From: Candidatus Sumerlaeia bacterium
GTDB taxonomy: Bacteria; Sumerlaeota; Sumerlaeia; SLMS01; JAHLLQ01
Assembly: GCA_019634695.1 (NCBI GenBank)
Contig: JAHCAW010000017.1
Location: 7,322 to 71,321 of the forward strand
Length of the DNA: 64,000 nucleotides
Reading direction: 5' to 3'
Under the pieces are notes generated by a model, which made no database searches, was not told the origin of the DNA, and was given only the letters and a program-made list of their open reading frames with translations. Of the stretch, positions 1-64,000 are shown in pieces. Within the stretch, counting starts at the first letter, position 1. Every line of letters starts with the position of its first letter. Both the position numbers and the translations under genes were made by a program.

Positions 1-554
1 CCGAACAGGGGCTTGGCGAATCCGGCGCGGCCCTTCCAACGCGGATCGGTCAGGTCGGCGACGCGTGCGGGATGGGTGGCCGGATCGGGCAGGCGATCGG
101 TGTTGATGGCCAGGACGCGTGCGCGCGCGGCAAAGCCGTACCAATGGCGGTCCGGGTCGCGCATGGGCACGGGCAGCGACGCGGCGTTGGGCACGTCGTA
201 GGCCTCGGTGAGCCCTTCGCGCTTGAGGCGGATTGTGTGGATGATCTCGTTGTTCCAGAAGACGTCGCATGTGGGACGCTGGCGCTCGGCGAGCAGGCGG
301 TTGACGAGGCCGACGGTCTTGACGGCTTCGGTGTCGTAGACCGGCCGGACGCGGATACCGGTGCGCTCCTCGAAGAGCTTGAGGATGGGTTCGGAGAACT
401 GGCGGTCGAGCGCCGTGTAGACGACGACCTCGCCGGCCTGGCGCGTGCGGGCCGCACCGGAGGAGTCGGACGATTCGCTGCTGCAACCCGCCCACAGGAT
501 CATGACCATCAGGAGGGTGGTCAGTCGGCCGGCGAAAGGGCGGAGAGAAGGCAT
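1..554 (-). CDS. ABC transporter periplasmic substrate-binding protein, iron(III)/thiamine (PBP2 FbpA/TbpA-like) family; lipoprotein-type signal. The C-terminal end runs off the window.
   Basis: Manual reverse-strand translation from the ATG at complement 552-554 gives MPSLRPFAGRLTTLLMVMILWAGCSS...VVVYTALDRQFSEPILKLFEERTGIRVRPVYDTE...DVFWNNE, which is the typical N-terminus of Fe3+/thiamine-type SBPs. It is absent from the ORF track because it has no stop inside the window. Confidence 0.5.
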   Translation of the reverse strand, partial: MPSLRPFAGRLTTLLMVMILWAGCSSESSDSSGAARTRQAGEVVVYTALDRQFSEPILKLFEERTGIRVRPVYDTEAVKTVGLVNRLLAERQRPTCDVFWNNEIIHTIRLKREGLTEAYDVPNAASLPVPMRDPDRHWYGFAARARVLAINTDRLPDPATHPARVADLTDPRWKGRAGFAKPLF

Positions 555-641
555 CGTGAAGCTCCCTGCGTGTTGGGCATTCCAGTTGGCAGACTGGAGC
601 GGCGTGCACGGCGTGACAAGCGCAACCGACCCCGGCGGCGT

Positions 642-1454
642 TCAGCCCGGCCTCAGCCAGTGTTCCAGCATGTCGAGCCACCCGAGCAGCTTGGCGCTGC
701 TGAGAACGATCGCCACCGCCATGATCGCCTTGATCCAGCGCTCGCCCTTGCTGATCGCGACCCAGGTGCCGATGACCGCCCCGAGCATCTGACCCAGAGC
801 CACGGCGAACCCGGCGATCCACTCGACCTGAACGCCCTGCTGGAGGAAGGTCCCCAGCGCCACAAACGTCAGCCCCAGAATGATGACGAGCTTGATGTAG
901 TTGCCGCGCACCAGATCGATGCGCAGGAAGTAGCCAAGCACCAGCAGCACCATGACGCCCATGCCGGCCTGGATGAAGCCGGCATAGACGCCGAGCGCGA
1001 AGAAGCCGGCCAGCAAGCCCGCCTTGCCGCGCCTCGTCAGCGGCTCCCACGCGTTCTCCGGCGCGCCCTCGGCGAGCAGATGCGGCTTCGGTGCCTTGAG
1101 CAGCAACACCAGCAGCGCCAGCATCAGAATGCCGAGCACCTGATTGAAGCGCGCGTCGGGCAGGAAGACGGCGAGCCGCACGCCAAGGACCGCGCCGACC
1201 GCGGCGACCGCCGTCAGGCGCCACGATAGATGCCACTCGCGGACCTTGTTGCGACGGAATTGCCGGATGGCTGTGATGTTCTGGGCAATGAGCCCGATGC
1301 GGTTCGTGGCGTTGGCGACCTGGGGGGGCAGTCCGGCGAAGATCAGGATGGGCAGCGTGATGACGCTGCCGCCGCCGGCCACCGTGTTGATGATCCCGGC
1401 GGCCACGCCCGCGGCGAACAGGATTGGGTAGATTTCGGGCGCCAGTTCTATCAC
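642..1454 (-). CDS. TauE/SafE (DUF81) family anion/sulfite exporter-like permease
   Basis: 270-aa ORF with multiple hydrophobic segments. It shows the duplicated GxG-rich 4-TM halves typical of TauE/SafE (AGVAAGIINTVAGGGSVITLPIL ... FIQAGMGVMVLLVLG). It starts at GTG. Confidence 0.65.
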   Translation of the reverse strand: MIELAPEIYPILFAAGVAAGIINTVAGGGSVITLPILIFAGLPPQVANATNRIGLIAQNITAIRQFRRNKVREWHLSWRLTAVAAVGAVLGVRLAVFLPDARFNQVLGILMLALLVLLLKAPKPHLLAEGAPENAWEPLTRRGKAGLLAGFFALGVYAGFIQAGMGVMVLLVLGYFLRIDLVRGNYIKLVIILGLTFVALGTFLQQGVQVEWIAGFAVALGQMLGAVIGTWVAISKGERWIKAIMAVAIVLSSAKLLGWLDMLEHWLRPG

Positions 1455-1573
1455 GGACAGACTCGGGTGGACATGGGCGCCGGCGCTTCCCCCTTGCGCC
1501 GTCGGCGTCGCGAAGGTTCAAGCGGACGAGGGCTGTCCGCAACCGCGCATTTCGTCCTCCCGAGACCCCAGCC

Positions 1574-2308
1574 ATGACCGAAACCCCGCGCAACACCTAC
1601 TACATCATCATGCCGGCCACGCGCGCCGAGGACGTCAGCGCCATGCGTCCCATCGCGCGCCTGTTGCAGGAGGACGAGGAGGCGACGCGCAAACGCTTCG
1701 GCAGTCCGACGTTCCAGGTGCTCAAGCGCTTCGCCAAGCGCGCCAACGCCGAGGGGCTCTGCTCGCAGCTCAATGCCCTGGGCATCCGGGCCTACTGCGT
1801 GTCGGACACGCAGATCGGCGGGCACCTGTTCCTGTGGGCCAAGACGGCCAATCAGGGCGCCGGCGGAATGGCCTTCCGCGACTTCGGCGACCAGCCGCTC
1901 TATTGCCCCTTCGACGACATCCTGTCGATCTGCGTCGGCCCCGTCCAGCGTGAGGACAACAGCGAAACCCTGATCGTGGACCTGCACCGGCGCTCGACTC
2001 CGATCACGCCGCGCATCGACACCGCCTTCTTCGATTTCGCCGCCGTCACCGGCCAGCAGGCCGCCGACGTCTTCGGCTTCCTCGAGATCCTGCGCGGCAG
2101 GGTCGGGCAGATTCAGATCGACTTGCAGTACAACGACGTGCGCGAGCACCTGACGCCGGCGCTGCGCAATGGACTGGCGACGCTGCCGGGCGAGTTCGGC
2201 CCGCCCGACGAGGCCATGCCCGCGTCGTACCAGACGCGCAGCCTGAAGCTGTTCGGCGTCTACAGCTTCCTGATGCGCGAGTTCGAGGTGTTGCGCGCCG
2301 CCGGTTGA
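1574..2308 (+). CDS. hypothetical protein (soluble)
   Basis: ORF 1424..2308 trimmed to the first ATG (MTETPRNTYYIIMP...). No recognisable motifs. It is divergent from the TauE gene. Confidence 0.45.
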   Translation: MTETPRNTYYIIMPATRAEDVSAMRPIARLLQEDEEATRKRFGSPTFQVLKRFAKRANAEGLCSQLNALGIRAYCVSDTQIGGHLFLWAKTANQGAGGMAFRDFGDQPLYCPFDDILSICVGPVQREDNSETLIVDLHRRSTPITPRIDTAFFDFAAVTGQQAADVFGFLEILRGRVGQIQIDLQYNDVREHLTPALRNGLATLPGEFGPPDEAMPASYQTRSLKLFGVYSFLMREFEVLRAAG

Positions 2309-2323
2309 TGCGGCGCACCCATC

Positions 2324-2408
2324 GCCCGGGTGGCGGAGTTGGCAGACGCGCCGGACTTAGGATCCGGTCCCGCAAGGGGTGAGGGTTCGAGTCCCTCCCC
2401 GGGCACCA
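2324..2408 (+). tRNA. tRNA-Leu (anticodon TAG), with long variable arm and 3' CCA encoded
   Basis: GCCCGGGTGGCGGAGTTGGCAGACGCGCCGGACTTAGGATCCGGTCCCGCAAGGGGTGAGGGTTCGAGTCCCTCCCCGGGCACCA. Acceptor stem GCCCGGG/CCCGGGC is present. The anticodon stem CCGGA/TCCGG encloses loop CTTAGGA, giving anticodon TAG. There is a long extra arm and a GTTCGAGTC T-loop. Confidence 0.85.
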
Positions 2409-2415
2409 TTGACTT

Positions 2416-4020
2416 TCACGCGCGCCAGCGCCACTTGCCGCCGATCATCGTGCCCGTCACGCGCACATGCTGCAAGTCGTGCGGGTCGATCGTGTGCGGA
2501 TCGCGGTCGAGGACGACGAGGTCGGCCAGGTAGCCGTGCGCGAGGCGGCCGAGGACCTTCTCCTGGCCGGCGGCCCACGCGGGCTCGACCGTATAGCAGC
2601 GGATGGCTTCCTCGACGGTGACGCGCGCCTCGGGGTACCAACCCTCGGGGCCGGGATAGCCGTTGGCGCGCCGGCGCGTGACGGCCGCATGGATGCCGAT
2701 CATGGGGCTGTAGGGCTCCACCGGCGCGTCGGAACCGAAGACGACGCGGGCGCCGCGGTCGATCTGCACGCGGGCATTGTAGCCCAACGCCGAGCGGGCA
2801 CCCCAGTGCCGGTCCGCCATGTCGATGTCGGCTGTGGCGTGGATCGGCTGAATCGAGGCGATGACGTCGAGTTCGGCGAGCCGGCCGACGTCGTCGGGGT
2901 GGATGAGTTGCGTGTGCTCGATGCGGTGGCGACGGCGCTCGCGCGGGATGCCGGCGGCGGCTTCGACGCGGCGCAGCTCTTCGAACACGTCGAGCACGTC
3001 GCGCACGGCGAGGTCGCCGATGGCGTGCACCGTCGAGGGAATCCCGTTGAGCGTGGCTTCGCGTGCCAGCTCGAGCATGGTCTGCTTCTCCATGACGCGG
3101 ATGCCGCGGTTGGTCGGGTCGTCCTCGACGGGATCGATCATCAGCGCGGTGACGGACCCGAGCGCGCCGTCGGCGAACATCTTGAGCCCGCCGATGCGGA
3201 GCCAGTCGTTGCCGAAGCCGCTGCGCACGCGCAGTCCGTGCGCATGGCCGATGTCGGGATCGTTGATGTGCTTGAGGACGCGCAGCCCCAGGCGCCCTTC
3301 CTCGTGCAGAATCTGCATGGCGGCGAAGGCGCGCTGGCCGTCGTAGTCGTGGATGCCGGTCAGGCCGGTCTTCCAGGCGGCCTCCTGGGCCTCGGCCATG
3401 GCGGACACAACATCCTCGACGCGGGGCTTGGGGACGGCGGCGCGCACCAGTCCGATGGCCTCCTCGAAGAAGATGCCGGTGGGGTTGCCGGCGGCGTCGC
3501 GCTGGATGGTTCCGCCGGGAGGGTCGGGCGTGGCGGCCGTGATGCCGGCCAGACGCATGGCGGCGGAGTTAGCCCAGGCGGCATGACCGCTGCGGGCGGG
3601 GAAGAAGGCGGGGTTTGCGGGAGCAACGCGGTCGAGGTCGGCGGCGTTGGGGAACTGGCCGGGGGTATCGGTCCAGTCGCCCTGGGCCCATCCGCGGCCG
3701 ACGATCCACTGGCCGGACTGCGCACGGGCGACGGCCTCGGCGATGCGCTGCAGCGTGGCCGCGCGCGTCGGCAGATACTCGAGGCCGACCTCGCGCAGCC
3801 CGAGCGAGGTCATCTCCCAATGGATGTGCGAATCGACGAATCCGGGCACGACGGCCGCGCCGCCGAGATCCTCGATGGCCGTCTTCGGGCCGGCGATCTG
3901 GCGCAACTCGTTGCCGCCGACCGCGATGATGCGGTCGCGCGAGATGGCCAGCGCCTGGGCCTGCGGATTCTTGGGGTCCTGCGTGTAGATGCGGGCGTTG
4001 CAGATCAGGCGGTCGATCAT
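2416..4020 (-). CDS. metal-dependent amidohydrolase (amidohydrolase-3 / YtcJ-like)
   Basis: ORF 2416..4305 trimmed to the ATG at complement 4018-4020 ([13 protein letters not shown]...). Motifs are [12 protein letters not shown] (HxH metal site) and a C-terminal [11 protein letters not shown], typical of the amidohydrolase superfamily. Confidence 0.75.
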
Positions 4021-4271
4021 GGGCGGCAACCTCGGCCAAGGACTGGGGGGGACGGTCCGCCGCCGGGCGGGCGGACGCCAGCGGAAACCGGCGCTGCGGA
4101 GCCGGCGCGGCGGTTTCCGATTGGCTTGCGGCGCGGCGCTTGGGTCTGCTGCCAGCACTCGTCCGGTGCCCTCGCGGGCTCGGGCGGACCGGACATGCCG
4201 AGCTGGGGCTCGGCGCTCCCAGTCCGTCGCCCCCGCGCGGGCGGACGAACTTCGAACGGCGAGGACATGGC

Positions 4272-7208
4272 ATGAAGGGCACGATGCGAGTGGTGACGAG
4301 GACATGGCGGGCGCTGTTGCTGGTGGCGCTGGTGGCGGTGGTGAGTGCCTGTGGCGCGCGGCGCGAGGCGCCGTATCGGCTGGTGCGCGCGCCGCAACCG
4401 GACGACGCCATGGCCGTGCATGTCTACGAGCTGGCCAATGGCCTGCGCGTGTACCTGACCCACAATGCCGAGGAGCCGCGCTTCTACTCCGAGATTGTCG
4501 TGCGCGCCGGCAGCAAGCACGATCCGGCCGAGACGACCGGCCTGGCGCACTATCTTGAGCACCTGCTCTTCAAGGGCACCGAACGCCTCGGCACGCTCGA
4601 CTACGAAGCGGAGAAGCCCTACCTCGACCGCATCGTCGAGCTCTACGAGCAGCACTTCGCCGAGCCGGACCCGGACCGTCGGCGCGAAATCTACGCCGAA
4701 ATCAACCGCGTCGGCCTGCTCGCCGCAGCTCTTGCCGTGCCCAACGAGTTCGACACCGTCTACAAGGCCTTCGGCGCCCACAGCGTCAACGCGCACACCT
4801 GGCGCGAGGAGACCGTCTACAAGGTGGACCTGCCGAAGAACCGCCTGCGCCACTGGGCACTCATGGAATCGGAGCGTTTCGCCCGACCGGTCTTCCGCCT
4901 CTTCCACACCGAACTCGAAACGGTCTACGAGGAGAAGAACCGCGCGATGGACAACAAGGACCGCATCATCTTCGACGCGGTCAACGAACTGCTCTTCAAG
5001 AAGCACCCATACGGCCAGCAGACGACGCTGGGCGACGCCGAGCACCTCAAGCGCCCGTCGCTTGTCAACATCCAGCGCTTCTACAACACCTGGTACGTGC
5101 CGAACAACATGGCGATCGTCGTCTCGGGCGACATCGACATCGACGAATCGATCCGCCTGATCGCCGGGCACTTCAACGCGTGGGAGCCCCGCGAGTTGCC
5201 CGAGCCGCAGACCTGGGACGAGTATCCCATCAAGGAGGTCGAGCGCGTCACCGTCCAGTATCCCGGCGAGGAGTACGTGCTGTTGGCCTTCCGCACCGCG
5301 CCGCGCGGGAGTCGCGACGCCGACGCGCTCAAGGTCTTCGACATGATCCTGGACAACTCGAATGCCGGACTCATCAACCTGAACCTGAACCAGCAGCAGC
5401 GGGTGCGCCGCGCAGGTGCCTATCCGTTGCTCGACAACGACTACGGCACGCAGTATCTCTGGGGCATCCCGAAGGGCGGCCAGTCGCTCGAGGAAGTCGA
5501 GCAACTGCTAATCGAGCAGGTGCGGCTCGTGCAGGCCGGCGAGTTCGAGGACTGGATCCTGCCCGCCATCGTCACCGACTTCCGCAAGAACCTGGCGTCG
5601 CAGCTTGAACGCAATGAAGGACGCGTTTCCGCCATCCGCGATTCGTTCCTTGCCTTTGAGGAGTGGGAGGAGGCCCTGCGCGCGATCGACCGCATCGAGG
5701 CCGTCACGCGCGAGGACGTCGTGCGCGTGGCCAACGAGTACTTCGCGGGCGGCTATGTGTCGGGTTATCGTCGCGACGGCCAGCACGAGGTGCTGCCCAT
5801 CGAGAAGCCCGCCATCGATCCGCTGCCGCTCGATCCCTCGCGTCGGTCGGAGTTCGGCGCCCAGTTGCTGGCCATGCCCGCCGAACCGATCGAACCCTCG
5901 TTCGTCGATCCCCAGCGCGACTTCCACGTCGTGCAGGACGGACCCGGACGCACGCTCTACCACGCACCCAACCCGCTGAACGATCTGTTCAGCCTCCAGA
6001 TTGTCGTCGAGAAGGGCACCGATCACGACAACCGTCTCGCGCTCGCCGCGCGCCTGCTCGACCGCTCCGGCACCCGCCGCCTGGCGCCCGACGAACTCAA
6101 GAAGGAGTGGTACAAGATCGGCACCGAGATGAGCGTTTCGTCGTCGGGTTCGGAGACGGCCATCACGCTCACGGGCCTCGACGAGTATCTGGCGCCGTCG
6201 TTGGCGCTGCTGCGCGAAGTGCTCGCCGAGCCCGTCGCGCCCGAAGGCACGCTCGAAGAGCTGAAGAAGATCATCATCGCCGAACGCGACGACGAGCGCA
6301 AGGACCCGCAGTCGCTGGCGCGCGCGCTCTACATCTACAATCGCTACGGCGAGGAATCCCCCTACCTCGAACGCCTCCCGACCGACGCGCTGCTCGCCGT
6401 CGGCGAACCGGAACTGTTCGCCCTCATGACCGAGCTGCCCAGCTATCGCCATGTCGTCTCGTACACGGGCACGCGCTCGCCGGAGCAGGTGCGCGCGTTG
6501 CTGGCCGAACATTTGCCCGCTGCGCCATCGCCGGTCGAACCGCCGCCGTATCGCCGGCGGACGGTGCGCAAGGTTGATTCCACGCAGCTCTTCTTCATCG
6601 ACCAGGAGACCGCGCAGTCGCAGGTGCGCATCGAGTCGGCCGGCGCCGACGTGGACGAGCGCCGGCAGGTTCCGGTGCTGCTCTACAACAGCTACTTTGC
6701 CGGCGGCCTGTCGGGCATCGTGTATCAGGAACTGCGCGAGGCGCGCGGTCTCGTCTACTTCGCGGGCGCGCTCTATTCGACTGCCGACCGCCTTGGCGAC
6801 CAGGACCTGACGCTCGGGGCGCTCGGCTGTCAGGCCGACAAGACGCTCGAGGCGACCACCGCCCTGCTCGACCTGATGGAGAATCTTCCGGTGCAGCCGG
6901 AGCGCTTCGCGCGCAGCGTCGAGTCGCTCGACAGCCGCTACCGCACCTCGAAGCTCGGCTTCCGCGAGGTCGTCGGCGCGGTGCGTTCATGGGAACGTCT
7001 GGGTCTCGAGCCCGACCCGCGCCGCGCGCGGCATGCACAACTCGCGACGACGACGCTCGACGACATGCTGGGCTTCCACCGCGCCGAGATCGCCGGCAAG
7101 CCGCGCCTCATCTCGATCGTCGGCGACAGCAAGCGCATCGACATGGAGGCGCTACGGGCGCTCGGCGAGTTCGAGGAGATCTCCGTCGAGCGGATCTTTG
7201 TGCCGTAG
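4272..7208 (+). CDS. M16-family (pitrilysin/insulinase-like) zinc peptidase, tandem active + inactive halves, lipoprotein signal
   Basis: ATG at 4272 (MKGTMRVVTRTWRALLLVALVAVVSAC lipobox). The HYLEHLLFKG inverted zinc motif HxxEH is present. The ~980-aa length is consistent with a fused two-domain M16 protein. Confidence 0.8.
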   Translation: MKGTMRVVTRTWRALLLVALVAVVSACGARREAPYRLVRAPQPDDAMAVHVYELANGLRVYLTHNAEEPRFYSEIVVRAGSKHDPAETTGLAHYLEHLLFKGTERLGTLDYEAEKPYLDRIVELYEQHFAEPDPDRRREIYAEINRVGLLAAALAVPNEFDTVYKAFGAHSVNAHTWREETVYKVDLPKNRLRHWALMESERFARPVFRLFHTELETVYEEKNRAMDNKDRIIFDAVNELLFKKHPYGQQTTLGDAEHLKRPSLVNIQRFYNTWYVPNNMAIVVSGDIDIDESIRLIAGHFNAWEPRELPEPQTWDEYPIKEVERVTVQYPGEEYVLLAFRTAPRGSRDADALKVFDMILDNSNAGLINLNLNQQQRVRRAGAYPLLDNDYGTQYLWGIPKGGQSLEEVEQLLIEQVRLVQAGEFEDWILPAIVTDFRKNLASQLERNEGRVSAIRDSFLAFEEWEEALRAIDRIEAVTREDVVRVANEYFAGGYVSGYRRDGQHEVLPIEKPAIDPLPLDPSRRSEFGAQLLAMPAEPIEPSFVDPQRDFHVVQDGPGRTLYHAPNPLNDLFSLQIVVEKGTDHDNRLALAARLLDRSGTRRLAPDELKKEWYKIGTEMSVSSSGSETAITLTGLDEYLAPSLALLREVLAEPVAPEGTLEELKKIIIAERDDERKDPQSLARALYIYNRYGEESPYLERLPTDALLAVGEPELFALMTELPSYRHVVSYTGTRSPEQVRALLAEHLPAAPSPVEPPPYRRRTVRKVDSTQLFFIDQETAQSQVRIESAGADVDERRQVPVLLYNSYFAGGLSGIVYQELREARGLVYFAGALYSTADRLGDQDLTLGALGCQADKTLEATTALLDLMENLPVQPERFARSVESLDSRYRTSKLGFREVVGAVRSWERLGLEPDPRRARHAQLATTTLDDMLGFHRAEIAGKPRLISIVGDSKRIDMEALRALGEFEEISVERIFVP

Positions 7209-7253
7209 GGAGCGTGGCTGGTTGTTCGAGTTCGACAATGGAGTAGTGGCACA

Positions 7254-7276
7254 GGGCCGGGGGTCTCCTCCGGCCC
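7254..7276. terminator. GC-rich hairpin between convergent genes (possible bidirectional terminator)
   Basis: GGGCCGGGGG-TCTC-CTCCGGCCC: a 7-9 bp stem in the 90-nt gap between the M16 peptidase stop and the convergent minus-strand gene stop. Confidence 0.3.
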
Positions 7277-7298
7277 TTCGTGCATCTGGTTGGTCGTG

Positions 7299-8319
7299 CT
7301 ATTCCAGGGCCTGTCCCACGTCGATCAGTGCCAGGCGGAAGTCGTACGTCCGTTGGCCGGGTCCGTCGCCGAGGCCCTGATAGAGCACATGCGGGCGGCC
7401 TGCGATGAAGAGCATCGTCTGGCCGCCGACACCGTTGCGCTCGAAGACCTCGTCGGCCGCGCACCACGGCTCGAGCGCCGGATCGACGGCGAAGAGCACG
7501 CGTCGATCGGTCCATGGCGCTCCGAAGGGCTGTGTCGAGCGCAGCAGCGCGAGGTACTGTGCGTTGTCGCTGGGGCGACTCGAGATCACCATGATGACGT
7601 GGTCGCCGGCGCGGCGCACGGTTGGCGCCTCGGCAACACCGTCGTCGGGCGGGCCGGCGCGGCCGACGTAGATCGTCTCGATCGGGCCTTCGGGTTCGAG
7701 TGGCGCGCGCAACGCCCGGGCGAAGATATGGGACTCGTGATGGCGCACGCCGGCGATGCCATGCGTGACGGCGACGGCGTAGAGCCACAGGCGGCCATCG
7801 AGCGCGACGACCTCGGGATCGATCAGGCCGAAATCCTGCCAACCGCCGAACGCCGTGCCGGGTGGCAGGGGAAGCATGTGCTCCTCGGAGAAGCGCACCC
7901 GCGCCAGGCGGCCGTGCTCGTCCCATTCGACGTCGGTGTTCTCGTCGGCGACGGCGACGGCGAGGCGAAACGTCGGCCAGTTGTGCGCGATGCCGCGCCC
8001 GGAGTAGAGATACAGCCGGCCCTCGTGCCGCAGCAGTGACGGTCCCCAGCGCACGAGTCCGGGCGCCTCGGGCAGCTCGATCGCGACGCGTCGCGTGACG
8101 TCGCGTCCCTCGAGCCAGTATCCGCGCAGGGCGCCGCCGCGTTCCATCGCCACCAGCAGGTGCGCCGCAGGCGACGTTTCGCCGTCGCCACCAAACGCCA
8201 GCACGGTCGGGTCCTTGAGTCGCGGCAGGCCATCAATCAACCGGTTCGATTGAGCGGCGAGCGCCGCCGGCAGCAGCACCAGCAATCCAACCAGCAATCG
8301 GGCAGCGCAAAGGTTCATC
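7299..8319 (-). CDS. secreted hypothetical protein (possible beta-propeller / glycosidase-like fold)
   Basis: Only the C-terminal 340 aa of track ORF 7299..9896 is kept. That portion starts with a signal peptide, MNLCAARLLVGLLVLLPAALAAQ. The upstream part of the ORF overlaps the real SNF transporter gene on the other strand and is a shadow ORF. Confidence 0.5.
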
Positions 8320-8426
8320 GTCTCGAACTCCGCATCTTCCGGCTTGAACCGCGGCGGGCCCTTCCCGAGGGTCGCGCCCAGCATTGACATCCTGCCGGCA
8401 CGACGGCGCAAGGGGGGCTCGCGCCC

Positions 8427-9854
8427 ATGAGCGACCATCCGGTTCATCGCCACGACCAGGCCGACCCGATCGACGAGCAACACGTGCGCGGCAAGTTCGC
8501 CTCGCGGCTCGGATTCCTGCTGGCGGCGGTCGGTTCGGCGGTTGGTCTGGGCAACATCTGGAAGTTCCCCTTCGTGGCGGGGCAGAATGGCGGCGCGGCG
8601 TTCATCCTCGTGTATCTGGGGTGCGTGGCATTCGTCGCCCTGCCGGCGTTGCTGGTGGAGTTCTCGCTCGGACGCCACTGCCAGACGAGCGCCGTCGGCA
8701 CGTATCGGCAGATCGCGCCGGGCCGGCCGTGGTGGCTGAACGGCCTGCTGGGCGTCGTGGCGGGTTTCGTGATCCTCAGCTTCTACAGTGCCGTGGCCGG
8801 CTGGGTGCTGAAGTACTTCGTCACGGGCGTGACGCAGGGCTACTCGGACTTCACGCCGGAGGCGAGCGGCGGCCTGTTCGTCGGCTTCATCAATGGCACG
8901 TCGGGGCCTCTGGCGTATCAGTTCGTCGCGATGGTGCTGACGACGGTGATCATCTTCTTCGGCATCGAGAAGGGAATCGAGCGGACGGCGAAGTACCTCG
9001 TGCCGCTGCTGGGCGTCCTGCTGGTGGCGCTGGTGGTGCGGTCGGTGACGCTGCCGGGCTCGCGCGAGGGATTGCTGTTCATGTTCCGCCCGGACTTCGG
9101 AAAGCTGAACGCGATGAGCTTCGTCAACGCGATGGGGCTGGCGTTCTTCTCGTTGTCGGTCGGCATGGGGGCGATGATGACGTACGCCTCGTACGTGGAC
9201 CGGAGCGTGAACCTGGGCAAGACGGCGGTGAACGTGGCGGCGCTGGACACGCTGGTGGCTGTGTTGGCGGGGTTGGCGATTTTCCCGGCGGTGGCGGCTT
9301 TCGGTCAGCAGTTCTCGGGCGGTCCGGGATTGGTTTTCGTCACGCTGCCTCAGGTGTTCGACCAGATGCCGTTCGGCCGCGTGGTCGGCGTGGCCTTCTT
9401 CTTCCTGCTGTTCGTCGCGGCGCTGACCTCGATGATCTCGATCATGGAACCGGTGGTGACGTGGCTGGTGGACGACCTGAACGTGCGGCGGCACGTGGCG
9501 TCGGTGGGGGCCGGCGCGGCGATCTTCGCGCTGGGCGTGCCGGCGTGCCTGAGCGTGACAGGCGACGGCCTGATGGGCGGGATCAAGATTCCGTTCCTCG
9601 GCGGCGAGGTCACCATCTTCGACTTCCTCGACATGGTGAGCCAGAACATCATGCTGCCGCTTGGTGCCTTCATCGCCTGCCTGTTCCTGTTCTTCGGTTG
9701 GAACCGGCAGCGCGCGCTGGCCGAAGTAGCCGGAACGGCGGGCAATCCGCATCATCCGCTGCTGAAAGTCTGGTACTGGTGTGCCGTCACGATCGCGCCG
9801 TTGGGCATTCTCACGATTCTGGTGACGAAGATCCTCGAGATGGCCAAGGGTTGA
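8427..9854 (+). CDS. Na+-dependent transporter, SNF (sodium:neurotransmitter symporter) family
   Basis: The hallmark motif GLGNIWKFPFVAGQNGGAAFILVYL is near the N-terminus. The protein is 475 aa and strongly hydrophobic throughout. Confidence 0.85.
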   Translation: MSDHPVHRHDQADPIDEQHVRGKFASRLGFLLAAVGSAVGLGNIWKFPFVAGQNGGAAFILVYLGCVAFVALPALLVEFSLGRHCQTSAVGTYRQIAPGRPWWLNGLLGVVAGFVILSFYSAVAGWVLKYFVTGVTQGYSDFTPEASGGLFVGFINGTSGPLAYQFVAMVLTTVIIFFGIEKGIERTAKYLVPLLGVLLVALVVRSVTLPGSREGLLFMFRPDFGKLNAMSFVNAMGLAFFSLSVGMGAMMTYASYVDRSVNLGKTAVNVAALDTLVAVLAGLAIFPAVAAFGQQFSGGPGLVFVTLPQVFDQMPFGRVVGVAFFFLLFVAALTSMISIMEPVVTWLVDDLNVRRHVASVGAGAAIFALGVPACLSVTGDGLMGGIKIPFLGGEVTIFDFLDMVSQNIMLPLGAFIACLFLFFGWNRQRALAEVAGTAGNPHHPLLKVWYWCAVTIAPLGILTILVTKILEMAKG

Positions 9855-9911
9855 CGGTCGGGCGGATTCGACGGAGCTCTCGGTGGACCACGCCACGGGC
9901 CATCATGCAAC

Positions 9912-9943
9912 GCGGCCGGGAGAGTGATTGCTCTCCCGGCCGC
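9912..9943. terminator. perfect 13-bp inverted repeat hairpin between convergent genes (bidirectional terminator candidate)
   Basis: GCGGCCGGGAGAG-TGATTG-CTCTCCCGGCCGC lies in the 123-nt gap between the SNF transporter stop and the stop of the giant minus-strand gene. Confidence 0.45.
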
Positions 9944-9977
9944 GCGGTGTCCTGCGGGGTGATGGGTTTCCGTCGCG

Positions 9978-12900
9978 TCAGTACAGCGTCCACTCCGGCA
10001 CGGTCGTGTCGGCGGACTTGATCGTGACGATGGCCGGGCCGTGACGACCTGACTTGCCGTGGACGTCCACATCGACGAGGAAGTAGGCGCGCGATTCGCC
10101 GGCGGCGAGTGGCGTCGTGTCCACGAACGTGTAGACGGCTCCGGAGACCTCGGTGCCTTCGCCCGGGATGATCGCGCCATTGAGGCGCGCGCCCGGGGCG
10201 AAGCCGTTGCCGACCGGCACGGCGGCGTGCAGGTGGAAGCCGACGTGGGCGATTTCGGCGGCCGTTTCCCAACGCACGGTGACCGGAGTGCCGGGGCCCG
10301 GCGTGCTGGCCTCGAAGGAAACCAGCTCGACGAGTGTAGGCGAGCCGACGCCGAGCGCCCCGAGGTGCAGGATCTCGCCGTTGACGAAGGTCTTGCTCGG
10401 CGGCTCTGGCAGGAGACCGACGCTGTGGTCGCCCTTCGCGCCATCCGTGAAGACCACCCGCACGTGCGTCAGGTCCGGGAAGCTCGGGTAGCTGGCGCCG
10501 ACGTCTCCGTCGAAGTTGAAGTCGTACAGATGGTTGTTGGGGTTGGTGGGCGTGGGTCCGTAGCCGTAGATGTTCTGCAGACCCGGGTCGTCCTCGTAGT
10601 AGATGTCGACGGTGGCGCTGTTGCCGGGGCTGAGGCCGCCGATGGCGATGTCGAACCACCCGCGCGGGTAGTCCGTTTCGTCGATCGTGGTGGCCGAGGA
10701 GGGCGCATCGATCAGGCTGACGGAGAAGGTGAACTCCGGGCTGGGATTCGCCAGTGCGTGCGTGACGTACTTGTTGCTGACCGGATCGCGCTGCGACAGG
10801 ACGAAGTGCTGAGTGCTGTCGTTCTCGCCGTCACCGTTGCCGTCGGCCCAGCGGGCCGAGCGCGAGGGCCGGCCGTTCTCGACGAGGTCCGGGATGCCGT
10901 CGTTGTCGTAGTCCTGCGTCTCGAAGGCTCCCGAGTCGGGAACCGTATTGTGAATGCGCAGGGCGGGCATGCCGCGTTGGTCGATGAAGATGATGCCGTC
11001 TCCCGGAACGCCGCGCAGGTTGTCCTCGTTCACGTGAATCGCGAGGGCATTGTCGATGGCGGGGCTGCCATCGAGCAGGGCATGCGTCGCTGTCGGTCCG
11101 CCGAACTCGTCGAGGAACGAGATGCGCGGATCGAGCGGGATGGCGGTGGTTCCGACGGCGTCGGTGCCGTCCCAGATGCCTGTCGGATTGGCGATGCCGA
11201 TCACGTTGCCACCGCCGGAGAGGAGATAGCTGGCATTGGGTTCGAGGTCGGCATGGGCGACACTCGGTCCGGCGGCAGTGGTGTTCGCCGCCAGGATCGA
11301 GTTCTGTATCGTGGTGCTGGCATAGTCGGCCATCCAGAGCCCGCCGCCGAATCCCGAGCCGGAGGTGGCCTCGTTGGCGGTGATCGTGGCGTGCGTCAGC
11401 TTCGCCTCGCCGAAGATGGCCATGCCGCCGCCCGTGGGGGCGCGGTTGCCGCTCAGGGTGCTGTTGCCGACCAGCAGCTTCGTGAAGTTGCCGGCCGCGA
11501 TGCCGCCACCCAGGGCGTTGATGGTTTGGTTGAAGGCCACGGTCGAGCCGTGCAGCGTCAGTCTGCCGCCGTCGGCAACCTGGATACCGCCGCCCTTGGA
11601 GGTCGCTTGGTTGCCGCTCACTGTGGAATCGTACAAGTGCAGGTCTCCGCTGCTCCAGATGCCGCCGCCGTATTCGGAAGCCTGTCCGTCGCGCACGGCG
11701 GTCTCGATCAAGTAGAGCGTTCCCGCATTGTTCCGCACGATGGCGCCCGAATCGGCGACGCCCTTCATGATCTGGAGGCGCGAAACCTGGACCTGCCAGT
11801 TGCCATCGATGTCGAGCACGCGGCCCGACCCGTCCGACTCGATCACCAGACTGTCCGTGCCGAGTCCCAGGATGAAGACGTCCCGGTCGATCGTGAGCTG
11901 CGAGCCGAGCAGGTGGGTCCCGAACCCGGTGTCTCCGTCGAAGTAGACCGTGCCGCCGAAGCCGATATGGGCGAGAGCCTCGCGCAGCGAGGTGCCCGAG
12001 CCTTCGCCCAGATTGCTGTCATTCTCGTCGGCCGTTGTCGTCACGACAAGATCCGTGTAGCCGGCCACGCCGTAGACGTCCTGGGTGTTGTTGAGCATGC
12101 CCTCCAGATAGCCGAACGTGAGCGGCGCGTCGGGCGAGGAGTTGCTCGGATCGAAGATCGAGTTGAAGAAGGTCACGTCGGCGCCCTCGCGGATGTAGAC
12201 GGCAGCGCCGAGGCCAAGCCCGCGCGCGCCATCACCAGCCACCTTGGCCACCGACCCCTCGCCCTTCTTCACGGCGATGTCGACGGACGTGCCGCCGAAG
12301 CCGCCCTGGACGATGTTGTTGTGGAACTCGCAGTCCTCGAAACGGACGCGAGCCGGAGTCGTGATGAACCGTCCGACGGCAACGTCGACGAAGACCGCGC
12401 CACCAAGGCCGGCACCACCGCCGCCACCACCACCGCCGTTCCTTTGGCCACCTTCGCCGCCGTGCAGGCCGCCAGCACCCGGTTGCTCGGAGCCAATCGC
12501 GCCGCCGCCGCCGCCGCCGAAGCCGCCCTCGCCGCCGTAGTTGATACTTGAATAGCTCGCACCGCCGCCGCCGCCGAAGTCGCCGCCACGGCCGCCATCG
12601 GCGCCGATGCCGTCGTCGCCCGAGCTGCCACCGCCACCTCCGGCGCCGCGGCCACCATCGCCGCCGCGTTCGGCGAGCATCTCCGTTCCGCCAGCGCCAC
12701 CCGTGCCGTTGAAGAGCGGACCATCACCTCCGCGTCCACCGTTTAGCTCGCCCGGTTCGCCGAAGCCGTACTTGCCCAAGCCGGACGTGCCGCCGCCGCC
12801 GCCGCCCGTTGAACTCTCCACGCCGTCGAAGTAGTATCCGGCGTAGCCTCCATCGCCGCCAATGGCGCTGTTGTCCGTGAACGTCACGCCGCGGAAGATT

Positions 12901-15900
12901 GCCGCAACTGTCGGGGCGACATAGACGCCACCGCCGAAGCCGGCACCGCCGCCGCCACCGTTGGCGCCGGGGCCGCCGTCGCCACCGCGGTTGTAGCCGT
13001 CGGCGATCGTGATCCCCTCAACGTTGATGCGCCCGTTCAGCAGCGCCATCACGCGCGACTCGCCGCCGCCGCTGACGGTCAGCAGCGAGGAACCCGGACC
13101 AAGGATCGACTTGTCGGTCAGGATCGGGAGTTCGCCGGTCGCGGCGTCGATCTCGATGGTTTCGCCCCAGAGAGTGTCGTCGAAGAGGACCGTGCCGCGC
13201 GAGGCGGTGTAGCGAATCGCTTCGCGCAGCGTCACCTCGCCGGGGAACAAGCTGGCGTTGTCCTCGTCGTCGGTCGAATCGACCGTCAGCGAGGGAATTG
13301 CTTCGTAGGCGCCGAGATCGATCCTGCCCCCGATCATGCGGGCAACGCCGCGGGCGTCGGTGGCGGGCTGCGTCGCAATCGAGGGATTGCCGGCGTCGAC
13401 CGCCGGGCCGTCGACCCGCAGCGGCAGCGTCGGCACAGGGCCGCCGTGGTCCGCTGGCCACGGATCGAGCACGAGCGAGACATCGGAGCCGAAGATCTCC
13501 TGCGGGCCGAATCCGGTTGTGGACAGGACGTTGCCAACGAGGTTGAAGCCGTCGGAGTTGAAGTCGCCCGACAGGTCGTCGCCATCGTTGCCGAGGATGA
13601 TCGAGTGGCGGATCGTGGCGTTGGAGACCGGGTTGTACGGAAAGTGCGCCACGGCCCCGCCGGAGAAGCTCGAGTTCCGCACGATCGTCGAGTGCTCGAT
13701 GAGGACGTTCATCTGCTGGGTGCAGCACTCGGCGAAGGCGATCGCGCCGCCATCGTAGAACGTCGAGGCGTTGCCGTGGAAGGTGCTGTTCACGACATGA
13801 ATGTCGTTGCTGAAGACGTTTGTCCACGCCATGATGGCGCCACCTGCGCCGCCATCCGCATAGTTGTTCAGGAAGGTCGAGTTGTTTACCGTCAGGTCGC
13901 CACCGATCATGTAGATGCCGCCGCCCTCGTCCGCGATATTGTTGCGAAAGAGGCTGTCCTCGACAACGACGGAGCCCTTGTAGCTTGACCCGTCGGCGTA
14001 CAGGATGCCGGCACCGGTGGCGTCGTTCTCCTGCAGGATCATTCTCTCGAGCCTCAGATCTGTCTGCACGGCATAGATCGCGCCGCCGCCCTGGTTGGTG
14101 CTGCCACGTTGCAGGGTCAAGTCGGTCATCGTGAAGGGGCGACCGTCCCTGGAGACCCGGAAGATGCGCATCTGGTTCTGGCCGTCGATGGCGAGCAGGT
14201 CCCGTCCGGGGCCGTTGATGAACATCGCCCGATCGATCATCAGATTGTCGTACTGCGAGTCCAGCAACAGGGTCTGCGGGCCATCGACGAACATGCTGTT
14301 GTCGAACTGGATCGTTCCGCCGGGCGCGATCAAGCGCGTTGCCTCGCGCAGCGACAGGTCCCCGTAGGAGTGGTCGCCGTCGTTCTCGTCGACCAGCGTG
14401 CTGACAAGAACGAAGGGGTTGGATTCGACGGCGCCGATATCGACCCTGCCGTTGGCCAGGCGGTTGATGCCGCGTTGGTCACCGACCAGCGAGAAGGGAG
14501 GATCGGGGAAGTTGATCGGGGAGACGTGCGAGTTCAGTCCCGCATCGATCACGGGGCTGCCGGCCATGGGATGGAAGGTCCGGGTAAAACCGCCGAAGTC
14601 GTTGATCGGCAGGAGCATCGGATCCAGCGGGCTGGCGATCGTGCCGATCTGGTCGTCGGTTGCCCCGAATCCCAGCGAGTCGTCGGACCTTGCGATGAAG
14701 TTGCCGCCGTCGCTGGTGAGCGGGGCGAACGCGGACAGGACGTCGGGCCCGGCACTGGCGGTGTTATTGGCGATGATCGTGTTGCGGATCGTCACGCCAG
14801 AGCCGGCCTGGTCCGCAAGACCACCACCCGAGGCGTTTGTTGAGTTGTTGACGATCGTGCAGTTCGTGACGACCAGGCCGCCGCCGTACATGGCGATGCC
14901 GCCGCCGTCGCCGGCAGACGATGCGTTGTTGTTGATCGTCGAGTTCGTCAACGTGACCAGGTTGCCGAAGGTGGCGAGCCCGCCGCCCCCGGTTCCGCCA
15001 TTCGCCTGATTGTTGTTGATCGTCGAGTTGTAGATCGTCAGGTTGCCGTTGGAGGCGATGCCGCCGCCGAAGGGGCCGCTGTTGAGACTGATTGTCGAGT
15101 TCAGGATCGTCAGGTTCGCCCCGTCGAAGACGTTGTTGTTGTGAATGCCGCCGGCGCCCGAGCCGAAGCCCTGCGCGTGATTGGCAGAGATGGTGGAGTT
15201 CTCGATCCGCACGTCGCCGCCACGGATGTCGAGGCCGCCGCCGAACGAACCCGACACCGTGTTGCCCTGGATGGTCGAGTTGCGAATCAGGACCGTCGCG
15301 TTCTCGGTGTAGATGCCGCCGCCGCCGCCGGAGTAGCCGGTGTTCTGGCGGATATTGCTGTTGAGCACGGTCAGGACGCCATAGTTGGCGATCGCGCCAC
15401 CGGTGGTCGCCTGGCAGAACTGGATGACCGTGCCTTCGACCGTCAGGATGCCGTTGTTGAGGATCGCGCCGCCGCCTCCGGCGAAGGCGTTGCCGTTGAT
15501 CAGGCGCAGGCCGGAGATGGTCGCCGTGCCGCCCTGAACGAAGAAGTGCCGGAAGGAATCCTGGGCATCGAGGGTGATGTTCTCGCCGCCCGGGCCGACG
15601 ATCTCGATCGACTGGGGCAGGTTCAGCGTGCCGAGCTGGAGCGTGCTGGTGCCCGACAGGCTCCCGTCGAAGTAGACCGTACCGCCCGGACCGAGGCCGC
15701 CGATCGCCTCGCGCAGCGAGGTGCCGTCACCCACGCCGATGCCGTTGTCCTCGTCGGTCAGCGTGTCGACGACGATCACGGCGCGATTCAGCGTGCCGAA
15801 GACGTCGCTGGTGTCGGAGGGCTGATCGTACGTGAAGCCGCTGCCGCCGGTGCTCGAGGCGACGTTGCCGAAGAAGTAGACATTGTCGGCGATGGCCGTG

Positions 15901-17036
15901 GCCGAGGGATGGACGAAAATGGCTCCGCCGCGTCCTTCTCCGTCCGTGGCCGGCACACCAACCGTCGCCCCCGCCGCGCCACCGATCGCCGAAGTGAAGT
16001 AGATAGCCGTGTCCCGCACGTCCAAGTGCGCACCCGGGCCGACGAAGATGGCACCGCCGAGGCCGGCTCCGCCGCCACCGCCGCCACCCAGACTCGACTG
16101 GCCGCCGTTGCCGCCAAACATTCCCCCGTTGCCCGGGCTGGACATCGAGGTTCCGCCCCCACCGCCGCCGTAGCCCCCAGTGCCTCCCGAGCCGGTATCG
16201 CGCCCGCCGGCGCCGCCGCCGGCCAAGAATCCGCCGGCTCCGCCATTGCCTCCGCCGCCCAGACCGTTTGCTCCGCCGCCGCCGCCGCCCGCGCCCGGGC
16301 CGCCGGCCGTGCCATTGCCCAAGTTGACGCCGCCGATGCCCGTGCTTCCCGCCAACGGGGAGGCGCTGCCGCCGATGCCGCCCTGATTGACGGCCGAGGC
16401 ACCGCCGGGGCCACCCAACCCGCCGCCCCCGCCGCCCGGCTGGGAAGCGCCCGAATTGCCGTCGGCGCCCGCGCCGCCTTGGGCGCCGCAGTTCCAGAAG
16501 TACATATCCTTGATGCGAACCGATCCCGAGCCGCCGATGTAGATGCCGCCGCCGGCGCCCGCGGCGCCCCCGCCGCCCGAGTGGCCCGCCCCGCCATTGC
16601 CGCCCGTGGCGGTGGCATTCTCGATCCCGAAGCCCGACATCGAGACCGTGCCCGACAGCACCGTGAAGGCCCGACGGTTGTTGCTCGCGTCGATGTAGAG
16701 CTTCCACGAGTCTTCGCCATGTCCGATGAACGTGATGTCGGAGGTGATCGTCGGCAGAGGACCGTTGAGGACGATCGCGCCGGTGACCTGGCTGAGGTCG
16801 ATCACGTCGGCTCCGCTGCCGGCCGGCGCGTCGAAGGAGGGCGCGTCCGTGTTGGCCGCGATGATCGCCTCGCGCAACGAAACGAAGCCGTCGGCGGATG
16901 CAGTATCGTTGGTCGTCGTGACGACAATCACGGCGGGCAAGGCGACCGCTGGCAGGCCGAGGAGCACCGGCGCGACGCGCAGGGCGTGGGGCAGTTTGGC
17001 ACGGGACAGCCGGCAGAAGAAGGAATGCAACGACAC
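9978..17036 (-). CDS. giant secreted repeat protein (~2353 aa). It has five modules, each an SLREA-motif (CSLREA-like) N-domain followed by right-handed parallel beta-helix repeats, with glycine-rich linkers. The C-terminal region is Ca-binding-like DxDxDG plus a beta-sandwich-like domain.
   Basis: Track ORF 9978..17087. GTG at complement 17034-17036 is preferred because GGAGG sits 6 nt upstream. An N-terminal signal follows (LPHALRVAPVLLGLPAVALPAVIVV). The motif recurs five times: TTTNDTASADGFVSLREAI, TDEDNGIGVGDGTSLREAI, VDENDGDHSYGDLSLREAT, TDDEDNASLFPGEVTLREAI, TADENDSNLGEGSGTSLREAL. Between them are long NSTIxNN/NxTIxxN pectate-lyase-like beta-helix repeats and G-rich (GGxGGxG) tracts. 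Confidence 0.8.
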   Translation of the reverse strand: MSLHSFFCRLSRAKLPHALRVAPVLLGLPAVALPAVIVVTTTNDTASADGFVSLREAIIAANTDAPSFDAPAGSGADVIDLSQVTGAIVLNGPLPTITSDITFIGHGEDSWKLYIDASNNRRAFTVLSGTVSMSGFGIENATATGGNGGAGHSGGGGAAGAGGGIYIGGSGSVRIKDMYFWNCGAQGGAGADGNSGASQPGGGGGGLGGPGGASAVNQGGIGGSASPLAGSTGIGGVNLGNGTAGGPGAGGGGGGANGLGGGGNGGAGGFLAGGGAGGRDTGSGGTGGYGGGGGGTSMSSPGNGGMFGGNGGQSSLGGGGGGGAGLGGAIFVGPGAHLDVRDTAIYFTSAIGGAAGATVGVPATDGEGRGGAIFVHPSATAIADNVYFFGNVASSTGGSGFTYDQPSDTSDVFGTLNRAVIVVDTLTDEDNGIGVGDGTSLREAIGGLGPGGTVYFDGSLSGTSTLQLGTLNLPQSIEIVGPGGENITLDAQDSFRHFFVQGGTATISGLRLINGNAFAGGGGAILNNGILTVEGTVIQFCQATTGGAIANYGVLTVLNSNIRQNTGYSGGGGGIYTENATVLIRNSTIQGNTVSGSFGGGLDIRGGDVRIENSTISANHAQGFGSGAGGIHNNNVFDGANLTILNSTISLNSGPFGGGIASNGNLTIYNSTINNNQANGGTGGGGLATFGNLVTLTNSTINNNASSAGDGGGIAMYGGGLVVTNCTIVNNSTNASGGGLADQAGSGVTIRNTIIANNTASAGPDVLSAFAPLTSDGGNFIARSDDSLGFGATDDQIGTIASPLDPMLLPINDFGGFTRTFHPMAGSPVIDAGLNSHVSPINFPDPPFSLVGDQRGINRLANGRVDIGAVESNPFVLVSTLVDENDGDHSYGDLSLREATRLIAPGGTIQFDNSMFVDGPQTLLLDSQYDNLMIDRAMFINGPGRDLLAIDGQNQMRIFRVSRDGRPFTMTDLTLQRGSTNQGGGAIYAVQTDLRLERMILQENDATGAGILYADGSSYKGSVVVEDSLFRNNIADEGGGIYMIGGDLTVNNSTFLNNYADGGAGGAIMAWTNVFSNDIHVVNSTFHGNASTFYDGGAIAFAECCTQQMNVLIEHSTIVRNSSFSGGAVAHFPYNPVSNATIRHSIILGNDGDDLSGDFNSDGFNLVGNVLSTTGFGPQEIFGSDVSLVLDPWPADHGGPVPTLPLRVDGPAVDAGNPSIATQPATDARGVARMIGGRIDLGAYEAIPSLTVDSTDDEDNASLFPGEVTLREAIRYTASRGTVLFDDTLWGETIEIDAATGELPILTDKSILGPGSSLLTVSGGGESRVMALLNGRINVEGITIADGYNRGGDGGPGANGGGGGAGFGGGVYVAPTVAAIFRGVTFTDNSAIGGDGGYAGYYFDGVESSTGGGGGGTSGLGKYGFGEPGELNGGRGGDGPLFNGTGGAGGTEMLAERGGDGGRGAGGGGGSSGDDGIGADGGRGGDFGGGGGASYSSINYGGEGGFGGGGGGAIGSEQPGAGGLHGGEGGQRNGGGGGGGGAGLGGAVFVDVAVGRFITTPARVRFEDCEFHNNIVQGGFGGTSVDIAVKKGEGSVAKVAGDGARGLGLGAAVYIREGADVTFFNSIFDPSNSSPDAPLTFGYLEGMLNNTQDVYGVAGYTDLVVTTTADENDSNLGEGSGTSLREALAHIGFGGTVYFDGDTGFGTHLLGSQLTIDRDVFILGLGTDSLVIESDGSGRVLDIDGNWQVQVSRLQIMKGVADSGAIVRNNAGTLYLIETAVRDGQASEYGGGIWSSGDLHLYDSTVSGNQATSKGGGIQVADGGRLTLHGSTVAFNQTINALGGGIAAGNFTKLLVGNSTLSGNRAPTGGGMAIFGEAKLTHATITANEATSGSGFGGGLWMADYASTTIQNSILAANTTAAGPSVAHADLEPNASYLLSGGGNVIGIANPTGIWDGTDAVGTTAIPLDPRISFLDEFGGPTATHALLDGSPAIDNALAIHVNEDNLRGVPGDGIIFIDQRGMPALRIHNTVPDSGAFETQDYDNDGIPDLVENGRPSRSARWADGNGDGENDSTQHFVLSQRDPVSNKYVTHALANPSPEFTFSVSLIDAPSSATTIDETDYPRGWFDIAIGGLSPGNSATVDIYYEDDPGLQNIYGYGPTPTNPNNHLYDFNFDGDVGASYPSFPDLTHVRVVFTDGAKGDHSVGLLPEPPSKTFVNGEILHLGALGVGSPTLVELVSFEASTPGPGTPVTVRWETAAEIAHVGFHLHAAVPVGNGFAPGARLNGAIIPGEGTEVSGAVYTFVDTTPLAAGESRAYFLVDVDVHGKSGRHGPAIVTIKSADTTVPEWTLY

Positions 17037-17558
17037 GGGACACCTCCGGATGTGGGGCGGTGGACTGCGCTGCAGGCGATCAGGCACACGTCTGGAACGG
17101 GCGACGTCCGCGTGCTCGGCTGCGTGAAATCTCCGCGGGGGAATTCGTATGCTCGTTACGGCAAATAGAATGGTGCGGACAGAACGTCTCGGTGACCGGG
17201 CCTCCGCCCGATGACCCTCCTTGCCAGCCCTTGGGGGCCGCGCAAGGCGCAGGTTCCGACATCATGGCACTGGAAATAGCGGCAAGGCGCGGCACCACAC
17301 AAGGGGGAATTTGAGCGCAGGGCCGGAAATCCGACGGCACGGGTCGCCCCTCGCAGGTGGTTCGCCGATGGGCAAGGTGGGTGGAAGTGCATCAGTCGGA
17401 GAATCGGGAGAATGCGGATACCTAAGGCTTGAAATCTCAGGCGCGCACGAGCCCGCTTTGCCCGTCGGGACCAGCGAAAAACAGCTTGCGGCACTTCGGC
17501 CGGCCTCCGCAGCATCCGCGGCACCGTTGGCATGGCGTAGGAAGTTCAGGGCGCCGAT

Positions 17559-17574
17559 TGTGAAAGATTTCACA
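17559..17574. promoter_or_regulatory. perfect CRP/FNR-superfamily operator-like palindrome TGTGA-N6-TCACA upstream of actA
   Basis: TGTGAAAGATTTCACA lies in the 690-nt divergent intergenic region, about 155 nt upstream of the actA start codon. Confidence 0.3.
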
Positions 17575-17727
17575 AGTTCGGCTCTGGACGGTCGCCCGGC
17601 CCGGGATACAGGGGAGAGGTCTCGGGGGAATCGCAGCGATGCGGTTGGCCGCTTGAATATTGTCCGGTTTTGTCAACCGGCCTGATTCGACGGCACCGAA
17701 CCGGCCCCAGATTCCGGGAGTACGTGC

Positions 17728-18549
17728 ATGAAGGTGACTGCCGAAGCGATCCTGGCCCGTTGGCGCCTCGCCTTCCTTGCCGGGATTGTATTGGTGGCCG
17801 GCGGCGTCAAGGCGCTCGAGCTCACCCACAATCGCGGCTACCAGCCGCTGCAGCCGATTCCGTTCAGCCACAAGGTCCACGCCGGCCAACTCGGCATGGA
17901 CTGCCTCTACTGCCATACCAACGCCGAGCGCTCCAAGCACGCCACCGTCCCTTCGGTCGAAACCTGCATGGGCTGCCATGAGATGGTGCGCACCGACCGC
18001 CCGGCGATTCAGGAGCTGGCCGGCTACTGGGAGCGCGGCGAGCCCGTGCCGTGGGTACGCATCCACAGCCTGCCCGACCACGCCTACTTCAACCACGCCG
18101 CCCACGTGAACGCCGGTGTCTCCTGCCAGACCTGCCATGGCCCCATTCAGGAGATGGAAATCGTCTACCAGTACGTGGACATGAGCATGGGCTGGTGCAT
18201 GTCGTGCCATCGCAGCGACGAGTACCTGCGCACGCCCGAGCGGCTGGCACGCGCCCACGTCCACGGCGAGTTCGCGCACTCGTACTATCGCACGGACGGC
18301 CCGGTGCGCATCGACGCGGCGAAGCTGAAGGAAGAGTACGCCAGCGTGCGGGGGGCGTTCTGGAACGGCGACGACCTGAACCGGCTGACGGCCGGGGCGT
18401 CGGCCCGCGAGGTCAGCGAGGCGATCCGCCAGACGATGGGTTACGACAGTTACGCGCGCCAGGAAGGCACGCGCGGCATCGGCGTGGTGGTCGACCACGT
18501 CAAGGCCTTTCAGAATGCCTCGATCGCCTGCAACACGTGTCACCAGTAG
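17728..18549 (+). CDS. actA: alternative complex III subunit ActA, pentaheme cytochrome c
   Basis: Five CxxCH motifs (CLYCH, CMGCH, CQTCH, CMSCH, CNTCH). There is an N-terminal membrane anchor. GGGAG SD is 7 nt upstream of the ATG. It is the first gene of the act cluster. Confidence 0.85.
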   Translation: MKVTAEAILARWRLAFLAGIVLVAGGVKALELTHNRGYQPLQPIPFSHKVHAGQLGMDCLYCHTNAERSKHATVPSVETCMGCHEMVRTDRPAIQELAGYWERGEPVPWVRIHSLPDHAYFNHAAHVNAGVSCQTCHGPIQEMEIVYQYVDMSMGWCMSCHRSDEYLRTPERLARAHVHGEFAHSYYRTDGPVRIDAAKLKEEYASVRGAFWNGDDLNRLTAGASAREVSEAIRQTMGYDSYARQEGTRGIGVVVDHVKAFQNASIACNTCHQ

Positions 18550-18565
18550 CGCGAAGGACGTCGCG

Positions 18566-21500
18566 ATGACCGAGCAGTCCCAACGGCCGATTCTGTGGTC
18601 CACCCTCGAGGAATACGAGGGCGATGCCGACGCGCTCGCCCGGCAGGGCGGGGGCGAGTGGAACAGCAAGCCCACGGGCTTTGCCGAAGCGCTCGAGAAC
18701 CTCGGGCTGCCCGAGGTGCAGTTGCGCCGCCGTACGTTCCTCAAGATGAGCGGCTTTGCGGCCGTGCTGGCCATGGCGGCCGGCTGCCAGAAGCCCGCCG
18801 AGAAGATTCTGCCCTACGTCACCGCCCCCGAGGACATGGTGCCCGGGGTGCCGAACTACTACGCCTCGACGTGCGGCGGTTGTGCCGCCGGCTGCGGGCT
18901 GCTGGTGAAGACCTACGAGGGGCGCCCGATCAAGCTGGAGGGCAACCCGTCGAGCCCGGTCAACCGCGGCACGTTGTGCGCCCGCGGGCAGGCCTCGCTG
19001 ATAGACCTCTACGACCCCGACCGGCTGCGCCGGCCGCTGGTCGTTGCCTCGGGCGGCACGTCGCCGTGGGAGGCGTTGGACGAGCAGATTGCGCGGGCGT
19101 TGCGTGGTGCGGGCTCGCGCGCCGTACTGCTGACGGGCACGATCCATGGCCCGGCGCGGACCGCCGTGGTGGCCGAGTTGCAGCGCGCTTTCCCGGGCCT
19201 GCGGCACGTCGTATATGACGCGCTGGCCGACGAGGCCGCCGTGCAGGCGCGCGAGATGCTCTTCGGTCAGGCGTCGCTGCCGCGCGTGGACTTTGCCGCC
19301 TCGGAAGTCACCGTCCTGTTCGGCGCCGATCCGATGGCCGACAGCGCCTCGCCGGTCGAGGCGATGGCCGGCATCGGTGCCTCGCGCAAGGTGCGCGAGA
19401 AGGACGGCCGCAAGGCGATGGGGCGACTGTACGCCTTCGAGCCGTTGGCGACGCTGAGCGGCATGAACGCGGACTATCGCTTCGCGGTGCGACCGAGCGA
19501 TCTGGCGTCGGTGGCGATCGCGGTGGCGTCGGAGTTGCAGAAGGCCGGTCACTCGGTGGTGCCGGGCGTGCCGGCGCTGGGCGTGGACACGGCGGCGGTC
19601 GAGCGGCGCGCCGGACTGGCGGCCGGCACGGTGGCCAAGGTTGCGGCGGATCTTTGGGCGCATCGCGATGGCCGGGCAGTGGTCGTGGCCGGCGGCGCGC
19701 TGGGCCGCACCAAGCAGGCGCTGGACCTGCACCTTGCGGCGAACCTGATCAATGCGATGATCGGCGCCGAGGGCACGATCGTGGACTCGAGCCGCCCCAG
19801 CCACCAGGCTCAGGGGTCGGCGGCCGCGATGCTGGCGCTCGTCGAGGAGATGAAGACGGGTGGCGTCGAGGTGCTGCTGATCGAGGGCACGAATCCGGCG
19901 TATTCGCTGCCGGCGAGCGCGGGCTTTGCTGCGGCGCTCGGACGCGTGCGGACGAAGGTCTCCTTCTCGACGCATCGCGACGAGACGGCCGCGCTGTGCG
20001 ACCTGGTGCTGCCGGGCGTGCACTTCCTCGAGAACTGGGGCGACGCGGAGCCGCACGCCGGGCATCTGAGCCTGCGGCAGCCGACGATGGGCCGGCTGTG
20101 GGACAACCGGGCATTCGAAGAGTCGCTGATGCGCCTTGCAGCAGCCGGGGGCTCGAAGGCTTTCGAGGTCGTCGTGCCGGCGGCCGGCGAGGGTGCCGAG
20201 CCGACCACGCGCCCGATGACGTGGCACGAGTTCCTGATGAAGACGTGGGAAGAGAAGGTCTTCGCGGCGGGCGGCTTTGCGGCGCCGCGCTTCGAGGACT
20301 TCTGGTTCGAGGCCTTGCGGCGCGGCACGGTGGAGTTGCCGGCGCGGCAGGCCAAGGGAACGACGGTGCGCGACGCGGGTGCGGTGGCGCGGCGGCTGGC
20401 CAGCGTGCGCGCGGGCAATCCCGAGACGCTCGAACTGGCGACGTTCGCGATGCCGAACGTGGGCGACGGACGCCAGGCGAACAACCCGTGGCTGCTCGAG
20501 CTGCCCGACCCCGTCTCGCGCATCTGCTGGGACAACTTCGTGGCGCTGGCGCCGGCGACGGCGCGCGCGCAGAACTTGCGTGACGGCGACATCGTCGAGG
20601 TGACGGTGCATGGCCAGTCGGTGCTGGCGCCGGCGCGGATTCATCCGGGCATGCATGCGGGCGTGGCAGCGGTCGGCACCGGCTGGGGCCGGACGGCGGC
20701 GGGCGCGGTCGGCAACGGCGAGGGCTTCAACGCCTTCGCGCTGGGCCGCGCGCACGGCGGCGAGCTGCTGCTGTCGGGCGAACCGGCAAGCATCCGCAAG
20801 ACCGGGCGCCGCATCGTGCTGGCCGACGTGCAGGGCCACAACTACATGAAGCGCGACCCGCGCAACGAGCACGAGTACAACCGGCCGCTCGTCCAGGCCA
20901 CGAGCCTCGAGTTGCTCAACAAGCACGAGGACGCGCCGCAGGCCGTGCATCACATTCCCTACTGGAAGAAGGGCCAGCCCAAGCCCGACGCGTGGGGCAC
21001 GAAGGATTTCGACGGCAACGTGCAGCACAAGTGGGCGATGGCGATCGACCTGAACGCGTGCAACGGCTGCGGCGCGTGCATGGTGGCTTGTCAGGCGGAG
21101 AACAACATCCCGGTGGTCGGCAAGCGCGAGGTGCTGGTCGGCCGCGAGATGCACTGGATTCGTATCGACCGCTACTACAAGGGCGACCTGGACAACCCCG
21201 AGATCGTCAAGCAGCCGATGCTGTGCCAGCACTGCGACAACGCGCCGTGCGAGACGGTCTGCCCGGTGCTGGCGACGGTGCACAGCGCCGACGGCATCAA
21301 CCAGCAAGTCTACAACCGCTGCGTGGGCACGCGCTACTGCGCGAACAACTGCCCGTACAAGGTGCGCCGGTTCAACTTCTACGAATACTCGAAGTTCCGC
21401 AAGGGCCCGCACGACGAGCTCGAGAAGGGTGCCGAGGACAAGGTCGCGGAAACGCCCTTGGCGCTGGCGCTCAACCCCGAGATCACGGTGCGCACCAAGG

Positions 21501-21895
21501 GCATCATGGAGAAGTGCACCTTCTGCCAGCAGCGCATCCGGCTGGCGAAGGACGACGCGAAGAAGCAGGGCCGGTCGATTCCGGACGGCGGCTTCAAGAC
21601 CGCCTGCCAGCAGACCTGTCCGCCGCAGGCGATCGTCTTCGGCGACGTGTTCGACGAGAACCACGAGATCGCGCGCGTGCACGACGAGAACGCCGGCCGT
21701 CGCGGTTACGGAGTCCTGGAAGAATTCAACGTCCGCCCCAACGTGATGTATCTGGCCCACGTCTGGAACCGCGAGACGAGGAAGTGGGACGTGGACTACC
21801 ACACCGAAAAGGCGCACGGAAAGCACGACGACCACGGCGCCGATGACAAGCATCACTCGCACTCGGGCGAGCCCGCAGGGAGGGCCGAGTCTTGA
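18566..21895 (+). CDS. actB: alternative complex III subunit ActB (fused molybdopterin-oxidoreductase-like B1 + 4x[4Fe-4S] ferredoxin-like B2), Tat-exported
   Basis: Twin-arginine signal [21 protein letters not shown]. The C-terminal half carries four Cys clusters ([45 protein letters not shown]...CQQTCP). Length is 1110 aa. Confidence 0.85.
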
Positions 21896-23466
21896 GCGCG
21901 ACGACCCATCACCTGCACGGCGCCCCTCTCGACCCGGGCACGCACGACCACGGGCACCACGCCGACGACGGCCATGGCCATGGCGGCATGACGCCCGACG
22001 GCTCGGCACCGCTCGTCGATCCCAAGTACTCGATGCGCGACATCACGGACGACGTGCTGGCGCCGATGTTCAAGTTCCCCCCGCTGGCCTGGCACATGGC
22101 CTTCGGCGCCGCGCAGCTCGCCTTCGCGATCGGCGCCGTCTGCGTCGCCGTCCAGATGATCCGCGGCCTCGGCATCCTGGGCATCAACAACCCGATCGGC
22201 TGGGGTGTCTACATCACGGACTTTGTCTTCTGGGTCGGCATCGGCCACGCCGGCACGCTGATCTCGGCGATCCTGTTCCTGTTCCGCCAGAAGTGGCGCA
22301 CGGCGATCAACCGCTCGGCCGAGGCGATGACGATCTTCGCCGTCATGTGCGCCGGTCTCTTCCCGCTGCTGCACGTCGGCCGCACGTGGAAGGCCTACTG
22401 GCTGTTCCCCTATCCGAACGACCGGCTGCTCTGGGTGAACTTCCGCTCGCCGCTGCTGTGGGACGTGTTCGCCGTCTCGACCTACGCGACGGTGTCGATG
22501 ATCTTCTGGTACACCGGCCTGATTCCGGACATGGCGACGGCGCGCGACCGGGCGAAGAACAAGATTCAGAAGGCGATCTACGGAATGCTGGCGATGAACT
22601 GGACGGGCTCGGTGCGCGACTGGGCGCACTACGAGCGTGTCTACGCGCGCTTTGCGTGGCTGGCGACGCCGCTGGTGCTCTCGGTGCACTCGGTCGTGTC
22701 GTTCGACTTCGCGGTCTCCATGATCCCGGGCTGGCACACGACGATCTTCCCGCCGTACTTCGTTGCCGGCGCCATCTTCTCCGGCTTCGGCATGGTGATC
22801 ACGCTGCTGGTGCCGATGCGGAAGTTCCTGCGGCTCGAGCACATCATCACGGTCAACCATCTCGAGCTCTGCAACAAGGTGATTCTGGCCACGTCGCTGA
22901 TCGTGGGCTATGCCTACGTCTCGGAGTTCTTCGTGGCCTGGTACTCGGAGGCGCCGTACGAGCGGGCGCAGTTCATGTACCGGCTGATCGGAATGCTGAA
23001 CACGCCCGACGGCGGAATCGCGCACATGTGGGCTTTCTGGACGATGATGATCTGCAACGTGATGATCCCGCAGCTCTTCTGGTCCAAGCGCATCCGTCGC
23101 AACCTGACGATCATGTTCATCATGTCGATCTTCGTGAACATCGGGATGTGGTTCGAGCGCTTCAACATCTTCGTGCTTTCGCTCGAGCACGACTTTCTGC
23201 CGGCAAGCTGGGGTTACTACGTTCCGACGATGTTCGACTGGGGCGTGACGCTGGGCTCGTTCGGCCTGTTCTTCACGCTCTTCCTGGGTTTCTCGCGGGT
23301 GCTGCCGACGATCGCGATCGCGGAGGTGAAGTCGGTGCTGCACCGGCCGAACGCCGGCGGCGTCGAGCGCCCGTTCGAAGTCGTCGTCTGGCCGGACGGC
23401 GAGCCGGCCCCGCAGGCCGAGACCGTTGCCGCCAAGGAGGATGCCACCGATGGCAAGACTCCCTAA
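21892..23466 (+). CDS. actC: alternative complex III subunit ActC (NrfD/PsrC-like polytopic membrane quinol-interacting subunit)
   Basis: TTG start overlaps the actB stop (TTGA), with GGGAGGG SD 8 nt upstream. The 524-aa product is very hydrophobic, with NrfD-like segments ([21 protein letters not shown]). Confidence 0.8.
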
Positions 23467-23971
23467 ATCCTGCCTGATCGGCTTCTTCAACGATCCGGAC
23501 CAGTTGATGGACGCCGCGCACGAGGCGACCGACCAGGGCTTCCGCAACTGCGACGCCTACACGCCGTATCCGCTGCATGGGATCGAGGAGGCGCTGCGGG
23601 TGAAGCGCTCGTGGATTCCAACGGTGTCGTTGGCCGCATGGCTGATCGGCGGCTGTTTGGGCTTCCTGTTCCAGTACTGGGTGCATGTGCTGGACTGGCC
23701 CTTGAACGTCGGCGGCCGGCCGCTCAACGCCTGGCCCGCCTACGTGGTCATCATCTTCGAGTGCGCGGTGCTGTTCTCGGCGCTCACGAATTTCCTGTGT
23801 CTGTTCGTGGCGTGCCGGCTGTACCCGCATCCCTTTCCGAACGTGCTGGACGAGAGCCTGACCAACGACCGGTTCGCGCTGGTGATCCCGGCGCGGAGCA
23901 CGGAGGACGAGGCGGCGGCGACGCGACTTCTCAAGCAGATGGGGGCCGATGAAATCCGCAAGGTTGGATAA
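23450..23971 (+). CDS. actD: alternative complex III subunit ActD (DUF3341-like)
   Basis: [26 protein letters not shown]... has a soluble N-domain plus 2 TM segments, typical of ActD. GGAGG is 9 nt upstream of the ATG at 23450. It overlaps the actC 3' end. Confidence 0.7.
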
Positions 23972-24605
23972 GGTGCGCGCGGCCTCGGGTGCGCGGTTGC
24001 TGGTCGCCTGTCTGGCGGCGTGGGCGGTTGCCGCCTGCGACGGCCGGCGCGACACGCGCGAGTTCCTCAACATGCCCGACATGCACTTCTCGCCGGCGGT
24101 CAAGGCTCAGGAGCCCAATCCGTTCTCGGCGACGGGCGAGATGTTCCGTCCCGTGCCCGGCACGGTGCCGGTGCATTGGCAGCCCTACACGATCACCGAC
24201 GCGCAGGCGGACGAGTTGGCCTCGGCGCTGGAGAACCCGCTGCCCGCTACGGCCGACGTGCTGACCATCGGGCGCAAGTACTACGGCATCTTCTGCATCT
24301 CGTGCCACGGCGCGACCGGCAACGGGCTCGGCAGCGTCGTTCTGGCGAACGCCGGCATGCCGATGCCGCCGTCGTTGACGTCGGAGAAACTGCGCGACGA
24401 GTGGACCGACGGGCGCATCTTCCATGTGATCACGCGCGGCCAGGGCCAGATGCCGGGCTACAGCCGCATCGATGCCGAGAATCGTTGGGCGATCGTGCAC
24501 TACCTGCGTGCCCTGCAGCGCGCGGCCAACCCCAGCGAGGATGAACTCGAGATGGTCGGCAGCTTCACTGCCGAGCGCTCGGCGCTCATCCGGCCCAGCA
24601 ACTGA
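23949..24605 (+). CDS. actE: alternative complex III subunit ActE, monoheme cytochrome c lipoprotein
   Basis: Single CISCHGATGNG heme site. Lipoprotein-type signal LLVACLAAWAVAAC. It overlaps the actD 3' end. Confidence 0.75.
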   Translation: MKSARLDKVRAASGARLLVACLAAWAVAACDGRRDTREFLNMPDMHFSPAVKAQEPNPFSATGEMFRPVPGTVPVHWQPYTITDAQADELASALENPLPATADVLTIGRKYYGIFCISCHGATGNGLGSVVLANAGMPMPPSLTSEKLRDEWTDGRIFHVITRGQGQMPGYSRIDAENRWAIVHYLRALQRAANPSEDELEMVGSFTAERSALIRPSN

Positions 24606-24669
24606 AAGGAGAGGGTCCACCCGACCGGAGCACTCGCAGCCCGGTTGGCCGACCAACGGACGGAACCCA

Positions 24670-25896
24670 ATGGCCCACGGACACGCGCCCATCGCGATGG
24701 TGCAGGACCCCGGCGGGGTGTCGCTGCCGGCGGCGCTCAAGCCTGTCCTGTACGCCCTTGTCGGCGTCGGCGCCCTGCTCTGGTTCGGCGGCTTCGCCCT
24801 CGACGGCACGCTGCGCGCCTGGCAGGCGATGCTGCTTGCCTACACCTTCTTCACGATGCTGGCGCTCGGCGGCATGGTGTTCACGGCGATCCAGTACTGC
24901 GCCAACGCGCGGTGGTCGATCGCGGTGCGTCGCCTTGCCGAGGGCATGGCTGCCACGCTGCCGGTGGCGTTCGCCTTCTTCCTGCTGATCGTGCTGGCCG
25001 GATGGGGCCACCTGTACGACCTGCACAGCCCGTGGCGCGAGGCCATCGGCAAGGGCGACGTGCACATCTACGACTCGCTGAAGGCGGCCTTCCTGTCGCG
25101 CTGGGCCATGCTGGCCAAGGGCGTCATCTTCTACGCGGTCTGGTGGGCGATTATCCAGCGCATCCGCGGGACATCGCTCGAGCAGGATCGCACGAAGGAC
25201 CCGGCCGGCCACGCGCGCAACGTGCGCGTCTCCATCGCCTTCATGCTCGTCTTCGCCTACACGTTCTCGCTGCACTGCCTCGACATGCTCAAGTCGCTCG
25301 AGCCCAAGTGGTTCTCCACGATGTTCGGCGTCTACTGCTTCAGCGGCCTGTTCCTCTCGACGCTGTGCACGCTGACGCTGATCACGCTCGCCATGCGCCG
25401 CAACCCGGTTGTGGCCCAGGCCATCCAGCCCCGGCACATGTACGACCTGGGCACCTGGATCATGGCCTTCTCCTGCTTCATGTGCTACATCGGCTTCTCG
25501 CAGTACATGCTGATCTGGTACGCGAACATTCCGGAGGAGACATTCTACATCATCGCGCGGTCGGAAGGGGGCTGGGAGTACATCTTCGCCGCCCTGCCGT
25601 TCCTGAAGTGGGTGGTGCCGTTCGCGGTACTGATGCCGCAGGGCTTCCGGGCCAACCCGCGCGTGCTGGTGCTGGTGTGCCTGATCGTGCTGGCCGGCCA
25701 GTGGCTGGACCTGTACTGGATCGTCTACCCGGTCTTCTCGGCCTCGCCGGTCGTTCCGGGGATCGCCGAGTTGGGCGCTTTCCTTGCTTTGCTCGGGGCG
25801 TTCGGGGTAGTGCTCGACCGGGTCTACGCGAGCCACTCCGTCCTTCCCATCGGCGACCCGTACCTGAAAATGAGCGTCAGCGGGAGCTATCTGTAA
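24670..25896 (+). CDS. actF: alternative complex III subunit ActF (second NrfD-like membrane subunit)
   Basis: ATG at 24670 (MAHGHAPIAMVQ...). The 408-aa product is polytopic and paralogous in character to ActC. Its stop overlaps the next start (TAATG). Confidence 0.8.
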   Translation: MAHGHAPIAMVQDPGGVSLPAALKPVLYALVGVGALLWFGGFALDGTLRAWQAMLLAYTFFTMLALGGMVFTAIQYCANARWSIAVRRLAEGMAATLPVAFAFFLLIVLAGWGHLYDLHSPWREAIGKGDVHIYDSLKAAFLSRWAMLAKGVIFYAVWWAIIQRIRGTSLEQDRTKDPAGHARNVRVSIAFMLVFAYTFSLHCLDMLKSLEPKWFSTMFGVYCFSGLFLSTLCTLTLITLAMRRNPVVAQAIQPRHMYDLGTWIMAFSCFMCYIGFSQYMLIWYANIPEETFYIIARSEGGWEYIFAALPFLKWVVPFAVLMPQGFRANPRVLVLVCLIVLAGQWLDLYWIVYPVFSASPVVPGIAELGAFLALLGAFGVVLDRVYASHSVLPIGDPYLKMSVSGSYL

Positions 25897-26873
25897 TGTC
25901 GGCGCACCCCTACGAAGGCCCGAAGGACAAGACGAACCCGTACATCTACCTGCCGGTGGCGCTGGTGTCGGTCGTCATCGTCGTGGCCGTTTTCGCCTCA
26001 GGGCTGATGCGCGGGCTGCACGATGGGCAGTTGGCCGACAAGAAGGCGCCGCGCGTGGAGAAGAAGCGGCCGGCCGTCAACGTGCGCGCGCTGGCCGAGC
26101 CGACGCCGGAGTTGCTCGCGCTTGGGCGCCAGATTTACGGTCTCAATTGCGCCTCGTGCCACGGCCCCGACGGCCGCGGCGACGGCGAGAAGGGCACCAG
26201 CCTGAACCCCAAGCCGCGCAACCTGCACGACGCCTCCGACCTGTGGAAGAACTCGGCGTCGCTCACGGGCATGTGGAAGACGCTCGAGCAGGGCGTGGCG
26301 GGCAGCTCGATGAGCTCGTTCCTGCTGACGCCGCCCGACGAGCGCATGGCCGTGATCCACTACATTCGCCAGAACTTCGTGCCGGACGCGCCGGAGACCA
26401 CCGCCGCGGAAGTCGCGTCGCTGCCCGGGCCGGGCGCGGGCGACTCGGGCGGCATCGAGAGCCTGATCGCCGCGGCCGAGGCCGGGGGCCCGACCATCCC
26501 GGTCGAGCTGGCCATGGCCCGCCTGCGCGAGCCCGCCATCATGCCGGTCCACAATGTTCGCCTGCCGCGCGCCCTTCAGCAGTTGCATGGCGCGGCGCTG
26601 TATGCCACGCACTGCGCAAGCTGCCACGGCCCCAGCGGCGAAGGGGCCGAGGGTGGCCGTGTGGTCTCCTCGTTCCCGTACGTGCGGCTGGCCACGCGGC
26701 CCCTGCTGGGCTCGACGGCCGCCTGGACGAACGATCGCGATGCGTTCGCCGCGCTGGTTGCCACCTCCGGCCCCGGACGCCGCGAGCACGGATTCGCCAC
26801 GCTGACCCGCGAGCAGCTCGACCACCTGCACGAGTACGCTGCCGCCCTGGCGCGGGAAGGAGCCAGCCACTGA
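25896..26873 (+). CDS. membrane-anchored diheme cytochrome c (class I, two c-type domains)
   Basis: Two CASCHGP(D/S)G heme motifs, each followed by a Met-containing region. An N-terminal TM is present (YIYLPVALVSVVIVVAVFASGL). It is translationally coupled on both sides (TAATG upstream, TGATG downstream). Confidence 0.75.
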   Translation: MSAHPYEGPKDKTNPYIYLPVALVSVVIVVAVFASGLMRGLHDGQLADKKAPRVEKKRPAVNVRALAEPTPELLALGRQIYGLNCASCHGPDGRGDGEKGTSLNPKPRNLHDASDLWKNSASLTGMWKTLEQGVAGSSMSSFLLTPPDERMAVIHYIRQNFVPDAPETTAAEVASLPGPGAGDSGGIESLIAAAEAGGPTIPVELAMARLREPAIMPVHNVRLPRALQQLHGAALYATHCASCHGPSGEGAEGGRVVSSFPYVRLATRPLLGSTAAWTNDRDAFAALVATSGPGRREHGFATLTREQLDHLHEYAAALAREGASH

Positions 26874-27628
26874 TGATTTCCTCGCGCTTCGCCCGTCCTG
26901 TCCTCGTGGCCGCCGCGACCCTGTTGGCCGTCGCCACTTTCGGTCAGGACTTCGCCAACATCCCGGCCTCCGAGCCGTCGATCACCGACTGGATGTTCGA
27001 TCCGGTCACGCCGATCGCCCATGGCGTTCGCAACAACGCCCTGTTCATTCTGGCGATCACGGTGCCGTACCTGATCCTGCCACAGGTGCTGCTGTTCTAC
27101 TGCATCTGGAAGTTCCGCAAGCGCCCCGGCGCAAAGCCGGCCACCTTCCACGACAACGTCCAGCTCGAAGTCCTGTGGACCATCGTGCCGGCGCTGTCGC
27201 TGGTCGTACTGGCGATTCCGTCCTACAAGCTGATCAAGTTCATCGAGACGATGCCGGAGCCGGACGTGCGTATCGAAGTGACCGGGCGGCAATTTTACTG
27301 GGAGTACCGCTACCCGGACCACGGAAACATCCGCATCTCGGACGAGCCGCTGGTCGTGCCCGTTCGCAAGAACATCGTGGCCGATATGACAAGCGCGGAC
27401 GTGACGCACGCGTGGTGGGTGCCGGCGTTCGGCATCAAGATGGACACGGTGCCGGGGCGCTACACGCAGGTGTGGTTCAACGTCGAGCGCGAGGGTTGGT
27501 TCAAGGGGCAATGCGCGGAGCTGTGCGGCGCGCTGCACTCCAAGATGCTGATCGACGTGCACGTGGTCTCGCAGGAGGAGTTCGACGCCTGGATCGAGAT
27601 GAAGAAGCGCGAGTTCGCCGGCGAATAG
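26873..27628 (+). CDS. coxB: cytochrome c oxidase subunit II (CuA)
   Basis: CuA motif [13 protein letters not shown]...[12 protein letters not shown]. Two N-terminal TM helices. GGAAGGAG SD is upstream. Confidence 0.85.
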
Positions 27629-27683
27629 GACGGCCGTCCCGGCGCGCGCGATCGCGGGCCGCGACCAAAGGAGCCCAACGCTC

Positions 27684-29327
27684 ATGAGTATCCTGCTGGA
27701 CAAGCCGAAGGAACCGGAAGGCGGCAAGTCGCTGCCGCGGTTTCCCGAGCAGCCCATCAAGCCCTATCGGCGCCCCAACCCGATCTACAACGTGCTGGGC
27801 TCGACCGACCACAAGGTGCTCGGCCTCCTGTATCTTGCGCTGTCGCTCTTCATGGGCATCGTGGGCGGCGCGCTGGCCGGCGGCATTCGCGCCCAGCTTG
27901 CCAGCCACAACCTCGAGGTCCTTTCTCCCGAACTGTACAACCAGTTCCTGACCATGCACGGGTCGATCATGATCTTCTTCGTGATCATCCCGGCGCTGGC
28001 CGGCTTCGGCAACTATCTGGTGCCGCTGATGATCGGCGCGCGCGACATGGCCTTCCCGCGCATGAACGCCTTCAGCTTCTGGATCCTGATCCCGTCGGCC
28101 GTTCTGATGTTCGCCAGCTTCGGCGTGCAGGGCGGCGCGGCCAGCGCGGGCTGGACCGCCTACCCGCCGCTGTCGCTCAAGGAGTTCTCCGGCGGCCCGG
28201 GCGTCGACATGTGGATTCTCGGCGTGCACCTGGCCGGCGTCTCCTCGATCACCGGCGCCATCAACTTCATCGTCACCATCATGAACATGCGCGCGCCCGG
28301 CATGAACCTGATGAAGATGCCGCTGTTCTGCTGGACGTGGCTGGTCAACGCCTGGCTGATCCTGATCGGGACGCCGGTGCTCGCCGGCGCGGTGACGATG
28401 GTGCTGCTGGACCGCGGCTTCGGCACCAACTTCTTCAAGCCGGCCATGGGCGGCGACCCGGTGCTGTACCAGCACCTGTTCTGGTTCTACTCGCACCCGG
28501 CGGTCTACATCATGGTGCTGCCGGGCTTCGGGATGATCTCGCACGTTCTGGCAGCCTTCGCGCACAAGCGCATCTTCGGCTACACGGGCATGGTGTGGGC
28601 GGTTGGCGCGATCGGCGTTCTGGGCTTCATCGTCTGGGGTCACCACATGTTCACAGCCGGCATCTCGGCGGAGCTCCGCCTGTACTTCTCCTTCGCCACG
28701 ATGGTGATCGCCGTGCCGACGGGCGTGAAGATCTGGTCGTGGCTGGCAACGATCTGGGGCGGCACGCTCGAGTTCACGACACCCATGAAGTTCGCGCTCG
28801 GCTTCATCAGCCTCTTCGTCATCGGCGGCATCAGCGGCGTCTATCTCGCCAACGTGCCCTTCGACATGCAGGTGCACGACTCCTACTTCGTGGTCGCGCA
28901 CTTCCACTACGTGCTGGTGGGCGGCTCGATCATGTCGATCTTCGCGGGCACCTACTTCTGGTTCCCGAAGATGGCCGGCCGCAAATTGGACGAGCGGATG
29001 GGCAACGCGGTCTTCTGGCTGTTCCTGATCGGAATGAACGCCACGTTCCTGCCGATGCACCTGGTGGGCCTGCAGGGCATGGCCCGACGCATCTGGCAAT
29101 ACCGTCCCGAATACGCCGCGGTGAACAGCTTCATCTCGCTGGGCTACCTGCTGATGGTGGCGGCCGGTGCGCTGTTCGTCTACTCGGTGATCGAGGCGCT
29201 GCGCCGGCCGCGCGACTGCGACGAGGACCCGTGGAAGATCAACGACGTCCAGAAGTCGCTCGTGTGGACGACGCCAAGCCCGCCGCCGGCCTACAACTTC
29301 GCCAGGATTCCGACCATCGGATCATGA
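27684..29327 (+). CDS. coxA: cytochrome c oxidase subunit I (heme-copper oxidase catalytic subunit)
   Basis: 547-aa polytopic protein with canonical COX1 segments ([42 protein letters not shown]). Confidence 0.9.
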
Positions 29328-30532
29328 CTCCTTCCGTAAACTCCGTTGCGAACGCGAAAAACGCCGAGGCCTCTCCCGACGGAGGGGCCTCGTGTGCCGA
29401 ACGCACCATGGATGAGATCCGCACCGCGGCCTGGCTCAAGTTCCTTCTCGTCTGGCTGTTCGCGCTCGTCGCCATCGGCGGTACGGTCCGTATCACGAAG
29501 TCCGGCCTCTCCATCCCCGAGTGGCCGATCATCTATCACGGGCCCGACAAGACGAAGCCCAGCCTGCTGCCCCCCTTCTCCGAGGCCGCCTGGGAGAACC
29601 TGCACCGCACCTACCATGTCGAGGTGATCGACCTCGGCGTGCACGGCGACCCGCGCGAGATGGCGACCTTCAAGCGCGAGTTCGCCCTCGAGTACACGCA
29701 CCGCTTCGTGGCCGGCGTCGTCGCGCTCGTCTTCATCGCCCTGATCGTGCAGACGATCCGCAAGCCCGTGCTGCGCCGCCGCATCGGATTGCTGATGGGT
29801 CTCTCCGCCGCCATCCTCTTCGCACAGATTGTCCTGGGTGGATTGGTTGTGAAGACCCACACGCCGACGCTCAGCGTCTCGTACCACCTTTGCATGGCAT
29901 TCATCTACGTGGCGTTGATCGCGTGGATGGCGATGCGGCTGGGCCGCGCGGAGGGCGCGCCGCGACCGGAGCGTCCGTCGCGTCAGGCCCGCGCGGCATG
30001 GATCGTCCTGGCGCTGTGCTTCGTCCAGATCTTCAGCGGGGGATTGGTCGCGAACACCGACGCCGGCAGGGTCTACAACACGTGGCCGCTGATGGCCGAG
30101 CGGCTGGTCCCGCCGGCGCAGGCCTTGTGGCAGGCTCACTACGAGCCGGCCATTCGCAACATCGCCGAGAACACGATCCTGATCCAGTGGACGCATCGTT
30201 GGTTCGCGTTCGTCGTGGTGGCGGGTGTGCTGTATCTGGCGGCGCGGCTGCTCTTCCTGCCGCTGTCGGCGTTCGGGCGCTGGATGGCGCGCGCATCGGT
30301 CTTTGTCCTCGTGGTGCAGATGATCCTTGGAGTGATCACGCTGCTCGAGGCCGTGGACCCGTGGTGGCTCGGCATCGTGCACCTGTGCGTCGGGTTGGTG
30401 TTGTTCCTGGTGTTGTTGGCGCTCGCGTTCGAGCTGCATTCGAACGCGGAGATTGTGGCGTATGAGGCGGGCCGCGTGCCCGCCGGCGCCCCGGAGAGTG
30501 CTCTTGAAGTCCAAACTGCGGGCCTATCTTAG
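29324..30532 (+). CDS. ctaA: heme A synthase (CtaA/COX15)
   Basis: ATG overlaps the coxA stop (ATGA). The [10 protein letters not shown] motif and two 4-TM halves with conserved His are typical of COX15/CtaA. Confidence 0.8.
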
Positions 30533-31382
30533 CCTGACCAAGCCCACGATCGGGCTGCTGGTCGTCATCACCGGTGCTGCAGCACTGGTGATGGAGGGTT
30601 CCCTGCGCTCGCGGCCGTGGGACTTCTTCCTCGTGTTGCTGGGCCTGTTCCTGACGGCGGGCAGTGCGAGCGCGTTCAACCAGTACCTCGAGCGCGAGAT
30701 CGACGCCCGCATGTCGCGGACGGCTCGCAAGCGCCCCCTGGCCAACGGCACGATGCCCGCCTCGCACGGCCTCGTGTTTGCCATCGTCATCGGCATCGTC
30801 GGCGTCGCCATCCATGCGACGTTCAATCTGCTGACGGCGCTGCTCAGCTTTGGCACGATCCTGTTCTACGCCTTCTTCTACACGCTGTGGCTGAAGCCGC
30901 GCACGCCGATGAACATCGTGATCGGGGGCGCGGCAGGCGCGATGGGGCCGATCATCGGCTGGGCCGCGGCGACCGGCGGCCTGTCGATGGAGTCCTGGGT
31001 GCTCTTCCTCATCATCTTCTTCTGGACGCCGCCGCACTTCTGGGCGCTGGCCTACTGCCTGAAGGAAGACTACAAGGCGGTGCGCTACCCGATGCTGCCG
31101 CTCGTCGTCGGCGACGCCGAGACGATGCGCCAGATTATGTCGTACACGCTGGTGACGGTGGCGTTCACGCTGTCGCTGGCGCTGTTCGACGTCGGCGTCG
31201 TCTACCTGACGATGGCGGTCGGCCTCGGCGCCGTGTTCGTGTGGCTCGCCCGGCAGGCCCAGAAGACCCGCGAGACGCGAACCGCGTGGAAGCTCTTCGC
31301 CTACTCGATCGTCTACCTGCTGATTCTCTTTGTCGGGCTTATGGTGGATCAGGCGCTGCCGATCCAGCCATGGAAGGGATAG
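30504..31382 (+). CDS. ctaB: protoheme IX farnesyltransferase (heme O synthase, CtaB/CyoE). The start is uncertain: TTG 30504 is preferred, but 30462 (ATG) and 30453 are alternatives.
   Basis: UbiA-family motifs (LTKPTIGLLVVITG, NQYLEREIDARMSRTARKRPLANG). TTG at 30504 has GGAGAG 5 nt upstream and gives a canonical [15 protein letters not shown]-terminus. Confidence 0.8.
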   Translation: MKSKLRAYLSLTKPTIGLLVVITGAAALVMEGSLRSRPWDFFLVLLGLFLTAGSASAFNQYLEREIDARMSRTARKRPLANGTMPASHGLVFAIVIGIVGVAIHATFNLLTALLSFGTILFYAFFYTLWLKPRTPMNIVIGGAAGAMGPIIGWAAATGGLSMESWVLFLIIFFWTPPHFWALAYCLKEDYKAVRYPMLPLVVGDAETMRQIMSYTLVTVAFTLSLALFDVGVVYLTMAVGLGAVFVWLARQAQKTRETRTAWKLFAYSIVYLLILFVGLMVDQALPIQPWKG

Positions 31383-31389
31383 GACGGCG

Positions 31390-32040
31390 ATGGCCGACGC
31401 GCACATCGAGCACCCCGAATCCGCGCCGCCCACCCCGTGGGAGGGCGACCGCCCGGCCCCCGGCGATGCGTCCCGCCGGCGCAACCGGCGCCTGCTCATC
31501 GTGCTCGCGTGCGTCGGGATCGGGATGTTTGGTTTCGCCTTCGCGAACGTGCCGCTGTTCACGCTGATCTGCCAGCGCCTGGGCATCGCCCCGGACCCCG
31601 GCATGGGGACGGCGACGTTCGACGGCACGGTCGGGCGCGAGATCGAGGTCCGCTTCACCGGTGCCGTCTGGGGCCAGTTGCCGGTCGAGTTCCGTCCGGT
31701 CAACAGCCTGCAGCGCACGCGGCTGGGCGAGATGACGGTCAATGACTACGTGTTCATCAACCTGTCGCGGCGGCCAGTGTACTTCCGGCCGATCCACGGC
31801 ATCCTGCCCGTCGAGGCGTCGCGCGAAGATCGCTACGAACTCGGCGAGTGCTTCTGCTACGACGAGATGATGCTGCAGCCGGGCCAGCAACTCACGCTGC
31901 CCGTCGTCTATCGCTTCCATCCGACGCTGGCGCCGACCGTGCGCGCGATCACGATGAGCTACACCCTGTTTCCGATCACGCAGGAGGAGTACGAGAGGGC
32001 TCAGTCGCAGAAGAGTGGCGACAAGGAGAAGGGACCATGA
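31390..32040 (+). CDS. ctaG: cytochrome c oxidase assembly protein CtaG/Cox11 (CuB insertion)
   Basis: MADAHIEHP... starts at the ATG at 31390. It has an N-terminal TM and then a soluble domain with the Cox11-type Cys pair (GECFCYDE). Confidence 0.7.
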   Translation: MADAHIEHPESAPPTPWEGDRPAPGDASRRRNRRLLIVLACVGIGMFGFAFANVPLFTLICQRLGIAPDPGMGTATFDGTVGREIEVRFTGAVWGQLPVEFRPVNSLQRTRLGEMTVNDYVFINLSRRPVYFRPIHGILPVEASREDRYELGECFCYDEMMLQPGQQLTLPVVYRFHPTLAPTVRAITMSYTLFPITQEEYERAQSQKSGDKEKGP

Positions 32041-32219
32041 CCCAGATTCAAGCGGTCGCGGGTTCGGAGGAGGCGGTGCTGCTGGCGCGTCAGGCGCGGC
32101 GCAACCGCATGTGGTTGGTGGTGCTGGCCGTGTTGGCCATCGTCATGATGCTGTTGTCGTACCCCTTGTTCAACAAGTACTGGGATCCGGCGTTGTCGGA
32201 CCAGACCATCTCGCACTGA
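32037..32219 (+). CDS. small single-TM membrane protein (possible oxidase subunit IV-like / assembly factor)
   Basis: 60 aa, MTQIQAVAG...MWLVVLAVLAIVMMLLSYPLF... The ATG overlaps the ctaG stop (ATGA). Its position between ctaG and coxC is conserved for small subunits in caa3 operons. Confidence 0.4.
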   Translation: MTQIQAVAGSEEAVLLARQARRNRMWLVVLAVLAIVMMLLSYPLFNKYWDPALSDQTISH

Positions 32220-32235
32220 GGAACCCGCCCGGCCC

Positions 32236-33132
32236 ATGAGTGCCACGCTGCCCACCAGCCACGACGCGCACGCGCCGGCCGCCCACGCCGACGCGCACGA
32301 CTCCCATGAGGGAGAGTTCGAGTACCTCGACTCGCTGAATCCCAAGCCGAGCCCGTGGCCGTTCCTGCTCGGCATCATCACCCTGCTCGTGCCGGTCGGC
32401 GGCTTGATTCTGATGTGGGGCGGGCCGGAACTCAGCCTGTTCGGCTGGATCGTGCTGGTGCTCGGCGGCGCGCTGTCGCTGGTGCCGACGTTCGGTTGGT
32501 TCCACAGCGTGGTGGTCGACAAGTGGGAGGGCCACTTCGGCGTCGTCGCCCAGGGCAACGATCTGGCGCTGGGCACGAAGCTCTTCTTCCTGTCCGAGAT
32601 CGCGATCTTCGGCTCGATCTTCGCCTATTACTTCGTCATGCGCCACCACTCGGCGCTGAATCCCGAGGTCGGCTGGCCGCTGCCGGGTTCGCCGCTGATC
32701 GACCAGATGCTGCCTGCTATCGGGCTGCTGATCCTGCTGACCAGTTCGTTCACGTGCGAGGTCGCGCACAAGGCCCTGATGAAGGGCAAGCGCGGCATGT
32801 GCAAGGACTGGATGCTGATCACGATGGCGCTGGGCCTCGTGTTCCTCTTCCTTCAGGGCTACGAGTGGGGATTCCTGATCCGCAACGAGGGGTTCACGGT
32901 CGGCAGCAACTGGTTCGGCACGGTGTTCTACGTGCTCACCGGCTTCCACGGCTTGCACGTCATCACCGGCCTCATCATGTTGATGATCGTCTACGGGCGT
33001 CTGGAGATCGGACACTTCACGGCCAAGCGTCACTTCTCGATGATGGCTGCCTCGTGGTACTGGCACCTCGTGGACGTCGTGTGGGTCTTCGTGTTCACGT
33101 TCATCTACTGCTTCCAGGGCGGCGGTCACTGA
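32236..33132 (+). CDS. coxC: cytochrome c oxidase subunit III
   Basis: COX3 signature segments WYWHLVDVVWVF and GFHGLHVITGLIML are present. The protein is 298 aa with 7 TM. Confidence 0.85.
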   Translation: MSATLPTSHDAHAPAAHADAHDSHEGEFEYLDSLNPKPSPWPFLLGIITLLVPVGGLILMWGGPELSLFGWIVLVLGGALSLVPTFGWFHSVVVDKWEGHFGVVAQGNDLALGTKLFFLSEIAIFGSIFAYYFVMRHHSALNPEVGWPLPGSPLIDQMLPAIGLLILLTSSFTCEVAHKALMKGKRGMCKDWMLITMALGLVFLFLQGYEWGFLIRNEGFTVGSNWFGTVFYVLTGFHGLHVITGLIMLMIVYGRLEIGHFTAKRHFSMMAASWYWHLVDVVWVFVFTFIYCFQGGGH

Positions 33133-35473
33133 GGCCCGTCCCGCCGCGGAAGAAGAGCACCAGCGTCAGCAGCAGGCACAGGGCGCTCGTCGCCTTGCCG
33201 GCGGGCCAGCCCGGCGGGAAGTAGCGCAGCTCCACGTCCCAGGCACCGGCGGTCAGCGGCACGCCGCGCCACAGGCCCTGCACCGGCACCACCTCGCGCC
33301 AGACGCGATCCGCCGACGTGCCGTTCGTCACGCGCCACTTCCAGCCCTTCCAGTACGAGTCGCGCACGACGAGTAGCGAGGGTCCGTCGGCCTCTGCGCG
33401 GATGAGCTGGCGCCCCGACTGCATCATCCACGGATCGACATGCCCGCGCGCCAACGGCACGCCGGCCGGCAACGGGAAGCCCACGGGTAGGTCCGCGGTG
33501 AAGATCGGCAGCGTGCGCTCGGTCTGCGCGGGGTGCATCTCGCGCAGGGCCGCGAACATCTCGTCGATCTCCTCGACGGGCTTCCATGCGGCGGCGAAGT
33601 GAACGCGCGGTGTCGGCTGGCGAAAGCGCAGCACCACGAAGGCGGGGTCTTGCGCGACGAGATCGGCGTGTTCGGCGGCGAAGCGCTCGAGCAGCGCGAG
33701 TTGCCTCTCGTCGAGCCGTCCGGTCGCGACGAGCACATGCGACACCGCCCCCGCGTGCAGCACGGCCGGGTTGGCGAGCAGCTCCTCCTCCTCCCATGCG
33801 CGTCCGATCTGGCCGATGCGCATCAGGCGCTCGAAGCGCGCCGACAGCAGCGGCGTGTAGCCGCCCAGGCTGGCGTGGCGGCGGAAGACGTTCGTGTTCG
33901 GCGGCAGCATGATCGGCAGGGGCCAGCCGTGCCCGGGATACAGGGCGAACAGCCGGGGAGTGGCGTGCGCGGGAAAGGCGTCGTGAACGGGATGCGACGC
34001 GCGGCCGAGCTCGAAGGCAAAAGAGTCGGGCGGCAGCACGACGTTGCGCTGGTACGGAACCGCCTCGAGCAGCACGACAAGCAGCAGCGCCGCGGCCGTC
34101 ACACCGGGCAGGCGCCGCACAAGCAGCAGCGCCGCGCCGGCAAGCGCGGTCGTCCCGAGCACCCAGCGCTGCGGCGTGCCGCCGAGCAGCAACTCGCGCA
34201 GCGGCGGATCCACGCCAATGTGCCGGAACACGAGGAACAAACCGACCGCAACAATCGCCAAAGCCAGCCAGCCCCCCGCGAGCAGCACGACCCGCTGCGC
34301 CAATCGCCGGCCAACGAGCGCATGCACCCCGAACGCCGCGAGCACCGACGCCAGCGTCGTGGCCAGGAACAGCCACCGGCACGGCACGCGGAACATGTTG
34401 AACGGCGGCACGTGGAACAGCCACGCATTGGCGGGAAGGAACGAACCGTTGGCGAGCAGGAACGCGACGACAACGCCCACGGCGAAGACCAACGTGCCGC
34501 GTCGGCGAGGCCCACGCCCGCGCAGCGCCAGCATCGTTGCCGCAAAGGCCAATGCCCACGCGGCGGGGGAGACCGTGATGAGCAGCTCGATCGGGAACTC
34601 GGGAAACCCGGTCCAGATGCGACCGGGCCATCCGTGCGCAAGGGGCTGGAGGAAAAGAATCGCATGGCTGGGCGGGAAGCTCGAATACTGCCAGTGCTCC
34701 AGCGCCATGCCCGCGCGCGGCGTTTGCGCCGAGTGCGCCAGCGTCGGCAGGATCATGGCACCGAGCAGGCCGACACCGAGCAGGCCGCCGACGGCCAACC
34801 AACCGGTCGCCCGCGCGAAGCCCATCCGAACGCGCAGCGCGCCAAGCCACTCGAAGAAGATCCAACCGACCGTGAACAGAACCACCTGCATGTAACCCGC
34901 GGCGACCTGCAATCCGAGCACCAGTGCCAGCACGGCGCCCCGCCGGGCCGACGGCGCGCGCAGCACCCGCCGCGCCGCCCAGGCCACCCACGGCGCCAAC
35001 AGTGCCGCCTCGCGCATCGACACGTGCCCGACATGGTTGACGTGAAATGTCCCGCACACAAAGAAGGCAGCACCCGCGAAGACCGCCACCGGCGCGAGCC
35101 GCCACGTCCGCAGGTACGCCCGCATACCCAGCCCGCCGGCTACCGTGTGGAAGACGAACATCCAGTTGAACAACTCCGGCGTGCCGATCAGATAGAGCCA
35201 GTTGGGCGGATAGAACACGCCGACGTAGGCCGTGGACATCAGCGGGATGCCGGCGAACAGGCGGTCGGTGAAGAAGGGCCACTCGCCGGCGTGCACCAGG
35301 CGGACCGCTTCGAAGCGCCACGCGAAGTACTCGACGAAGGCCTCGTCCCAGACGAAGCCGCCGCGCATGACGACCGGATGGAGCAGCACACCGATCGCGA
35401 GGAATGCAAGCGTCGAGAGGAGCAACTCGCCGTGGCGGCGCAGGAAGCGTGGGCGGGCGGACTCGGCGGCCAA
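33101..35473 (-). CDS. large polytopic membrane protein, YfhO-like / GT-C-fold glycosyltransferase-like (tentative)
   Basis: 790 aa. It has >12 predicted TM helices N-terminally, a ~250-aa non-membrane domain and a final C-terminal TM (LCLLLTLVLFF), which is the YfhO-like topology. No unique motif was confirmed. Long alternate-frame ORFs on both strands here (33126..36407, 33533..35569) are Arg-rich shadows. Confidence 0.4.
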   Translation of the reverse strand: MAAESARPRFLRRHGELLLSTLAFLAIGVLLHPVVMRGGFVWDEAFVEYFAWRFEAVRLVHAGEWPFFTDRLFAGIPLMSTAYVGVFYPPNWLYLIGTPELFNWMFVFHTVAGGLGMRAYLRTWRLAPVAVFAGAAFFVCGTFHVNHVGHVSMREAALLAPWVAWAARRVLRAPSARRGAVLALVLGLQVAAGYMQVVLFTVGWIFFEWLGALRVRMGFARATGWLAVGGLLGVGLLGAMILPTLAHSAQTPRAGMALEHWQYSSFPPSHAILFLQPLAHGWPGRIWTGFPEFPIELLITVSPAAWALAFAATMLALRGRGPRRRGTLVFAVGVVVAFLLANGSFLPANAWLFHVPPFNMFRVPCRWLFLATTLASVLAAFGVHALVGRRLAQRVVLLAGGWLALAIVAVGLFLVFRHIGVDPPLRELLLGGTPQRWVLGTTALAGAALLLVRRLPGVTAAALLLVVLLEAVPYQRNVVLPPDSFAFELGRASHPVHDAFPAHATPRLFALYPGHGWPLPIMLPPNTNVFRRHASLGGYTPLLSARFERLMRIGQIGRAWEEEELLANPAVLHAGAVSHVLVATGRLDERQLALLERFAAEHADLVAQDPAFVVLRFRQPTPRVHFAAAWKPVEEIDEMFAALREMHPAQTERTLPIFTADLPVGFPLPAGVPLARGHVDPWMMQSGRQLIRAEADGPSLLVVRDSYWKGWKWRVTNGTSADRVWREVVPVQGLWRGVPLTAGAWDVELRYFPPGWPAGKATSALCLLLTLVLFFRGGTGLSDRRPGSSR

Positions 35474-35657
35474 GCGGTGGGCTCCCGGTCGGATGACTGC
35501 GGCGATGCCTATCGGCTGTCGCGGGACGGGGCCAAGAGGAACGACAGGGGGGAGCCCGTTCGTCCTTGATCCAAGAGGCCCTGCAGACCGATGCTCCCGG
35601 CCAGGTTGCCGGGGGGCGGGGCGAGGGGGCCACTTTCAGAGAACGAGGAATCTCCCG

Positions 35658-35861
35658 ATGCCCGCGAAGCTGACCGTCAACGCAAACGGACCACTGAAAG
35701 TCGAAGGGGAGTTCGAACTGCTGGACGCCACGGGCAAGGCCTGGGACGTCGCCGGCAAGCCGGCGGTCTTCATCTGCCGCTGTGGCAGAACGCAGAAGTC
35801 GCCGTTCTGCGACGGCTCGCATCGGACGGCCGGGTTCGTTTCGCCCAGCGTTGCCGACTGA
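35658..35861 (+). CDS. CDGSH-type iron-sulfur domain protein
   Basis: 67 aa, containing C-x-C-x(8)-CDGSH (FICRCGRTQKSPFCDGSHRT). GAGGAA SD is upstream of the ATG at 35658. Confidence 0.7.
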   Translation: MPAKLTVNANGPLKVEGEFELLDATGKAWDVAGKPAVFICRCGRTQKSPFCDGSHRTAGFVSPSVAD

Positions 35862-35892
35862 ATGACACCAAGAGGGAGCTGCGAGAGTATCC

Positions 35893-36771
35893 ATGGAAGA
35901 CGCCGTTGAGTTTGTCCAGCACGTGGGCGAGAACCGCGTGGTCAGCACGGTTATTCTGATGGTCGTGCTGTTCCTGTTGCGTGCGGTGGTGCATGCACGC
36001 CTTCGGGACTGGGAGGGTTTGGAGGCGGCGGATCGCCGTCGGTGGATGACCAGCACGCGCAATGGCATCATGGCGCTGCTGATCGTCGGCCTGATGCTGA
36101 TCTGGGCCGAGCAATTGCGGACCTTCGCGTTGTCGGTCTTCGCGATCACGGCCGCGATCGTGGTCGCCACGAAGGAACTGATCCTGTGCATCAGCGGGTC
36201 GGTGCTGCGCACCGCCGCCGGCTCGTTCAAGGTCGGCGACCGCATCGAGGTGAACAACATGCGCGGCGACGTCATCGACATGCGCCTGATGTCCACGACG
36301 ATTCTGGAGATCGGCCCGGGCACGACGAGCCACCAGCACACGGGCCGTGCGATCGTCATTCCCAACAGCCTGTTCGTCTCCGCCTCGGTGATCAACGAGA
36401 CGTACACACAGGACTACGTGCTCCACATCTTCTCCGTGCCGGTCGGCGTGGACAAGGGATGGAAGGAAGCGGAGGAGATTCTCCTCGATGCGGCGCAGGC
36501 CGAGTGCGCGCCGTACATGGACCAGGCACGCCGCCACATGGACAGCCTGCAACGCCGCCACGGGCTGGAGAAGCGCAACATCGAGCCGCGCGTGGTCTTG
36601 CAGATGCCGGATCCGACCCGGGTGAACCTGCTGGTGCGCATCCCGGTGCCCGCGCGCCAGAAGGGCCGCGTCGAGCAGGAGATCGTCCGGCGTTATCTTG
36701 ACGAGCGCGCGCGTCGCGAGGCCGCCGCCAAGGCCGCCGCCGTGCCCGACAGCCCACCGCCGGCGAGCTAG
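35893..36771 (+). CDS. small-conductance mechanosensitive channel (MscS family)
   Basis: 3 TM followed by the MscS beta-domain signature FKVGDRIEVNNMRGDVIDMRLMSTTILEIGPG...AIVIPNSLF. Confidence 0.75.
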   Translation: MEDAVEFVQHVGENRVVSTVILMVVLFLLRAVVHARLRDWEGLEAADRRRWMTSTRNGIMALLIVGLMLIWAEQLRTFALSVFAITAAIVVATKELILCISGSVLRTAAGSFKVGDRIEVNNMRGDVIDMRLMSTTILEIGPGTTSHQHTGRAIVIPNSLFVSASVINETYTQDYVLHIFSVPVGVDKGWKEAEEILLDAAQAECAPYMDQARRHMDSLQRRHGLEKRNIEPRVVLQMPDPTRVNLLVRIPVPARQKGRVEQEIVRRYLDERARREAAAKAAAVPDSPPPAS

Positions 36772-36808
36772 GCACGCCGCACTGCCCTGCAACCGGAGCG
36801 GACGGGTC

Positions 36809-37573
36809 ATGACGACGCAGCCCCAAGCCCATCCGCATCTGCTGGCCCGCGCGACGAAGCGCGTCTCGCGCGTCATCGCGTGGGGACTCGCTGCCACGCT
36901 GGGCCTCGTCGCTGCGACGACGGCCGCATGGGGGCTCGGCTATGCCGTCTACGCATGGCGCGGAAAGCCCAACAATCACGAGGCCCAGCAGCGCTTCATC
37001 GAGTCCAACGTCTTCCTCTCCAACGCCTTCACCCGACGAACGGATGGAGTGATCGCCGACCTGCGCCCCGGACTTCCCGAGAGGTTCTTCCTCAACAGCA
37101 CGCGCCATCGTTGGAGCGAGGCCAGCGGGGGATTCCTGCGCCATGGCCCCGCCGCGAGCGTGACCTACTGGAAGGCGCCCGACGGCATCGTCACGCGCTA
37201 CACGTTGGTGGTGCTCGACATCGAGAAGGAGCGACTGCAACTGGCCTCGGCACGCCTGCACATGACGCTGGGACCGAGCGATGCGACCGTCCTGCCGCCC
37301 GACCCGGCGACGCCCGGCGAGCTGCTTCTCGTCTGGCGCCAGCAGGACCGCATGGCCACGGCCGAGATTCGGCCCGAGAGCAATGGCACCTTCACGCTGG
37401 TCGTGCAGCAGATCCATCGCCTCGACCCGCGCTTCGCCCTGCGCCATGAGACGGGCGGTCTGCCGCGATGGCATCGTCATGCGGCGCGCATCGCGGAGCA
37501 ACTCGCCACGACATCAGAGGGGTCCGTGGGCTGGGACCGCGAGGATATACAGATTATCTGGGAACCTCGGTAG
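36809..37573 (+). CDS. hypothetical membrane-anchored protein
   Basis: ATG at 36809 (MTTQPQAHP...). It has a single N-terminal TM (VIAWGLAATLGLVAATTAAWGL). No recognisable domain. Confidence 0.4.
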   Translation: MTTQPQAHPHLLARATKRVSRVIAWGLAATLGLVAATTAAWGLGYAVYAWRGKPNNHEAQQRFIESNVFLSNAFTRRTDGVIADLRPGLPERFFLNSTRHRWSEASGGFLRHGPAASVTYWKAPDGIVTRYTLVVLDIEKERLQLASARLHMTLGPSDATVLPPDPATPGELLLVWRQQDRMATAEIRPESNGTFTLVVQQIHRLDPRFALRHETGGLPRWHRHAARIAEQLATTSEGSVGWDREDIQIIWEPR

Positions 37574-39014
37574 GCACAGTCGACGCCTGCGCGGACTCGT
37601 ATCCGGTGATCGTCACCAGGGCGAACAGCAGGCCGAACAGCAGGTACGTCTGCGGGAAGAAGAACGTGTCCTGCAGGAACATGGACAGGCCAAGCTGAAC
37701 GAACCCCATCGAGGCCGCCACGAGCCCGTTGTAGGCGAACGAGTCCTCGAGCCGTCGGGCGCGCTGCAACGTGCGCCACCACAGCAGCAGTGTGGCAATC
37801 ACGATGCCGGCGAAGAGCACGACGCCGACGATGCCGGTCTCGACGAGAATCTGCACGTAGCCGAGATCGACGAAGTGCTGGTTTCCCTTCTCGGCGTGGA
37901 TGACGTAGGTGAGTCCGCGGGCGCGATAGTCCCACCACTTGTCCTTGAACGTGTTGAGCCCGATGCCGGTCCAGGGGTGCTCGACGATCATGCGCTGGGC
38001 GGCGAGCAGTTTGTCGCGGCGGATCGTGAGCGACATGTCGCGGCCGGCCGGCGCATGCGGCGAGAAAAAGCGCTCGGCCAGCTTCATCGCGATGAACGGC
38101 GCGATCAACATGCCGCAGAGCGCCATCACGGCGAGAAGGCGGGCGCGATACTGGTAGCGGATCAGCAGGCCGCCCCACAGCAGCATCGCGCCGATGATGA
38201 CGGGCGACTGGCGGTTGCGCGTCAGCAGGCACAGCACGACCATGTAGCCGATCGCGACAAGGGCCACGCGTCGGGTCATGCGGCCTTTGGCCTCGACGTG
38301 CAGGAACAGGGCCCATGGCAGCGCCCAGGCGAGGTTGAACGCGTACTGGATCGCATTGCGCGAGACGCCGTTGATGCGGAAGTCGTGCAGCCACAGGCGA
38401 TTGTCGCTGAATTGCGGGAACAGGTCGCGGCGCAGGATGTACTCGAGCAGGCCGACGACGCTGAGCACGCAGGTGATTGTCACGATGGCCCTGAGCAGTC
38501 CCAGCAGGTCCTCGCGCGTGCGGAAGGTGCTCGCCGCGGCGAAGCAGACCACGAGGTACACGAGTTGGTTGTAGCTGCCCGTCGTGCCCGGCGCGCGCAG
38601 GACGAAGCTGCCGACCACCGCATAGATCGTGAACAGCGTCAGCAAGAGCCCCGATGCCGCCGGCGGCACGACGAAGCGTCGTCGGTAGAGCGCCGCGAGC
38701 CACGACAGCACGAACGCCGCAGCGCACACGCGGTTCAGCGAAACCGGCAGGCCGGGCAGCGTGATGGCCGTGCCGAAGAAGGTGGCGAAGTACATCGGCA
38801 GCGTGAAGCGCGGCCCCAGAACCACAAGCAGAGCGAGCACCAGTCCGCCGAACATCATGCGGATGCCCATGTCGGGCACGAACTTGATCGTGACGTAGAG
38901 ATAGAAGGCGACCGCGGCGAGGATGGCGACCAGAGCCAAGGTGACGCCGAGCTGGCGTCGCTCGGGCGTGTCGCGCAGCAGCGCGCGCAAGCGTTCGGCC
39001 GCCGCGGAGGTCAT
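37554..39014 (-). CDS. O-antigen ligase-like (Wzy_C / WaaL-family) polytopic membrane protein
   Basis: ATG at complement 39012-39014 (MTSAAAERLRALL...). It has 10-12 TM helices with a large periplasmic loop carrying the conserved RNRQS...H...GIGLNTF-type segment of O-antigen ligases. Its start overlaps the upstream gene stop (ATGA). Confidence 0.6.
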   Translation of the reverse strand: MTSAAAERLRALLRDTPERRQLGVTLALVAILAAVAFYLYVTIKFVPDMGIRMMFGGLVLALLVVLGPRFTLPMYFATFFGTAITLPGLPVSLNRVCAAAFVLSWLAALYRRRFVVPPAASGLLLTLFTIYAVVGSFVLRAPGTTGSYNQLVYLVVCFAAASTFRTREDLLGLLRAIVTITCVLSVVGLLEYILRRDLFPQFSDNRLWLHDFRINGVSRNAIQYAFNLAWALPWALFLHVEAKGRMTRRVALVAIGYMVVLCLLTRNRQSPVIIGAMLLWGGLLIRYQYRARLLAVMALCGMLIAPFIAMKLAERFFSPHAPAGRDMSLTIRRDKLLAAQRMIVEHPWTGIGLNTFKDKWWDYRARGLTYVIHAEKGNQHFVDLGYVQILVETGIVGVVLFAGIVIATLLLWWRTLQRARRLEDSFAYNGLVAASMGFVQLGLSMFLQDTFFFPQTYLLFGLLFALVTITGYESAQASTVPTEVPR

Positions 39015-39469
39015 GGCTCGCGCTCCCGATGCAGCAGCAGGGCCGCGACGAGATCGCCCGCTTCCGGCACGGGCACGTTCGCGGACAACTCCTCGGGTCG
39101 CCGCGGCGTTGCTTCCAGCCAGCAACGCACATCATGACCGGCCAGCGCATGAGCCAGCATCGGCGCCAGATCGGGCTCGAAGCAGACCACGTCGCGCACG
39201 CTGCGGCCGAAGACCGTTCGGCCGAGCACGACATCGACGCACGTCTCGATGCCGGGTTGCGGTCGTTCGACTTGGAAGAACGGATGCCGCGACGCCGGCG
39301 GATAGCCGATGCGAATGATTTCGGAGTCGGCGGTGTAGTCGGAGGGTACGCCGGCGGTGCCGTGCTCGATGCGAACGACGAGCAGCGGGCGGCCCACGGC
39401 GTCGGCGAGCAGGTCGCGCGCTTCGTCCCGCGCCCGCACGCCCTCCAGCAGCAGCACCCGCGTCCTCAT
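39011..39469 (-). CDS. hypothetical cytoplasmic protein, translationally coupled between two Wzy_C genes
   Basis: 152 aa. Its ATG overlaps the stop of the upstream Wzy_C-TPR gene (39466-39469) and its own stop overlaps the next ATG (39011-39014). Confidence 0.4.
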   Translation of the reverse strand: MRTRVLLLEGVRARDEARDLLADAVGRPLLVVRIEHGTAGVPSDYTADSEIIRIGYPPASRHPFFQVERPQPGIETCVDVVLGRTVFGRSVRDVVCFEPDLAPMLAHALAGHDVRCWLEATPRRPEELSANVPVPEAGDLVAALLLHREREP

Positions 39470-42400
39470 GGCGGCGGCGCCTCGGGGCCGAGCAGCGTGG
39501 CCAGTTCGTTGGCGCGGTTGCGCACGACGAGCGACTCCTGGCGGTCGGTGGTGCGCTGGGCGACGAAGTCATACAGGCGCAGCGCCTCGAGCAGCGCCTC
39601 GCGCAATGCAGGCGTGTCGGCGATGGGCAACGGCTCGTTGGCGCGGCGAGCGGCATCCTGGCGCGCGGCGAGTTTGCCCATGTCGGCGCGATGCGGCGCG
39701 AGCAGCGATTCCGCCAGCAGCACCCATGCGGCGTTCCACGGCGGCGGGTCCGCGATGGCAAGGCGGGCACGGGCGAACTCGGCCGCCACGTCGGGACGTC
39801 CGAGGATCGCTTCCAGATGAATGCCGGCATCGATCAGCGACTCGGGCTGTCGGGTGCCCTGCTCGAGCAGCGCATCGTATTCTCGGCGCGCGGCCTCGGG
39901 GTCCTGGCGTCGATCGGCTTCGGCCGCGGCGAGCAGGCGCCGCAGCATGTTGCGGTACTCCCGAGGTCGCCCTTCGAGGGCCAGCAGCGGATGGTCGAGT
40001 GCCGTGGTGGCCAGGTCGAAGCGCTGCTCGCGCAGGGCGATGAGCGCTTGCACGGCCGGACCGGTTGGATTCTCGATCTCGAGGAGCTTCTCGGCGAGCA
40101 GCCGCGCGGTCGGCAGGTCGCCATGCAGGGCGGCCGTCGTGGCGGCGTGCTCCCGGAAGGTGAGGTTCGCCGGGTCGATGCGCATCATCAGTCGGAAGCG
40201 TTCGTAGGAACGGCGATAGTCGAGCAGCGCACGTTGCTTCAGCGCATCCTTCAGGATCGTCTCGTTGAAGTAGAGCGGGTGGAAGTGGTAGAGCAGCCGA
40301 TAGAGATGATCGACCTCTGCCTCGGAGCGGGCACCGAAGCGTTCCTTCCACTCGATGAGGGTGCGGACCATGTCGGGGTCGCCCGGGTTCATCAGCACGG
40401 CGAACTCGAGGTCGGCCATGGCGGCGTGCAGGGCGGCGTCGCGTTCGATGCCCTCGGAAAACCGGTACGTCTGGTAGTGGATCAGGGCGCGCTGGTAGTA
40501 CGAGCCGTGGAAGCGGAACTCGTTGAGCGAGCGATTGAGGAGTTCGAGTGCCTCTCCGGCGGCGATCAGGCCGCGCCGACGCATATCCTCGGCGAAGGAA
40601 TTGTCGCCGGCACGCAGGGCGGCGGAACGCTCGCGGTCCAGGTTCGACGCTGCGATATAGAGCACGCGCGCGCCGTAGTAGTAGGGCTCGCCGTGCAGCG
40701 GTATCAGCCGGCGCGCGTCCTTCAGGTTCTGGTGGCCCTGCATGATGTACTGCGGATCGGGCGACTGTCCCTGCGCCTGAAGATCAAGGTAGGCATCCAT
40801 GGCACTCTGCGCGCGAAGACTCAAGGTGTTGGCGGCGAACCACTCGCAAGCCATCGCGGAGATGGCGACAACGGCCGCGGCGAGCAGCGGGACGAGCGCG
40901 AGCCATGCGCCGGCCAGCGCGGTCTGGAGCTTCGAGCCGTTCGTCGCCGGGCCCTTGCGGCGAGCGGGCGGCGGGGGAGGCTCGCCGGTGCCGGATGCGC
41001 GCTCGTCCAGCTTGGCCACGGGGATCAGCCACAGGCGGTCGCCCGCGCTCCACATGGCCAGCAGGAGCACAAGTGTCGCGGAAAGCGGCGCCACGCGCAG
41101 CGGAAAGTCGAGCAGGCAGTGCACCAGCATGGCGACCAGCGACGTCAGGATCGCCATCTGCAACGCGATGTGGCGTTGTCGGAAGGTGCGGCGCACCGTC
41201 TTCCATCCCGACAGCAGGATCGCCGTCACGCCCGCCAGCGCCAGCGCCAGCCCGAGCAGTCCGGTCTCGAACAACGTCTGCAAGTACTCGTTGTGCGCAT
41301 GGAAGGACTTGCGCGGCGTCGGCATGATGCGCGACTCGGGATTCGCCGCGTAGTACTCGCCCTGTGCCTGCGGGTAGACAAAGTGGAACGAGCCGAATCC
41401 CGTGCCGAGCAACGGATGGCTGCGGATCACCGGCCACGAGCAGACCGGAATGCGCAGGCGCGTCTCGGTCAGCAGGTGTTCCGGCGCCATGTGCTGGATG
41501 CGGACCGCCAGCGGCAGGTTCTTGCGATACAGCGGATTGGCCGGGTGCTTGATGAACTGGCTGAGTAGCAGCACCGCGAGCACGAGTGGAATCGCCACCC
41601 AGATCGCCAGCGGCGGCCGCAGGCCCGCGCGCCGCGCCAGCAGCGCCACCAGCGCCCCGAACGCCACCAGCAGAATCGGAATCACCGCGCGGCTCTGTGC
41701 CATGATCAGCGCCACCGCCATCACGGCCATCGCCCCCCACACCAGCGCCTTCACCCACTTGGCCATCCGGTCGCCGTGCGTCATCAGCAACGTCCACGCA
41801 ATCAACAGCGGCGCGATCATGAACGACGACAACGCCGTGTTGTGGCCGATGAACCCGGCAACGTCGTTGCGATAGTTGTCCGGTCCCCACTTCACCCAGA
41901 TCGCCGACAGGCCCGGCAGGCCCGCGTGCACGAGCACGGCGACCGCCGCCGCCACAACGCCCAGCCCGAGGATCAGGCCCAACAGCTTGTAGACCAGACG
42001 CCGCGTGCGAATCGCATCCTCGGCAACGACGAAGAACAGCAGGCCGCCCAGCACCTGCACCCATGCGGTCCATGCGTGATAGGTGCCCGCGCCCTGCGGC
42101 ATGGCCATGCGATGCAACCACGCGAAGAGCCCCGCGCGGGCACCCTCGAGCGCTTCGGCCTCCGGCGCGATCGGCACCGCGTCCACCGGCGGCTTCGGCG
42201 CCCAGCCCAGTCCGCTGAACGACACCAGCGCCAGCACCAGATACCCCACGATGCAGAGCAACGGGACCAGCCGCCCCCAGTCGCGCCGCGATGGCGTCGC
42301 CACCGGCGGCAGCACGGGCACGCGGAAGAAGGCCTCGTACAGGCGCGCCAACAGGTGCGCCGCGAACAGCGGCAGCGCCGCCAGCAGCCACACCGTCGTC

Positions 42401-42723
42401 TTGAGTTCGAGCACCGGCAGGCCCTGCGACAGGAACGGCGCGAAGTCCTGAATCAGCAGGGCGAAAGGATTCGCGCCCGGCACGACCGGTGCCCCGTCGT
42501 TCAGGCGCATCATCCAGTCGCTCAGCCGCACGAGCCACGACTCGGGAAGACTGAGGTGGTAGGCCAGAACGGCCCCCAGGAAGGCGGCCATCAGGGCCAG
42601 CTCGACGAACTTGCCGAGCACCAGCGGCACCGTGAGCCGCGCGGCGGGCTCGTCCGGCACGGCGCGCCGGCGCCGGACCCGCGTGGCGCTCGACGACCCC
42701 GCCTTCTTTCGGTGTTTCGCCAT
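39466..42723 (-). CDS. O-antigen ligase-like (Wzy_C) membrane domain fused to a C-terminal TPR-repeat domain
   Basis: ATG at complement 42721-42723 (MAKHRKKAGSS...). It has ~12 TM helices with the GTGFGSFHFVYP...HAHNEYLQTLFETGLLG ligase signature. A ~550-aa helical TPR-like tail follows. Confidence 0.65.
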   Translation of the reverse strand: MAKHRKKAGSSSATRVRRRRAVPDEPAARLTVPLVLGKFVELALMAAFLGAVLAYHLSLPESWLVRLSDWMMRLNDGAPVVPGANPFALLIQDFAPFLSQGLPVLELKTTVWLLAALPLFAAHLLARLYEAFFRVPVLPPVATPSRRDWGRLVPLLCIVGYLVLALVSFSGLGWAPKPPVDAVPIAPEAEALEGARAGLFAWLHRMAMPQGAGTYHAWTAWVQVLGGLLFFVVAEDAIRTRRLVYKLLGLILGLGVVAAAVAVLVHAGLPGLSAIWVKWGPDNYRNDVAGFIGHNTALSSFMIAPLLIAWTLLMTHGDRMAKWVKALVWGAMAVMAVALIMAQSRAVIPILLVAFGALVALLARRAGLRPPLAIWVAIPLVLAVLLLSQFIKHPANPLYRKNLPLAVRIQHMAPEHLLTETRLRIPVCSWPVIRSHPLLGTGFGSFHFVYPQAQGEYYAANPESRIMPTPRKSFHAHNEYLQTLFETGLLGLALALAGVTAILLSGWKTVRRTFRQRHIALQMAILTSLVAMLVHCLLDFPLRVAPLSATLVLLLAMWSAGDRLWLIPVAKLDERASGTGEPPPPPARRKGPATNGSKLQTALAGAWLALVPLLAAAVVAISAMACEWFAANTLSLRAQSAMDAYLDLQAQGQSPDPQYIMQGHQNLKDARRLIPLHGEPYYYGARVLYIAASNLDRERSAALRAGDNSFAEDMRRRGLIAAGEALELLNRSLNEFRFHGSYYQRALIHYQTYRFSEGIERDAALHAAMADLEFAVLMNPGDPDMVRTLIEWKERFGARSEAEVDHLYRLLYHFHPLYFNETILKDALKQRALLDYRRSYERFRLMMRIDPANLTFREHAATTAALHGDLPTARLLAEKLLEIENPTGPAVQALIALREQRFDLATTALDHPLLALEGRPREYRNMLRRLLAAAEADRRQDPEAARREYDALLEQGTRQPESLIDAGIHLEAILGRPDVAAEFARARLAIADPPPWNAAWVLLAESLLAPHRADMGKLAARQDAARRANEPLPIADTPALREALLEALRLYDFVAQRTTDRQESLVVRNRANELATLLGPEAPPP

Positions 42724-42878
42724 GACTCCGCGGCCCGCAAGGCCCTCCGTCGGCGCACGATTCCAGCCCCCCGCGAGGCATGCCAAGCGAAAAGCCCCGC
42801 CCCACCAGAGCCGTTGACACCCGCCGCCGCGGACGACTTGCCTTGGGCAGCCGTTCGGGGTGCCCAGGAGGAAGGACC

Positions 42879-43631
42879 GTGAAACTCAGGAAGAAGTGCG
42901 CCATCGTGGTCGGGGCCTCCTCGGGTATCGGCGCCGCGGTGGCACGGCGTCTTGCCCGCGCCGGCTGGCACCTGGCCCTCGTGGCCCGCCGTCAGGAGGC
43001 GCTCAACCAAGTTGCGGCCGACATTGCCCGTCTGCCGGGTGCGCACCCCGCCCTCGTCTATCCGCACGATGTCACGAACTACGACGAGGTGCCGGCGCTG
43101 TTCGACCGGATTGCCGACGATCTGGGCGGGCTCGAACTCGTCCTGTATGCCTCGGGCGTGATGCCTGACGTCGGGCCGGAGGAGTTCGACTTCGCCAAGG
43201 ACCGCGCGATGGTCGAGGTGAACCTGCTGGGCATGATCGCGTGGCTGAATCAGGCGGCGGACCTGTTCGCGCGCCTGGAGGGCGGCACGATCGCCGGCAT
43301 CGGTTCGGTGGCCGGCGACCGCGGCCGGCGCGACCGCCCGGGTTACAACACCAGCAAGGGCGCCCAAGCCATCTTCCTCGAGTCGCTGCGCAATCGCTTG
43401 GCGCCGCGCAACGTGCGCGTCGTCACAATCAAGCCCGGCCCCGTCGCCACGCCGATGACCGAGGGGCTCGGACAGATGCCTTTCATGATTTCCGCCAACG
43501 AGGCCGCACGCCAGATCGTGCGCGCGCTCGAGTCGTCCCGCTCCACCGTCTACGTCCCGCATCGCTGGGCTGTCATCATGCTCGTCATCCGGCACATCCC
43601 GTCGTTCCTGTTCCGACGGCTGGGAATCTGA
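42879..43631 (+). CDS. short-chain dehydrogenase/reductase, DprE2-like (polyprenyl-phospho-2-keto-pentose reductase homolog)
   Basis: GTG start with AGGAGGAAGGA SD. Rossmann motif VVGASSGIGAAVARRLA. The catalytic YxxxK is present as Y-N-T-S-K. The C-terminal tail IMLVIRHIPSFLFRRLGI is near-identical in pattern to the M. tuberculosis DprE2 C-terminus (MMVLRHIPRSIFRKLPI, recalled from memory). Confidence 0.7.
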   Translation: MKLRKKCAIVVGASSGIGAAVARRLARAGWHLALVARRQEALNQVAADIARLPGAHPALVYPHDVTNYDEVPALFDRIADDLGGLELVLYASGVMPDVGPEEFDFAKDRAMVEVNLLGMIAWLNQAADLFARLEGGTIAGIGSVAGDRGRRDRPGYNTSKGAQAIFLESLRNRLAPRNVRVVTIKPGPVATPMTEGLGQMPFMISANEAARQIVRALESSRSTVYVPHRWAVIMLVIRHIPSFLFRRLGI

Positions 43632-43639
43632 GGCCCGCG

Positions 43640-45118
43640 ATGTCCGTCTCCGCGCCCGCAAGGCTGGACGCCCGCACGCTGTTGGGTCCGCGCCACTGGG
43701 CGCGCGTCGAGGGCTGGGGCATGGCGGTCTCTGCGCTTGGGCATCTTGTGCGCCCGCGCGACATCGACGAACTGCGCGCCCTCTTCGCCTTCGCCCGCGA
43801 AACAGGCACGCCCGTGACGCTGCGCGGCGGCGGGCGCAGCTACGGCGACGCGGCCATCGGCCAAGGCTGTCTGATCCTCGACCTGACGGCCATGAATCGC
43901 ATCCTCTCCTGGGATCCGGAGACCGGCATCGTCGATGCCGAACCCGGCGTCACCATCGAGCAACTCTGGAAGCGTATCGTCCCCGACGGCTGGTGGCCCG
44001 CCGTCGTCAGCGGCACGATGTTCACCACGATGGGCGGCTGTGCCGCCATGAACATCCACGGCAAGAACAACTACCGCGTCGGCCCGTTCGGCGACCAGGT
44101 GCTCGAGTTCGATCTGCTGCTGCCCAACGGCGAGCTGCTGACGTGCGACCGCGAGCGCCACGCCGACCTGTTCCATGCCGCCATCGGCGGCTTCGGCATG
44201 CTCGGGTGCTTCACGCGCATCCGCCTGCGCACGAAGAAGGTCCACTCCGGCAACCTTGCCATCGAGGCCTTTCCGACGACGTCGATCCCGCACATGATCG
44301 AGGAGTTCGAGGACCGCGTGCCGGACGCCGACTATCTTGTCGGATGGATCGATTGCATCGCGGGCGGTCGCTCGTCCGGGCGTGGGATCGTGCATCGCGC
44401 GGATTACCTGCGCGAGGGCGTCGATCCGGTGCCGCGCGAATCACTCGTCCTGCGCGCGCAGGAACTGCCGTCGAAAGTCTTCGGCCTCCCCAAGTCGCTG
44501 CTCTGGTGGCCGCTCGGCCTGTTCATCAATGACACGGGCATGCGCGCCGTGAACGCGGCGAAGTTCCATGCCGGCCGCCTGCTGCCCGTCGGCGCCGTCT
44601 ATCCGCAGGCGCACGCCGCCTTCGCCTTCCTGCTCGACTATGTGCCCAACTGGAAGTGGGCCTACAAGCCCGGCGGCCTGATCCAGTACCAGAGCTTCAT
44701 CCCGCGCGCGAACGCCGCGCGCACGTTCGAGACGCTGCTGCGCATGAGCCGCAAGGCCGGCCTGCCCGCCTACCTCGGCGTCTTCAAGAAGCATCGCCCC
44801 GACCCCTTCCTGCTGACGCACGCGGTCGATGGCTACTCGCTCGCACTCGACTACCGCGTGACCGCCGGCAACCGCGAGGCCCTGTGGCGGCTGTGCCATC
44901 GGATGGACGAAGTCGTTCTCGCGGCCGGCGGGCGCTTCTACTTCGCCAAGGATCTGACGCTGCGGTCGCGCACGGCTGCCCGTTTCCTGCCGCGCGAGAA
45001 CCTCGACACCTTCGTCGCGCTCAAGCACCGATGCGATCCGGGCAACGTCCTGCAGACCGATCTCTCGCGTCGCCTCTTCGCGTCGCACTTTGCCGACACC
45101 GGGCAACAGGATCCATGA
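43640..45118 (+). CDS. FAD-linked oxidase, DprE1-like (polyprenyl-phospho-ribose 2'-oxidase homolog)
   Basis: The FAD-binding PCMH region has a GGGRSYGD motif, as in DprE1's GLGRSYGD. Other matches are NIHGKNNYRVGPFGDQV, as in DprE1's DIHGKNHHSAGSFGNHV, and GGRFYFAKD, as in DprE1's GGRLYTAKD. Confidence 0.7.
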   Translation: MSVSAPARLDARTLLGPRHWARVEGWGMAVSALGHLVRPRDIDELRALFAFARETGTPVTLRGGGRSYGDAAIGQGCLILDLTAMNRILSWDPETGIVDAEPGVTIEQLWKRIVPDGWWPAVVSGTMFTTMGGCAAMNIHGKNNYRVGPFGDQVLEFDLLLPNGELLTCDRERHADLFHAAIGGFGMLGCFTRIRLRTKKVHSGNLAIEAFPTTSIPHMIEEFEDRVPDADYLVGWIDCIAGGRSSGRGIVHRADYLREGVDPVPRESLVLRAQELPSKVFGLPKSLLWWPLGLFINDTGMRAVNAAKFHAGRLLPVGAVYPQAHAAFAFLLDYVPNWKWAYKPGGLIQYQSFIPRANAARTFETLLRMSRKAGLPAYLGVFKKHRPDPFLLTHAVDGYSLALDYRVTAGNREALWRLCHRMDEVVLAAGGRFYFAKDLTLRSRTAARFLPRENLDTFVALKHRCDPGNVLQTDLSRRLFASHFADTGQQDP

Positions 45119-45555
45119 ATACGCTCTCGCTCTACTTCGCCTACGGGTCGAACATGAGCAGCGCGCAGATGGCTGCGCGTTGTCCCGGCGCCCGGCCGGA
45201 CGGCGGGGCCGAGCTGGCCGATTGGCGTTTCCTCATCAACAACCGCGGCGTCGCCACGATCGCACCGGCCCCGGGCCAGCGTGTTCTCGGTGTGCTCTGG
45301 ACGTGTACCGCCGTTCACCTGCGCGCCCTCGACGGATTCGAAGGCGTGCAGCTCGGCCTCTATCGCCGCGAGCGCGTCGCCGTCCGGCGCGTCGATGACG
45401 GCACGACAGTCGAGGCAGTCGCCTACATCGAAGACAACGTCGCGCCCGGCCCGCCGCGGGCAGGCTATCTCGAGCGCATCCTCGCCGGTGCCGCCGAGCA
45501 TGGACTCGATGCCGCCTATCGCGTCTGGCTCGAGTCTTTTGCCGACGCGGATTGA
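45115..45555 (+). CDS. gamma-glutamyl cyclotransferase-like (GGCT/AIG2 family) protein
   Basis: N-terminal YFAYGSNM motif is diagnostic of the GGCT fold. The ATG overlaps the DprE1-like stop (ATGA). Confidence 0.65.
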   Translation: MNTLSLYFAYGSNMSSAQMAARCPGARPDGGAELADWRFLINNRGVATIAPAPGQRVLGVLWTCTAVHLRALDGFEGVQLGLYRRERVAVRRVDDGTTVEAVAYIEDNVAPGPPRAGYLERILAGAAEHGLDAAYRVWLESFADAD

Positions 45556-46997
45556 GGCTCGCCCTCTTCCTTCCGCCGCAGGATAAACAACTGGTTGCGG
45601 GGTGCCTTGCGCAGATCCTCGCGCGCGGCCTCCTCCTGTGGCGTCAGGACCTCCCCGGTCGCGCACACGTCGAAGGCCGACGCGAGATGCTCGAAACCGG
45701 TCAGGCGGAACAGCCATCGCCACTGCCAGTACGTCAGCACGAAGACATGGTGCATGACGCCGTGACTGTAGTAGGACATGGCCTGCTCGACCACGTTGCA
45801 TGTGATGGGATCGACCTTGAAGTCGAAGGTGTCCGTCTCGGGATCGTAGGCGTCGGGGAAGTCGTCCGCGACGTTTCCGTCGATCGGGACCGGCAAGTTG
45901 ACGAACAGGTGGCCGCCGGGCTTGAGGATGCGGCGAACCTCGCGCAGCAGCAGGAACGGCACGATCGAGTGCTCGAGCACGTGACTCGTCAGCACCGCAT
46001 CGAAGGTTCCGGAGGCGACGGGGATCGCGTGCATCTCGGCCTCGATGGTCGTCATTCCGCGGCGCCGGCACTCCTCCAACTCGGATGGATTGCCGGAGAT
46101 CGCCGTCACGTCGAACCCGGCCGCGAGGAAGTGATGGCCGATGAAGCCGGGACCGGCGCCGATGTCGGCGAGCCGCAAACCTCTCGGCTCGGCGACGGGC
46201 ATGTTGTCGCGGAACCACTTCCACCAACCTGGCAGAGTGCCCTTGAAGTAGGCGTCGAAGTTCTCCGGGCGCATCCACTCCGGCGACTGTGGGAAGGAGG
46301 AGCGCACCGATCCGCGCTGGAAGTAGGTCTCGAGTTCCACGCGAACCAGTTCATCGGCGTCGCTGGCCGTGTCGAGCAACAGCTTGCGAATGCCGGAAGA
46401 CCTGAGAAGGTAGCGCGCGAGGCGCTGACCGCCGAGCGCGGCGAACAGGCGGCCGCGTCGCCCGCGTCGGTCCTCCTGCTGGGCCTCGATGAGTCGCGTG
46501 CGAAAGTTCGTGCTTCGAGGAAACAGGCGCATCGCCTCGGCATGAAGCGCGGCCCGCTCCCGCGCCGACAGAATGCGCGAGCTGGCGTCGCTGAGATGCT
46601 TCCAGACCTCCTCGACTCCGGAGCAGCGCCGCGCAAGGACGTGCATGGCGCGCACCGTCTCGGCCGTCGGGCCGTCGCGCAACGTGCGGATGCGCAGCAG
46701 CCAGAATCCGGGCTCGGGATTCTCGGGCTGGATTTCCTCGAGCTTGCGGTACAGGGCTTCCGCCGCTGTCAGGTCGCCGCTGCCGAGATGCAGCCACGCG
46801 AGCAGGCCGATGGCGCCGGCATCCGCCGGTTGGGCGCCGCAATGGCATTGCAGCAGCGCGATGGCCTCGGAGACGAGCCGTGCTTCCAGCGCGACGCGAG
46901 CCTGTGAGACAAGATCAGTCAACCGGACTGCTCCCTCTCCTCCGACGACGGGACGATTGTCCCGTGGCCTGGGCCTGCCTGCGGAGTCGAAGGGCAT
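45516..46997 (-). CDS. class I SAM-dependent methyltransferase with N-terminal helical (TPR-like) region
   Basis: Only the C-terminal 494 aa of the 1634-aa track ORF is real. It starts at MPFDSAGRP... (complement ATG 46995-46997). Motif I is LADIGAGPGFIGHHFLAAGFDV and the post-I region is ILKPGGHLFV. The upstream 1100 aa of the ORF is an Arg-rich shadow of the kinase gene. Confidence 0.55.
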   Translation of the reverse strand: MPFDSAGRPRPRDNRPVVGGEGAVRLTDLVSQARVALEARLVSEAIALLQCHCGAQPADAGAIGLLAWLHLGSGDLTAAEALYRKLEEIQPENPEPGFWLLRIRTLRDGPTAETVRAMHVLARRCSGVEEVWKHLSDASSRILSARERAALHAEAMRLFPRSTNFRTRLIEAQQEDRRGRRGRLFAALGGQRLARYLLRSSGIRKLLLDTASDADELVRVELETYFQRGSVRSSFPQSPEWMRPENFDAYFKGTLPGWWKWFRDNMPVAEPRGLRLADIGAGPGFIGHHFLAAGFDVTAISGNPSELEECRRRGMTTIEAEMHAIPVASGTFDAVLTSHVLEHSIVPFLLLREVRRILKPGGHLFVNLPVPIDGNVADDFPDAYDPETDTFDFKVDPITCNVVEQAMSYYSHGVMHHVFVLTYWQWRWLFRLTGFEHLASAFDVCATGEVLTPQEEAAREDLRKAPRNQLFILRRKEEGEPQSASAKDSSQTR

Positions 46998-47086
46998 CGA
47001 CGCGAACGCCGACACCGCCTTGAGGGTCGCGGCAGGCGTCGGCGGTGGTCCACCGGTATTGTCGGGGTCCGGCGAAGTCGCGGCGA

Positions 47087-50000
47087 TCAGACGCCGAGGA
47101 CCTCGCGTCGCGCCTGCTTGAGCGCCTCGACGATGTCCTCGCCCTTCTCCCAGCGGTCTTCCTTCTCTTTGGCGAGGCACTTGGCGATGATGTTCCAGAG
47201 CGCATCCGGGCAGTTCTCCGGGCGCTGGGGCTGCTGGTGCATGTGCTGGTAGGCAAGGTCGCCCTGGATGAAGGGCGGCCGGCCGGCGACGAATTCGTAG
47301 AGCATGATGCCGAAGGAATACAGGTCTGCGCGGTTGTCGACGGCGATGCCCTGCACCTGCTCGGGCGACATGTACAGCGGCGTGCCGATGACGGCGCCCA
47401 CCATCGTGCCCTCGCCCGAGTTCATCGTCGAGTCCAGCATCTTGGCGATGCCGAAGTCGGTGACCTTCACCTGGTTGGTGCTGGTCAGCATGATGTTGGC
47501 GGGCTTGATGTCGCGGTGCACGATGCCGAGCCGATGCGCGTAGCCCAGCGCGTCGGCGATGTCGATCGCGTACAGGAACAGGTCCTCCATCGACAGCTTG
47601 CCTTCGGTCTTCACGCGCTTCTTGAGGTCCGAGCCGTCGACGTACTCCATCGAGATGTACTTGCGGCCCATTTCCTCGCCGATGTCGTGGATGCGCACGA
47701 TGTTGGGGTGCGACAGGCGGCGGGCGTTGCGGGCCTCGATCTTGAAGCGGCGCACCGCCTCCGGGTTGTTCGACATGGCGTCGGGCAGGATCTTGAGGGC
47801 GACGACCTCCTCGAGCTCCTTGTCGCGGGCGCGGTAGACGATGCCCATGGCGCCGCGGCCCAGCTCGTCCAGCAGTTCGTAGCGGCGCTTGGCGTCCTCG
47901 CTCATCTGCTGAACGATGCTCGTCTTCTCGAAGGCCATCGGGTCGCTCGTCGAGCCCGACAGCATCTCGAAGCGCGTCTTTACGTCCTTGTAGTCGATAT
48001 CGGCGGCGAAGAGCTGGCGATATACGGTCTTGGCGCCCACAAGGTCCTTCTTGCCCTCGTAGCGCTGCGCCAGATCGTACAGCAACTCCTTCGTTTCCTC
48101 GTCCACCACCAGCTTCTTGAACTCCTGCAGGGCCAGGTCGAGCATGCCCTTGTTCGTGAAGCACTTGCCGAGCATCTTGATCGACTCGGCTTCCCAGCGG
48201 TAATCCTGGGCCGTCTTCTGGAAGCAGCCGATCGCGCTGTCGTATTCCTGGATCATGTAGTACAGGCGGCCGAGGCGGAAGCGCACCTCCACTTCGTCCT
48301 TCTGCGTCAGGATGCGCTCGTAGACGTCGGCGAGCGCGCGGATCACCTCGGGGCTGTTGGGCTGCAGCTTGTAGGCCTTCTCGAGCGAGGCGCGCGCCCG
48401 CGCCATGTCCCCGGTCGCGACGAGGATCCGCGCCTGGCTCTGGAGCGCCGGCAGGTACTGGCCCTCCTTCGACAGGATCTTGTCGAGCGCGCCAAGCACG
48501 TTCTGCGCGTGGTTCGGGTTGTTGCTGTAGATCCAGTCGAGCTGTTCCATCGCCTCGCGCAGGTGCCCGTAGGCCACCAGCAGCTCGCACAGGAACCAGC
48601 GCACGCGCATTGCCTCGGGGTGCTGTTGCAGCATCTGGCCGATGTGGCGCAGCAGCGTCTCCTCCGCGCCCGGGCAGGACCGCATGACGTTCTGGTAGCT
48701 TTCGACGGCCTTGACCGTGTCGTTGCGTTCGAGGTGCACGCGCGCCAGCGCCAGGTGCAACTCCGGCACGTCGCTGCGCACCTGGAGTGCCCGCTGGTAC
48801 AGGCGCGCGCACTCGTCGTCCGCGCGTCCCTTGTGCGCGTAGGCCATCGCCAGGTGGAACATGGCCTCCTGATCGTTCGGGTTGCGCTGCAGGATTGCGG
48901 TATACTCGCGCACGGCCTCGTCGAGCTTGTTGTCGTAGAGGCTGGCGAGGGCGATCAGGCGCTTGAGCTCGCCGTCGTCGGGATGGTGGCGCAGCAAGGC
49001 CTGCGCCGTGCCGAGCGCGTCCTGATAGCGGTTCGCCTTGATGTAGGACCGGACGAGCATCGCACCGATGTTGCGGTCGGCGGGATCGTTGACCAGATGT
49101 GCCTCGTAGACGGGGATGGCTTCGCCGCCCTCGTCCTCCTTGCGCTCGAGCACAGTTGCCAGCGCCTTGACGAGCTGGGCGTTGTCGGGTTCGGCGCGCA
49201 GGGCCTCGCGATAGACGCGCTCGGCCTCGGGGCGATAGACCCCGGTTGCCATGTAGGAGCGCGCGAGCTGGCGCGAGTACTGGGCCTCGCCGAAGCCGAG
49301 CTGGAACAGCGTCTCGATGACGTCGATCGCCAGGTCGTGCGTGCCCGCCAGGCGTGCCGTCTCGGCCAGCGCCTTGAGCGTCACTGCATCGTTGGGATTC
49401 GCGCGCCGCGAGCGGTGATAGATGTCGACGGCGGGCTTCGTGAAGTTGCCTGCCCGGAAGTGAATCTCCGCCAGCGTGCGTAGCAACTCGGCGTCCTCGG
49501 GCTGCAGGGCCAAGGCGCGTTGGAAGGCCTCCTGCGCGGCTTGGTCCCCGCGGCCTTCCACCAGGTAGCACTGCGCCAGGAGCTGGATCGCGCGCTCGTT
49601 GGACGGCTCGACCTGAAGCGCCGACTTCGCCTCCTCGACCGCGCGTCCCACCTCGTTCTTCTGCATGTAGATCGTGCACAGGTGGCAGTAGGCCGGCACG
49701 TAGGAGCGGTTGTACTCGAGCACGCGATGGCAGAGCGACTCGACTTCGGCGTCGCCCTTCTTGGCGTCGATGCACGAATCCAGGTAGGCTTCGAGGAAGC
49801 GCGAGTCCTCCTGGCGTCCCTGGAACTGCTGGTGATAGACGGGCAGGGCCTTTGCCGTGCGGTTGTTCGTTTCGAGATACACGTCGCACAGGGCGGCATA
49901 GACGTGGTTGGCGGTCAGTCCGGCGCGCAGGGCGGCACGCAGGCGCTTGGCCGCCTCGTCGAAGTTGCCGGCCTCCTTGTGGCACATGCCGATGGCGTAC

Positions 50001-51994
50001 TCGAGCACCTGCGGCTCGGGGAAACTCTTGAGGGCGGCCTCGAAGACCGCGCGGGCTTGGGCGTCGCGCTTCTCGCCCTGCAGCAGCGCCCGTGCGTAGC
50101 AGTGCAGCAGGTTCGGGTTCTCCGGGTCCTTCTCGTGCGTGCGCCGGTAGATGTCGATCGTGCGCGCGTCGAAGTTCTTGTTCGACATGTAGACCATCGC
50201 CAACGTCGCGACGATCTTCTGGCTGCGGGGCTTGCGCGCCAGCAGGCGCTCGTACAGCACCTCGGCCTCGTCCATGCGACCCTTGGAAACCGATGTGCGC
50301 GCGCGGCGCTCCAGATGCGCCAGATACACGAAGCGGCCAACAACATACGTCAGCAGCAGCAGGACCGCCAGCACCCCGACGCCCGCAGCGATCAGCCAGA
50401 CCAGATTTCGCCGAATCCACATCTGGCGATACTGCGACTGGTACTGGACGTTGAAGGGGTCGTAGTCCCGTAGCGTGGCCGCCGCCGCCAGCGCCTCGTC
50501 CCAGTCCTTGGCCTCACGGGCCGTATTGAACCGGTCAGCGATCTTGGCCACTTCGGCCTCGAGCCGCGCCGCGCGCTGGCTCTCGCGTTGCAAGTAGACT
50601 AGGTCCACCCGCGCGTTGCGTCGCGGCGTCGCCGCCCGTGTCATCCACGGCGACAGCCATGGAGAAAGCGATGGCCACTCCGGCGAGCGATCGACTGAAA
50701 ACGTCCGTCCCGTGTCGATACCGAACAACATCCCCTGCAATGTCATCCCGATCAGGTGGTACTTGAAGGCGTTGCGTCCGCCCTCCTGCTCCGGCACGCC
50801 GATCACCGGCATCGTGTGGCCCACGAACTGGCCGATCGAGACGACCTGCGGCTCGTCCAGCGCCGGCACTCCTTGGAACCAACTGCTTGTCTCCAGCATC
50901 CGCACCTGCGTGCCCTGCGCGAACGCCAGCACCGGGAAGCCGCCATGGTGGTTCCACAGCACGGACAACTGCGAGTTGATCCCCGCGAACGATGTCCGGT
51001 CGCCGCGCAGCATCGCGCGCCTGGACACGTCGATCGCGACCAGACCGGCCGAACCCAGACCCTGGAAGATCAGCGCCTCGCCCGGGCCGCGATCCTTCGG
51101 CATCACCAGCACCGGATCGCCCGTCACCGCCCCGCCGCCACCTGTCGCGAACCGATTCAGCACGTCCAGCCGGTCCGTCGCCGGATTGTGGGTCCGGATT
51201 TCGATGTCGCCGTTGGCCAGCGTGAAGACGAGTTCGTCGCGCCCGTTGCCGGTAAGGTCCGCCAGCAACACCGTTGTGGCGATGCCGTGTTGCTCGGAGA
51301 TATTGTATTGGGTGGCACGGCCGGTGAACGACTCGATCAGCAGAAGCTTGCCGTCGCTGGTCGGCACCGCGATGTCGATCTGTCCGGAGATTCTCGGCGA
51401 GCCCAGCGAGAGCGGAGCGGCGGCCTTCGAGCCGGTGCGCACCGGCTCCCAGTAGGACTTCGCCTGCCGTGCGTCGTCCAGATAGACCGAGATCACCTGT
51501 CCGCCCTGATCGGCCAGCACCACGATCTCGGTGAAGGTGCCCGGGCTGCCCGGCAACGGCAGGTAGACCACCGTCGGCGATTCGACGAACGAGTTTGTCG
51601 AGACCTGTGCCTCGGCGATCGGAGTAAGGTTTCCGCCGTTGAGGAAGACGACACGGCCGTCCTCGGTGCCGAAGGCGATGTCGAGCGACGAGTCACGGGC
51701 GAAGTCGCCCACCACCGGGGCCGTCAGCGACCGGCGCGCCTCGTCCACCGCCTGCAGGATCATCTCACCCGACGTCGCGTCGAACACCGCGATGCGGCCC
51801 CCGACGTCCGTCGCGATGATCTCGGGCACCTCGTTGCGCACCAGATTGGCGGCGATAACCGCGTTGGGGGTATCCAGCGGCGTCTTGCGTCGCGTGAAGG
51901 TCTCACGCGGCTCGTCCGCCCATGCGCCGAACCCTCCCGCAACGAGCCCCGCCGCCAGCAGACTCGCGCCTCGCCGAACCTGTATGCCCATCAC
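47087..51994 (-). CDS. giant transmembrane Ser/Thr protein kinase (~1635 aa): signal peptide, extracellular FG-GAP/VCBS-like beta-propeller region, one TM, ~800 aa of TPR repeats and a C-terminal Hanks kinase domain
   Basis: N-terminal signal MMGIQVRRGASLLAAGLVAGGFGAWA. Repeats such as TDVGGRIAVFD and LADLTGNGRDELVF are FG-GAP-like. TM is LVWLIAAGVGVLAVLLLLTYVV. Many TPR-like helices follow. The kinase motifs at the C-terminus are GRGAMGIVYRA, VALK, HRDIKPANIML, DFGIAK and SPEQ. Confidence 0.8.
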   Translation of the reverse strand: MMGIQVRRGASLLAAGLVAGGFGAWADEPRETFTRRKTPLDTPNAVIAANLVRNEVPEIIATDVGGRIAVFDATSGEMILQAVDEARRSLTAPVVGDFARDSSLDIAFGTEDGRVVFLNGGNLTPIAEAQVSTNSFVESPTVVYLPLPGSPGTFTEIVVLADQGGQVISVYLDDARQAKSYWEPVRTGSKAAAPLSLGSPRISGQIDIAVPTSDGKLLLIESFTGRATQYNISEQHGIATTVLLADLTGNGRDELVFTLANGDIEIRTHNPATDRLDVLNRFATGGGGAVTGDPVLVMPKDRGPGEALIFQGLGSAGLVAIDVSRRAMLRGDRTSFAGINSQLSVLWNHHGGFPVLAFAQGTQVRMLETSSWFQGVPALDEPQVVSIGQFVGHTMPVIGVPEQEGGRNAFKYHLIGMTLQGMLFGIDTGRTFSVDRSPEWPSLSPWLSPWMTRAATPRRNARVDLVYLQRESQRAARLEAEVAKIADRFNTAREAKDWDEALAAAATLRDYDPFNVQYQSQYRQMWIRRNLVWLIAAGVGVLAVLLLLTYVVGRFVYLAHLERRARTSVSKGRMDEAEVLYERLLARKPRSQKIVATLAMVYMSNKNFDARTIDIYRRTHEKDPENPNLLHCYARALLQGEKRDAQARAVFEAALKSFPEPQVLEYAIGMCHKEAGNFDEAAKRLRAALRAGLTANHVYAALCDVYLETNNRTAKALPVYHQQFQGRQEDSRFLEAYLDSCIDAKKGDAEVESLCHRVLEYNRSYVPAYCHLCTIYMQKNEVGRAVEEAKSALQVEPSNERAIQLLAQCYLVEGRGDQAAQEAFQRALALQPEDAELLRTLAEIHFRAGNFTKPAVDIYHRSRRANPNDAVTLKALAETARLAGTHDLAIDVIETLFQLGFGEAQYSRQLARSYMATGVYRPEAERVYREALRAEPDNAQLVKALATVLERKEDEGGEAIPVYEAHLVNDPADRNIGAMLVRSYIKANRYQDALGTAQALLRHHPDDGELKRLIALASLYDNKLDEAVREYTAILQRNPNDQEAMFHLAMAYAHKGRADDECARLYQRALQVRSDVPELHLALARVHLERNDTVKAVESYQNVMRSCPGAEETLLRHIGQMLQQHPEAMRVRWFLCELLVAYGHLREAMEQLDWIYSNNPNHAQNVLGALDKILSKEGQYLPALQSQARILVATGDMARARASLEKAYKLQPNSPEVIRALADVYERILTQKDEVEVRFRLGRLYYMIQEYDSAIGCFQKTAQDYRWEAESIKMLGKCFTNKGMLDLALQEFKKLVVDEETKELLYDLAQRYEGKKDLVGAKTVYRQLFAADIDYKDVKTRFEMLSGSTSDPMAFEKTSIVQQMSEDAKRRYELLDELGRGAMGIVYRARDKELEEVVALKILPDAMSNNPEAVRRFKIEARNARRLSHPNIVRIHDIGEEMGRKYISMEYVDGSDLKKRVKTEGKLSMEDLFLYAIDIADALGYAHRLGIVHRDIKPANIMLTSTNQVKVTDFGIAKMLDSTMNSGEGTMVGAVIGTPLYMSPEQVQGIAVDNRADLYSFGIMLYEFVAGRPPFIQGDLAYQHMHQQPQRPENCPDALWNIIAKCLAKEKEDRWEKGEDIVEALKQARREVLGV

Positions 51995-52198
51995 CGCCTC
52001 AGTACCCCGTTTCGAAGGCTTCCCTGGCCCAAATGCCCCGCCGCGCCCGACGAATGACCACTTCTCGGGATTGGCCGACGGCCCCGGGGGGCCTCGCCGT
52101 GAAAGGCACGTCCAGCCTCGGGATTCCGGACCCTGTGCTCAACCGGATTAATGCCCTTCGGCACACCGGCAACCGCGTCCCTCCCGACGGCGCCGCCC

Positions 52199-53842
52199 CT
52201 ACAGGGAGCGACCGAACAGGCGCCACGTGCCCTGCGCTCCCAATCGGTCGTACCGAACCGCCCCCCACAGCACCCCGACCCGCCGCTCGTCCGGCCGCTC
52301 AGGCCCCGTCCAGTCCTCCCACGACACCAGTCCCAGATTCAACCGACGACGCTCGACGCCCAGCCAATTCCGCTCCCGCCGCCACATCGGCCCCGCCACC
52401 ACGACGGTCTCGTGCTTGCGACCCGCCGTCACCTCGCGCGACCACAGCGTCCACAATGGCGCCCAGTTGCGGTCCACCGACTCGGCCTCGGTGTAGGGGA
52501 ACAGATGCGGCGCGCTCTGGTAGCTGCTGCCGTCCTCGCGATGGATTTCCCGCCAGAGGGGGAAGATCATCCGGCGGTGGCTCTCGCGCCCGTCCTGCCA
52601 TTGGTTGGTCTGGCGCGCGTAGAAGGGCAGCACATAGCGGCGGTCGAACACCAGGTCCGGGTCCGTCGTGCGTCGCCAGACGTGGAAAGGCCACGGAGCC
52701 AGCAGGTGCTCGGTGCGTCCGTTGCTGCGTCGCACGTAGAAGGGGAAGACGCCGCCGCCCTCCATGGCCCGCCGACGCGGCTGGCCCTCGGCATCGGCGA
52801 AGGCCGGGTCCACCGGAATCCGGCTGGTCCACCGCCCGATGAACCACAGCACACGGTGCTCGCGCACCCCGGTGCGCAGGTTGTCGTCCTGATTGTACAG
52901 CGCCAGTGCCCAGCCCCGCGTCCGGCGACCCGCCATGTCCAGTCGCCCGTAGAACGGGAACACCATGTCGAAGCGCACTTCGGGCGAGCGCACCCGTCCC
53001 CACAGCGGGATGAAGGCGTTGACCTCGCGACGTTCGTCGCCTTGGCCCTCGACCCGGTAGTGACCCAGTGGCCACAGCCAGTACGCGCGCTTCAGCTCAC
53101 CCGGGCGCTCGACGTAGGCCACCAGCGGCCAGGCGCGGAAGCCCCACAAGCCCCCACCGCCGGAGATCCAGGACAGGAAAGGCCAGGGTACCGAAGTCTG
53201 CACCAGGCGCTCGTCACCCTCGCCGCGCGTCGAGCGCACGAACAACGGCCAGGCGGCGAACTCGATCCGGTCGCGATTCCAGAAGCCGCGGAAGTCGCCC
53301 CAGAAAGGCCACAGGGCGCGGATGTTCTGGGGTCGGCGCGGGAAGATGGGGAACGCCAGCTTCGCATCATTGGCCCGCCAGTAGAATGGAAACAGGATCA
53401 GATAGTCGCCGCCCGACTCGCGATGCCCCTGCCAGTAGAAGGGGAACAGGTAGCGCGTGGCCGTCTGCTGGCCCTCCTTGCGCCCCTGCGTCGAATACCA
53501 CAGCGCGAAGAGTTCCGACGTCGTGCGGTTCTCCCAGCCGGGCGTGCGCTCGCGGTGCGACCAGGTCCACAGAGGCCATAACACGTCGACCTGACGCTCG
53601 CCCGCTTCGGGACGTTCGACACGCGAGTAGAACGGATGGATGGCCAGCAGCGATTCGTCGGGCGCCTGGCGCCAGCGCACGAAGGGCCACAGCACCCAGC
53701 CCTGGCGATTCGCGTCGTCGTCCTCGCGTGTCGGCGTGGCCACCTCGGCGCCCGGCGCAAGCGCGCAAGCCAGCAGGACAAGCAGCACCAGCGCCGCCTG
53801 TGCACCCATGCGCCCCCGCAAGCCGGTCGTCGTCTCAGACAT
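52199..53842 (-). CDS. secreted tandem-repeat protein with ~23 aromatic 'WPF/PFY(W)xR' repeats (unknown family)
   Basis: 547 aa with a signal peptide (GAQAALVLLVLLACALAPGA). Recurring ~20-25-aa units are centred on VLWPFVRW, IHPFYSRV, VLWPLWTW, LFPFYWQG, LFPFYWRA, LWPFWGDF, AWPLFVRS, VPWPFLSW, VFPFYGRL, VFPFYVRR, APWPFHVW, VLPFYARQ, IFPLWREI. The start overlaps the upstream HK stop by 8 nt. Confidence 0.6.
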   Translation of the reverse strand: MSETTTGLRGRMGAQAALVLLVLLACALAPGAEVATPTREDDDANRQGWVLWPFVRWRQAPDESLLAIHPFYSRVERPEAGERQVDVLWPLWTWSHRERTPGWENRTTSELFALWYSTQGRKEGQQTATRYLFPFYWQGHRESGGDYLILFPFYWRANDAKLAFPIFPRRPQNIRALWPFWGDFRGFWNRDRIEFAAWPLFVRSTRGEGDERLVQTSVPWPFLSWISGGGGLWGFRAWPLVAYVERPGELKRAYWLWPLGHYRVEGQGDERREVNAFIPLWGRVRSPEVRFDMVFPFYGRLDMAGRRTRGWALALYNQDDNLRTGVREHRVLWFIGRWTSRIPVDPAFADAEGQPRRRAMEGGGVFPFYVRRSNGRTEHLLAPWPFHVWRRTTDPDLVFDRRYVLPFYARQTNQWQDGRESHRRMIFPLWREIHREDGSSYQSAPHLFPYTEAESVDRNWAPLWTLWSREVTAGRKHETVVVAGPMWRRERNWLGVERRRLNLGLVSWEDWTGPERPDERRVGVLWGAVRYDRLGAQGTWRLFGRSL

Positions 53843-55592
53843 CCTTGTTGACGGTCGCGTTCGTGTCCTGGCCGAGGACCAGCTCGTCCTCGTCCGACAG
53901 CGCGGGCAGCTTGATGATGAATGTGGTCCCGACGTTCTCTTCCGACTCGACCGTCAGGGCGCCGCGCATGTCCTCGATCACCTTGCGGCACATCGGCAGG
54001 CCGAGTCCGGTGCCGGACGAGCCCTTGGTGGTGAAGAAAGGGAGGAAGATCTTGTCGAGCTTCTCGCGCGGGATGCCCGCGCCGTTATCGGCCACCTTGA
54101 TGATGAGGCTGCGCTGCGCGTCATCGGCCACGCTCGTGACGATCTCGATGTGGCCCTGGCCGTGTGGGATCGCCTCGATGGCGTTGACGATCAGGTTGGC
54201 GAGCGTGCGTTGCAGGCCGATCTCGTCGGTCCAGCGCTCCCCGATGCCCTCCTCAAGATCGAGCTCGAGCGTGATGCCCTTGCGTACCAGCTCGCTCTCG
54301 ATCTCCTCGGCGGTCGAGCAGATCAGCGCGTTGATGTCGATCATCCGGATGCGCGGGCGCTTCTGGCTCGAGTACTCGAGCATGTCCTTGACCAGCTTGC
54401 TGATCTTCTCGATGCCGCGGCTGACAACGCCCCAGGACTCTTTAGCGGTCTCGACCTTGTTGGCCGCGAAGGCGCGCTCGAGCAACTCGCTGCCGCCGTT
54501 CATCAGCAGCAGGATGTTCTTGATGTTGTGACTGATGCCGGCCACCGTCTCGCCGACTGCGGCCAGGCGCTCGCGGTGCGTCGCCTCGCGCCGCATCCGG
54601 ATGTTCTCGAGCGCCAGCGACAGGTCGCCCGCGATCATCGTCACGAACTCCAGGTCGTCCTTGTCCAGCGTCTTGCCGATCGACTGCGTGTCCAGATGAA
54701 CGACGCCCATCACGCGCTCGCCCTGAATCATCGGCACGCAGATAACCGACTGCATCTTGTTCATGATGATCGATTCGCTGGCGCCGAATCGGTCGTCCGA
54801 GCCGGTGTCGGTGCTCAGCACCGCACACCGGTCGCGCACCACCTGGTCCAGGATCGTCTTCGACAGCGAGATGCGCGTGCCCGGAATAATCTCGTCCTGC
54901 GTGCGCACGGCCGCGATTTCCAGTTCCGTCGAGGCCGGCGAGAACCGCGTCAGGATCACGCCACGATCCGCCGCCACCGCGTCGAACAGGATGTCGAGCA
55001 CGCGCTCGATAATCGTCTGCTCCCGGTCGCCCTCGGCCTCGCGCAGCAGTTCCGACAGCCGGTACATCGCCGTCAGACGGTTGTGCGACTTCACCAACTC
55101 GCTCGGATCGAGCGCCCGAGCCTCCTTCACCGAGATCGGTGCCGTGAAGAACGAGGACCGTTCCCGGATTGCCTCGATCTGGTCGCTGCCGATCACCGAC
55201 TGCGTCTGCGGCCGCGGCGCATCCGTGTCGTCCTTGAACTCCACGATGCTCATTCCGCCGACCTCGAAGTTCGAGGAGGAGCGCCCCGCCGTCGCCTCGT
55301 TGCGGAACGTGAACTCGATCGCCCCGAACGTCACCTCGTCGCTGTGGTGCAGCGTCATCTGCGTGACGCGCTCGCCGTTGACGTACGTCCCGTTCGAGGA
55401 ATTCAAGTCCTGCAGGATGAAGAAATTGCCGCGCTTGTCGATGCGCGCATGGAACCGCGACACCGAGTCCGTCCCCAGCACCACGCTGTTCGACGGGTGC
55501 CGGCCGACCGTCGTCGTGTCCGTCAGCTCGTACTCCGGCTTCAGCCCGGGCGTCGGCGTGCGCAGCGTCAGCTTCGGCTTCTGGTCGGCCAT
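53835..55592 (-). CDS. sensor histidine kinase with N-terminal FHA domain and central GAF domain (FHA-GAF-HisKA-HATPase_c), no TM
   Basis: ATG at complement 55590-55592 (MADQKPKLTL...). FHA core is TVGRHPSNSVVLGTDSVSRFHARI...LNSSNGTYVNGERV. H-box is AGISHNIKNILLL. The ATPase G-boxes are VADNGAGIP and GSSGTGLGLPMC. Confidence 0.75.
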   Translation of the reverse strand: MADQKPKLTLRTPTPGLKPEYELTDTTTVGRHPSNSVVLGTDSVSRFHARIDKRGNFFILQDLNSSNGTYVNGERVTQMTLHHSDEVTFGAIEFTFRNEATAGRSSSNFEVGGMSIVEFKDDTDAPRPQTQSVIGSDQIEAIRERSSFFTAPISVKEARALDPSELVKSHNRLTAMYRLSELLREAEGDREQTIIERVLDILFDAVAADRGVILTRFSPASTELEIAAVRTQDEIIPGTRISLSKTILDQVVRDRCAVLSTDTGSDDRFGASESIIMNKMQSVICVPMIQGERVMGVVHLDTQSIGKTLDKDDLEFVTMIAGDLSLALENIRMRREATHRERLAAVGETVAGISHNIKNILLLMNGGSELLERAFAANKVETAKESWGVVSRGIEKISKLVKDMLEYSSQKRPRIRMIDINALICSTAEEIESELVRKGITLELDLEEGIGERWTDEIGLQRTLANLIVNAIEAIPHGQGHIEIVTSVADDAQRSLIIKVADNGAGIPREKLDKIFLPFFTTKGSSGTGLGLPMCRKVIEDMRGALTVESEENVGTTFIIKLPALSDEDELVLGQDTNATVNKDV

Positions 55593-55650
55593 CGATTCCT
55601 CGCGACAAGGCGGCGATTGCGGCGCCCCGGACGGACAACCGGGACGCGCC

Positions 55651-56028
55651 CTAGTCCAGCGCAAACTCCGGCTCGGGCCGGAACCGCTGAGCCACCAGGT
55701 CGAAGTGCACCCGGCGCGTGTCCCGGACTGGAAACGGCATCATCTCCATCAACAGATCCGGCCCCATCCACAGATACGGTGGCGCCTTGAAGCGCTCCCG
55801 CCGCACGGCCGGCTCGTGCCCCGCAAGATCAGCCTTGAAATCATAGTACCAATACCACGTGAACGGCATCTCCACCGGCGTGCGACCCAGATGAATGTCG
55901 TTCATGTGGATATCCGCACCCGGTGGGTCCGACGTCACCACCACCTTGCTGCGCACGCAGCCCGTCGCCCCCAACGCCATCAGCGCCGTCGCCATCACCG
56001 CGCAACACCAGCGTTTCCAGACCGCCAT
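55651..56028 (-). CDS. PEGA-domain lipoprotein
   Basis: Lipobox MATALMALGATGC. This is followed by VVVTSDPPGADIHMNDIHLGRTPVEMPF, matching the PEGA pattern (PxGAxVxxDG...G.TP). Confidence 0.5.
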   Translation of the reverse strand: MAVWKRWCCAVMATALMALGATGCVRSKVVVTSDPPGADIHMNDIHLGRTPVEMPFTWYWYYDFKADLAGHEPAVRRERFKAPPYLWMGPDLLMEMMPFPVRDTRRVHFDLVAQRFRPEPEFALD

Positions 56029-56125
56029 CGCACCTCATCCATATCCCGCGCGAATTTGCCCCCCATGCCTCGGGCCGACAGGCCCAAGGTGTCAAGCCAA
56101 CACGCCCCCGAGGCGCCGCCGCCGC

Positions 56126-57067
56126 TCAGGCTGGCGCCTCCGATATCCGGCCCAGTCGTGGCGGCTCGATCCAGTCATAGCTCGACGGGTTCCGCTCCCA
56201 CGCCTTGCGATGCAGGTCGCACTGGTGCCAGAACGCCCACGCGCCAGTCACCGGGTGGCGCGGCGCCACCGCCTCGCCCAGCGCCTCGCTCGCCGCCTGC
56301 GACAACGCCGGCAGCAGCGAGGAATCGAACGCATCACCCAAACCTCGATGCACCAGGTTCGCGATCAGGATACAGGTGTCCGTAATCCCGGAACGCTCGC
56401 CCACGCCGTTCACCGACGTCGACACGAAGTCCGCTCCGCCGTCGAGAGCCGCCAGCGCATTCGCCGTCGCCAGACCCCGGTCATTGTGCAGATGCGCCTC
56501 GAGCGGCACGCCGGGGAACCGCTGCCGCAGCTCGGCGAAGAGTTCCCGCGCCTGATCGGGCTCGAGCACCCCCAGCGTGTCAGGGCAGCACAGACGGTCG
56601 GCTCCCGCCTCGATGGCGACCTCGCAGGCGCGCCACAGGTCGGCCGGCTCGGTGCGAGTCGCATCCTCGACACTGTACCGAACAGTCAAGCCCGCCTGCT
56701 TGGCGGCCATGATTGATTCCCGGGCCATCGCCAGCAGGTCCTCCCGGCCGCAGCCCGGCGTTCGCGCCTCGATGGTCTGCCGGTTCACGCCCAGGAAGAT
56801 CCCGACCCCGTCGGCTCCCGAGGCGATCGCTGCCCGAATGTCGGCCTCCCGGGCCCGGGCATGCGTCATCACCTTCGCCTGACGGCGCGCTGCGAGCACG
56901 GCCGCCAGAATCTCGTCCCAATCCGGCCGAGCCCCGGCGTGCGTGCACTCGATATGTCGGATGCCGACGGCCTCCAGCAGCGGCACCAACGCCGCCGCAG
57001 CCTCCGGCCGCACCGCCACCCGGCACGCCTGCAAACCCTCCCGCAATGTGGCGTCAATCAGGTGCAA
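56126..57067 (-). CDS. HMGL-like (DRE-TIM metallolyase / pyruvate carboxyltransferase) enzyme, homocitrate/citramalate-synthase-like catalytic domain only
   Basis: TTG start with GGGGAGG SD. The N-terminal IDATLREGLQ corresponds to the DxTLRDGxQ motif. The EAHLHNDRGLATANALAALDGGADFVSTSVNGVGERSGI region carries the second HxH metal site. At 313 aa it lacks the C-terminal regulatory domain of IPMS. Confidence 0.6.
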   Translation of the reverse strand: MHLIDATLREGLQACRVAVRPEAAAALVPLLEAVGIRHIECTHAGARPDWDEILAAVLAARRQAKVMTHARAREADIRAAIASGADGVGIFLGVNRQTIEARTPGCGREDLLAMARESIMAAKQAGLTVRYSVEDATRTEPADLWRACEVAIEAGADRLCCPDTLGVLEPDQARELFAELRQRFPGVPLEAHLHNDRGLATANALAALDGGADFVSTSVNGVGERSGITDTCILIANLVHRGLGDAFDSSLLPALSQAASEALGEAVAPRHPVTGAWAFWHQCDLHRKAWERNPSSYDWIEPPRLGRISEAPA

Positions 57068-57158
57068 TTCGCCTCCCCGACCTGCTTCGGCCTCCAGCTC
57101 TCATGCTTTCATCATTCCACCTTGTCTCCATGCCCGGGCCACAGGCAGGTGAGACGCA

Positions 57159-59822
57159 ATGCCATTTGCTGGGACAACCTCGTTGCGCGCCTTGCTTCCC
57201 AACCTGATCGAGTCGATTGCCGCCTCTGCCGAGTGTTCCGTGCCGTATACGACGATCTGGGACCGCTTCCTGACGGTGGCGCGTCATGCCCCGAGTCGCG
57301 TGGCCGTTTCTTGGGAAGAGGGAGAGATCACATGGGGGGCGCTGGCATCCCGGGCTACTGGCGTCGCGACCTGCCTGGCCGATGTCGGCATCGGGCATGG
57401 CGACGTGGTCGCGTTCCTGCTTCCGCCCGACGCCGATCACTTTGCCTGCTTCCTCGGCATTCTTCAGCGCGGCGCGATCCTGCTCTCCCTGGACGCGGCC
57501 AGCCCGCCCGATCGCCTGCGGCGCGTGCTCGAGCACAGTGGCGCCGCGGCCGTCTTCGTCAACGCCGCAACCCGCTCCCGGATTGAGTCCTTGGGCCTGC
57601 CGGTTCTGCGCCAGATCGCTGTCGAATCCGTGGTGCCCTGCCCGGTCGAGAACCTGCCGCCCAGCCCCGCCGCCTCCGACAGCGTCGCCAGCTTGCTCTA
57701 CACCTCCGGCTCGACGGGCGAGCCCAAGGGCGTCATGCAGCTCCACCGCAACCACCTGCGCATCTCGCACCAGTACCGGACGATCCACGCCATCACGCCC
57801 GAGGACCGCGTGGCGCTCGCGCTGCCTCCCTCGGGTGCCAGCGCCCGCACGGACATCCACGCGGCTCTGATGTGCGGCGGCATCCTGGCCTGCCGCCATC
57901 TCGCCCGCCACGGGGCCGCCGGCTTGGGCGAGTGGGTGGACGATCAGGCAATCACCATCCTCCATTTGGTGCCGACGCTCTACCGCGCCATGGTCCGTGC
58001 GCTGCCGCCCGACAGGGTGCTTTCCAGTGTACGCGTCGTGCGCCTGGGCGGCGAGGCCCTGCGCCAGCAGGACCTCGAGACCTTCGCCCGCCACTTCCCG
58101 CCCGACGCCGTCCTGTCTTGGTCGCTCAGCACCACCGAGGCTTCCTTCGCCACCATGATGCACTGGCGCGCGGGCGATCCGCCACCCGGCGATCCCCTGC
58201 CCTCCGGCTTTCCGATGCCCGACCCCGGAATCATCATCGTCGACGAGCAGGGCACTGAGCTGCCCGCCGGCACCACCGGACGCATCGTTCAGCGCGGCAC
58301 CGTCCTCTCGCCCGGCTACTGGCACGCCCCGGAAACGACGGCCAAGTTCTTCAGTGACGACCCGGTCGGTGGCGGAGTCCGGCGCTTCTTCACCGGTGAC
58401 CTTGGACACATCGACGCCCAGGGCCGGCTCGTTCACGAGGGGCGCCTCGACTATCACGTCAAGATCGCGGGCAATCGCATCGACCCGGCCGAGGTCGAGG
58501 AAGCGATCTGTCGCCATCCCGACGTCGATGAGGGCGTCGTCATCCCGCGCACCCCGGCCACCGGCGACTCCTGGCTGCACGCCTTTGTCACCGTCCGCGG
58601 GACGGTGACCACTGCCCAGTTGAAAGCCCATGTCGCCGGCCTGCTGCCCGCCCACCTCGTGCCGGCCCGCATCGAGTTCCTCGACCGCATGCCGCTGACC
58701 GCCACCGGCAAGGTGGACCGCGCCGGCCTGCGCAAACGCTCCGAGGCACCGGAAGCCGCTGCACCCGAACGCCCGGCCGACCACTTCGAACTCGGCCTGC
58801 GCGACGTCTGGCGGGAGATTTTGCGCCAGCCCGAACTTGGCATCGACGCAGGCTTCTTCGAGCACGGTGGCTCCTCGCTCGACGCCGTCACGGCCCTCGA
58901 GGAGGTGCGTCGCCGCTTCGGCGCCGAGATCGAACCGCAAGCCCTGCTTGAGAGCCCCACCCCGCGCGAGCTGGCCGCCCACCTGCGCGGCGCCGCCCCC
59001 CGACGCTGGCGTCATCTCATGGGCGTCTCGACCACCGGCGACGGACTCCCCTTCTACTGCGTGCCTCCCAACGGGCGGACGGCCTACTCCTTCGAGCCGC
59101 TCGGTCGCCTCATGGCCGGCGAGCGGCCGCTCTATACCTTCCATCCGCTCGGTGCCCTGCCGGGCGAGACCCCGCACCGGACCATCGCCGAGATGGCCGC
59201 CGCCTACGTGCGCGAGCTGCTGGACCATCGCCCCGAGGGGCCCTTCCTGCTGGGCGGGCGCTGCGGCGGTGGCATGGTCGCCTGGGAGATGGCCCGGCAG
59301 CTCACCGCCGCGGGCCACGAGGTTCCGGTGGTCGTTCTGCTCGAGACCAAGCGGGCGCCCTATCCGGCCGACCGCCTGCTGCGCCTGCGCTACGCGACGG
59401 CCGTCGTGGCCGGCCTTCCGTTCGCCCCGCGCGCCGGCGAGGCCAGCCGATGGTTTGTGCACCGGATGCTGGCCCGTCTGCGGGCGCCCGGCCACCCGGC
59501 CGCCCGCGAACCCGAGAACGACGATGCGCCGTCCGTCTTTCCCAGCGAGCGCGAGCGCGCCATGCTGCAAGCCCACAACCGCGCCTGTTTGCACTATCGC
59601 GTCGCCCCGGCGGCGACCCGTCTGGCGCTCGTGCTCGCCGAGGCCGGCAATGCCTTCATCGACCACCAGCGCGCCGTGCTCTGGCGCCTGCTTGCCCGAC
59701 GCGGCACGGAGTTCCACGTCCTGCCGGGCGACCACCTCCAAACGCTGGCCGGCGACAATCTGGTCCGCGCGGCCGGTGTGGTCTTAGACATCTGCCGCCG
59801 CGCCGAGCAGTCGGCAGGGTAG
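57159..59822 (+). CDS. stand-alone single-module NRPS-like protein: adenylation - peptidyl carrier - thioesterase (A-PCP-TE). The TE nucleophile position is occupied by Cys.
   Basis: A-domain cores are LYTSGSTGEPKGV (A3), FTGDLGHIDAQGRL (A7), GRLDYHVKIAGNRIDPAEVEEAI (A8) and PLTATGKVDR (A10). PCP motif is FFEHGGSSLDAV. The TE region has GGRCGGGMVAWE (a GxCxG in place of GxSxG) and a downstream PGDH. AGGTGAG SD is 5 nt upstream of the ATG. Confidence 0.8.
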   Translation: MPFAGTTSLRALLPNLIESIAASAECSVPYTTIWDRFLTVARHAPSRVAVSWEEGEITWGALASRATGVATCLADVGIGHGDVVAFLLPPDADHFACFLGILQRGAILLSLDAASPPDRLRRVLEHSGAAAVFVNAATRSRIESLGLPVLRQIAVESVVPCPVENLPPSPAASDSVASLLYTSGSTGEPKGVMQLHRNHLRISHQYRTIHAITPEDRVALALPPSGASARTDIHAALMCGGILACRHLARHGAAGLGEWVDDQAITILHLVPTLYRAMVRALPPDRVLSSVRVVRLGGEALRQQDLETFARHFPPDAVLSWSLSTTEASFATMMHWRAGDPPPGDPLPSGFPMPDPGIIIVDEQGTELPAGTTGRIVQRGTVLSPGYWHAPETTAKFFSDDPVGGGVRRFFTGDLGHIDAQGRLVHEGRLDYHVKIAGNRIDPAEVEEAICRHPDVDEGVVIPRTPATGDSWLHAFVTVRGTVTTAQLKAHVAGLLPAHLVPARIEFLDRMPLTATGKVDRAGLRKRSEAPEAAAPERPADHFELGLRDVWREILRQPELGIDAGFFEHGGSSLDAVTALEEVRRRFGAEIEPQALLESPTPRELAAHLRGAAPRRWRHLMGVSTTGDGLPFYCVPPNGRTAYSFEPLGRLMAGERPLYTFHPLGALPGETPHRTIAEMAAAYVRELLDHRPEGPFLLGGRCGGGMVAWEMARQLTAAGHEVPVVVLLETKRAPYPADRLLRLRYATAVVAGLPFAPRAGEASRWFVHRMLARLRAPGHPAAREPENDDAPSVFPSERERAMLQAHNRACLHYRVAPAATRLALVLAEAGNAFIDHQRAVLWRLLARRGTEFHVLPGDHLQTLAGDNLVRAAGVVLDICRRAEQSAG

Positions 59823-60108
59823 GGGGAGCGGGCAGCCGGGACCGGCTGAACTTCTGACAAGAATCACCCGAATCTTGGGGATAAGTGCCCTGTCGGAAGT
59901 CGGCTCAGCGGTTTCGGTGCGTTCTCGGGCCCGCAGGCCGGGGTTTCCCTTGACGGGGGACCGCCCATTTCCTTGCTTTTGACGCCCGACAACGCGGGGG
60001 CCTTCAGGGCCAGGCGTCTGCTGGCGACCCCGCAAGGGGCGCGGCGACTTTCTCGGGATCGAGCCGAGGTTCGAGTCGGGCCGGACCTGCGGAACCAACG
60101 GAGTGTGT

Positions 60109-62826
60109 ATGCGGATTTCCGACTTGGCGCAAATCCTTCAACTGACCTCGAAAGAGATCATTCAGGAAGTGGAGAATTTGCGCGATGCCCTGACCAACCA
60201 GGGCTTCAAGATTGCCAAGCGACTGACGGCCTCGAGCAGTCTGGACGACGACGCGGTGCGCCTGCTGATGGCGGAGGTCGATATCCGCCGCCGGGACGCG
60301 CAGAAGAAGGTCGACGAGGAGGCCGCGGCCGCGCGCCGCGCCGAAGAGGAGGCGCGACGCCGCGAGGACGGCGAGCGGCGCGCCCGCGAGGAGGCCGAGC
60401 GTCAGCGCCAGGCCGAAGAGGCGCGCCGGAAGGCCGACGAGGCATTGGCGCTCGAGCAGCGCCGCCGCGAGGCCCAGGCGCGCGTCGCGCCGCCGGTCCC
60501 ACCGCCGTCGGTGGCTCCGCCCCCGCCGCCCAGCCTGCGGACGGCCACTCCCGCTGCCGTCGCACCACCGGCTGCGCCTCCGGTGCTGCCGGTTCGGCCG
60601 CCCGCACCGCCGCCGCCCGCACCCACGGCCGCGGCGGATTCCGCGCCCGTTGCCGAACGCCCCGCCTCCACTCGTCCCGCCGGGCGTCCTGCTGCCCGCG
60701 ACGATCAGGGTCCGCGCCGCAAGGACGTGCGTCCCGAGAAGCGCACCTCCGCGCCTGACGTCGGCGGCTTCGTCGACTCCGGCTTTGGCACCACCGTCGA
60801 GAAGGAAGGCGTCAAGGCGCGCCGGCGTCCCGACGTGCCGGACCGCGGCAAGAAGCCCGCGACCACCGACGAGGAAGGGCCGCGCAAGCGTCGCCTCAAG
60901 CCCGGCGAGGGCGGCCGCAAGATCTTCCGCCCCACGCAGGTCTACGAGGGCGAGGCGGTCAAGTCCCGTCGGCCCTCCACGCGCCCCGGCGCCGCCCGCA
61001 AGGGCCGCGGCGGCATGGTCGAGCGTCAGGAGGAACGGCCCAAGGTCTTCCAGCTCACCGGCGACTTCACCGTCGGCCAGTTCGCCGAACGCACCGGCGT
61101 TCAGTCCGCCGAGATCATCGGCAAGCTGCTCGGCATGGGCAAGCTGCTGACCATCAACCAGATTCTCGAACCCGATCTCGCCGAGCTGATCGCGATGGAA
61201 CTCGGCATCGAAATCCGCATCGAGCGCGAGAGCGACGAGTCCGACATCGCCGACTGGATCAACCTCGAGGACGATCCCGCCGACCTGCGGCCCCGCCCGC
61301 CCGTCGTCACCGTCATGGGCCACGTCGACCATGGCAAGACCACGCTGCTCGACACCATCCGCGACGCCAACGTCGCCGACTCCGAGCACGGCGGCATCAC
61401 GCAGGCCATCGGTGCCTACTTCGTCAAGACCGACAAGGGCGACATCGTCTTCCTCGACACGCCGGGCCACGCCGCCTTCACGGCGATGCGCGCCCGCGGC
61501 GCCAACGTCACCGACCTCGTCGTGCTCGTCGTTGCCGCCAATGACGGCGTCAAGCCGCAGACCGTCGAGGCCATCAACCACGCCAAGGCCGCCGAGGTGC
61601 CCATCGTCGTCGCCATCAACAAGATCGACGTCGAGGGCGCCAACATCACCCGCGTCAAGAACGAGCTGATGAGCTACGAGCTGGTCAGCGAGGATCTGGG
61701 CGGCGAGACGATCATGGTCGAAGTCTCGGCCAAGAGCGGCAAGAACGTGCAGGCCCTGCTCGAGATGATCGCCCTGCAGGCCGAGGTACTCGAACTCAAG
61801 GCGAATCCGAACCGCCCGGCCGTCGGCACGATCATCGAATCCAAGATCGATCCGAACCGCGGCGCCGTCGCCACCGTGCTCGTCACCGAGGGCACGCTGC
61901 ATACCGGCGACATCTTCGTCTGCGGCACCGAATCGGGCCGCATCCGCGCCATGCGCAACGACAAGGGCGAAGCACTCGAGCAGGCCGGCCCTGCCACCCC
62001 CGTCGAGATTCTCGGCCTCTCCGGCAGCCCCGCCGCCGGCGAAGCCTTCGTCGTCCTCGAGGACGAGGCCGAGGCACGCGAGATCGCCGAACGCCGCGTC
62101 AATCGTCGCAAGACACGCGCCGCCAAGGCCGTCTCCCACGTCTCGCTCGACACCATCGGCGACCACCTCGCCAAGGGTGCCATCAAGGACCTCAACCTCA
62201 TCGTCAAGGCAGACGTTCAGGGCTCCGTCGAGGCCATCGTCGCCTCGCTCGAGAAGATCGAGTCCGACCGCATCAACCTGCGCATCCTGCACAGCGGCGT
62301 CGGCGCGATCACCGAAGGCGACGTCCACCTGGCCGACGCCTCCGACGCCATCATCGTCGGCTTCAAGGTCCGCCCCGATCCCTACACGCGCGATCTCGCG
62401 CAGGACCTCGGCGTCGAAATCCGCACCTATTCGATCATCTACGAGCTGCTCGAGGAGATCGAGTCCGCCATGCTCGGCATGCTCGAGCCCGTCTTCGAGC
62501 AGGTCGCCATGAGCACCATCGAGGTGCGCGAGGTCTTCCGCATCGGCAAGCTGGGCAACATCGCGGGCTGCTTCGTCTCCGAGGGCACCGTGGCGCGCGA
62601 CCATCGCGCCCGGCTGCTGCGCGGCGGCACGGTCGTCTGGGAGGGCAAGGTCGCCTCGCTGCGCCGTCACAAGGACGAGGCACGCGAGGTCGTTGCAGGC
62701 CTCGAATGCGGCATCGGCCTCGAGAACTTCCACGACATCAAGACCGGCGACGTCATCGAGACCTACGTGCTCAAGCAACTGGCCGCCAGCCTCGTCTCCG
62801 CCCCCTCGGGCGCCGGCAGCGCCTGA
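60109..62826 (+). CDS. infB: translation initiation factor IF-2
   Basis: G-domain motifs are [17 protein letters not shown] and NKID. There is a low-complexity Ala/Glu/Arg/Pro-rich N-terminal region. GGAG is 7 nt upstream of the ATG at 60109. The track ORF begins 6 nt earlier at GTG. Confidence 0.9.
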
Positions 62827-62854
62827 GCGAGAACCCACACCGCAACAACCCCTC

Positions 62855-62884
62855 CCGGCCCGCCACCTCCCCGTGGCGGGCCGG
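62855..62884 (+). terminator. strong stem-loop terminator candidate after infB
   Basis: CCGGCCCGCCAC-CTCCCC-GTGGCGGGCCGG, a perfect 12-bp stem, lies 29 nt after the infB stop and is followed by CTTGCTTGG. Confidence 0.5.
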
Positions 62885-63047
62885 CTTGCTTGGCCGGGCT
62901 GCGGCTCGGCGCACCCGGGGAGACGGACTCCTCTTGCGCTGCTGTTGTGCGCCACGGAACACTTGCAACATTGCAGGGCGCCGACTGACGGGCGGGGTGG
63001 GACCCGGGTTCGGCAGTCGAGGGCAGCGCCGGGGAGAGGGCTATCCG

Positions 63048-64000
63048 ATGATGCAACGCCTGGGCATCTTGGTCTCTATCTTCACCGCGATCGCGGCAAT
63101 CGCGTCCGCGGCTTTGGACCTGCCGGATGGCGAGGGGCTGCGGAAGACCTACCATCTTCCCGGCGGTAACCTTATCCACACCGAATCGTTCGAGAGGAGC
63201 ACCGGTCGGACAACCGCCAAGCTCTATTGGGATGCCGACGCCAAGGGTGTTCCGGTGGAATTGGTGAACGACGGCTACTGGCACAAGATTCTCGCAGTCT
63301 GTGAGGAGCGGAGTCGGATCGTCCTTACGTACGAATCGGCGGACCGCGAACGCCTGCTTCACACACGGCGGCCGACTCCTTCGCAACGGTTCGTCGCATT
63401 GATCGACGCGCCAAGCCGGCAGCGCTATCGCCTCGCCACGCTGGCGTTCTGGGATTCGGTTCACGCCAAGTTCAGTCCCGACGGCGAGACGGTCGTCATC
63501 CTCGGACAGATCGGGGATTCGGTCGCGCCGAGGCTCGCCACATGGTCTTTGCGGGACCAGCAGCTCCGGATGCTCGAGTCTCGACTCAGCGATGTTTCGC
63601 AATTCCTGCCGTTCGACGACGGTCGGGTTGCCATTGCGGGCACGGCAGTCGTCGATGGTCTCTACAATCGCGGCGTTTTCATCGTTGGGCCGGACGACGC
63701 CCCCCCCGTTGTCGTCGAGGGCAACATCTCGGTGGAGTGGGACTCGCTGTCCATCGACACGGCCACGGGGAAGGTGCAGTATCGGGTCAGGGCGCCGATT
63801 TCGTATTCGGGGGCTTTGCAGCAATCGTTCGACGACAGGTTGCTGCCGGAGTCGACGCCGTTTGCCGTGGTCGAATCGGATCAGGGAAGAGAGTTGCGCG
63901 TCGGCGATGCCAAGGTCACGACGTTGCGTGAAGGGCAGGTGCCTCGCTGGGTCCGCAAGGTGGCAGACGGAACGCTGTTGCTGGAGAGAGAGCAGGATTC
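63048..64000 (+). CDS. secreted hypothetical protein with lower GC than surroundings. The 3' end runs off the window.
   Basis: Tandem ATG ATG at 63048/63051 is preceded by GGGGAGAGGG SD. A signal peptide follows (MMQRLGILVSIFTAIAAIASAALD). Manual translation stays open to the window end. It is absent from the ORF track because there is no stop. The overlapping minus ORF 62763..63824 looks like a shadow. Confidence 0.5.
   Translation, partial: MMQRLGILVSIFTAIAAIASAALDLPDGEGLRKTYHLPGGNLIHTESFERSTGRTTAKLYWDADAKGVPVELVNDGYWHKILAVCEERSRIVLTYESADRERLLHTRRPTPSQRFVALIDAPSRQRYRLATLAFWDSVHAKFSPDGETVVILGQIGDSVAPRLATWSLRDQQLRMLESRLSDVSQFLPFDDGRVAIAGTAVVDGLYNRGVFIVGPDDAPPVVVEGNISVEWDSLSIDTATGKVQYRVRAPISYSGALQQSFDDRLLPESTPFAVVESDQGRELRVGDAKVTTLREGQVPRWVRKVADGTLLLEREQD

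Follow-up and report, generated by a model that had tools for sequence, protein, structure and literature searches.

The window analysed here, a 64,000-nt stretch of DNA from a Candidatus Sumerlaeia bacterium, contains a gene for a protein that is predicted to be exported and to be built of short β-hairpins with aromatic-proline tips. This protein belongs to a large family that is unnamed and undescribed, and whose members occur in two genetic settings. In a sister clade spanning Kiritimatiellia, Lentisphaerae, Verrucomicrobia, Planctomycetes and Myxococcota, the repeat gene is linked to the mlaE, mlaF and mlaD genes. In Sumerlaeota, it is the last gene of a conserved cassette that also encodes a PEGA-domain lipoprotein and an FHA-GAF histidine kinase. 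The features of the locus are given in Table 1.

Table 1. Features of the repeat-protein locus, with positions counted from the first letter of the window.
Feature	Position	Strand	Basis
Gene of the 547-aa exported β-hairpin repeat protein (stop codon included)	52199..53842	-	ORF, GC3 0.87, 177 homologues, AF2 pLDDT 93.1
Putative signal peptide, residues 1 to ~32	53747..53842	-	sequence reading, AF2 helix 8-28, homologue N-termini
Repeat region, residues 46-444	52511..53707	-	motif statistics, strand map, covariation, polarity profile, fragment model pLDDT 96
C-terminal module, residues 445-547	52202..52510	-	AF2 strand map, homologue alignment
FHA-GAF-HisKA-HATPase_c histidine kinase, upstream, no TM segment	53835..55664	-	Pfam, orthologue lengths, synteny, overlap
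125-aa PEGA-domain lipoprotein, first gene of the cassette	55651..56028	-	Pfam PEGA E 1.2e-4, lipobox LGATG-C
1635-aa receptor Ser/Thr kinase	47087..51994	-	Pfam; downstream, same strand, 204-nt gap

The open reading frame starts with ATG, and its GC3 is like that of the adjoining genes. The encoded protein is rich in tryptophan (6.8%), phenylalanine (5.5%), tyrosine (3.1%) and arginine (13.7%), the composition claimed in an earlier, sequence-only reading of this DNA; it contains 6.9% proline and is strongly basic (net charge of about +16; family mean +13 to +19). The repeat pattern is kept in homologues down to 22% identity, and it is therefore not the product of a frameshift, an artefact that the same reading had considered. 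The N-terminus is read as a Sec-type signal peptide of about 32 residues. It has an n-region with R9 and R11, then AQAALVLLVLLACALA, and a hydrophobic core at residues 14-29, as read from the sequence. AlphaFold2 (AF2) places a helix at residues 8-28, followed by low pLDDT, and an N-terminal hydrophobic segment is present in every homologue examined. The earlier claim that the protein is secreted thus holds as export predicted from a conserved signal peptide. The segment LLAC (residues 23-26) was also considered as a lipoprotein signal; this reading was discarded because the Cys is not conserved among the homologues, and the family is therefore not a lipoprotein family.

Motifs of the form [WFYLIVMH]P[FLWIVMY] occur 20 times in the protein, against 4.5 +/- 2.0 by chance (5000 shuffles), and a strict 5-mer is present in 15 copies, against 0.6 expected. 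Hydrophobicity is periodic with a peak at 18.5-21 aa (z up to 12.5, null maximum 8.2), and the motif prolines are mostly spaced by 17-22 aa. The periodic aromatic unit described earlier is therefore real, but these intervals make it closer to 19-20 aa than to the 20-25 aa then proposed. Likewise, arginine had been given as a fixed member of the unit, but about half of the units have it at +3 or +4, as read from the sequence, and the others do not. The repeat region consists of ~39 short strands, or ~20 hairpins, in which h-h-[WF]-P-[FL]-[FYW] tips alternate with turns rich in G, D, E and R. Positions -3 to +2 about the repeat proline are 75-100% hydrophobic, and those beyond +/-5 are 30-55% charged; about four of the ~24 hairpins of the protein lack the proline. 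The C-terminal module comprises two short helices and eight short strands without the proline motif. It carries the family-specific non-repeat motif DRNWAPLWT, whose counterpart in the PVC clade is ERNWAPLWTLY.

The AF2 model of the protein has a pLDDT of 93.1 and a pTM of 0.82. Its strand map contains ~47 strands of 5-9 aa, mostly 5-6 aa, which form roughly 24 hairpins and thus agree with the ~23 repeats counted earlier; the model of a 181-residue fragment (pLDDT 96) has an identical strand map. Covariation was analysed by mean-field DCA on 314 sequences (Meff 281). Antiparallel scores of adjacent strands are 0.32 over the WP turns and 0.34 over the polar turns (background 0.09-0.12), and many of the top pairs are symmetric about WP turns (176-184, 192-205, 215-226, 363-371 and 380-389). 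In the long-range covariation, neither residue separation nor strand offset revealed a clear peak that would correspond to a superhelical or blade period. The protein is thus modelled as one long antiparallel meander of short strands, ~24 hairpins in all, each with a hydrophobic aromatic-proline tip and charged stems. It is in this form, given by AF2 and covariation together, that the all-β aromatic repeat proposed from the sequence is confirmed.

The closest solved folds found with Foldseek are single-layer β-sheets, with a TM of only ~0.3. The best PDB matches of the fragment model are 4by2 (CPAP; probability 0.98, TMq 0.33) and OspA variants (TMq ~0.3), and OspA is also among the matches of the full model. 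The TCP domain (G-box) of CPAP/SAS-4 and the central sheet of OspA are likewise long antiparallel meanders of short strands with tight turns. However, they have ~10-20 strands, no Trp-Pro tip and no sequence relationship to the repeat protein, a TM of ~0.3 means that twist and curvature differ, and they belong to eukaryotic centriolar proteins or spirochaete lipoproteins. The YD/Rhs shells of teneurins and of the Tc toxin BC component also consist of ~20-aa hairpin repeats in one continuous antiparallel sheet, but match the full model weakly (TMq 0.13-0.18). Unlike them, the repeat protein has no RHS_repeat match in Pfam, carries hh[WF]P[FL][FYW] and not YDxxGR, is far smaller and bears no sign of an enclosed toxin or cargo. 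β-Propellers (PQQ, Kelch, WD40, YWTD, FG-GAP), which had been suggested for this protein, share its short antiparallel strands, and two joined hairpins would make a ~40-aa super-repeat. Propellers do rank at the top of the Foldseek matches (LRP6, megalin, IFT-A), but they cannot be superposed (TMq 0.10-0.15, rmsd 24-35 A), and the fragment matches open single-layer sheets and not propeller blades; with a TM of ~0.1, the suggestion had to be abandoned. The β-solenoid offered as the other possibility was, in its classical sense, not confirmed. The choline-binding hairpins of CW_binding_1 gave no Pfam match, and no such structure is among the top Foldseek matches. The propeller, YD and choline-binding repeat families were accordingly ruled out, with no profile matches and a TM of at most 0.18.

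We retrieved 177 homologues of the repeat protein, and the whole family amounts to 3004 representatives at E<1e-3 and 1194 at E<1e-30 (50%-identity clusters). Alignment of Sumerlaeota-only and PVC-only profiles with hhalign gave a probability of 100% and an E value of 4.5e-59 over 428 collinear columns. The homology of the window protein to the family is collinear over its full length, and its residues 457-465 fit the family motif [DE]RNWAPLWT. That the protein belongs to no known family, as claimed before, was confirmed by searches of Pfam (hmmscan, E<=1) and NCBIfam, which yielded 0 matches, and by sequence and profile searches of the PDB, which were empty; the 42 PVC members examined also had no match in Pfam, NCBIfam or the PDB. 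No account of the family was found in the literature searched. The family also includes giant multi-copy versions of 1,000-1,800 aa, and the gene neighbourhood of one of these (P0135) gave no informative context.

Of 62 PVC-clade loci, 56 encode MlaE directly downstream of the repeat gene, and MlaE, MlaF and MlaD are all encoded beside it in 41 of 44. The repeat gene precedes mlaEFD in Planctomycetes and follows it in Myxococcota, and GlmM and a hexapeptide-repeat protein are encoded upstream of the PVC-clade repeat genes. Few PVC-clade members lie outside Mla operons, and these have unrelated neighbours. The MlaD of the sister-clade operons is of a long helical type without a barrel. A phylogenomic survey of Mla systems from 2023 (PMC10665443) reported that MlaA and MlaC are largely restricted to Proteobacteria, that the MlaD proteins of PVC and FCB bacteria lack an outer-membrane barrel, and that MlaD has its own barrel in some other phyla. 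It follows that the PVC and FCB lineages have no known outer-membrane partner for this system.

The sister clade thus occurs in lineages reported to be without MlaA and MlaC and to have a barrel-less MlaD (PMC10665443), and it occupies a genomic niche like that of MlaA (VacJ) and PqiC, as an extra exported component beside an MCE ABC transporter. MlaA and PqiC are, however, lipoproteins of unrelated folds, and neither the window protein nor the 42 PVC members matched PF04333 or any other Pfam model. It is gene context that suggests an MlaA- or PqiC-like role for the family, and the window gene itself adjoins no mla gene. Neither the 64-kb window nor the Sumerlaeota loci surrounding the repeat gene yielded an mla homologue, and loss of mla has been reported for part of Sumerlaeota (PMC8092238). 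Shared operons with mla genes tie the protein to the envelope but do not in themselves show lipid binding. The sole functional lead is the mlaEFD linkage in the sister clade, which favours membrane or lipid.

Of 16 Sumerlaeota species loci, 14 keep the order PEGA lipoprotein, FHA-GAF kinase and repeat gene. The 8-nt overlap (ATGTCTGA) of the repeat gene with the stop codon of the kinase gene, which had been noted before, was verified on the sequence. The kinase adjoins the repeat gene even in a relative of 28% identity, but it is not the neighbour in three others (L005, L024 and L106). The listed TTG start of the histidine kinase is probably too early, and M25 (MADQKPK) fits the orthologues of 576-585 aa. 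Orthologues of the PEGA lipoprotein are 45-77% identical across Sumerlaeota and conserve the lipobox ...C-[VG]RS[KR]V. The large kinase downstream has a signal sequence, a ~500-aa extracytoplasmic domain with weak FG-GAP-like matches, one TM helix, TPR repeats and a C-terminal Pkinase domain. Synteny of this kinase with the repeat gene is limited to some genomes: it lies downstream in L001/L009 and L012, and L018 and L019 gave kinase-only matches. Two Wzy_C-type proteins are encoded 10-15 kb from the repeat gene, within the window.

Myxococcus EspA is an FHA-containing histidine kinase, and Ser/Thr kinases act through its FHA domain. The window resembles the Esp system in pairing an FHA histidine kinase gene with a nearby gene for a Ser/Thr protein kinase. 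However, the histidine kinase of the window is an FHA-GAF-HK protein without a receiver domain and is not an EspA orthologue. Its core matched the NCBIfam EspA/EspC models at 129 bits, far below the cut-off of 1400. Its conserved partners, unlike those of Esp, are the PEGA lipoprotein and the repeat protein.

We tentatively favour the view that the product of the window gene is exported to the envelope, where it binds membrane or lipid through an aromatic-proline stripe, and that in this organism it is coupled to a kinase pathway; the binding, the localisation and the link to kinase signalling are all inferred from gene context. In the predicted structure, the tight turn of each hairpin would consist of two hydrophobic residues, W or F, the invariant proline, F or L and an aromatic residue, with Arg, Asp, Glu and Gly enriched in the stems and the opposite turn. 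Because each tight turn bears the hydrophobic tip, all tips would run along a single edge of the ribbon as a continuous stripe, and the opposite edge would be charged. The stripe and the Arg-rich stems would bind membrane or lipid, the stripe being either inserted in one outer-membrane leaflet or the lining of an acyl-chain track, and arginine binding anionic head groups. Sequence and fold searches matched the protein to no lipid-binding family or fold. The repeat gene of the sister clade is a fourth gene of the mlaE-mlaF-mlaD operon, and its product is probably the outer-membrane-side partner of the long barrel-less MlaD. In Sumerlaeota, where the gene is out of the mla context, it is translationally coupled to the FHA-GAF kinase, with the PEGA lipoprotein encoded before them. 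The repeat protein and the lipoprotein would then probably make up the envelope part of a signalling cassette, either as what is sensed or as a co-sensor. Direct contact between the exported repeat protein and the histidine kinase is impossible because the latter is cytoplasmic; the receptor Ser/Thr kinase would relay the signal to its FHA domain.

A more far-reaching version of this proposal, which we regard as speculative and on the whole doubtful, is that this family provides MlaFED with its missing outer-membrane-side component in PVC bacteria, Myxococcota and their relatives. The protein would be a monomeric, coiled single-layer β-ribbon, and the helical needle of MlaD would be received by a hydrophobic track, or a rim inserted in the membrane, made up of its Trp-Pro tips; the Sumerlaeota version would have been rewired to the receptor Ser/Thr and FHA-GAF kinases to sense the lipid state of the envelope.

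If the protein were a passive envelope scaffold or an adhesin-like surface protein without a specific ligand, its gene neighbourhoods would reflect mere co-expression of envelope genes. The single-layer sheets of OspA and the CPAP G-box do serve as surface or scaffold modules, and the giant multi-copy versions and the unrelated neighbours of a minority of family members would fit such a role. We consider it unlikely, however, because the operon linkage is tight and often overlapping across phyla despite the permuted gene order, and the Sumerlaeota cassette is kept down to 28-35% identity, which together argue for a specific partnership. Recognition of carbohydrate or peptidoglycan, as suggested in the sequence-only reading, is less probable still. 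An aromatic ladder that binds a polysaccharide (chitin, peptidoglycan or exopolysaccharide), as the aromatic strips of choline-binding proteins or CBMs do, would make use of the predicted periodic aromatic-rich surface, and would suit both the Wzy_C-type proteins of the window and the GlmM and hexapeptide-repeat proteins of the PVC clade. Yet no CBM, CW_binding, LysM, SLH or similar model was matched in Pfam or NCBIfam, the aromatics lie in continuous hydrophobic Pro-bearing hexamers and do not stand singly, as planar residues of a polar face, and it is mlaEFD rather than glycan enzymes that are the conserved partners; the suggestion found no support, and the sister-clade operons point to membrane or lipid instead. 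The least probable alternative is an integral, BAM-assembled outer-membrane β-barrel of ~24 strands in which each 20-aa repeat is a Pro-kinked transmembrane strand: the signal peptide, a size usual for barrels of 22-26 strands, the even number of units, the OMP-like ends of many family members (...RLLYFLKF, ...ELLWMKF, ...WEFFGKRF) and the barrel of MlaD in some other phyla would agree with it, but the pairs that such long kinked strands predict (offset 3 about polar turns) are at DCA background (0.107), which argues against this architecture, while WP-symmetric pairs are among the strongest, the charged stems show no alternating lipid-facing pattern, the strands are mostly of 5-6 aa and so fall short of the ~9 or more residues of an amphipathic transmembrane strand, no outer-membrane barrel is among the best 50 PDB matches of the full model or the fragment, and the window protein ends in ...WRLFGRSL, with a tail after the motif in many members.

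For most diderm bacteria, the way in which phospholipids travel from one membrane to the other has yet to be worked out. A large unannotated family encoded in the mlaEFD operons of exactly those lineages that lack a known partner is thus a concrete and testable candidate for the outer-membrane partner. Its all-hairpin fold, predicted with confidence, is unusual, and as thousands of its proteins are now without annotation, a database entry is warranted. The gene of the window represents a second use of the hairpin module, tied to a conserved lipoprotein and an FHA-GAF histidine kinase, and an envelope repeat protein linked to combined Ser/Thr-kinase and two-component signalling would be unusual.

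The gene of the hairpin-repeat protein has a GC3 of 0.87, typical for genes of the window sequence (67% GC), and its product is rich in Trp (6.8%), Phe (5.5%), Tyr (3.1%), Arg (13.7%) and Pro (6.9%). There are 20 copies of the core motif [WFYLIVMH]-P-[FLWIVMY], compared with 4.5 ± 2.0 in shuffled sequences (n=5000), and 15 of a stricter five-residue form, where 0.6 are expected. Hydrophobicity is periodic, with peaks at 18.5-21 residues (z reaching 12.5, where the null maximum is 8.2), and an 8-nt overlap (ATGTCTGA) joins the start codon to the stop codon of the FHA-GAF-HisKA-HATPase_c gene upstream. The sequence-only reading had described the protein and the overlap correctly; its repeat unit of 20-25 aa has to be shortened to about 19-20 aa. 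Within residues 1-32 a positive n-region (R9, R11) precedes a hydrophobic core, AlphaFold2 models residues 8-28 as a helix followed by a linker of low confidence, and all close homologues contain an equivalent N-terminal segment. This N-terminus is predicted to be a signal of the Sec/SPase I type and not a lipoprotein signal, because the single Cys of the protein is not conserved in homologues. We consider it established that this is a real, exported protein.

Features of the window discussed in the text
Feature	Coordinates	Strand	Length and remarks
Right-handed beta-helix repeat ORF	9978-17087	-	2369 aa
ORF without Pfam matches	33101-35473	-	790 aa; GC3 0.88
Wzy_C (O-antigen ligase-like) membrane protein	37554-39125	-	523 aa
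Wzy_C (O-antigen ligase-like) membrane protein	39466-42786	-	1106 aa
Receptor Ser/Thr kinase, downstream of hairpin-repeat gene	47087-51994	-	1635 aa
Hairpin-repeat protein	52199-53842	-	547 aa; ATG start
FHA-GAF histidine kinase	53835-55664	-	609 aa as listed
Listed TTG start region of histidine kinase	55592-55664	-	14-nt overlap with PEGA gene
PEGA-domain lipoprotein	55651-56028	-	125 aa
HMGL-like (homocitrate/isopropylmalate synthase-type) gene	56126-57067	-	
NRPS-like gene	57159-59822	+	

Searches with the hairpin-repeat protein gave no match in Pfam (E≤1), in NCBIfam, or in the PDB by sequence or profile, and no meaningful match was obtained when distant relatives were scanned individually (42 against Pfam and 10 against NCBIfam). 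A phmmer-type search returned 177 relatives, every one labelled hypothetical, the closest being from Candidatus Sumerlaeota (identities ranging from 58% to about 28%) and the remoter ones, of about 480 aa and 22-28% identity, from Kiritimatiellia, Lentisphaerae, Planctomycetes and Myxococcota. A family profile search of 1.84 billion cluster representatives detected 3004 proteins at E<1e-3, of which 1194 reach E<1e-30. As this profile mixed both clades, their homology was tested separately to avoid circularity: hhalign of Sumerlaeota-only against PVC-only alignments gave a probability of 100% (E 4.5e-59) over 428 columns, collinear from the N- to the C-terminus. Among the aligned columns is a landmark motif outside the repeats, which reads DRNWAPLWT in the query and ERNWAPLWTLY in the PVC clade; the PVC proteins lack counterparts of query residues ~148-174 and ~297-333. 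Judged by these alignments, homology of the Sumerlaeota and PVC/Myxococcota clades over their full length is established. Tested for membership of known repeat, barrel and MCE-partner families, the protein could be assigned to none, and the only family it belongs to is an unnamed one, which is very large and not recognised as a family in the databases. A literature search found no paper describing this family.

The family also contains giant relatives of 1,000-1,800 aa (P0135, of 1767 aa, P0195, P0224, P0237 and P0253) with 5-12 family-profile matches each; they are lysine-rich, in a low-GC style, and repeat FPFYW/LPFYW motifs dozens of times. The gene context of one of them contains glycoside hydrolases and no mla genes.

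An AlphaFold2 model built on a 71-sequence alignment (mean pLDDT 93.1, pTM 0.82) is all-beta, with about 47 strands, mostly of 5-6 residues, separated alternately by a 3-4 residue [WF]-P-[FL] segment and a gap rich in G, D, E and R. The Pro segments were considered in two ways, as hairpin turns in a meander of short strands and as kinks within about 24 long strands of an outer-membrane barrel. In mean-field DCA of 314 non-identical family sequences (Meff 281), many top couplings are symmetric about Pro turns (176-184, 192-205, 190-204, 215-226, 292-298, 363-371, 380-389, 130-138). The mean best antiparallel diagonal for adjacent strands is 0.32 across Pro turns and 0.34 across polar turns, values that are inflated by short sequence separation (parallel-register control, 0.25), versus 0.09-0.12 for non-adjacent strands. 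Pairs of strands that the long-kinked-strand model needs are at background (0.107). Foldseek found no superposable structure in the PDB for the full model (TMq at most 0.18), listing multi-propeller proteins, teneurin and Tc YD shells, and OspA. When modelled alone, fragment 125-305 (181 residues) kept its strand pattern (pLDDT 96), and its best PDB matches were the CPAP/SAS-4 TCP (G-box) domain (probability 0.98, TMq 0.33) and engineered OspA proteins. The TCP domain and OspA are textbook single-layer antiparallel beta-sheets, and open antiparallel hairpin meanders have precedents as a general fold class. The AlphaFold2 strand map, the fold matches and the failure of the barrel model in the covariation analysis agree. 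We regard as established a regular array of some 24 hairpins that carry Trp-Pro at their tips.

Averaged residue properties were computed from 20 motifs of the query, 992 of Sumerlaeota relatives and 3179 of PVC relatives. Around the invariant Pro, positions -3 to +2 are 75-100% hydrophobic, with mostly aromatic residues at -1, +1 and +2, and positions beyond ±5 are 30-55% charged; the net charge is +16 for the query and +13 to +19 for family means. Because all Pro turns lie on one edge of the meander, it follows directly from sequence and topology that the predicted ribbon has one aromatic-proline and one charged edge.

The family has two distinct gene contexts, each strongly conserved. Two distant homologues are encoded directly upstream of mlaE-(mlaF)-mlaD, and a scan of metagenome contigs confirmed 532 relatives, from which 80 loci were kept. 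Of the 62 sister-clade loci with at least 600 nt of downstream sequence, 56 have MlaE as the next gene downstream in the same orientation, and of the 44 with at least 2.5 kb downstream, 41 contain MlaE, MlaF and MlaD; GlmM and a hexapeptide-repeat protein are often encoded upstream. The sister-clade gene is thus a conserved additional member of the mlaE-mlaF-mlaD operons found in Kiritimatiellia, Lentisphaerae, Verrucomicrobia, Planctomycetes and Myxococcota (loci L025-L104, L006-L008, L107 and L108). In a Planctomycetes member the genes run target-MlaE-MlaF-MlaD, with an overlap of 4 nt, and in a Myxococcota member they are permuted to MlaE-MlaF-MlaD-target. Since the linkage outlasts gene-order change across phyla, there is strong evidence for a functional partnership with MlaEFD. 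The MlaD proteins of these operons consist of an MCE domain and a long helical extension, without a barrel. According to a published survey of Mla systems, MlaA and MlaC are sparse and mostly found in Proteobacteria, and the outer-membrane barrel that MlaD has in other lineages is missing from PVC and FCB MlaD (PMC10665443). The outer-membrane end of these Mla systems is therefore unaccounted for, and the sister-clade protein is a candidate outer-membrane partner of barrel-less MlaD. PVC-clade C-termini often read ...RLLYF[LF]K[FW] (e.g. P0076, P0077, P0183, P0252), resembling the C-terminal beta-signal of outer-membrane proteins, although the rest of the protein is unlike a transmembrane barrel; in other family members a short tail follows this type of motif.

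The second context is that of Sumerlaeota, where the order PEGA-domain protein, FHA-GAF histidine kinase, hairpin-repeat protein is kept in 14 of 16 species-representative loci (target identity 35-58%); of the remaining two, L023 is without upstream DNA, and in L024 the kinase is missing from the 8 kb upstream. The kinase is also encoded directly upstream of a relative with 28% identity and is not a neighbour in L005, L024 and L106. A constant association of homologues with an FHA-histidine kinase, which the sequence-only reading had proposed to check, was thus found nearly always within Sumerlaeota and not outside the phylum. The PEGA protein is a lipoprotein with a conserved lipobox and subsequent [VG]RS[KR]V, and is better conserved (45-77% identity) than the hairpin-repeat protein. 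The histidine kinase lacks a TM segment; its true start is probably M25 (MADQKPK...), leaving a 58-nt gap to the PEGA gene, because orthologues measure 576-585 aa. No terminator-like site was found between the kinase and hairpin-repeat genes. The receptor Ser/Thr kinase, syntenic in some genomes only, carries a signal sequence and an ectodomain (~500 aa) that shows weak FG-GAP-like matches; it further contains a single TM helix, a long TPR array and a Pkinase domain. Its position beside the FHA-GAF kinase suggests phosphothreonine-FHA coupling of both kinase types, a pairing that recalls Myxococcus Esp signalling. No mla genes were found near the target in the window or in the Sumerlaeota loci; according to one genomic study, Sumerlaeota carry mla genes, which one subgroup has lost (PMC8092238).

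Elsewhere in the window, the adjacent Wzy_C genes point to a surface-polysaccharide locus, and the 2369-aa ORF, whose sole match is to beta-helix repeats, probably encodes a very large secreted or surface protein. The HMGL-like gene is divergent from the NRPS-like gene, whose stand-alone product combines adenylation, carrier and thioesterase domains, and the 790-aa ORF has gene-like codon usage.

By its aromatic-proline edge and Arg-rich stems, the protein would be an envelope component that binds membrane or lipid. Its partner in the sister clade would be MlaFED, with the protein acting most simply as an outer-membrane-side acceptor or dock for helical MlaD; in Sumerlaeota, it would form with the PEGA lipoprotein the envelope end of a signalling cassette, whose cytoplasmic FHA-GAF kinase the receptor kinase probably addresses through phosphothreonine. 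We favour this combined reading tentatively, at somewhat below an even chance, the function being drawn entirely from gene context. A non-specific scaffold or surface protein is compatible with the fold class and does not fit the tight operon linkage, and we regard it as unlikely. A glycan-binding aromatic ladder, for which neither a match nor context speaks, is more doubtful still. A true transmembrane barrel, in conflict with covariation, composition and fold searches, is the least probable. The window gene itself sits in the family branch without Mla linkage, and the mechanism here is a proposal; the Mla linkage of the sister clade is directly testable and should be of note to specialists in envelope biogenesis.

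Follow-up and report, generated by a model that had tools for sequence, protein, structure and literature searches.

A divergent gene pair from Candidatus Sumerlaeia, encoding an NRPS-like A-T-TE protein and a homocitrate-synthase-like enzyme, may handle a small acidic organic acid

A 64,000-nucleotide stretch of DNA from a Candidatus Sumerlaeia bacterium, referred to here as the window, contains a gene for an adenylation-carrier-thioesterase (A-T-TE) protein back to back with a gene for an HMGL-like enzyme. This arrangement raises the question of whether the two genes form one unit and, if so, which compound they act upon. From the sequences, the most likely role of the pair is to activate a small acidic organic acid, rather than an amino acid, and to release it. 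The relevant features, in window positions, are:

56126-57067, minus strand: HMGL-like gene, 313 aa, TTG start (ORF call)
57068-57158, no strand: divergent intergenic region, 91 nt (sequence)
57159-59822, plus strand: A-T-TE gene, 887 aa, ATG start (ORF call, Pfam)
57276-58712, plus strand: adenylation domain, residues 40-518 (Pfam)
58797-58985, plus strand: carrier (PP-binding) domain, residues 547-609 (Pfam PP-binding, 3.3e-14)
59055-59768, plus strand: type I thioesterase domain, residues 633-870 (Pfam Thioesterase, 3.5e-18)
59262-59264, 59343-59345 and 59733-59735: codons of the thioesterase triad, Cys702, Glu729 and His859

Open reading frames and Pfam domains agree with the original prediction of an 887-aa A-PCP-TE protein and a 313-aa HMGL-like gene diverging across 91 nt. 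Both reading frames have a coding-type GC3 (0.84-0.86), and the larger protein is 100% identical to a database entry, 'AMP-binding protein [Candidatus Sumerlaeia bacterium]', which is annotated 8 residues shorter. In Pfam, its domain order is A-carrier-TE (AMP-binding at residues 40-388, 1.6e-61; AMP-binding_C at residues 445-518) without a condensation domain. The predicted carrier serine is present in the motif GGSSL as the phosphopantetheine attachment site Ser573 (codon 58875-58877), and G570, G571, S573 and L574 are invariant in six orthologues. The protein is carrier-dependent and not an acyl-CoA ligase.

The specificity of the adenylation domain was read from an alignment anchored on GrsA, whose reference segment we checked against 1amu. 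The code is ASTHRGSFAK, formed by residues A227, S228, T231, H269, R295, G297, S322, F330, A331 and K518, which match GrsA positions 235, 236, 239, 278, 299, 301, 322, 330, 331 and 517, respectively. Two independent LgrA alignments gave the same A4 register, with Ala227 at position 235, and the code is conserved as A[SA]THRGS across the clade. Of the Asp and Lys anchors of the substrate pocket, the first is replaced (Asp235 by Ala227, with Ala in all six clade members) and the second is kept (Lys517 as Lys518). The claim that all adenylation core motifs are present was therefore overstated: motif A4, without Asp235, reads SGAS and not FDxS, and motif A5 reads LSTTE and not YGPTE. Without Asp235, we read the substrate as a non-amino carboxylic acid, and the aminoacylated product envisaged earlier loses its basis. 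In NRPS codes for Asp and Glu, position 278 is Lys or His. The His at this position, together with Arg295 at position 299, which is invariant in the clade, suggests a carboxylate-bearing substrate, so that the domain should load an anionic non-amino acid.

The partner protein matches the Pfam HMGL-like family over residues 2-256 (8.5e-57) and consists of a DRE-TIM catalytic barrel and the start of subdomain I, with no regulatory domain. Its best NCBIfam models, all scoring below their cut-offs, are those for LysS homocitrate synthase (TIGR02146, 235.8 bits; cut-off 413.55), for an isopropylmalate-synthase subfamily and for NifV; TIGR02660 gave 211.7 bits against 462.9. The best solved relatives are the homocitrate synthases 6ktq (1.2e-52), 3ivs and 2ztj. 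The metal ligands, the catalytic Glu and His and the His/Arg/Ser pocket of homocitrate synthases are all present (the protein keeps R9, E10, H69, R130, S132, E134, T164, H192, H194 and H281), where we presume the residue roles to be those in the S. pombe and T. thermophilus homocitrate synthase structures and take the trio to be the site binding the distal carboxylate of 2-oxoglutarate. Here, as in the named homocitrate-synthase relatives, this trio is H-R-S, whereas most of the other relatives have H-R-T; at the GEQ motif, the protein has GLQ. The partner is thus most likely, as judged from these residues, a homocitrate-synthase-like Claisen-condensing enzyme. It shares with LysS, NifV and AksA (6KTQ, 3IVS, 2ZTJ) the barrel, the metal and catalytic residues and those of the 2-oxoglutarate pocket, but differs from them in ending, at 313 aa, after the start of subdomain I, in falling below all NCBIfam equivalog cut-offs and in having an NRPS-like gene, and not lysine or nif genes, beside it.

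Related A-T-TE genes with the code AATHRG provide a further indication of the substrate class. In Sumerlaeota and Verrucomicrobia, these sister genes share operons with genes for a LeuB-like dehydrogenase and for an isochorismatase-aldehyde dehydrogenase fusion; the aldehyde-dehydrogenase part of the latter has its best match in 2,5-dioxovalerate (2-oxoglutarate semialdehyde) dehydrogenase. By these matches, the neighbours would again be enzymes of 2-oxo and 2-hydroxy di-acids.

We tentatively favour, at somewhat less than an even chance, a pathway in which the partner makes a homocitrate-like hydroxy-polycarboxylate and the A-T-TE protein tethers this acid, then lets it go as a lactone or ester. 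The two divergent genes would then be one unit handling an anionic 2-hydroxy or 2-oxo polycarboxylic acid. The 313-aa enzyme, as a minimal homocitrate-synthase-type Claisen condensase, would convert acetyl-CoA and a 2-oxo-dicarboxylate, most likely 2-oxoglutarate, into a homocitrate-like 2-substituted malate. His at position 278 and Arg at position 299 would hold a carboxylate of this acid in a pocket that has no Asp235 for an α-amino group, while the adenylation domain would adenylate one carboxyl and load it onto the phosphopantetheine arm at Ser573. From there, the acyl group would move to Cys702 as a thioester. An intramolecular attack by the hydroxyl of the substrate would then release it as a lactone (a β-lactone in the case of activation at the acetate-derived carboxyl); alternatively, an external alcohol or amine would accept it. 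We count the clade-conserved Ala235 code with His278 and Arg295 in favour of an acidic substrate, the partner's homocitrate-synthase residues and H-R-S trio in favour of a homocitrate-like product, and the di-acid enzymes of the sister operons in favour of a polycarboxylate.

Alternatively, the adenylation domain may load the partner's own substrate, a 2-oxo-dicarboxylic acid such as 2-oxoglutarate or 2-oxoadipate, and the thioesterase may condense or cyclise the units; in a variant, the partner would add acetyl-CoA to the tethered keto acid, followed by release as a γ-lactone. We see this as a genuine possibility, though an unlikely one. The sister-cassette enzymes, encoded directly upstream of the sister A-T-TE gene, would yield 2-oxo acids, that is, the partner's substrate and not its product, which argues against loading of a homocitrate-like product. 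Moreover, the partner has a pocket of the 2-oxoglutarate type, and Ala at position 235 is equally compatible with a keto acid and a hydroxy acid. However, adenylation domains for aromatic α-keto acids have the code VAEFSGGACK, from which ASTHRGSFAK differs at almost every position, and we reject that specificity here. Against the variant, the partner's His/Arg/Ser trio implies that the distal carboxylate is free and not in thioester form, and we know of no DRE-TIM condensase that acts on a carrier-bound keto acid.

The domain architecture bears on the same alternative. Bacterial RalA is a non-reducing NRPS-like A-T-TE synthetase. All characterised enzymes of this type take α-keto acids, not amino acids (PMC9047271), and the fungal terphenylquinone and furanone synthetases among them, such as AcyN (PMC9047271), resemble the protein described here in having A-T-TE architecture, no condensation domain and a non-amino-acid substrate. 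Yet the fungal enzymes load and dimerise aromatic α-keto acids, whereas the His and Arg of the present pocket suggest an aliphatic polycarboxylate; the Cys nucleophile and the homocitrate-synthase-like partner are further differences.

Does the proposed pathway to a homocitrate-like product really join the two genes? They could also be neighbours without a shared pathway, the partner being a housekeeping homocitrate, citramalate or Re-citrate synthase and the A-T-TE protein activating another acid, for instance in envelope acylation. The locus does lie amid housekeeping genes (IF-2, alternative complex III, a cytochrome oxidase operon), and we found no methyltransferase among the genes scanned on either side of the pair (43.2 to 63.8 kb) and no transporter or phosphopantetheinyl transferase among the neighbouring genes scanned, which counts against the proposed pathway. 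The same is true of other short homocitrate-synthase-like genes, with 44-47% identity, that stand apart from adenylating enzymes. In addition, more distant A-T-TE homologues have unrelated neighbours.

Three lineages with otherwise different flanking genes nevertheless retain the divergent pair: the window with its 90%-identical relative (L169/L170), L001 (56% and 62% identity of the two proteins to those of the window) and L002 (57% and 60%). At 56-62% identity, the pair alone is conserved and every other neighbour has changed, which we count in favour of a single unit and which bears out the earlier idea of a minimal locus with the HMGL-like gene. Within the intergenic region, which contains an AGGTGA ribosome-binding site, a CTTGTCNCCA element that lies some 35 nt ahead of the A-T-TE start is conserved in an alignment with L169, L001 and L002; a scan of the region for sigma-70 promoters and terminators returned nothing relevant. 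Relatives of the partner in Streptomyces and a deltaproteobacterium also adjoin AMP-binding genes, and the anionic adenylation pocket fits the partner's chemistry. We thus consider an absence of any shared pathway rather doubtful, even though inherited adjacency remains conceivable, as the pair was seen in three lineages only, probably all in one phylum. The operon that was proposed to extend to a PEGA lipoprotein and an FHA-kinase fares less well. The genes are co-oriented in the window and its 90%-identical relative, but the synteny is limited to these two and is absent at 56-62% identity, so that the operon is not supported as part of the system; the PEGA match itself is marginal (22.4 bits against a cut-off of 20.8).

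How the acid would be released depends on the thioesterase domain. Cys702, in the motif GRCGG, aligns with the nucleophile (Ser or Cys) of thioesterase homologues and of solved structures, and in an AlphaFold model (pLDDT 91.2) it lies between strand 87-91 and helix 93-107, at the nucleophile elbow, just as anticipated. The model places Glu729 after strand 114-118 (β6) and His859 after strand 240-245. Glu729 occupies the usual acid site, 27 residues past the nucleophile, and is Asp in the orthologues. The lid is rich in arginine (18 basic and 10 acidic residues in 115), with invariant Arg residues. Together with the intact triad, this basic lid is counted in favour of the proposed pathway. In contrast to the assumed rarity of a Cys nucleophile, 80 of the 150 nearest thioesterase representatives, drawn from 1.84 billion proteins, have Cys and 69 have Ser; Cys is thus common in this thioesterase neighbourhood and, by itself, no predictor of β-lactone chemistry.

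In Foldseek searches, the model matched type I thioesterases of PKS and NRPS, including AB3403, with E-values of 1e-15 to 1e-12. AB3403 (Acinetobacter baumannii C-A-PCP-TE, PDB 4ZXH) is also the best sequence match of the domain (5e-14) and, although it has a condensation domain, it shares the Cys nucleophile (GGWCFGG) and the triad acid after β6. ObiF1 and SulM, which form a β-lactone and a β-lactam, also have a Cys nucleophile, and a small acyl substrate with a β-heteroatom would be expected for the present enzyme as for them. In both, however, the triad Asp is shifted to a loop after β7, with Gly at the usual acid site of ObiF1, and they group with type II thioesterases (PMC11298585, PMC6668435), whereas the present domain has Glu or Asp after β6 and matches type I thioesterases. 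ObiF was absent from the sequence matches of the domain and from the 50 Foldseek matches listed, and SulM was not named among either. An ObiF-like off-loading mechanism is therefore not implied by the triad. That the protein is a canonical amino-acid NRPS termination module releasing an aminoacyl ester or β-lactone in the manner of ObiF is very improbable: its best NCBIfam model is indeed an amino acid adenylation domain (TIGR01733), the solved relatives of its adenylation domain are NRPS adenylation domains and its nucleophile is Cys, but the model's score of 264.7 bits is below the cut-off of 317.4, Asp235 is Ala throughout the clade, a condensation domain is lacking and the triad geometry is that of AB3403.

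Returning to the homocitrate-like product, precedents for such a pathway exist. The antiSMASH 'betalactone' class is defined by HMGL-like and AMP-ligase genes in one neighbourhood, and the HMGL-like and AMP-binding Pfam domains of the adjacent genes match this rule as worded there (PMC8719888). The rule is based on cystargolide and belactosin (isopropylmalate-synthase homologue, CysG, CysF, CysE), in whose pathways the isopropylmalate-synthase homologue feeds an adenylate-forming β-lactone synthetase, sometimes fused to a hydrolase (CysFE). As there, the locus combines an HMGL-like (LeuA-family) condensase with an adenylate-forming enzyme, which in those pathways activates a carboxyl of a substituted malate, and the adenylating enzyme is fused to an α/β-hydrolase. 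In polymalate synthesis, malate is activated by an NRPS-type A-T enzyme. By analogy, all three precedents may be counted in favour of the proposed pathway. Membership in the cystargolide/belactosin pathway itself we reject: there is no CysG-like methyltransferase (43.2 to 63.8 kb) and there are no peptide-ligase genes in the scanned neighbourhood, the condensase is of homocitrate-synthase type, and CysF stands alone as a ligase and forms the lactone from the acyl-adenylate, whereas the NRPS-type domain is fused to a carrier and a Cys-thioesterase. The 60 listed PDB relatives of the adenylation domain did not include CysF (8RA0).

A thiotemplated version of β-lactone formation is conceivable, in which the homocitrate-like acid would be tethered via its acetate-derived carboxyl and cyclised on the Cys-thioesterase to a malate-type β-lactone or other strained, activated ester, exploiting the higher reactivity of the thioester acyl-enzyme. 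We judge this improbable. Lactone release, also in the pathway favoured above, has against it that the hydroxyl of homocitrate is tertiary and that β-lactonisation in the cystargolide pathway is prevented when the C1 carboxylate is free; the lack of the ObiF/SulM triad geometry argues against β-lactone release in particular. If true, this route would avoid the cryptic methylation of cystargolide and belactosin and would use a thioesterase of a type unlike ObiF and SulM. The broad clade of A-T-TE proteins with His278, Arg299 and a Cys-thioesterase would then represent a family, so far unrecognised, of synthetases that make lactones or esters of small acids.

Should the two genes indeed work together, they would constitute a compact and presumably easily expressed unit of an uncultured phylum, one that would turn a hydroxy-polycarboxylate of the central-metabolism type into an activated or cyclised product. 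They would also offer the first functional handle on a large uncharacterised bacterial clade of A-T-TE proteins with an anionic pocket and a Cys-thioesterase, including the sister cassette.

The locus consists of two divergent open reading frames separated by 91 nt, within a window of about 67% GC over 64 kb:

57159-59822, + strand, A-T-TE gene (887 aa; Pfam AMP-binding, AMP-binding_C, PP-binding and Thioesterase)
56126-57067, - strand, HMGL-like gene (313 aa; Pfam HMGL-like)

Third-position GC in both is at the level expected of real genes, and the 887-aa product shows 100% identity to a protein annotated as 'AMP-binding protein [Candidatus Sumerlaeia bacterium]'. The reading frames, their coding-type composition and their domains thus bear out the original prediction, which had described an A-PCP-TE protein divergently paired with an HMGL-like enzyme. 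Outside the pair, the window holds housekeeping genes; features noted there are the following:

9978-17087, - strand, 2369-aa protein with right-handed beta-helix repeats as its sole Pfam match
17728-25896, + strand, alternative complex III set (multihaem cytochrome c, molybdopterin/Fe-S subunit, NrfD, ActD, cytochrome c)
27684-33132, + strand, cytochrome c oxidase operon following this set (COX1, haem O synthase, CtaG, COX3)
37554-42786, - strand, two large membrane proteins side by side (523 and 1106 aa), both with a Wzy_C O-antigen-ligase domain
47087-55664, - strand, signalling block (Ser/Thr kinase of 1635 aa bearing long TPR arrays, 547-aa protein without Pfam match, FHA- and GAF-containing histidine kinase)
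60103-62826, + strand, IF-2 gene following the A-T-TE gene, with the same order in the 90%-identical relative

The 2369-aa protein is giant and probably surface-located or secreted, and a 152-aa reading frame without Pfam match lies between the two Wzy_C proteins. Together, the alternative complex III set and the oxidase operon indicate a predicted aerobic respiratory chain in the present Sumerlaeota genome.

The entire neighbourhood is retained in the 90%-identical relative. In two further lineages (L001 and L002, 56-62% identity) the divergent pair alone is kept and all other neighbours are changed. In tblastn searches, neither the PEGA, FHA-kinase, 547-aa protein and Ser/Thr kinase genes nor the IF-2 gene adjoins the pair in these lineages; the sole trace, in L001, is a 31% kinase-domain match roughly 5 kb past the A-T-TE gene, apart from which the signalling block is kept only in the 90% relative. 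We therefore place the PEGA gene, the FHA-kinase, the 547-aa protein, the Ser/Thr kinase and IF-2 outside the unit, although an operon containing the first two had been counted as part of the locus. A conserved CTTGTCNCCA element some 35 nt ahead of the A-T-TE start codon (window 57085-57125 and aligned regions of L169, the 90% relative, and of L001 and L002), which persists in lineages with otherwise unalignable intergenic regions, may be a regulatory site; a promoter and terminator scan of the locus returned nothing relevant. Translational GTPase genes directly adjoin A-T-TE homologues in two unrelated lineages (the window; L090:6411-10514 and L091:4044-8147), which may be chance; in the Binatia the A-T-TE start comes 1 nt after the end of an RF3 gene.

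A profile search of genome contigs with the full-length alignment found two distant Sumerlaeota homologues (37-39% identity), followed by generic adenylation domains. The metagenome search with the A4-A5 sub-alignment, which did not recover L001, yielded among the matches listed only sequences with at most 45% identity in the segment, including three more loci of the sister cassette described below. Two other A-T-TE homologues (P0014, P0028) had no shared partner in the gene contexts examined.

To read the specificity code of the adenylation domain, we aligned it to a GrsA segment that matches 1amu residues 184-526 exactly and yields the code published for GrsA, DAWTIAAICK. The code is ASTHRGSFAK, of which A[SA]THRGS..K is common to the six clade members, and the register agrees with that of two LgrA alignments, where FD stands opposite GA. 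Lys517 is thus kept in the GrsA-anchored alignment and Asp235 is missing. Because of this absence we reject an amino-acid substrate, and an alpha-amino acid is close to excluded; the amino acid adenylation model scored under its own cut-off. The pocket is predicted to be lined by a histidine at position 278 (His269) and an invariant arginine at position 299 (Arg295). In Asp and Glu codes, position 278 holds a basic residue that recognizes the side-chain carboxylate, and from this combination we infer that the substrate would be an acid with an additional carboxylate.

Homocitrate synthases are both the top family models and the top solved relatives of the 313-aa enzyme. It retains Arg and Glu of the TLREG motif, the metal-binding His-x-His, both catalytic residues (Glu and His) and a His/Arg/Ser trio, which is H-R-S as in the named homocitrate-synthase relatives and H-R-T in most others. 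The roles assigned to these residues are those in the yeast and Thermus homocitrate-synthase structures. The enzyme ends shortly after the catalytic His and therefore lacks a regulatory region. Judged by its sequence, its most likely role is that of an acetyl-CoA:2-oxo-dicarboxylate condensase.

Relatives of the small enzyme with 45-48% identity occur inside other candidate clusters (L092:8757-15849, L094:6016-15088). One of them, in a deltaproteobacterium, has a glutamine-synthetase-like gene and, 3 nt after it, the HMGL-like gene; the latter is convergent with a gene whose 1590-aa product carries an AMP-binding domain and faintly matches an acetyltransferase. The other, in Streptomyces, comprises genes of the AMP-binding, TauD, PhyH, HMGL-like, Asn-synthase-like and methyltransferase families.

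In the thioesterase domain, Cys702 of the GRCGG motif aligns to the nucleophile position of homologous thioesterases and to the nucleophiles of two solved ones, Ser in NocB (GGWSFGG) and Cys in AB3403 (GGWCFGG), the latter being the top PDB sequence match (5e-14). An AlphaFold model of residues 611-887 (33 input sequences, mean pLDDT 91.2) supports this structurally, as originally predicted: Cys702 sits at the strand-helix turn that forms the nucleophile elbow, with Glu729 immediately after the next strand and His859 after the last. The Foldseek matches listed for the model include type I PKS/NRPS thioesterases (GbnD6, an epimerising and cyclising thioesterase, Pks13, Vlm2, AB3403). The lid is basic, with invariant Arg residues. 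A Cys nucleophile, which had been considered rare, is not unusual in this group: it is present in 38 of 68 thioesterases of full-length homologues and, in an exhaustive search of 1.84 billion proteins, in 80 of the 150 nearest representatives (Ser in 69); there, the usual acid site is Asp in most of the Cys forms. ObiF1 and SulM, the two Cys-thioesterases for which formation of four-membered rings is known, carry their triad Asp after strand beta7 and cluster with type II thioesterases; the usual acid site after beta6 is Gly in ObiF1, and AB3403 combines a Cys nucleophile with the usual site (PMC11298585, PMC6668435). On triad geometry and on the nearest neighbours among the matches listed, we reject the ObiF/SulM type (an ObiF-like chemistry had been implied); the domain belongs with AB3403. 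Unusual off-loading is compatible with Cys702 but is not predicted by it.

More distant A-T-TE homologues (33-39% identity) have the code AATHRG, a Cys thioesterase and a different fixed partner set, consisting of a LeuB-like Iso_dh gene and an isochorismatase-like/aldehyde dehydrogenase fusion, whose dehydrogenase part has 2,5-dioxovalerate dehydrogenase as its best NCBIfam match. This sister cassette (L003:1-9989, L004:9402-16656, L086:4826-10634, L113, L130, L131) is found in Sumerlaeota, Verrucomicrobia and three metagenome loci, and is bordered in Verrucomicrobia by integrase and IS91-type transposase genes. Its context and that of the HMGL-like pair point to 2-oxo and 2-hydroxy di- or tricarboxylic acids.

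The best-supported reading, which we hold tentatively and at somewhat under an even chance, is a two-step unit in which the condensase product is tethered and released by the large enzyme. The condensase would form a homocitrate-like acid, which the large enzyme would adenylate and tether on Ser573; the acyl group would then be handed from this arm to Cys702 and released by lactonization or transfer to an acceptor. The main rival, which we hold less likely, is that the adenylation domain loads the 2-oxo acid itself, as is the habit of characterized A-T-TE enzymes (PMC9047271); it is favoured by the sister cassette, since 2-oxo acids would be the products of the enzymes encoded there. That the two genes are merely neighbours we consider improbable: the short homocitrate-synthase-like genes P0160 and P0139 have no shared partner and no adjoining AMP-binding gene in the contexts examined, but the Streptomyces and deltaproteobacterial relatives have other AMP-binding genes in their vicinity.

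By class, the locus would already be caught in standard genome mining. The antiSMASH 'betalactone' class is defined as an HMGL-like gene plus an AMP-ligase gene (PMC8719888). The class is modelled on the cystargolide/belactosin pathway, where an isopropylmalate-synthase homologue provides the alkylmalate, whose C1 is protected by CysG as a methyl ester; CysF, an adenylate-forming enzyme, then closes the lactone, and CysE strips the ester. CysF-CysE fusions are known. Both systems pair a condensase with a carboxyl-activating enzyme. Yet the present locus has a homocitrate-synthase-type condensase, with a carrier domain and a Cys-thioesterase in place of direct cyclization from the adenylate, and the genes scanned on both sides of the pair include no methyltransferase and no peptide ligases. 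The fungal A-T-TE enzymes that dimerize alpha-keto acids share the architecture but differ in code, the uncharacterized AB3403 shares the thioesterase type, and polymalate synthetase is an NRPS-type A-T enzyme able to activate a hydroxy-dicarboxylic acid. We conclude that the locus is a real, conserved and uncharacterized NRPS-like unit, whose chemistry probably differs from that of the characterized examples.
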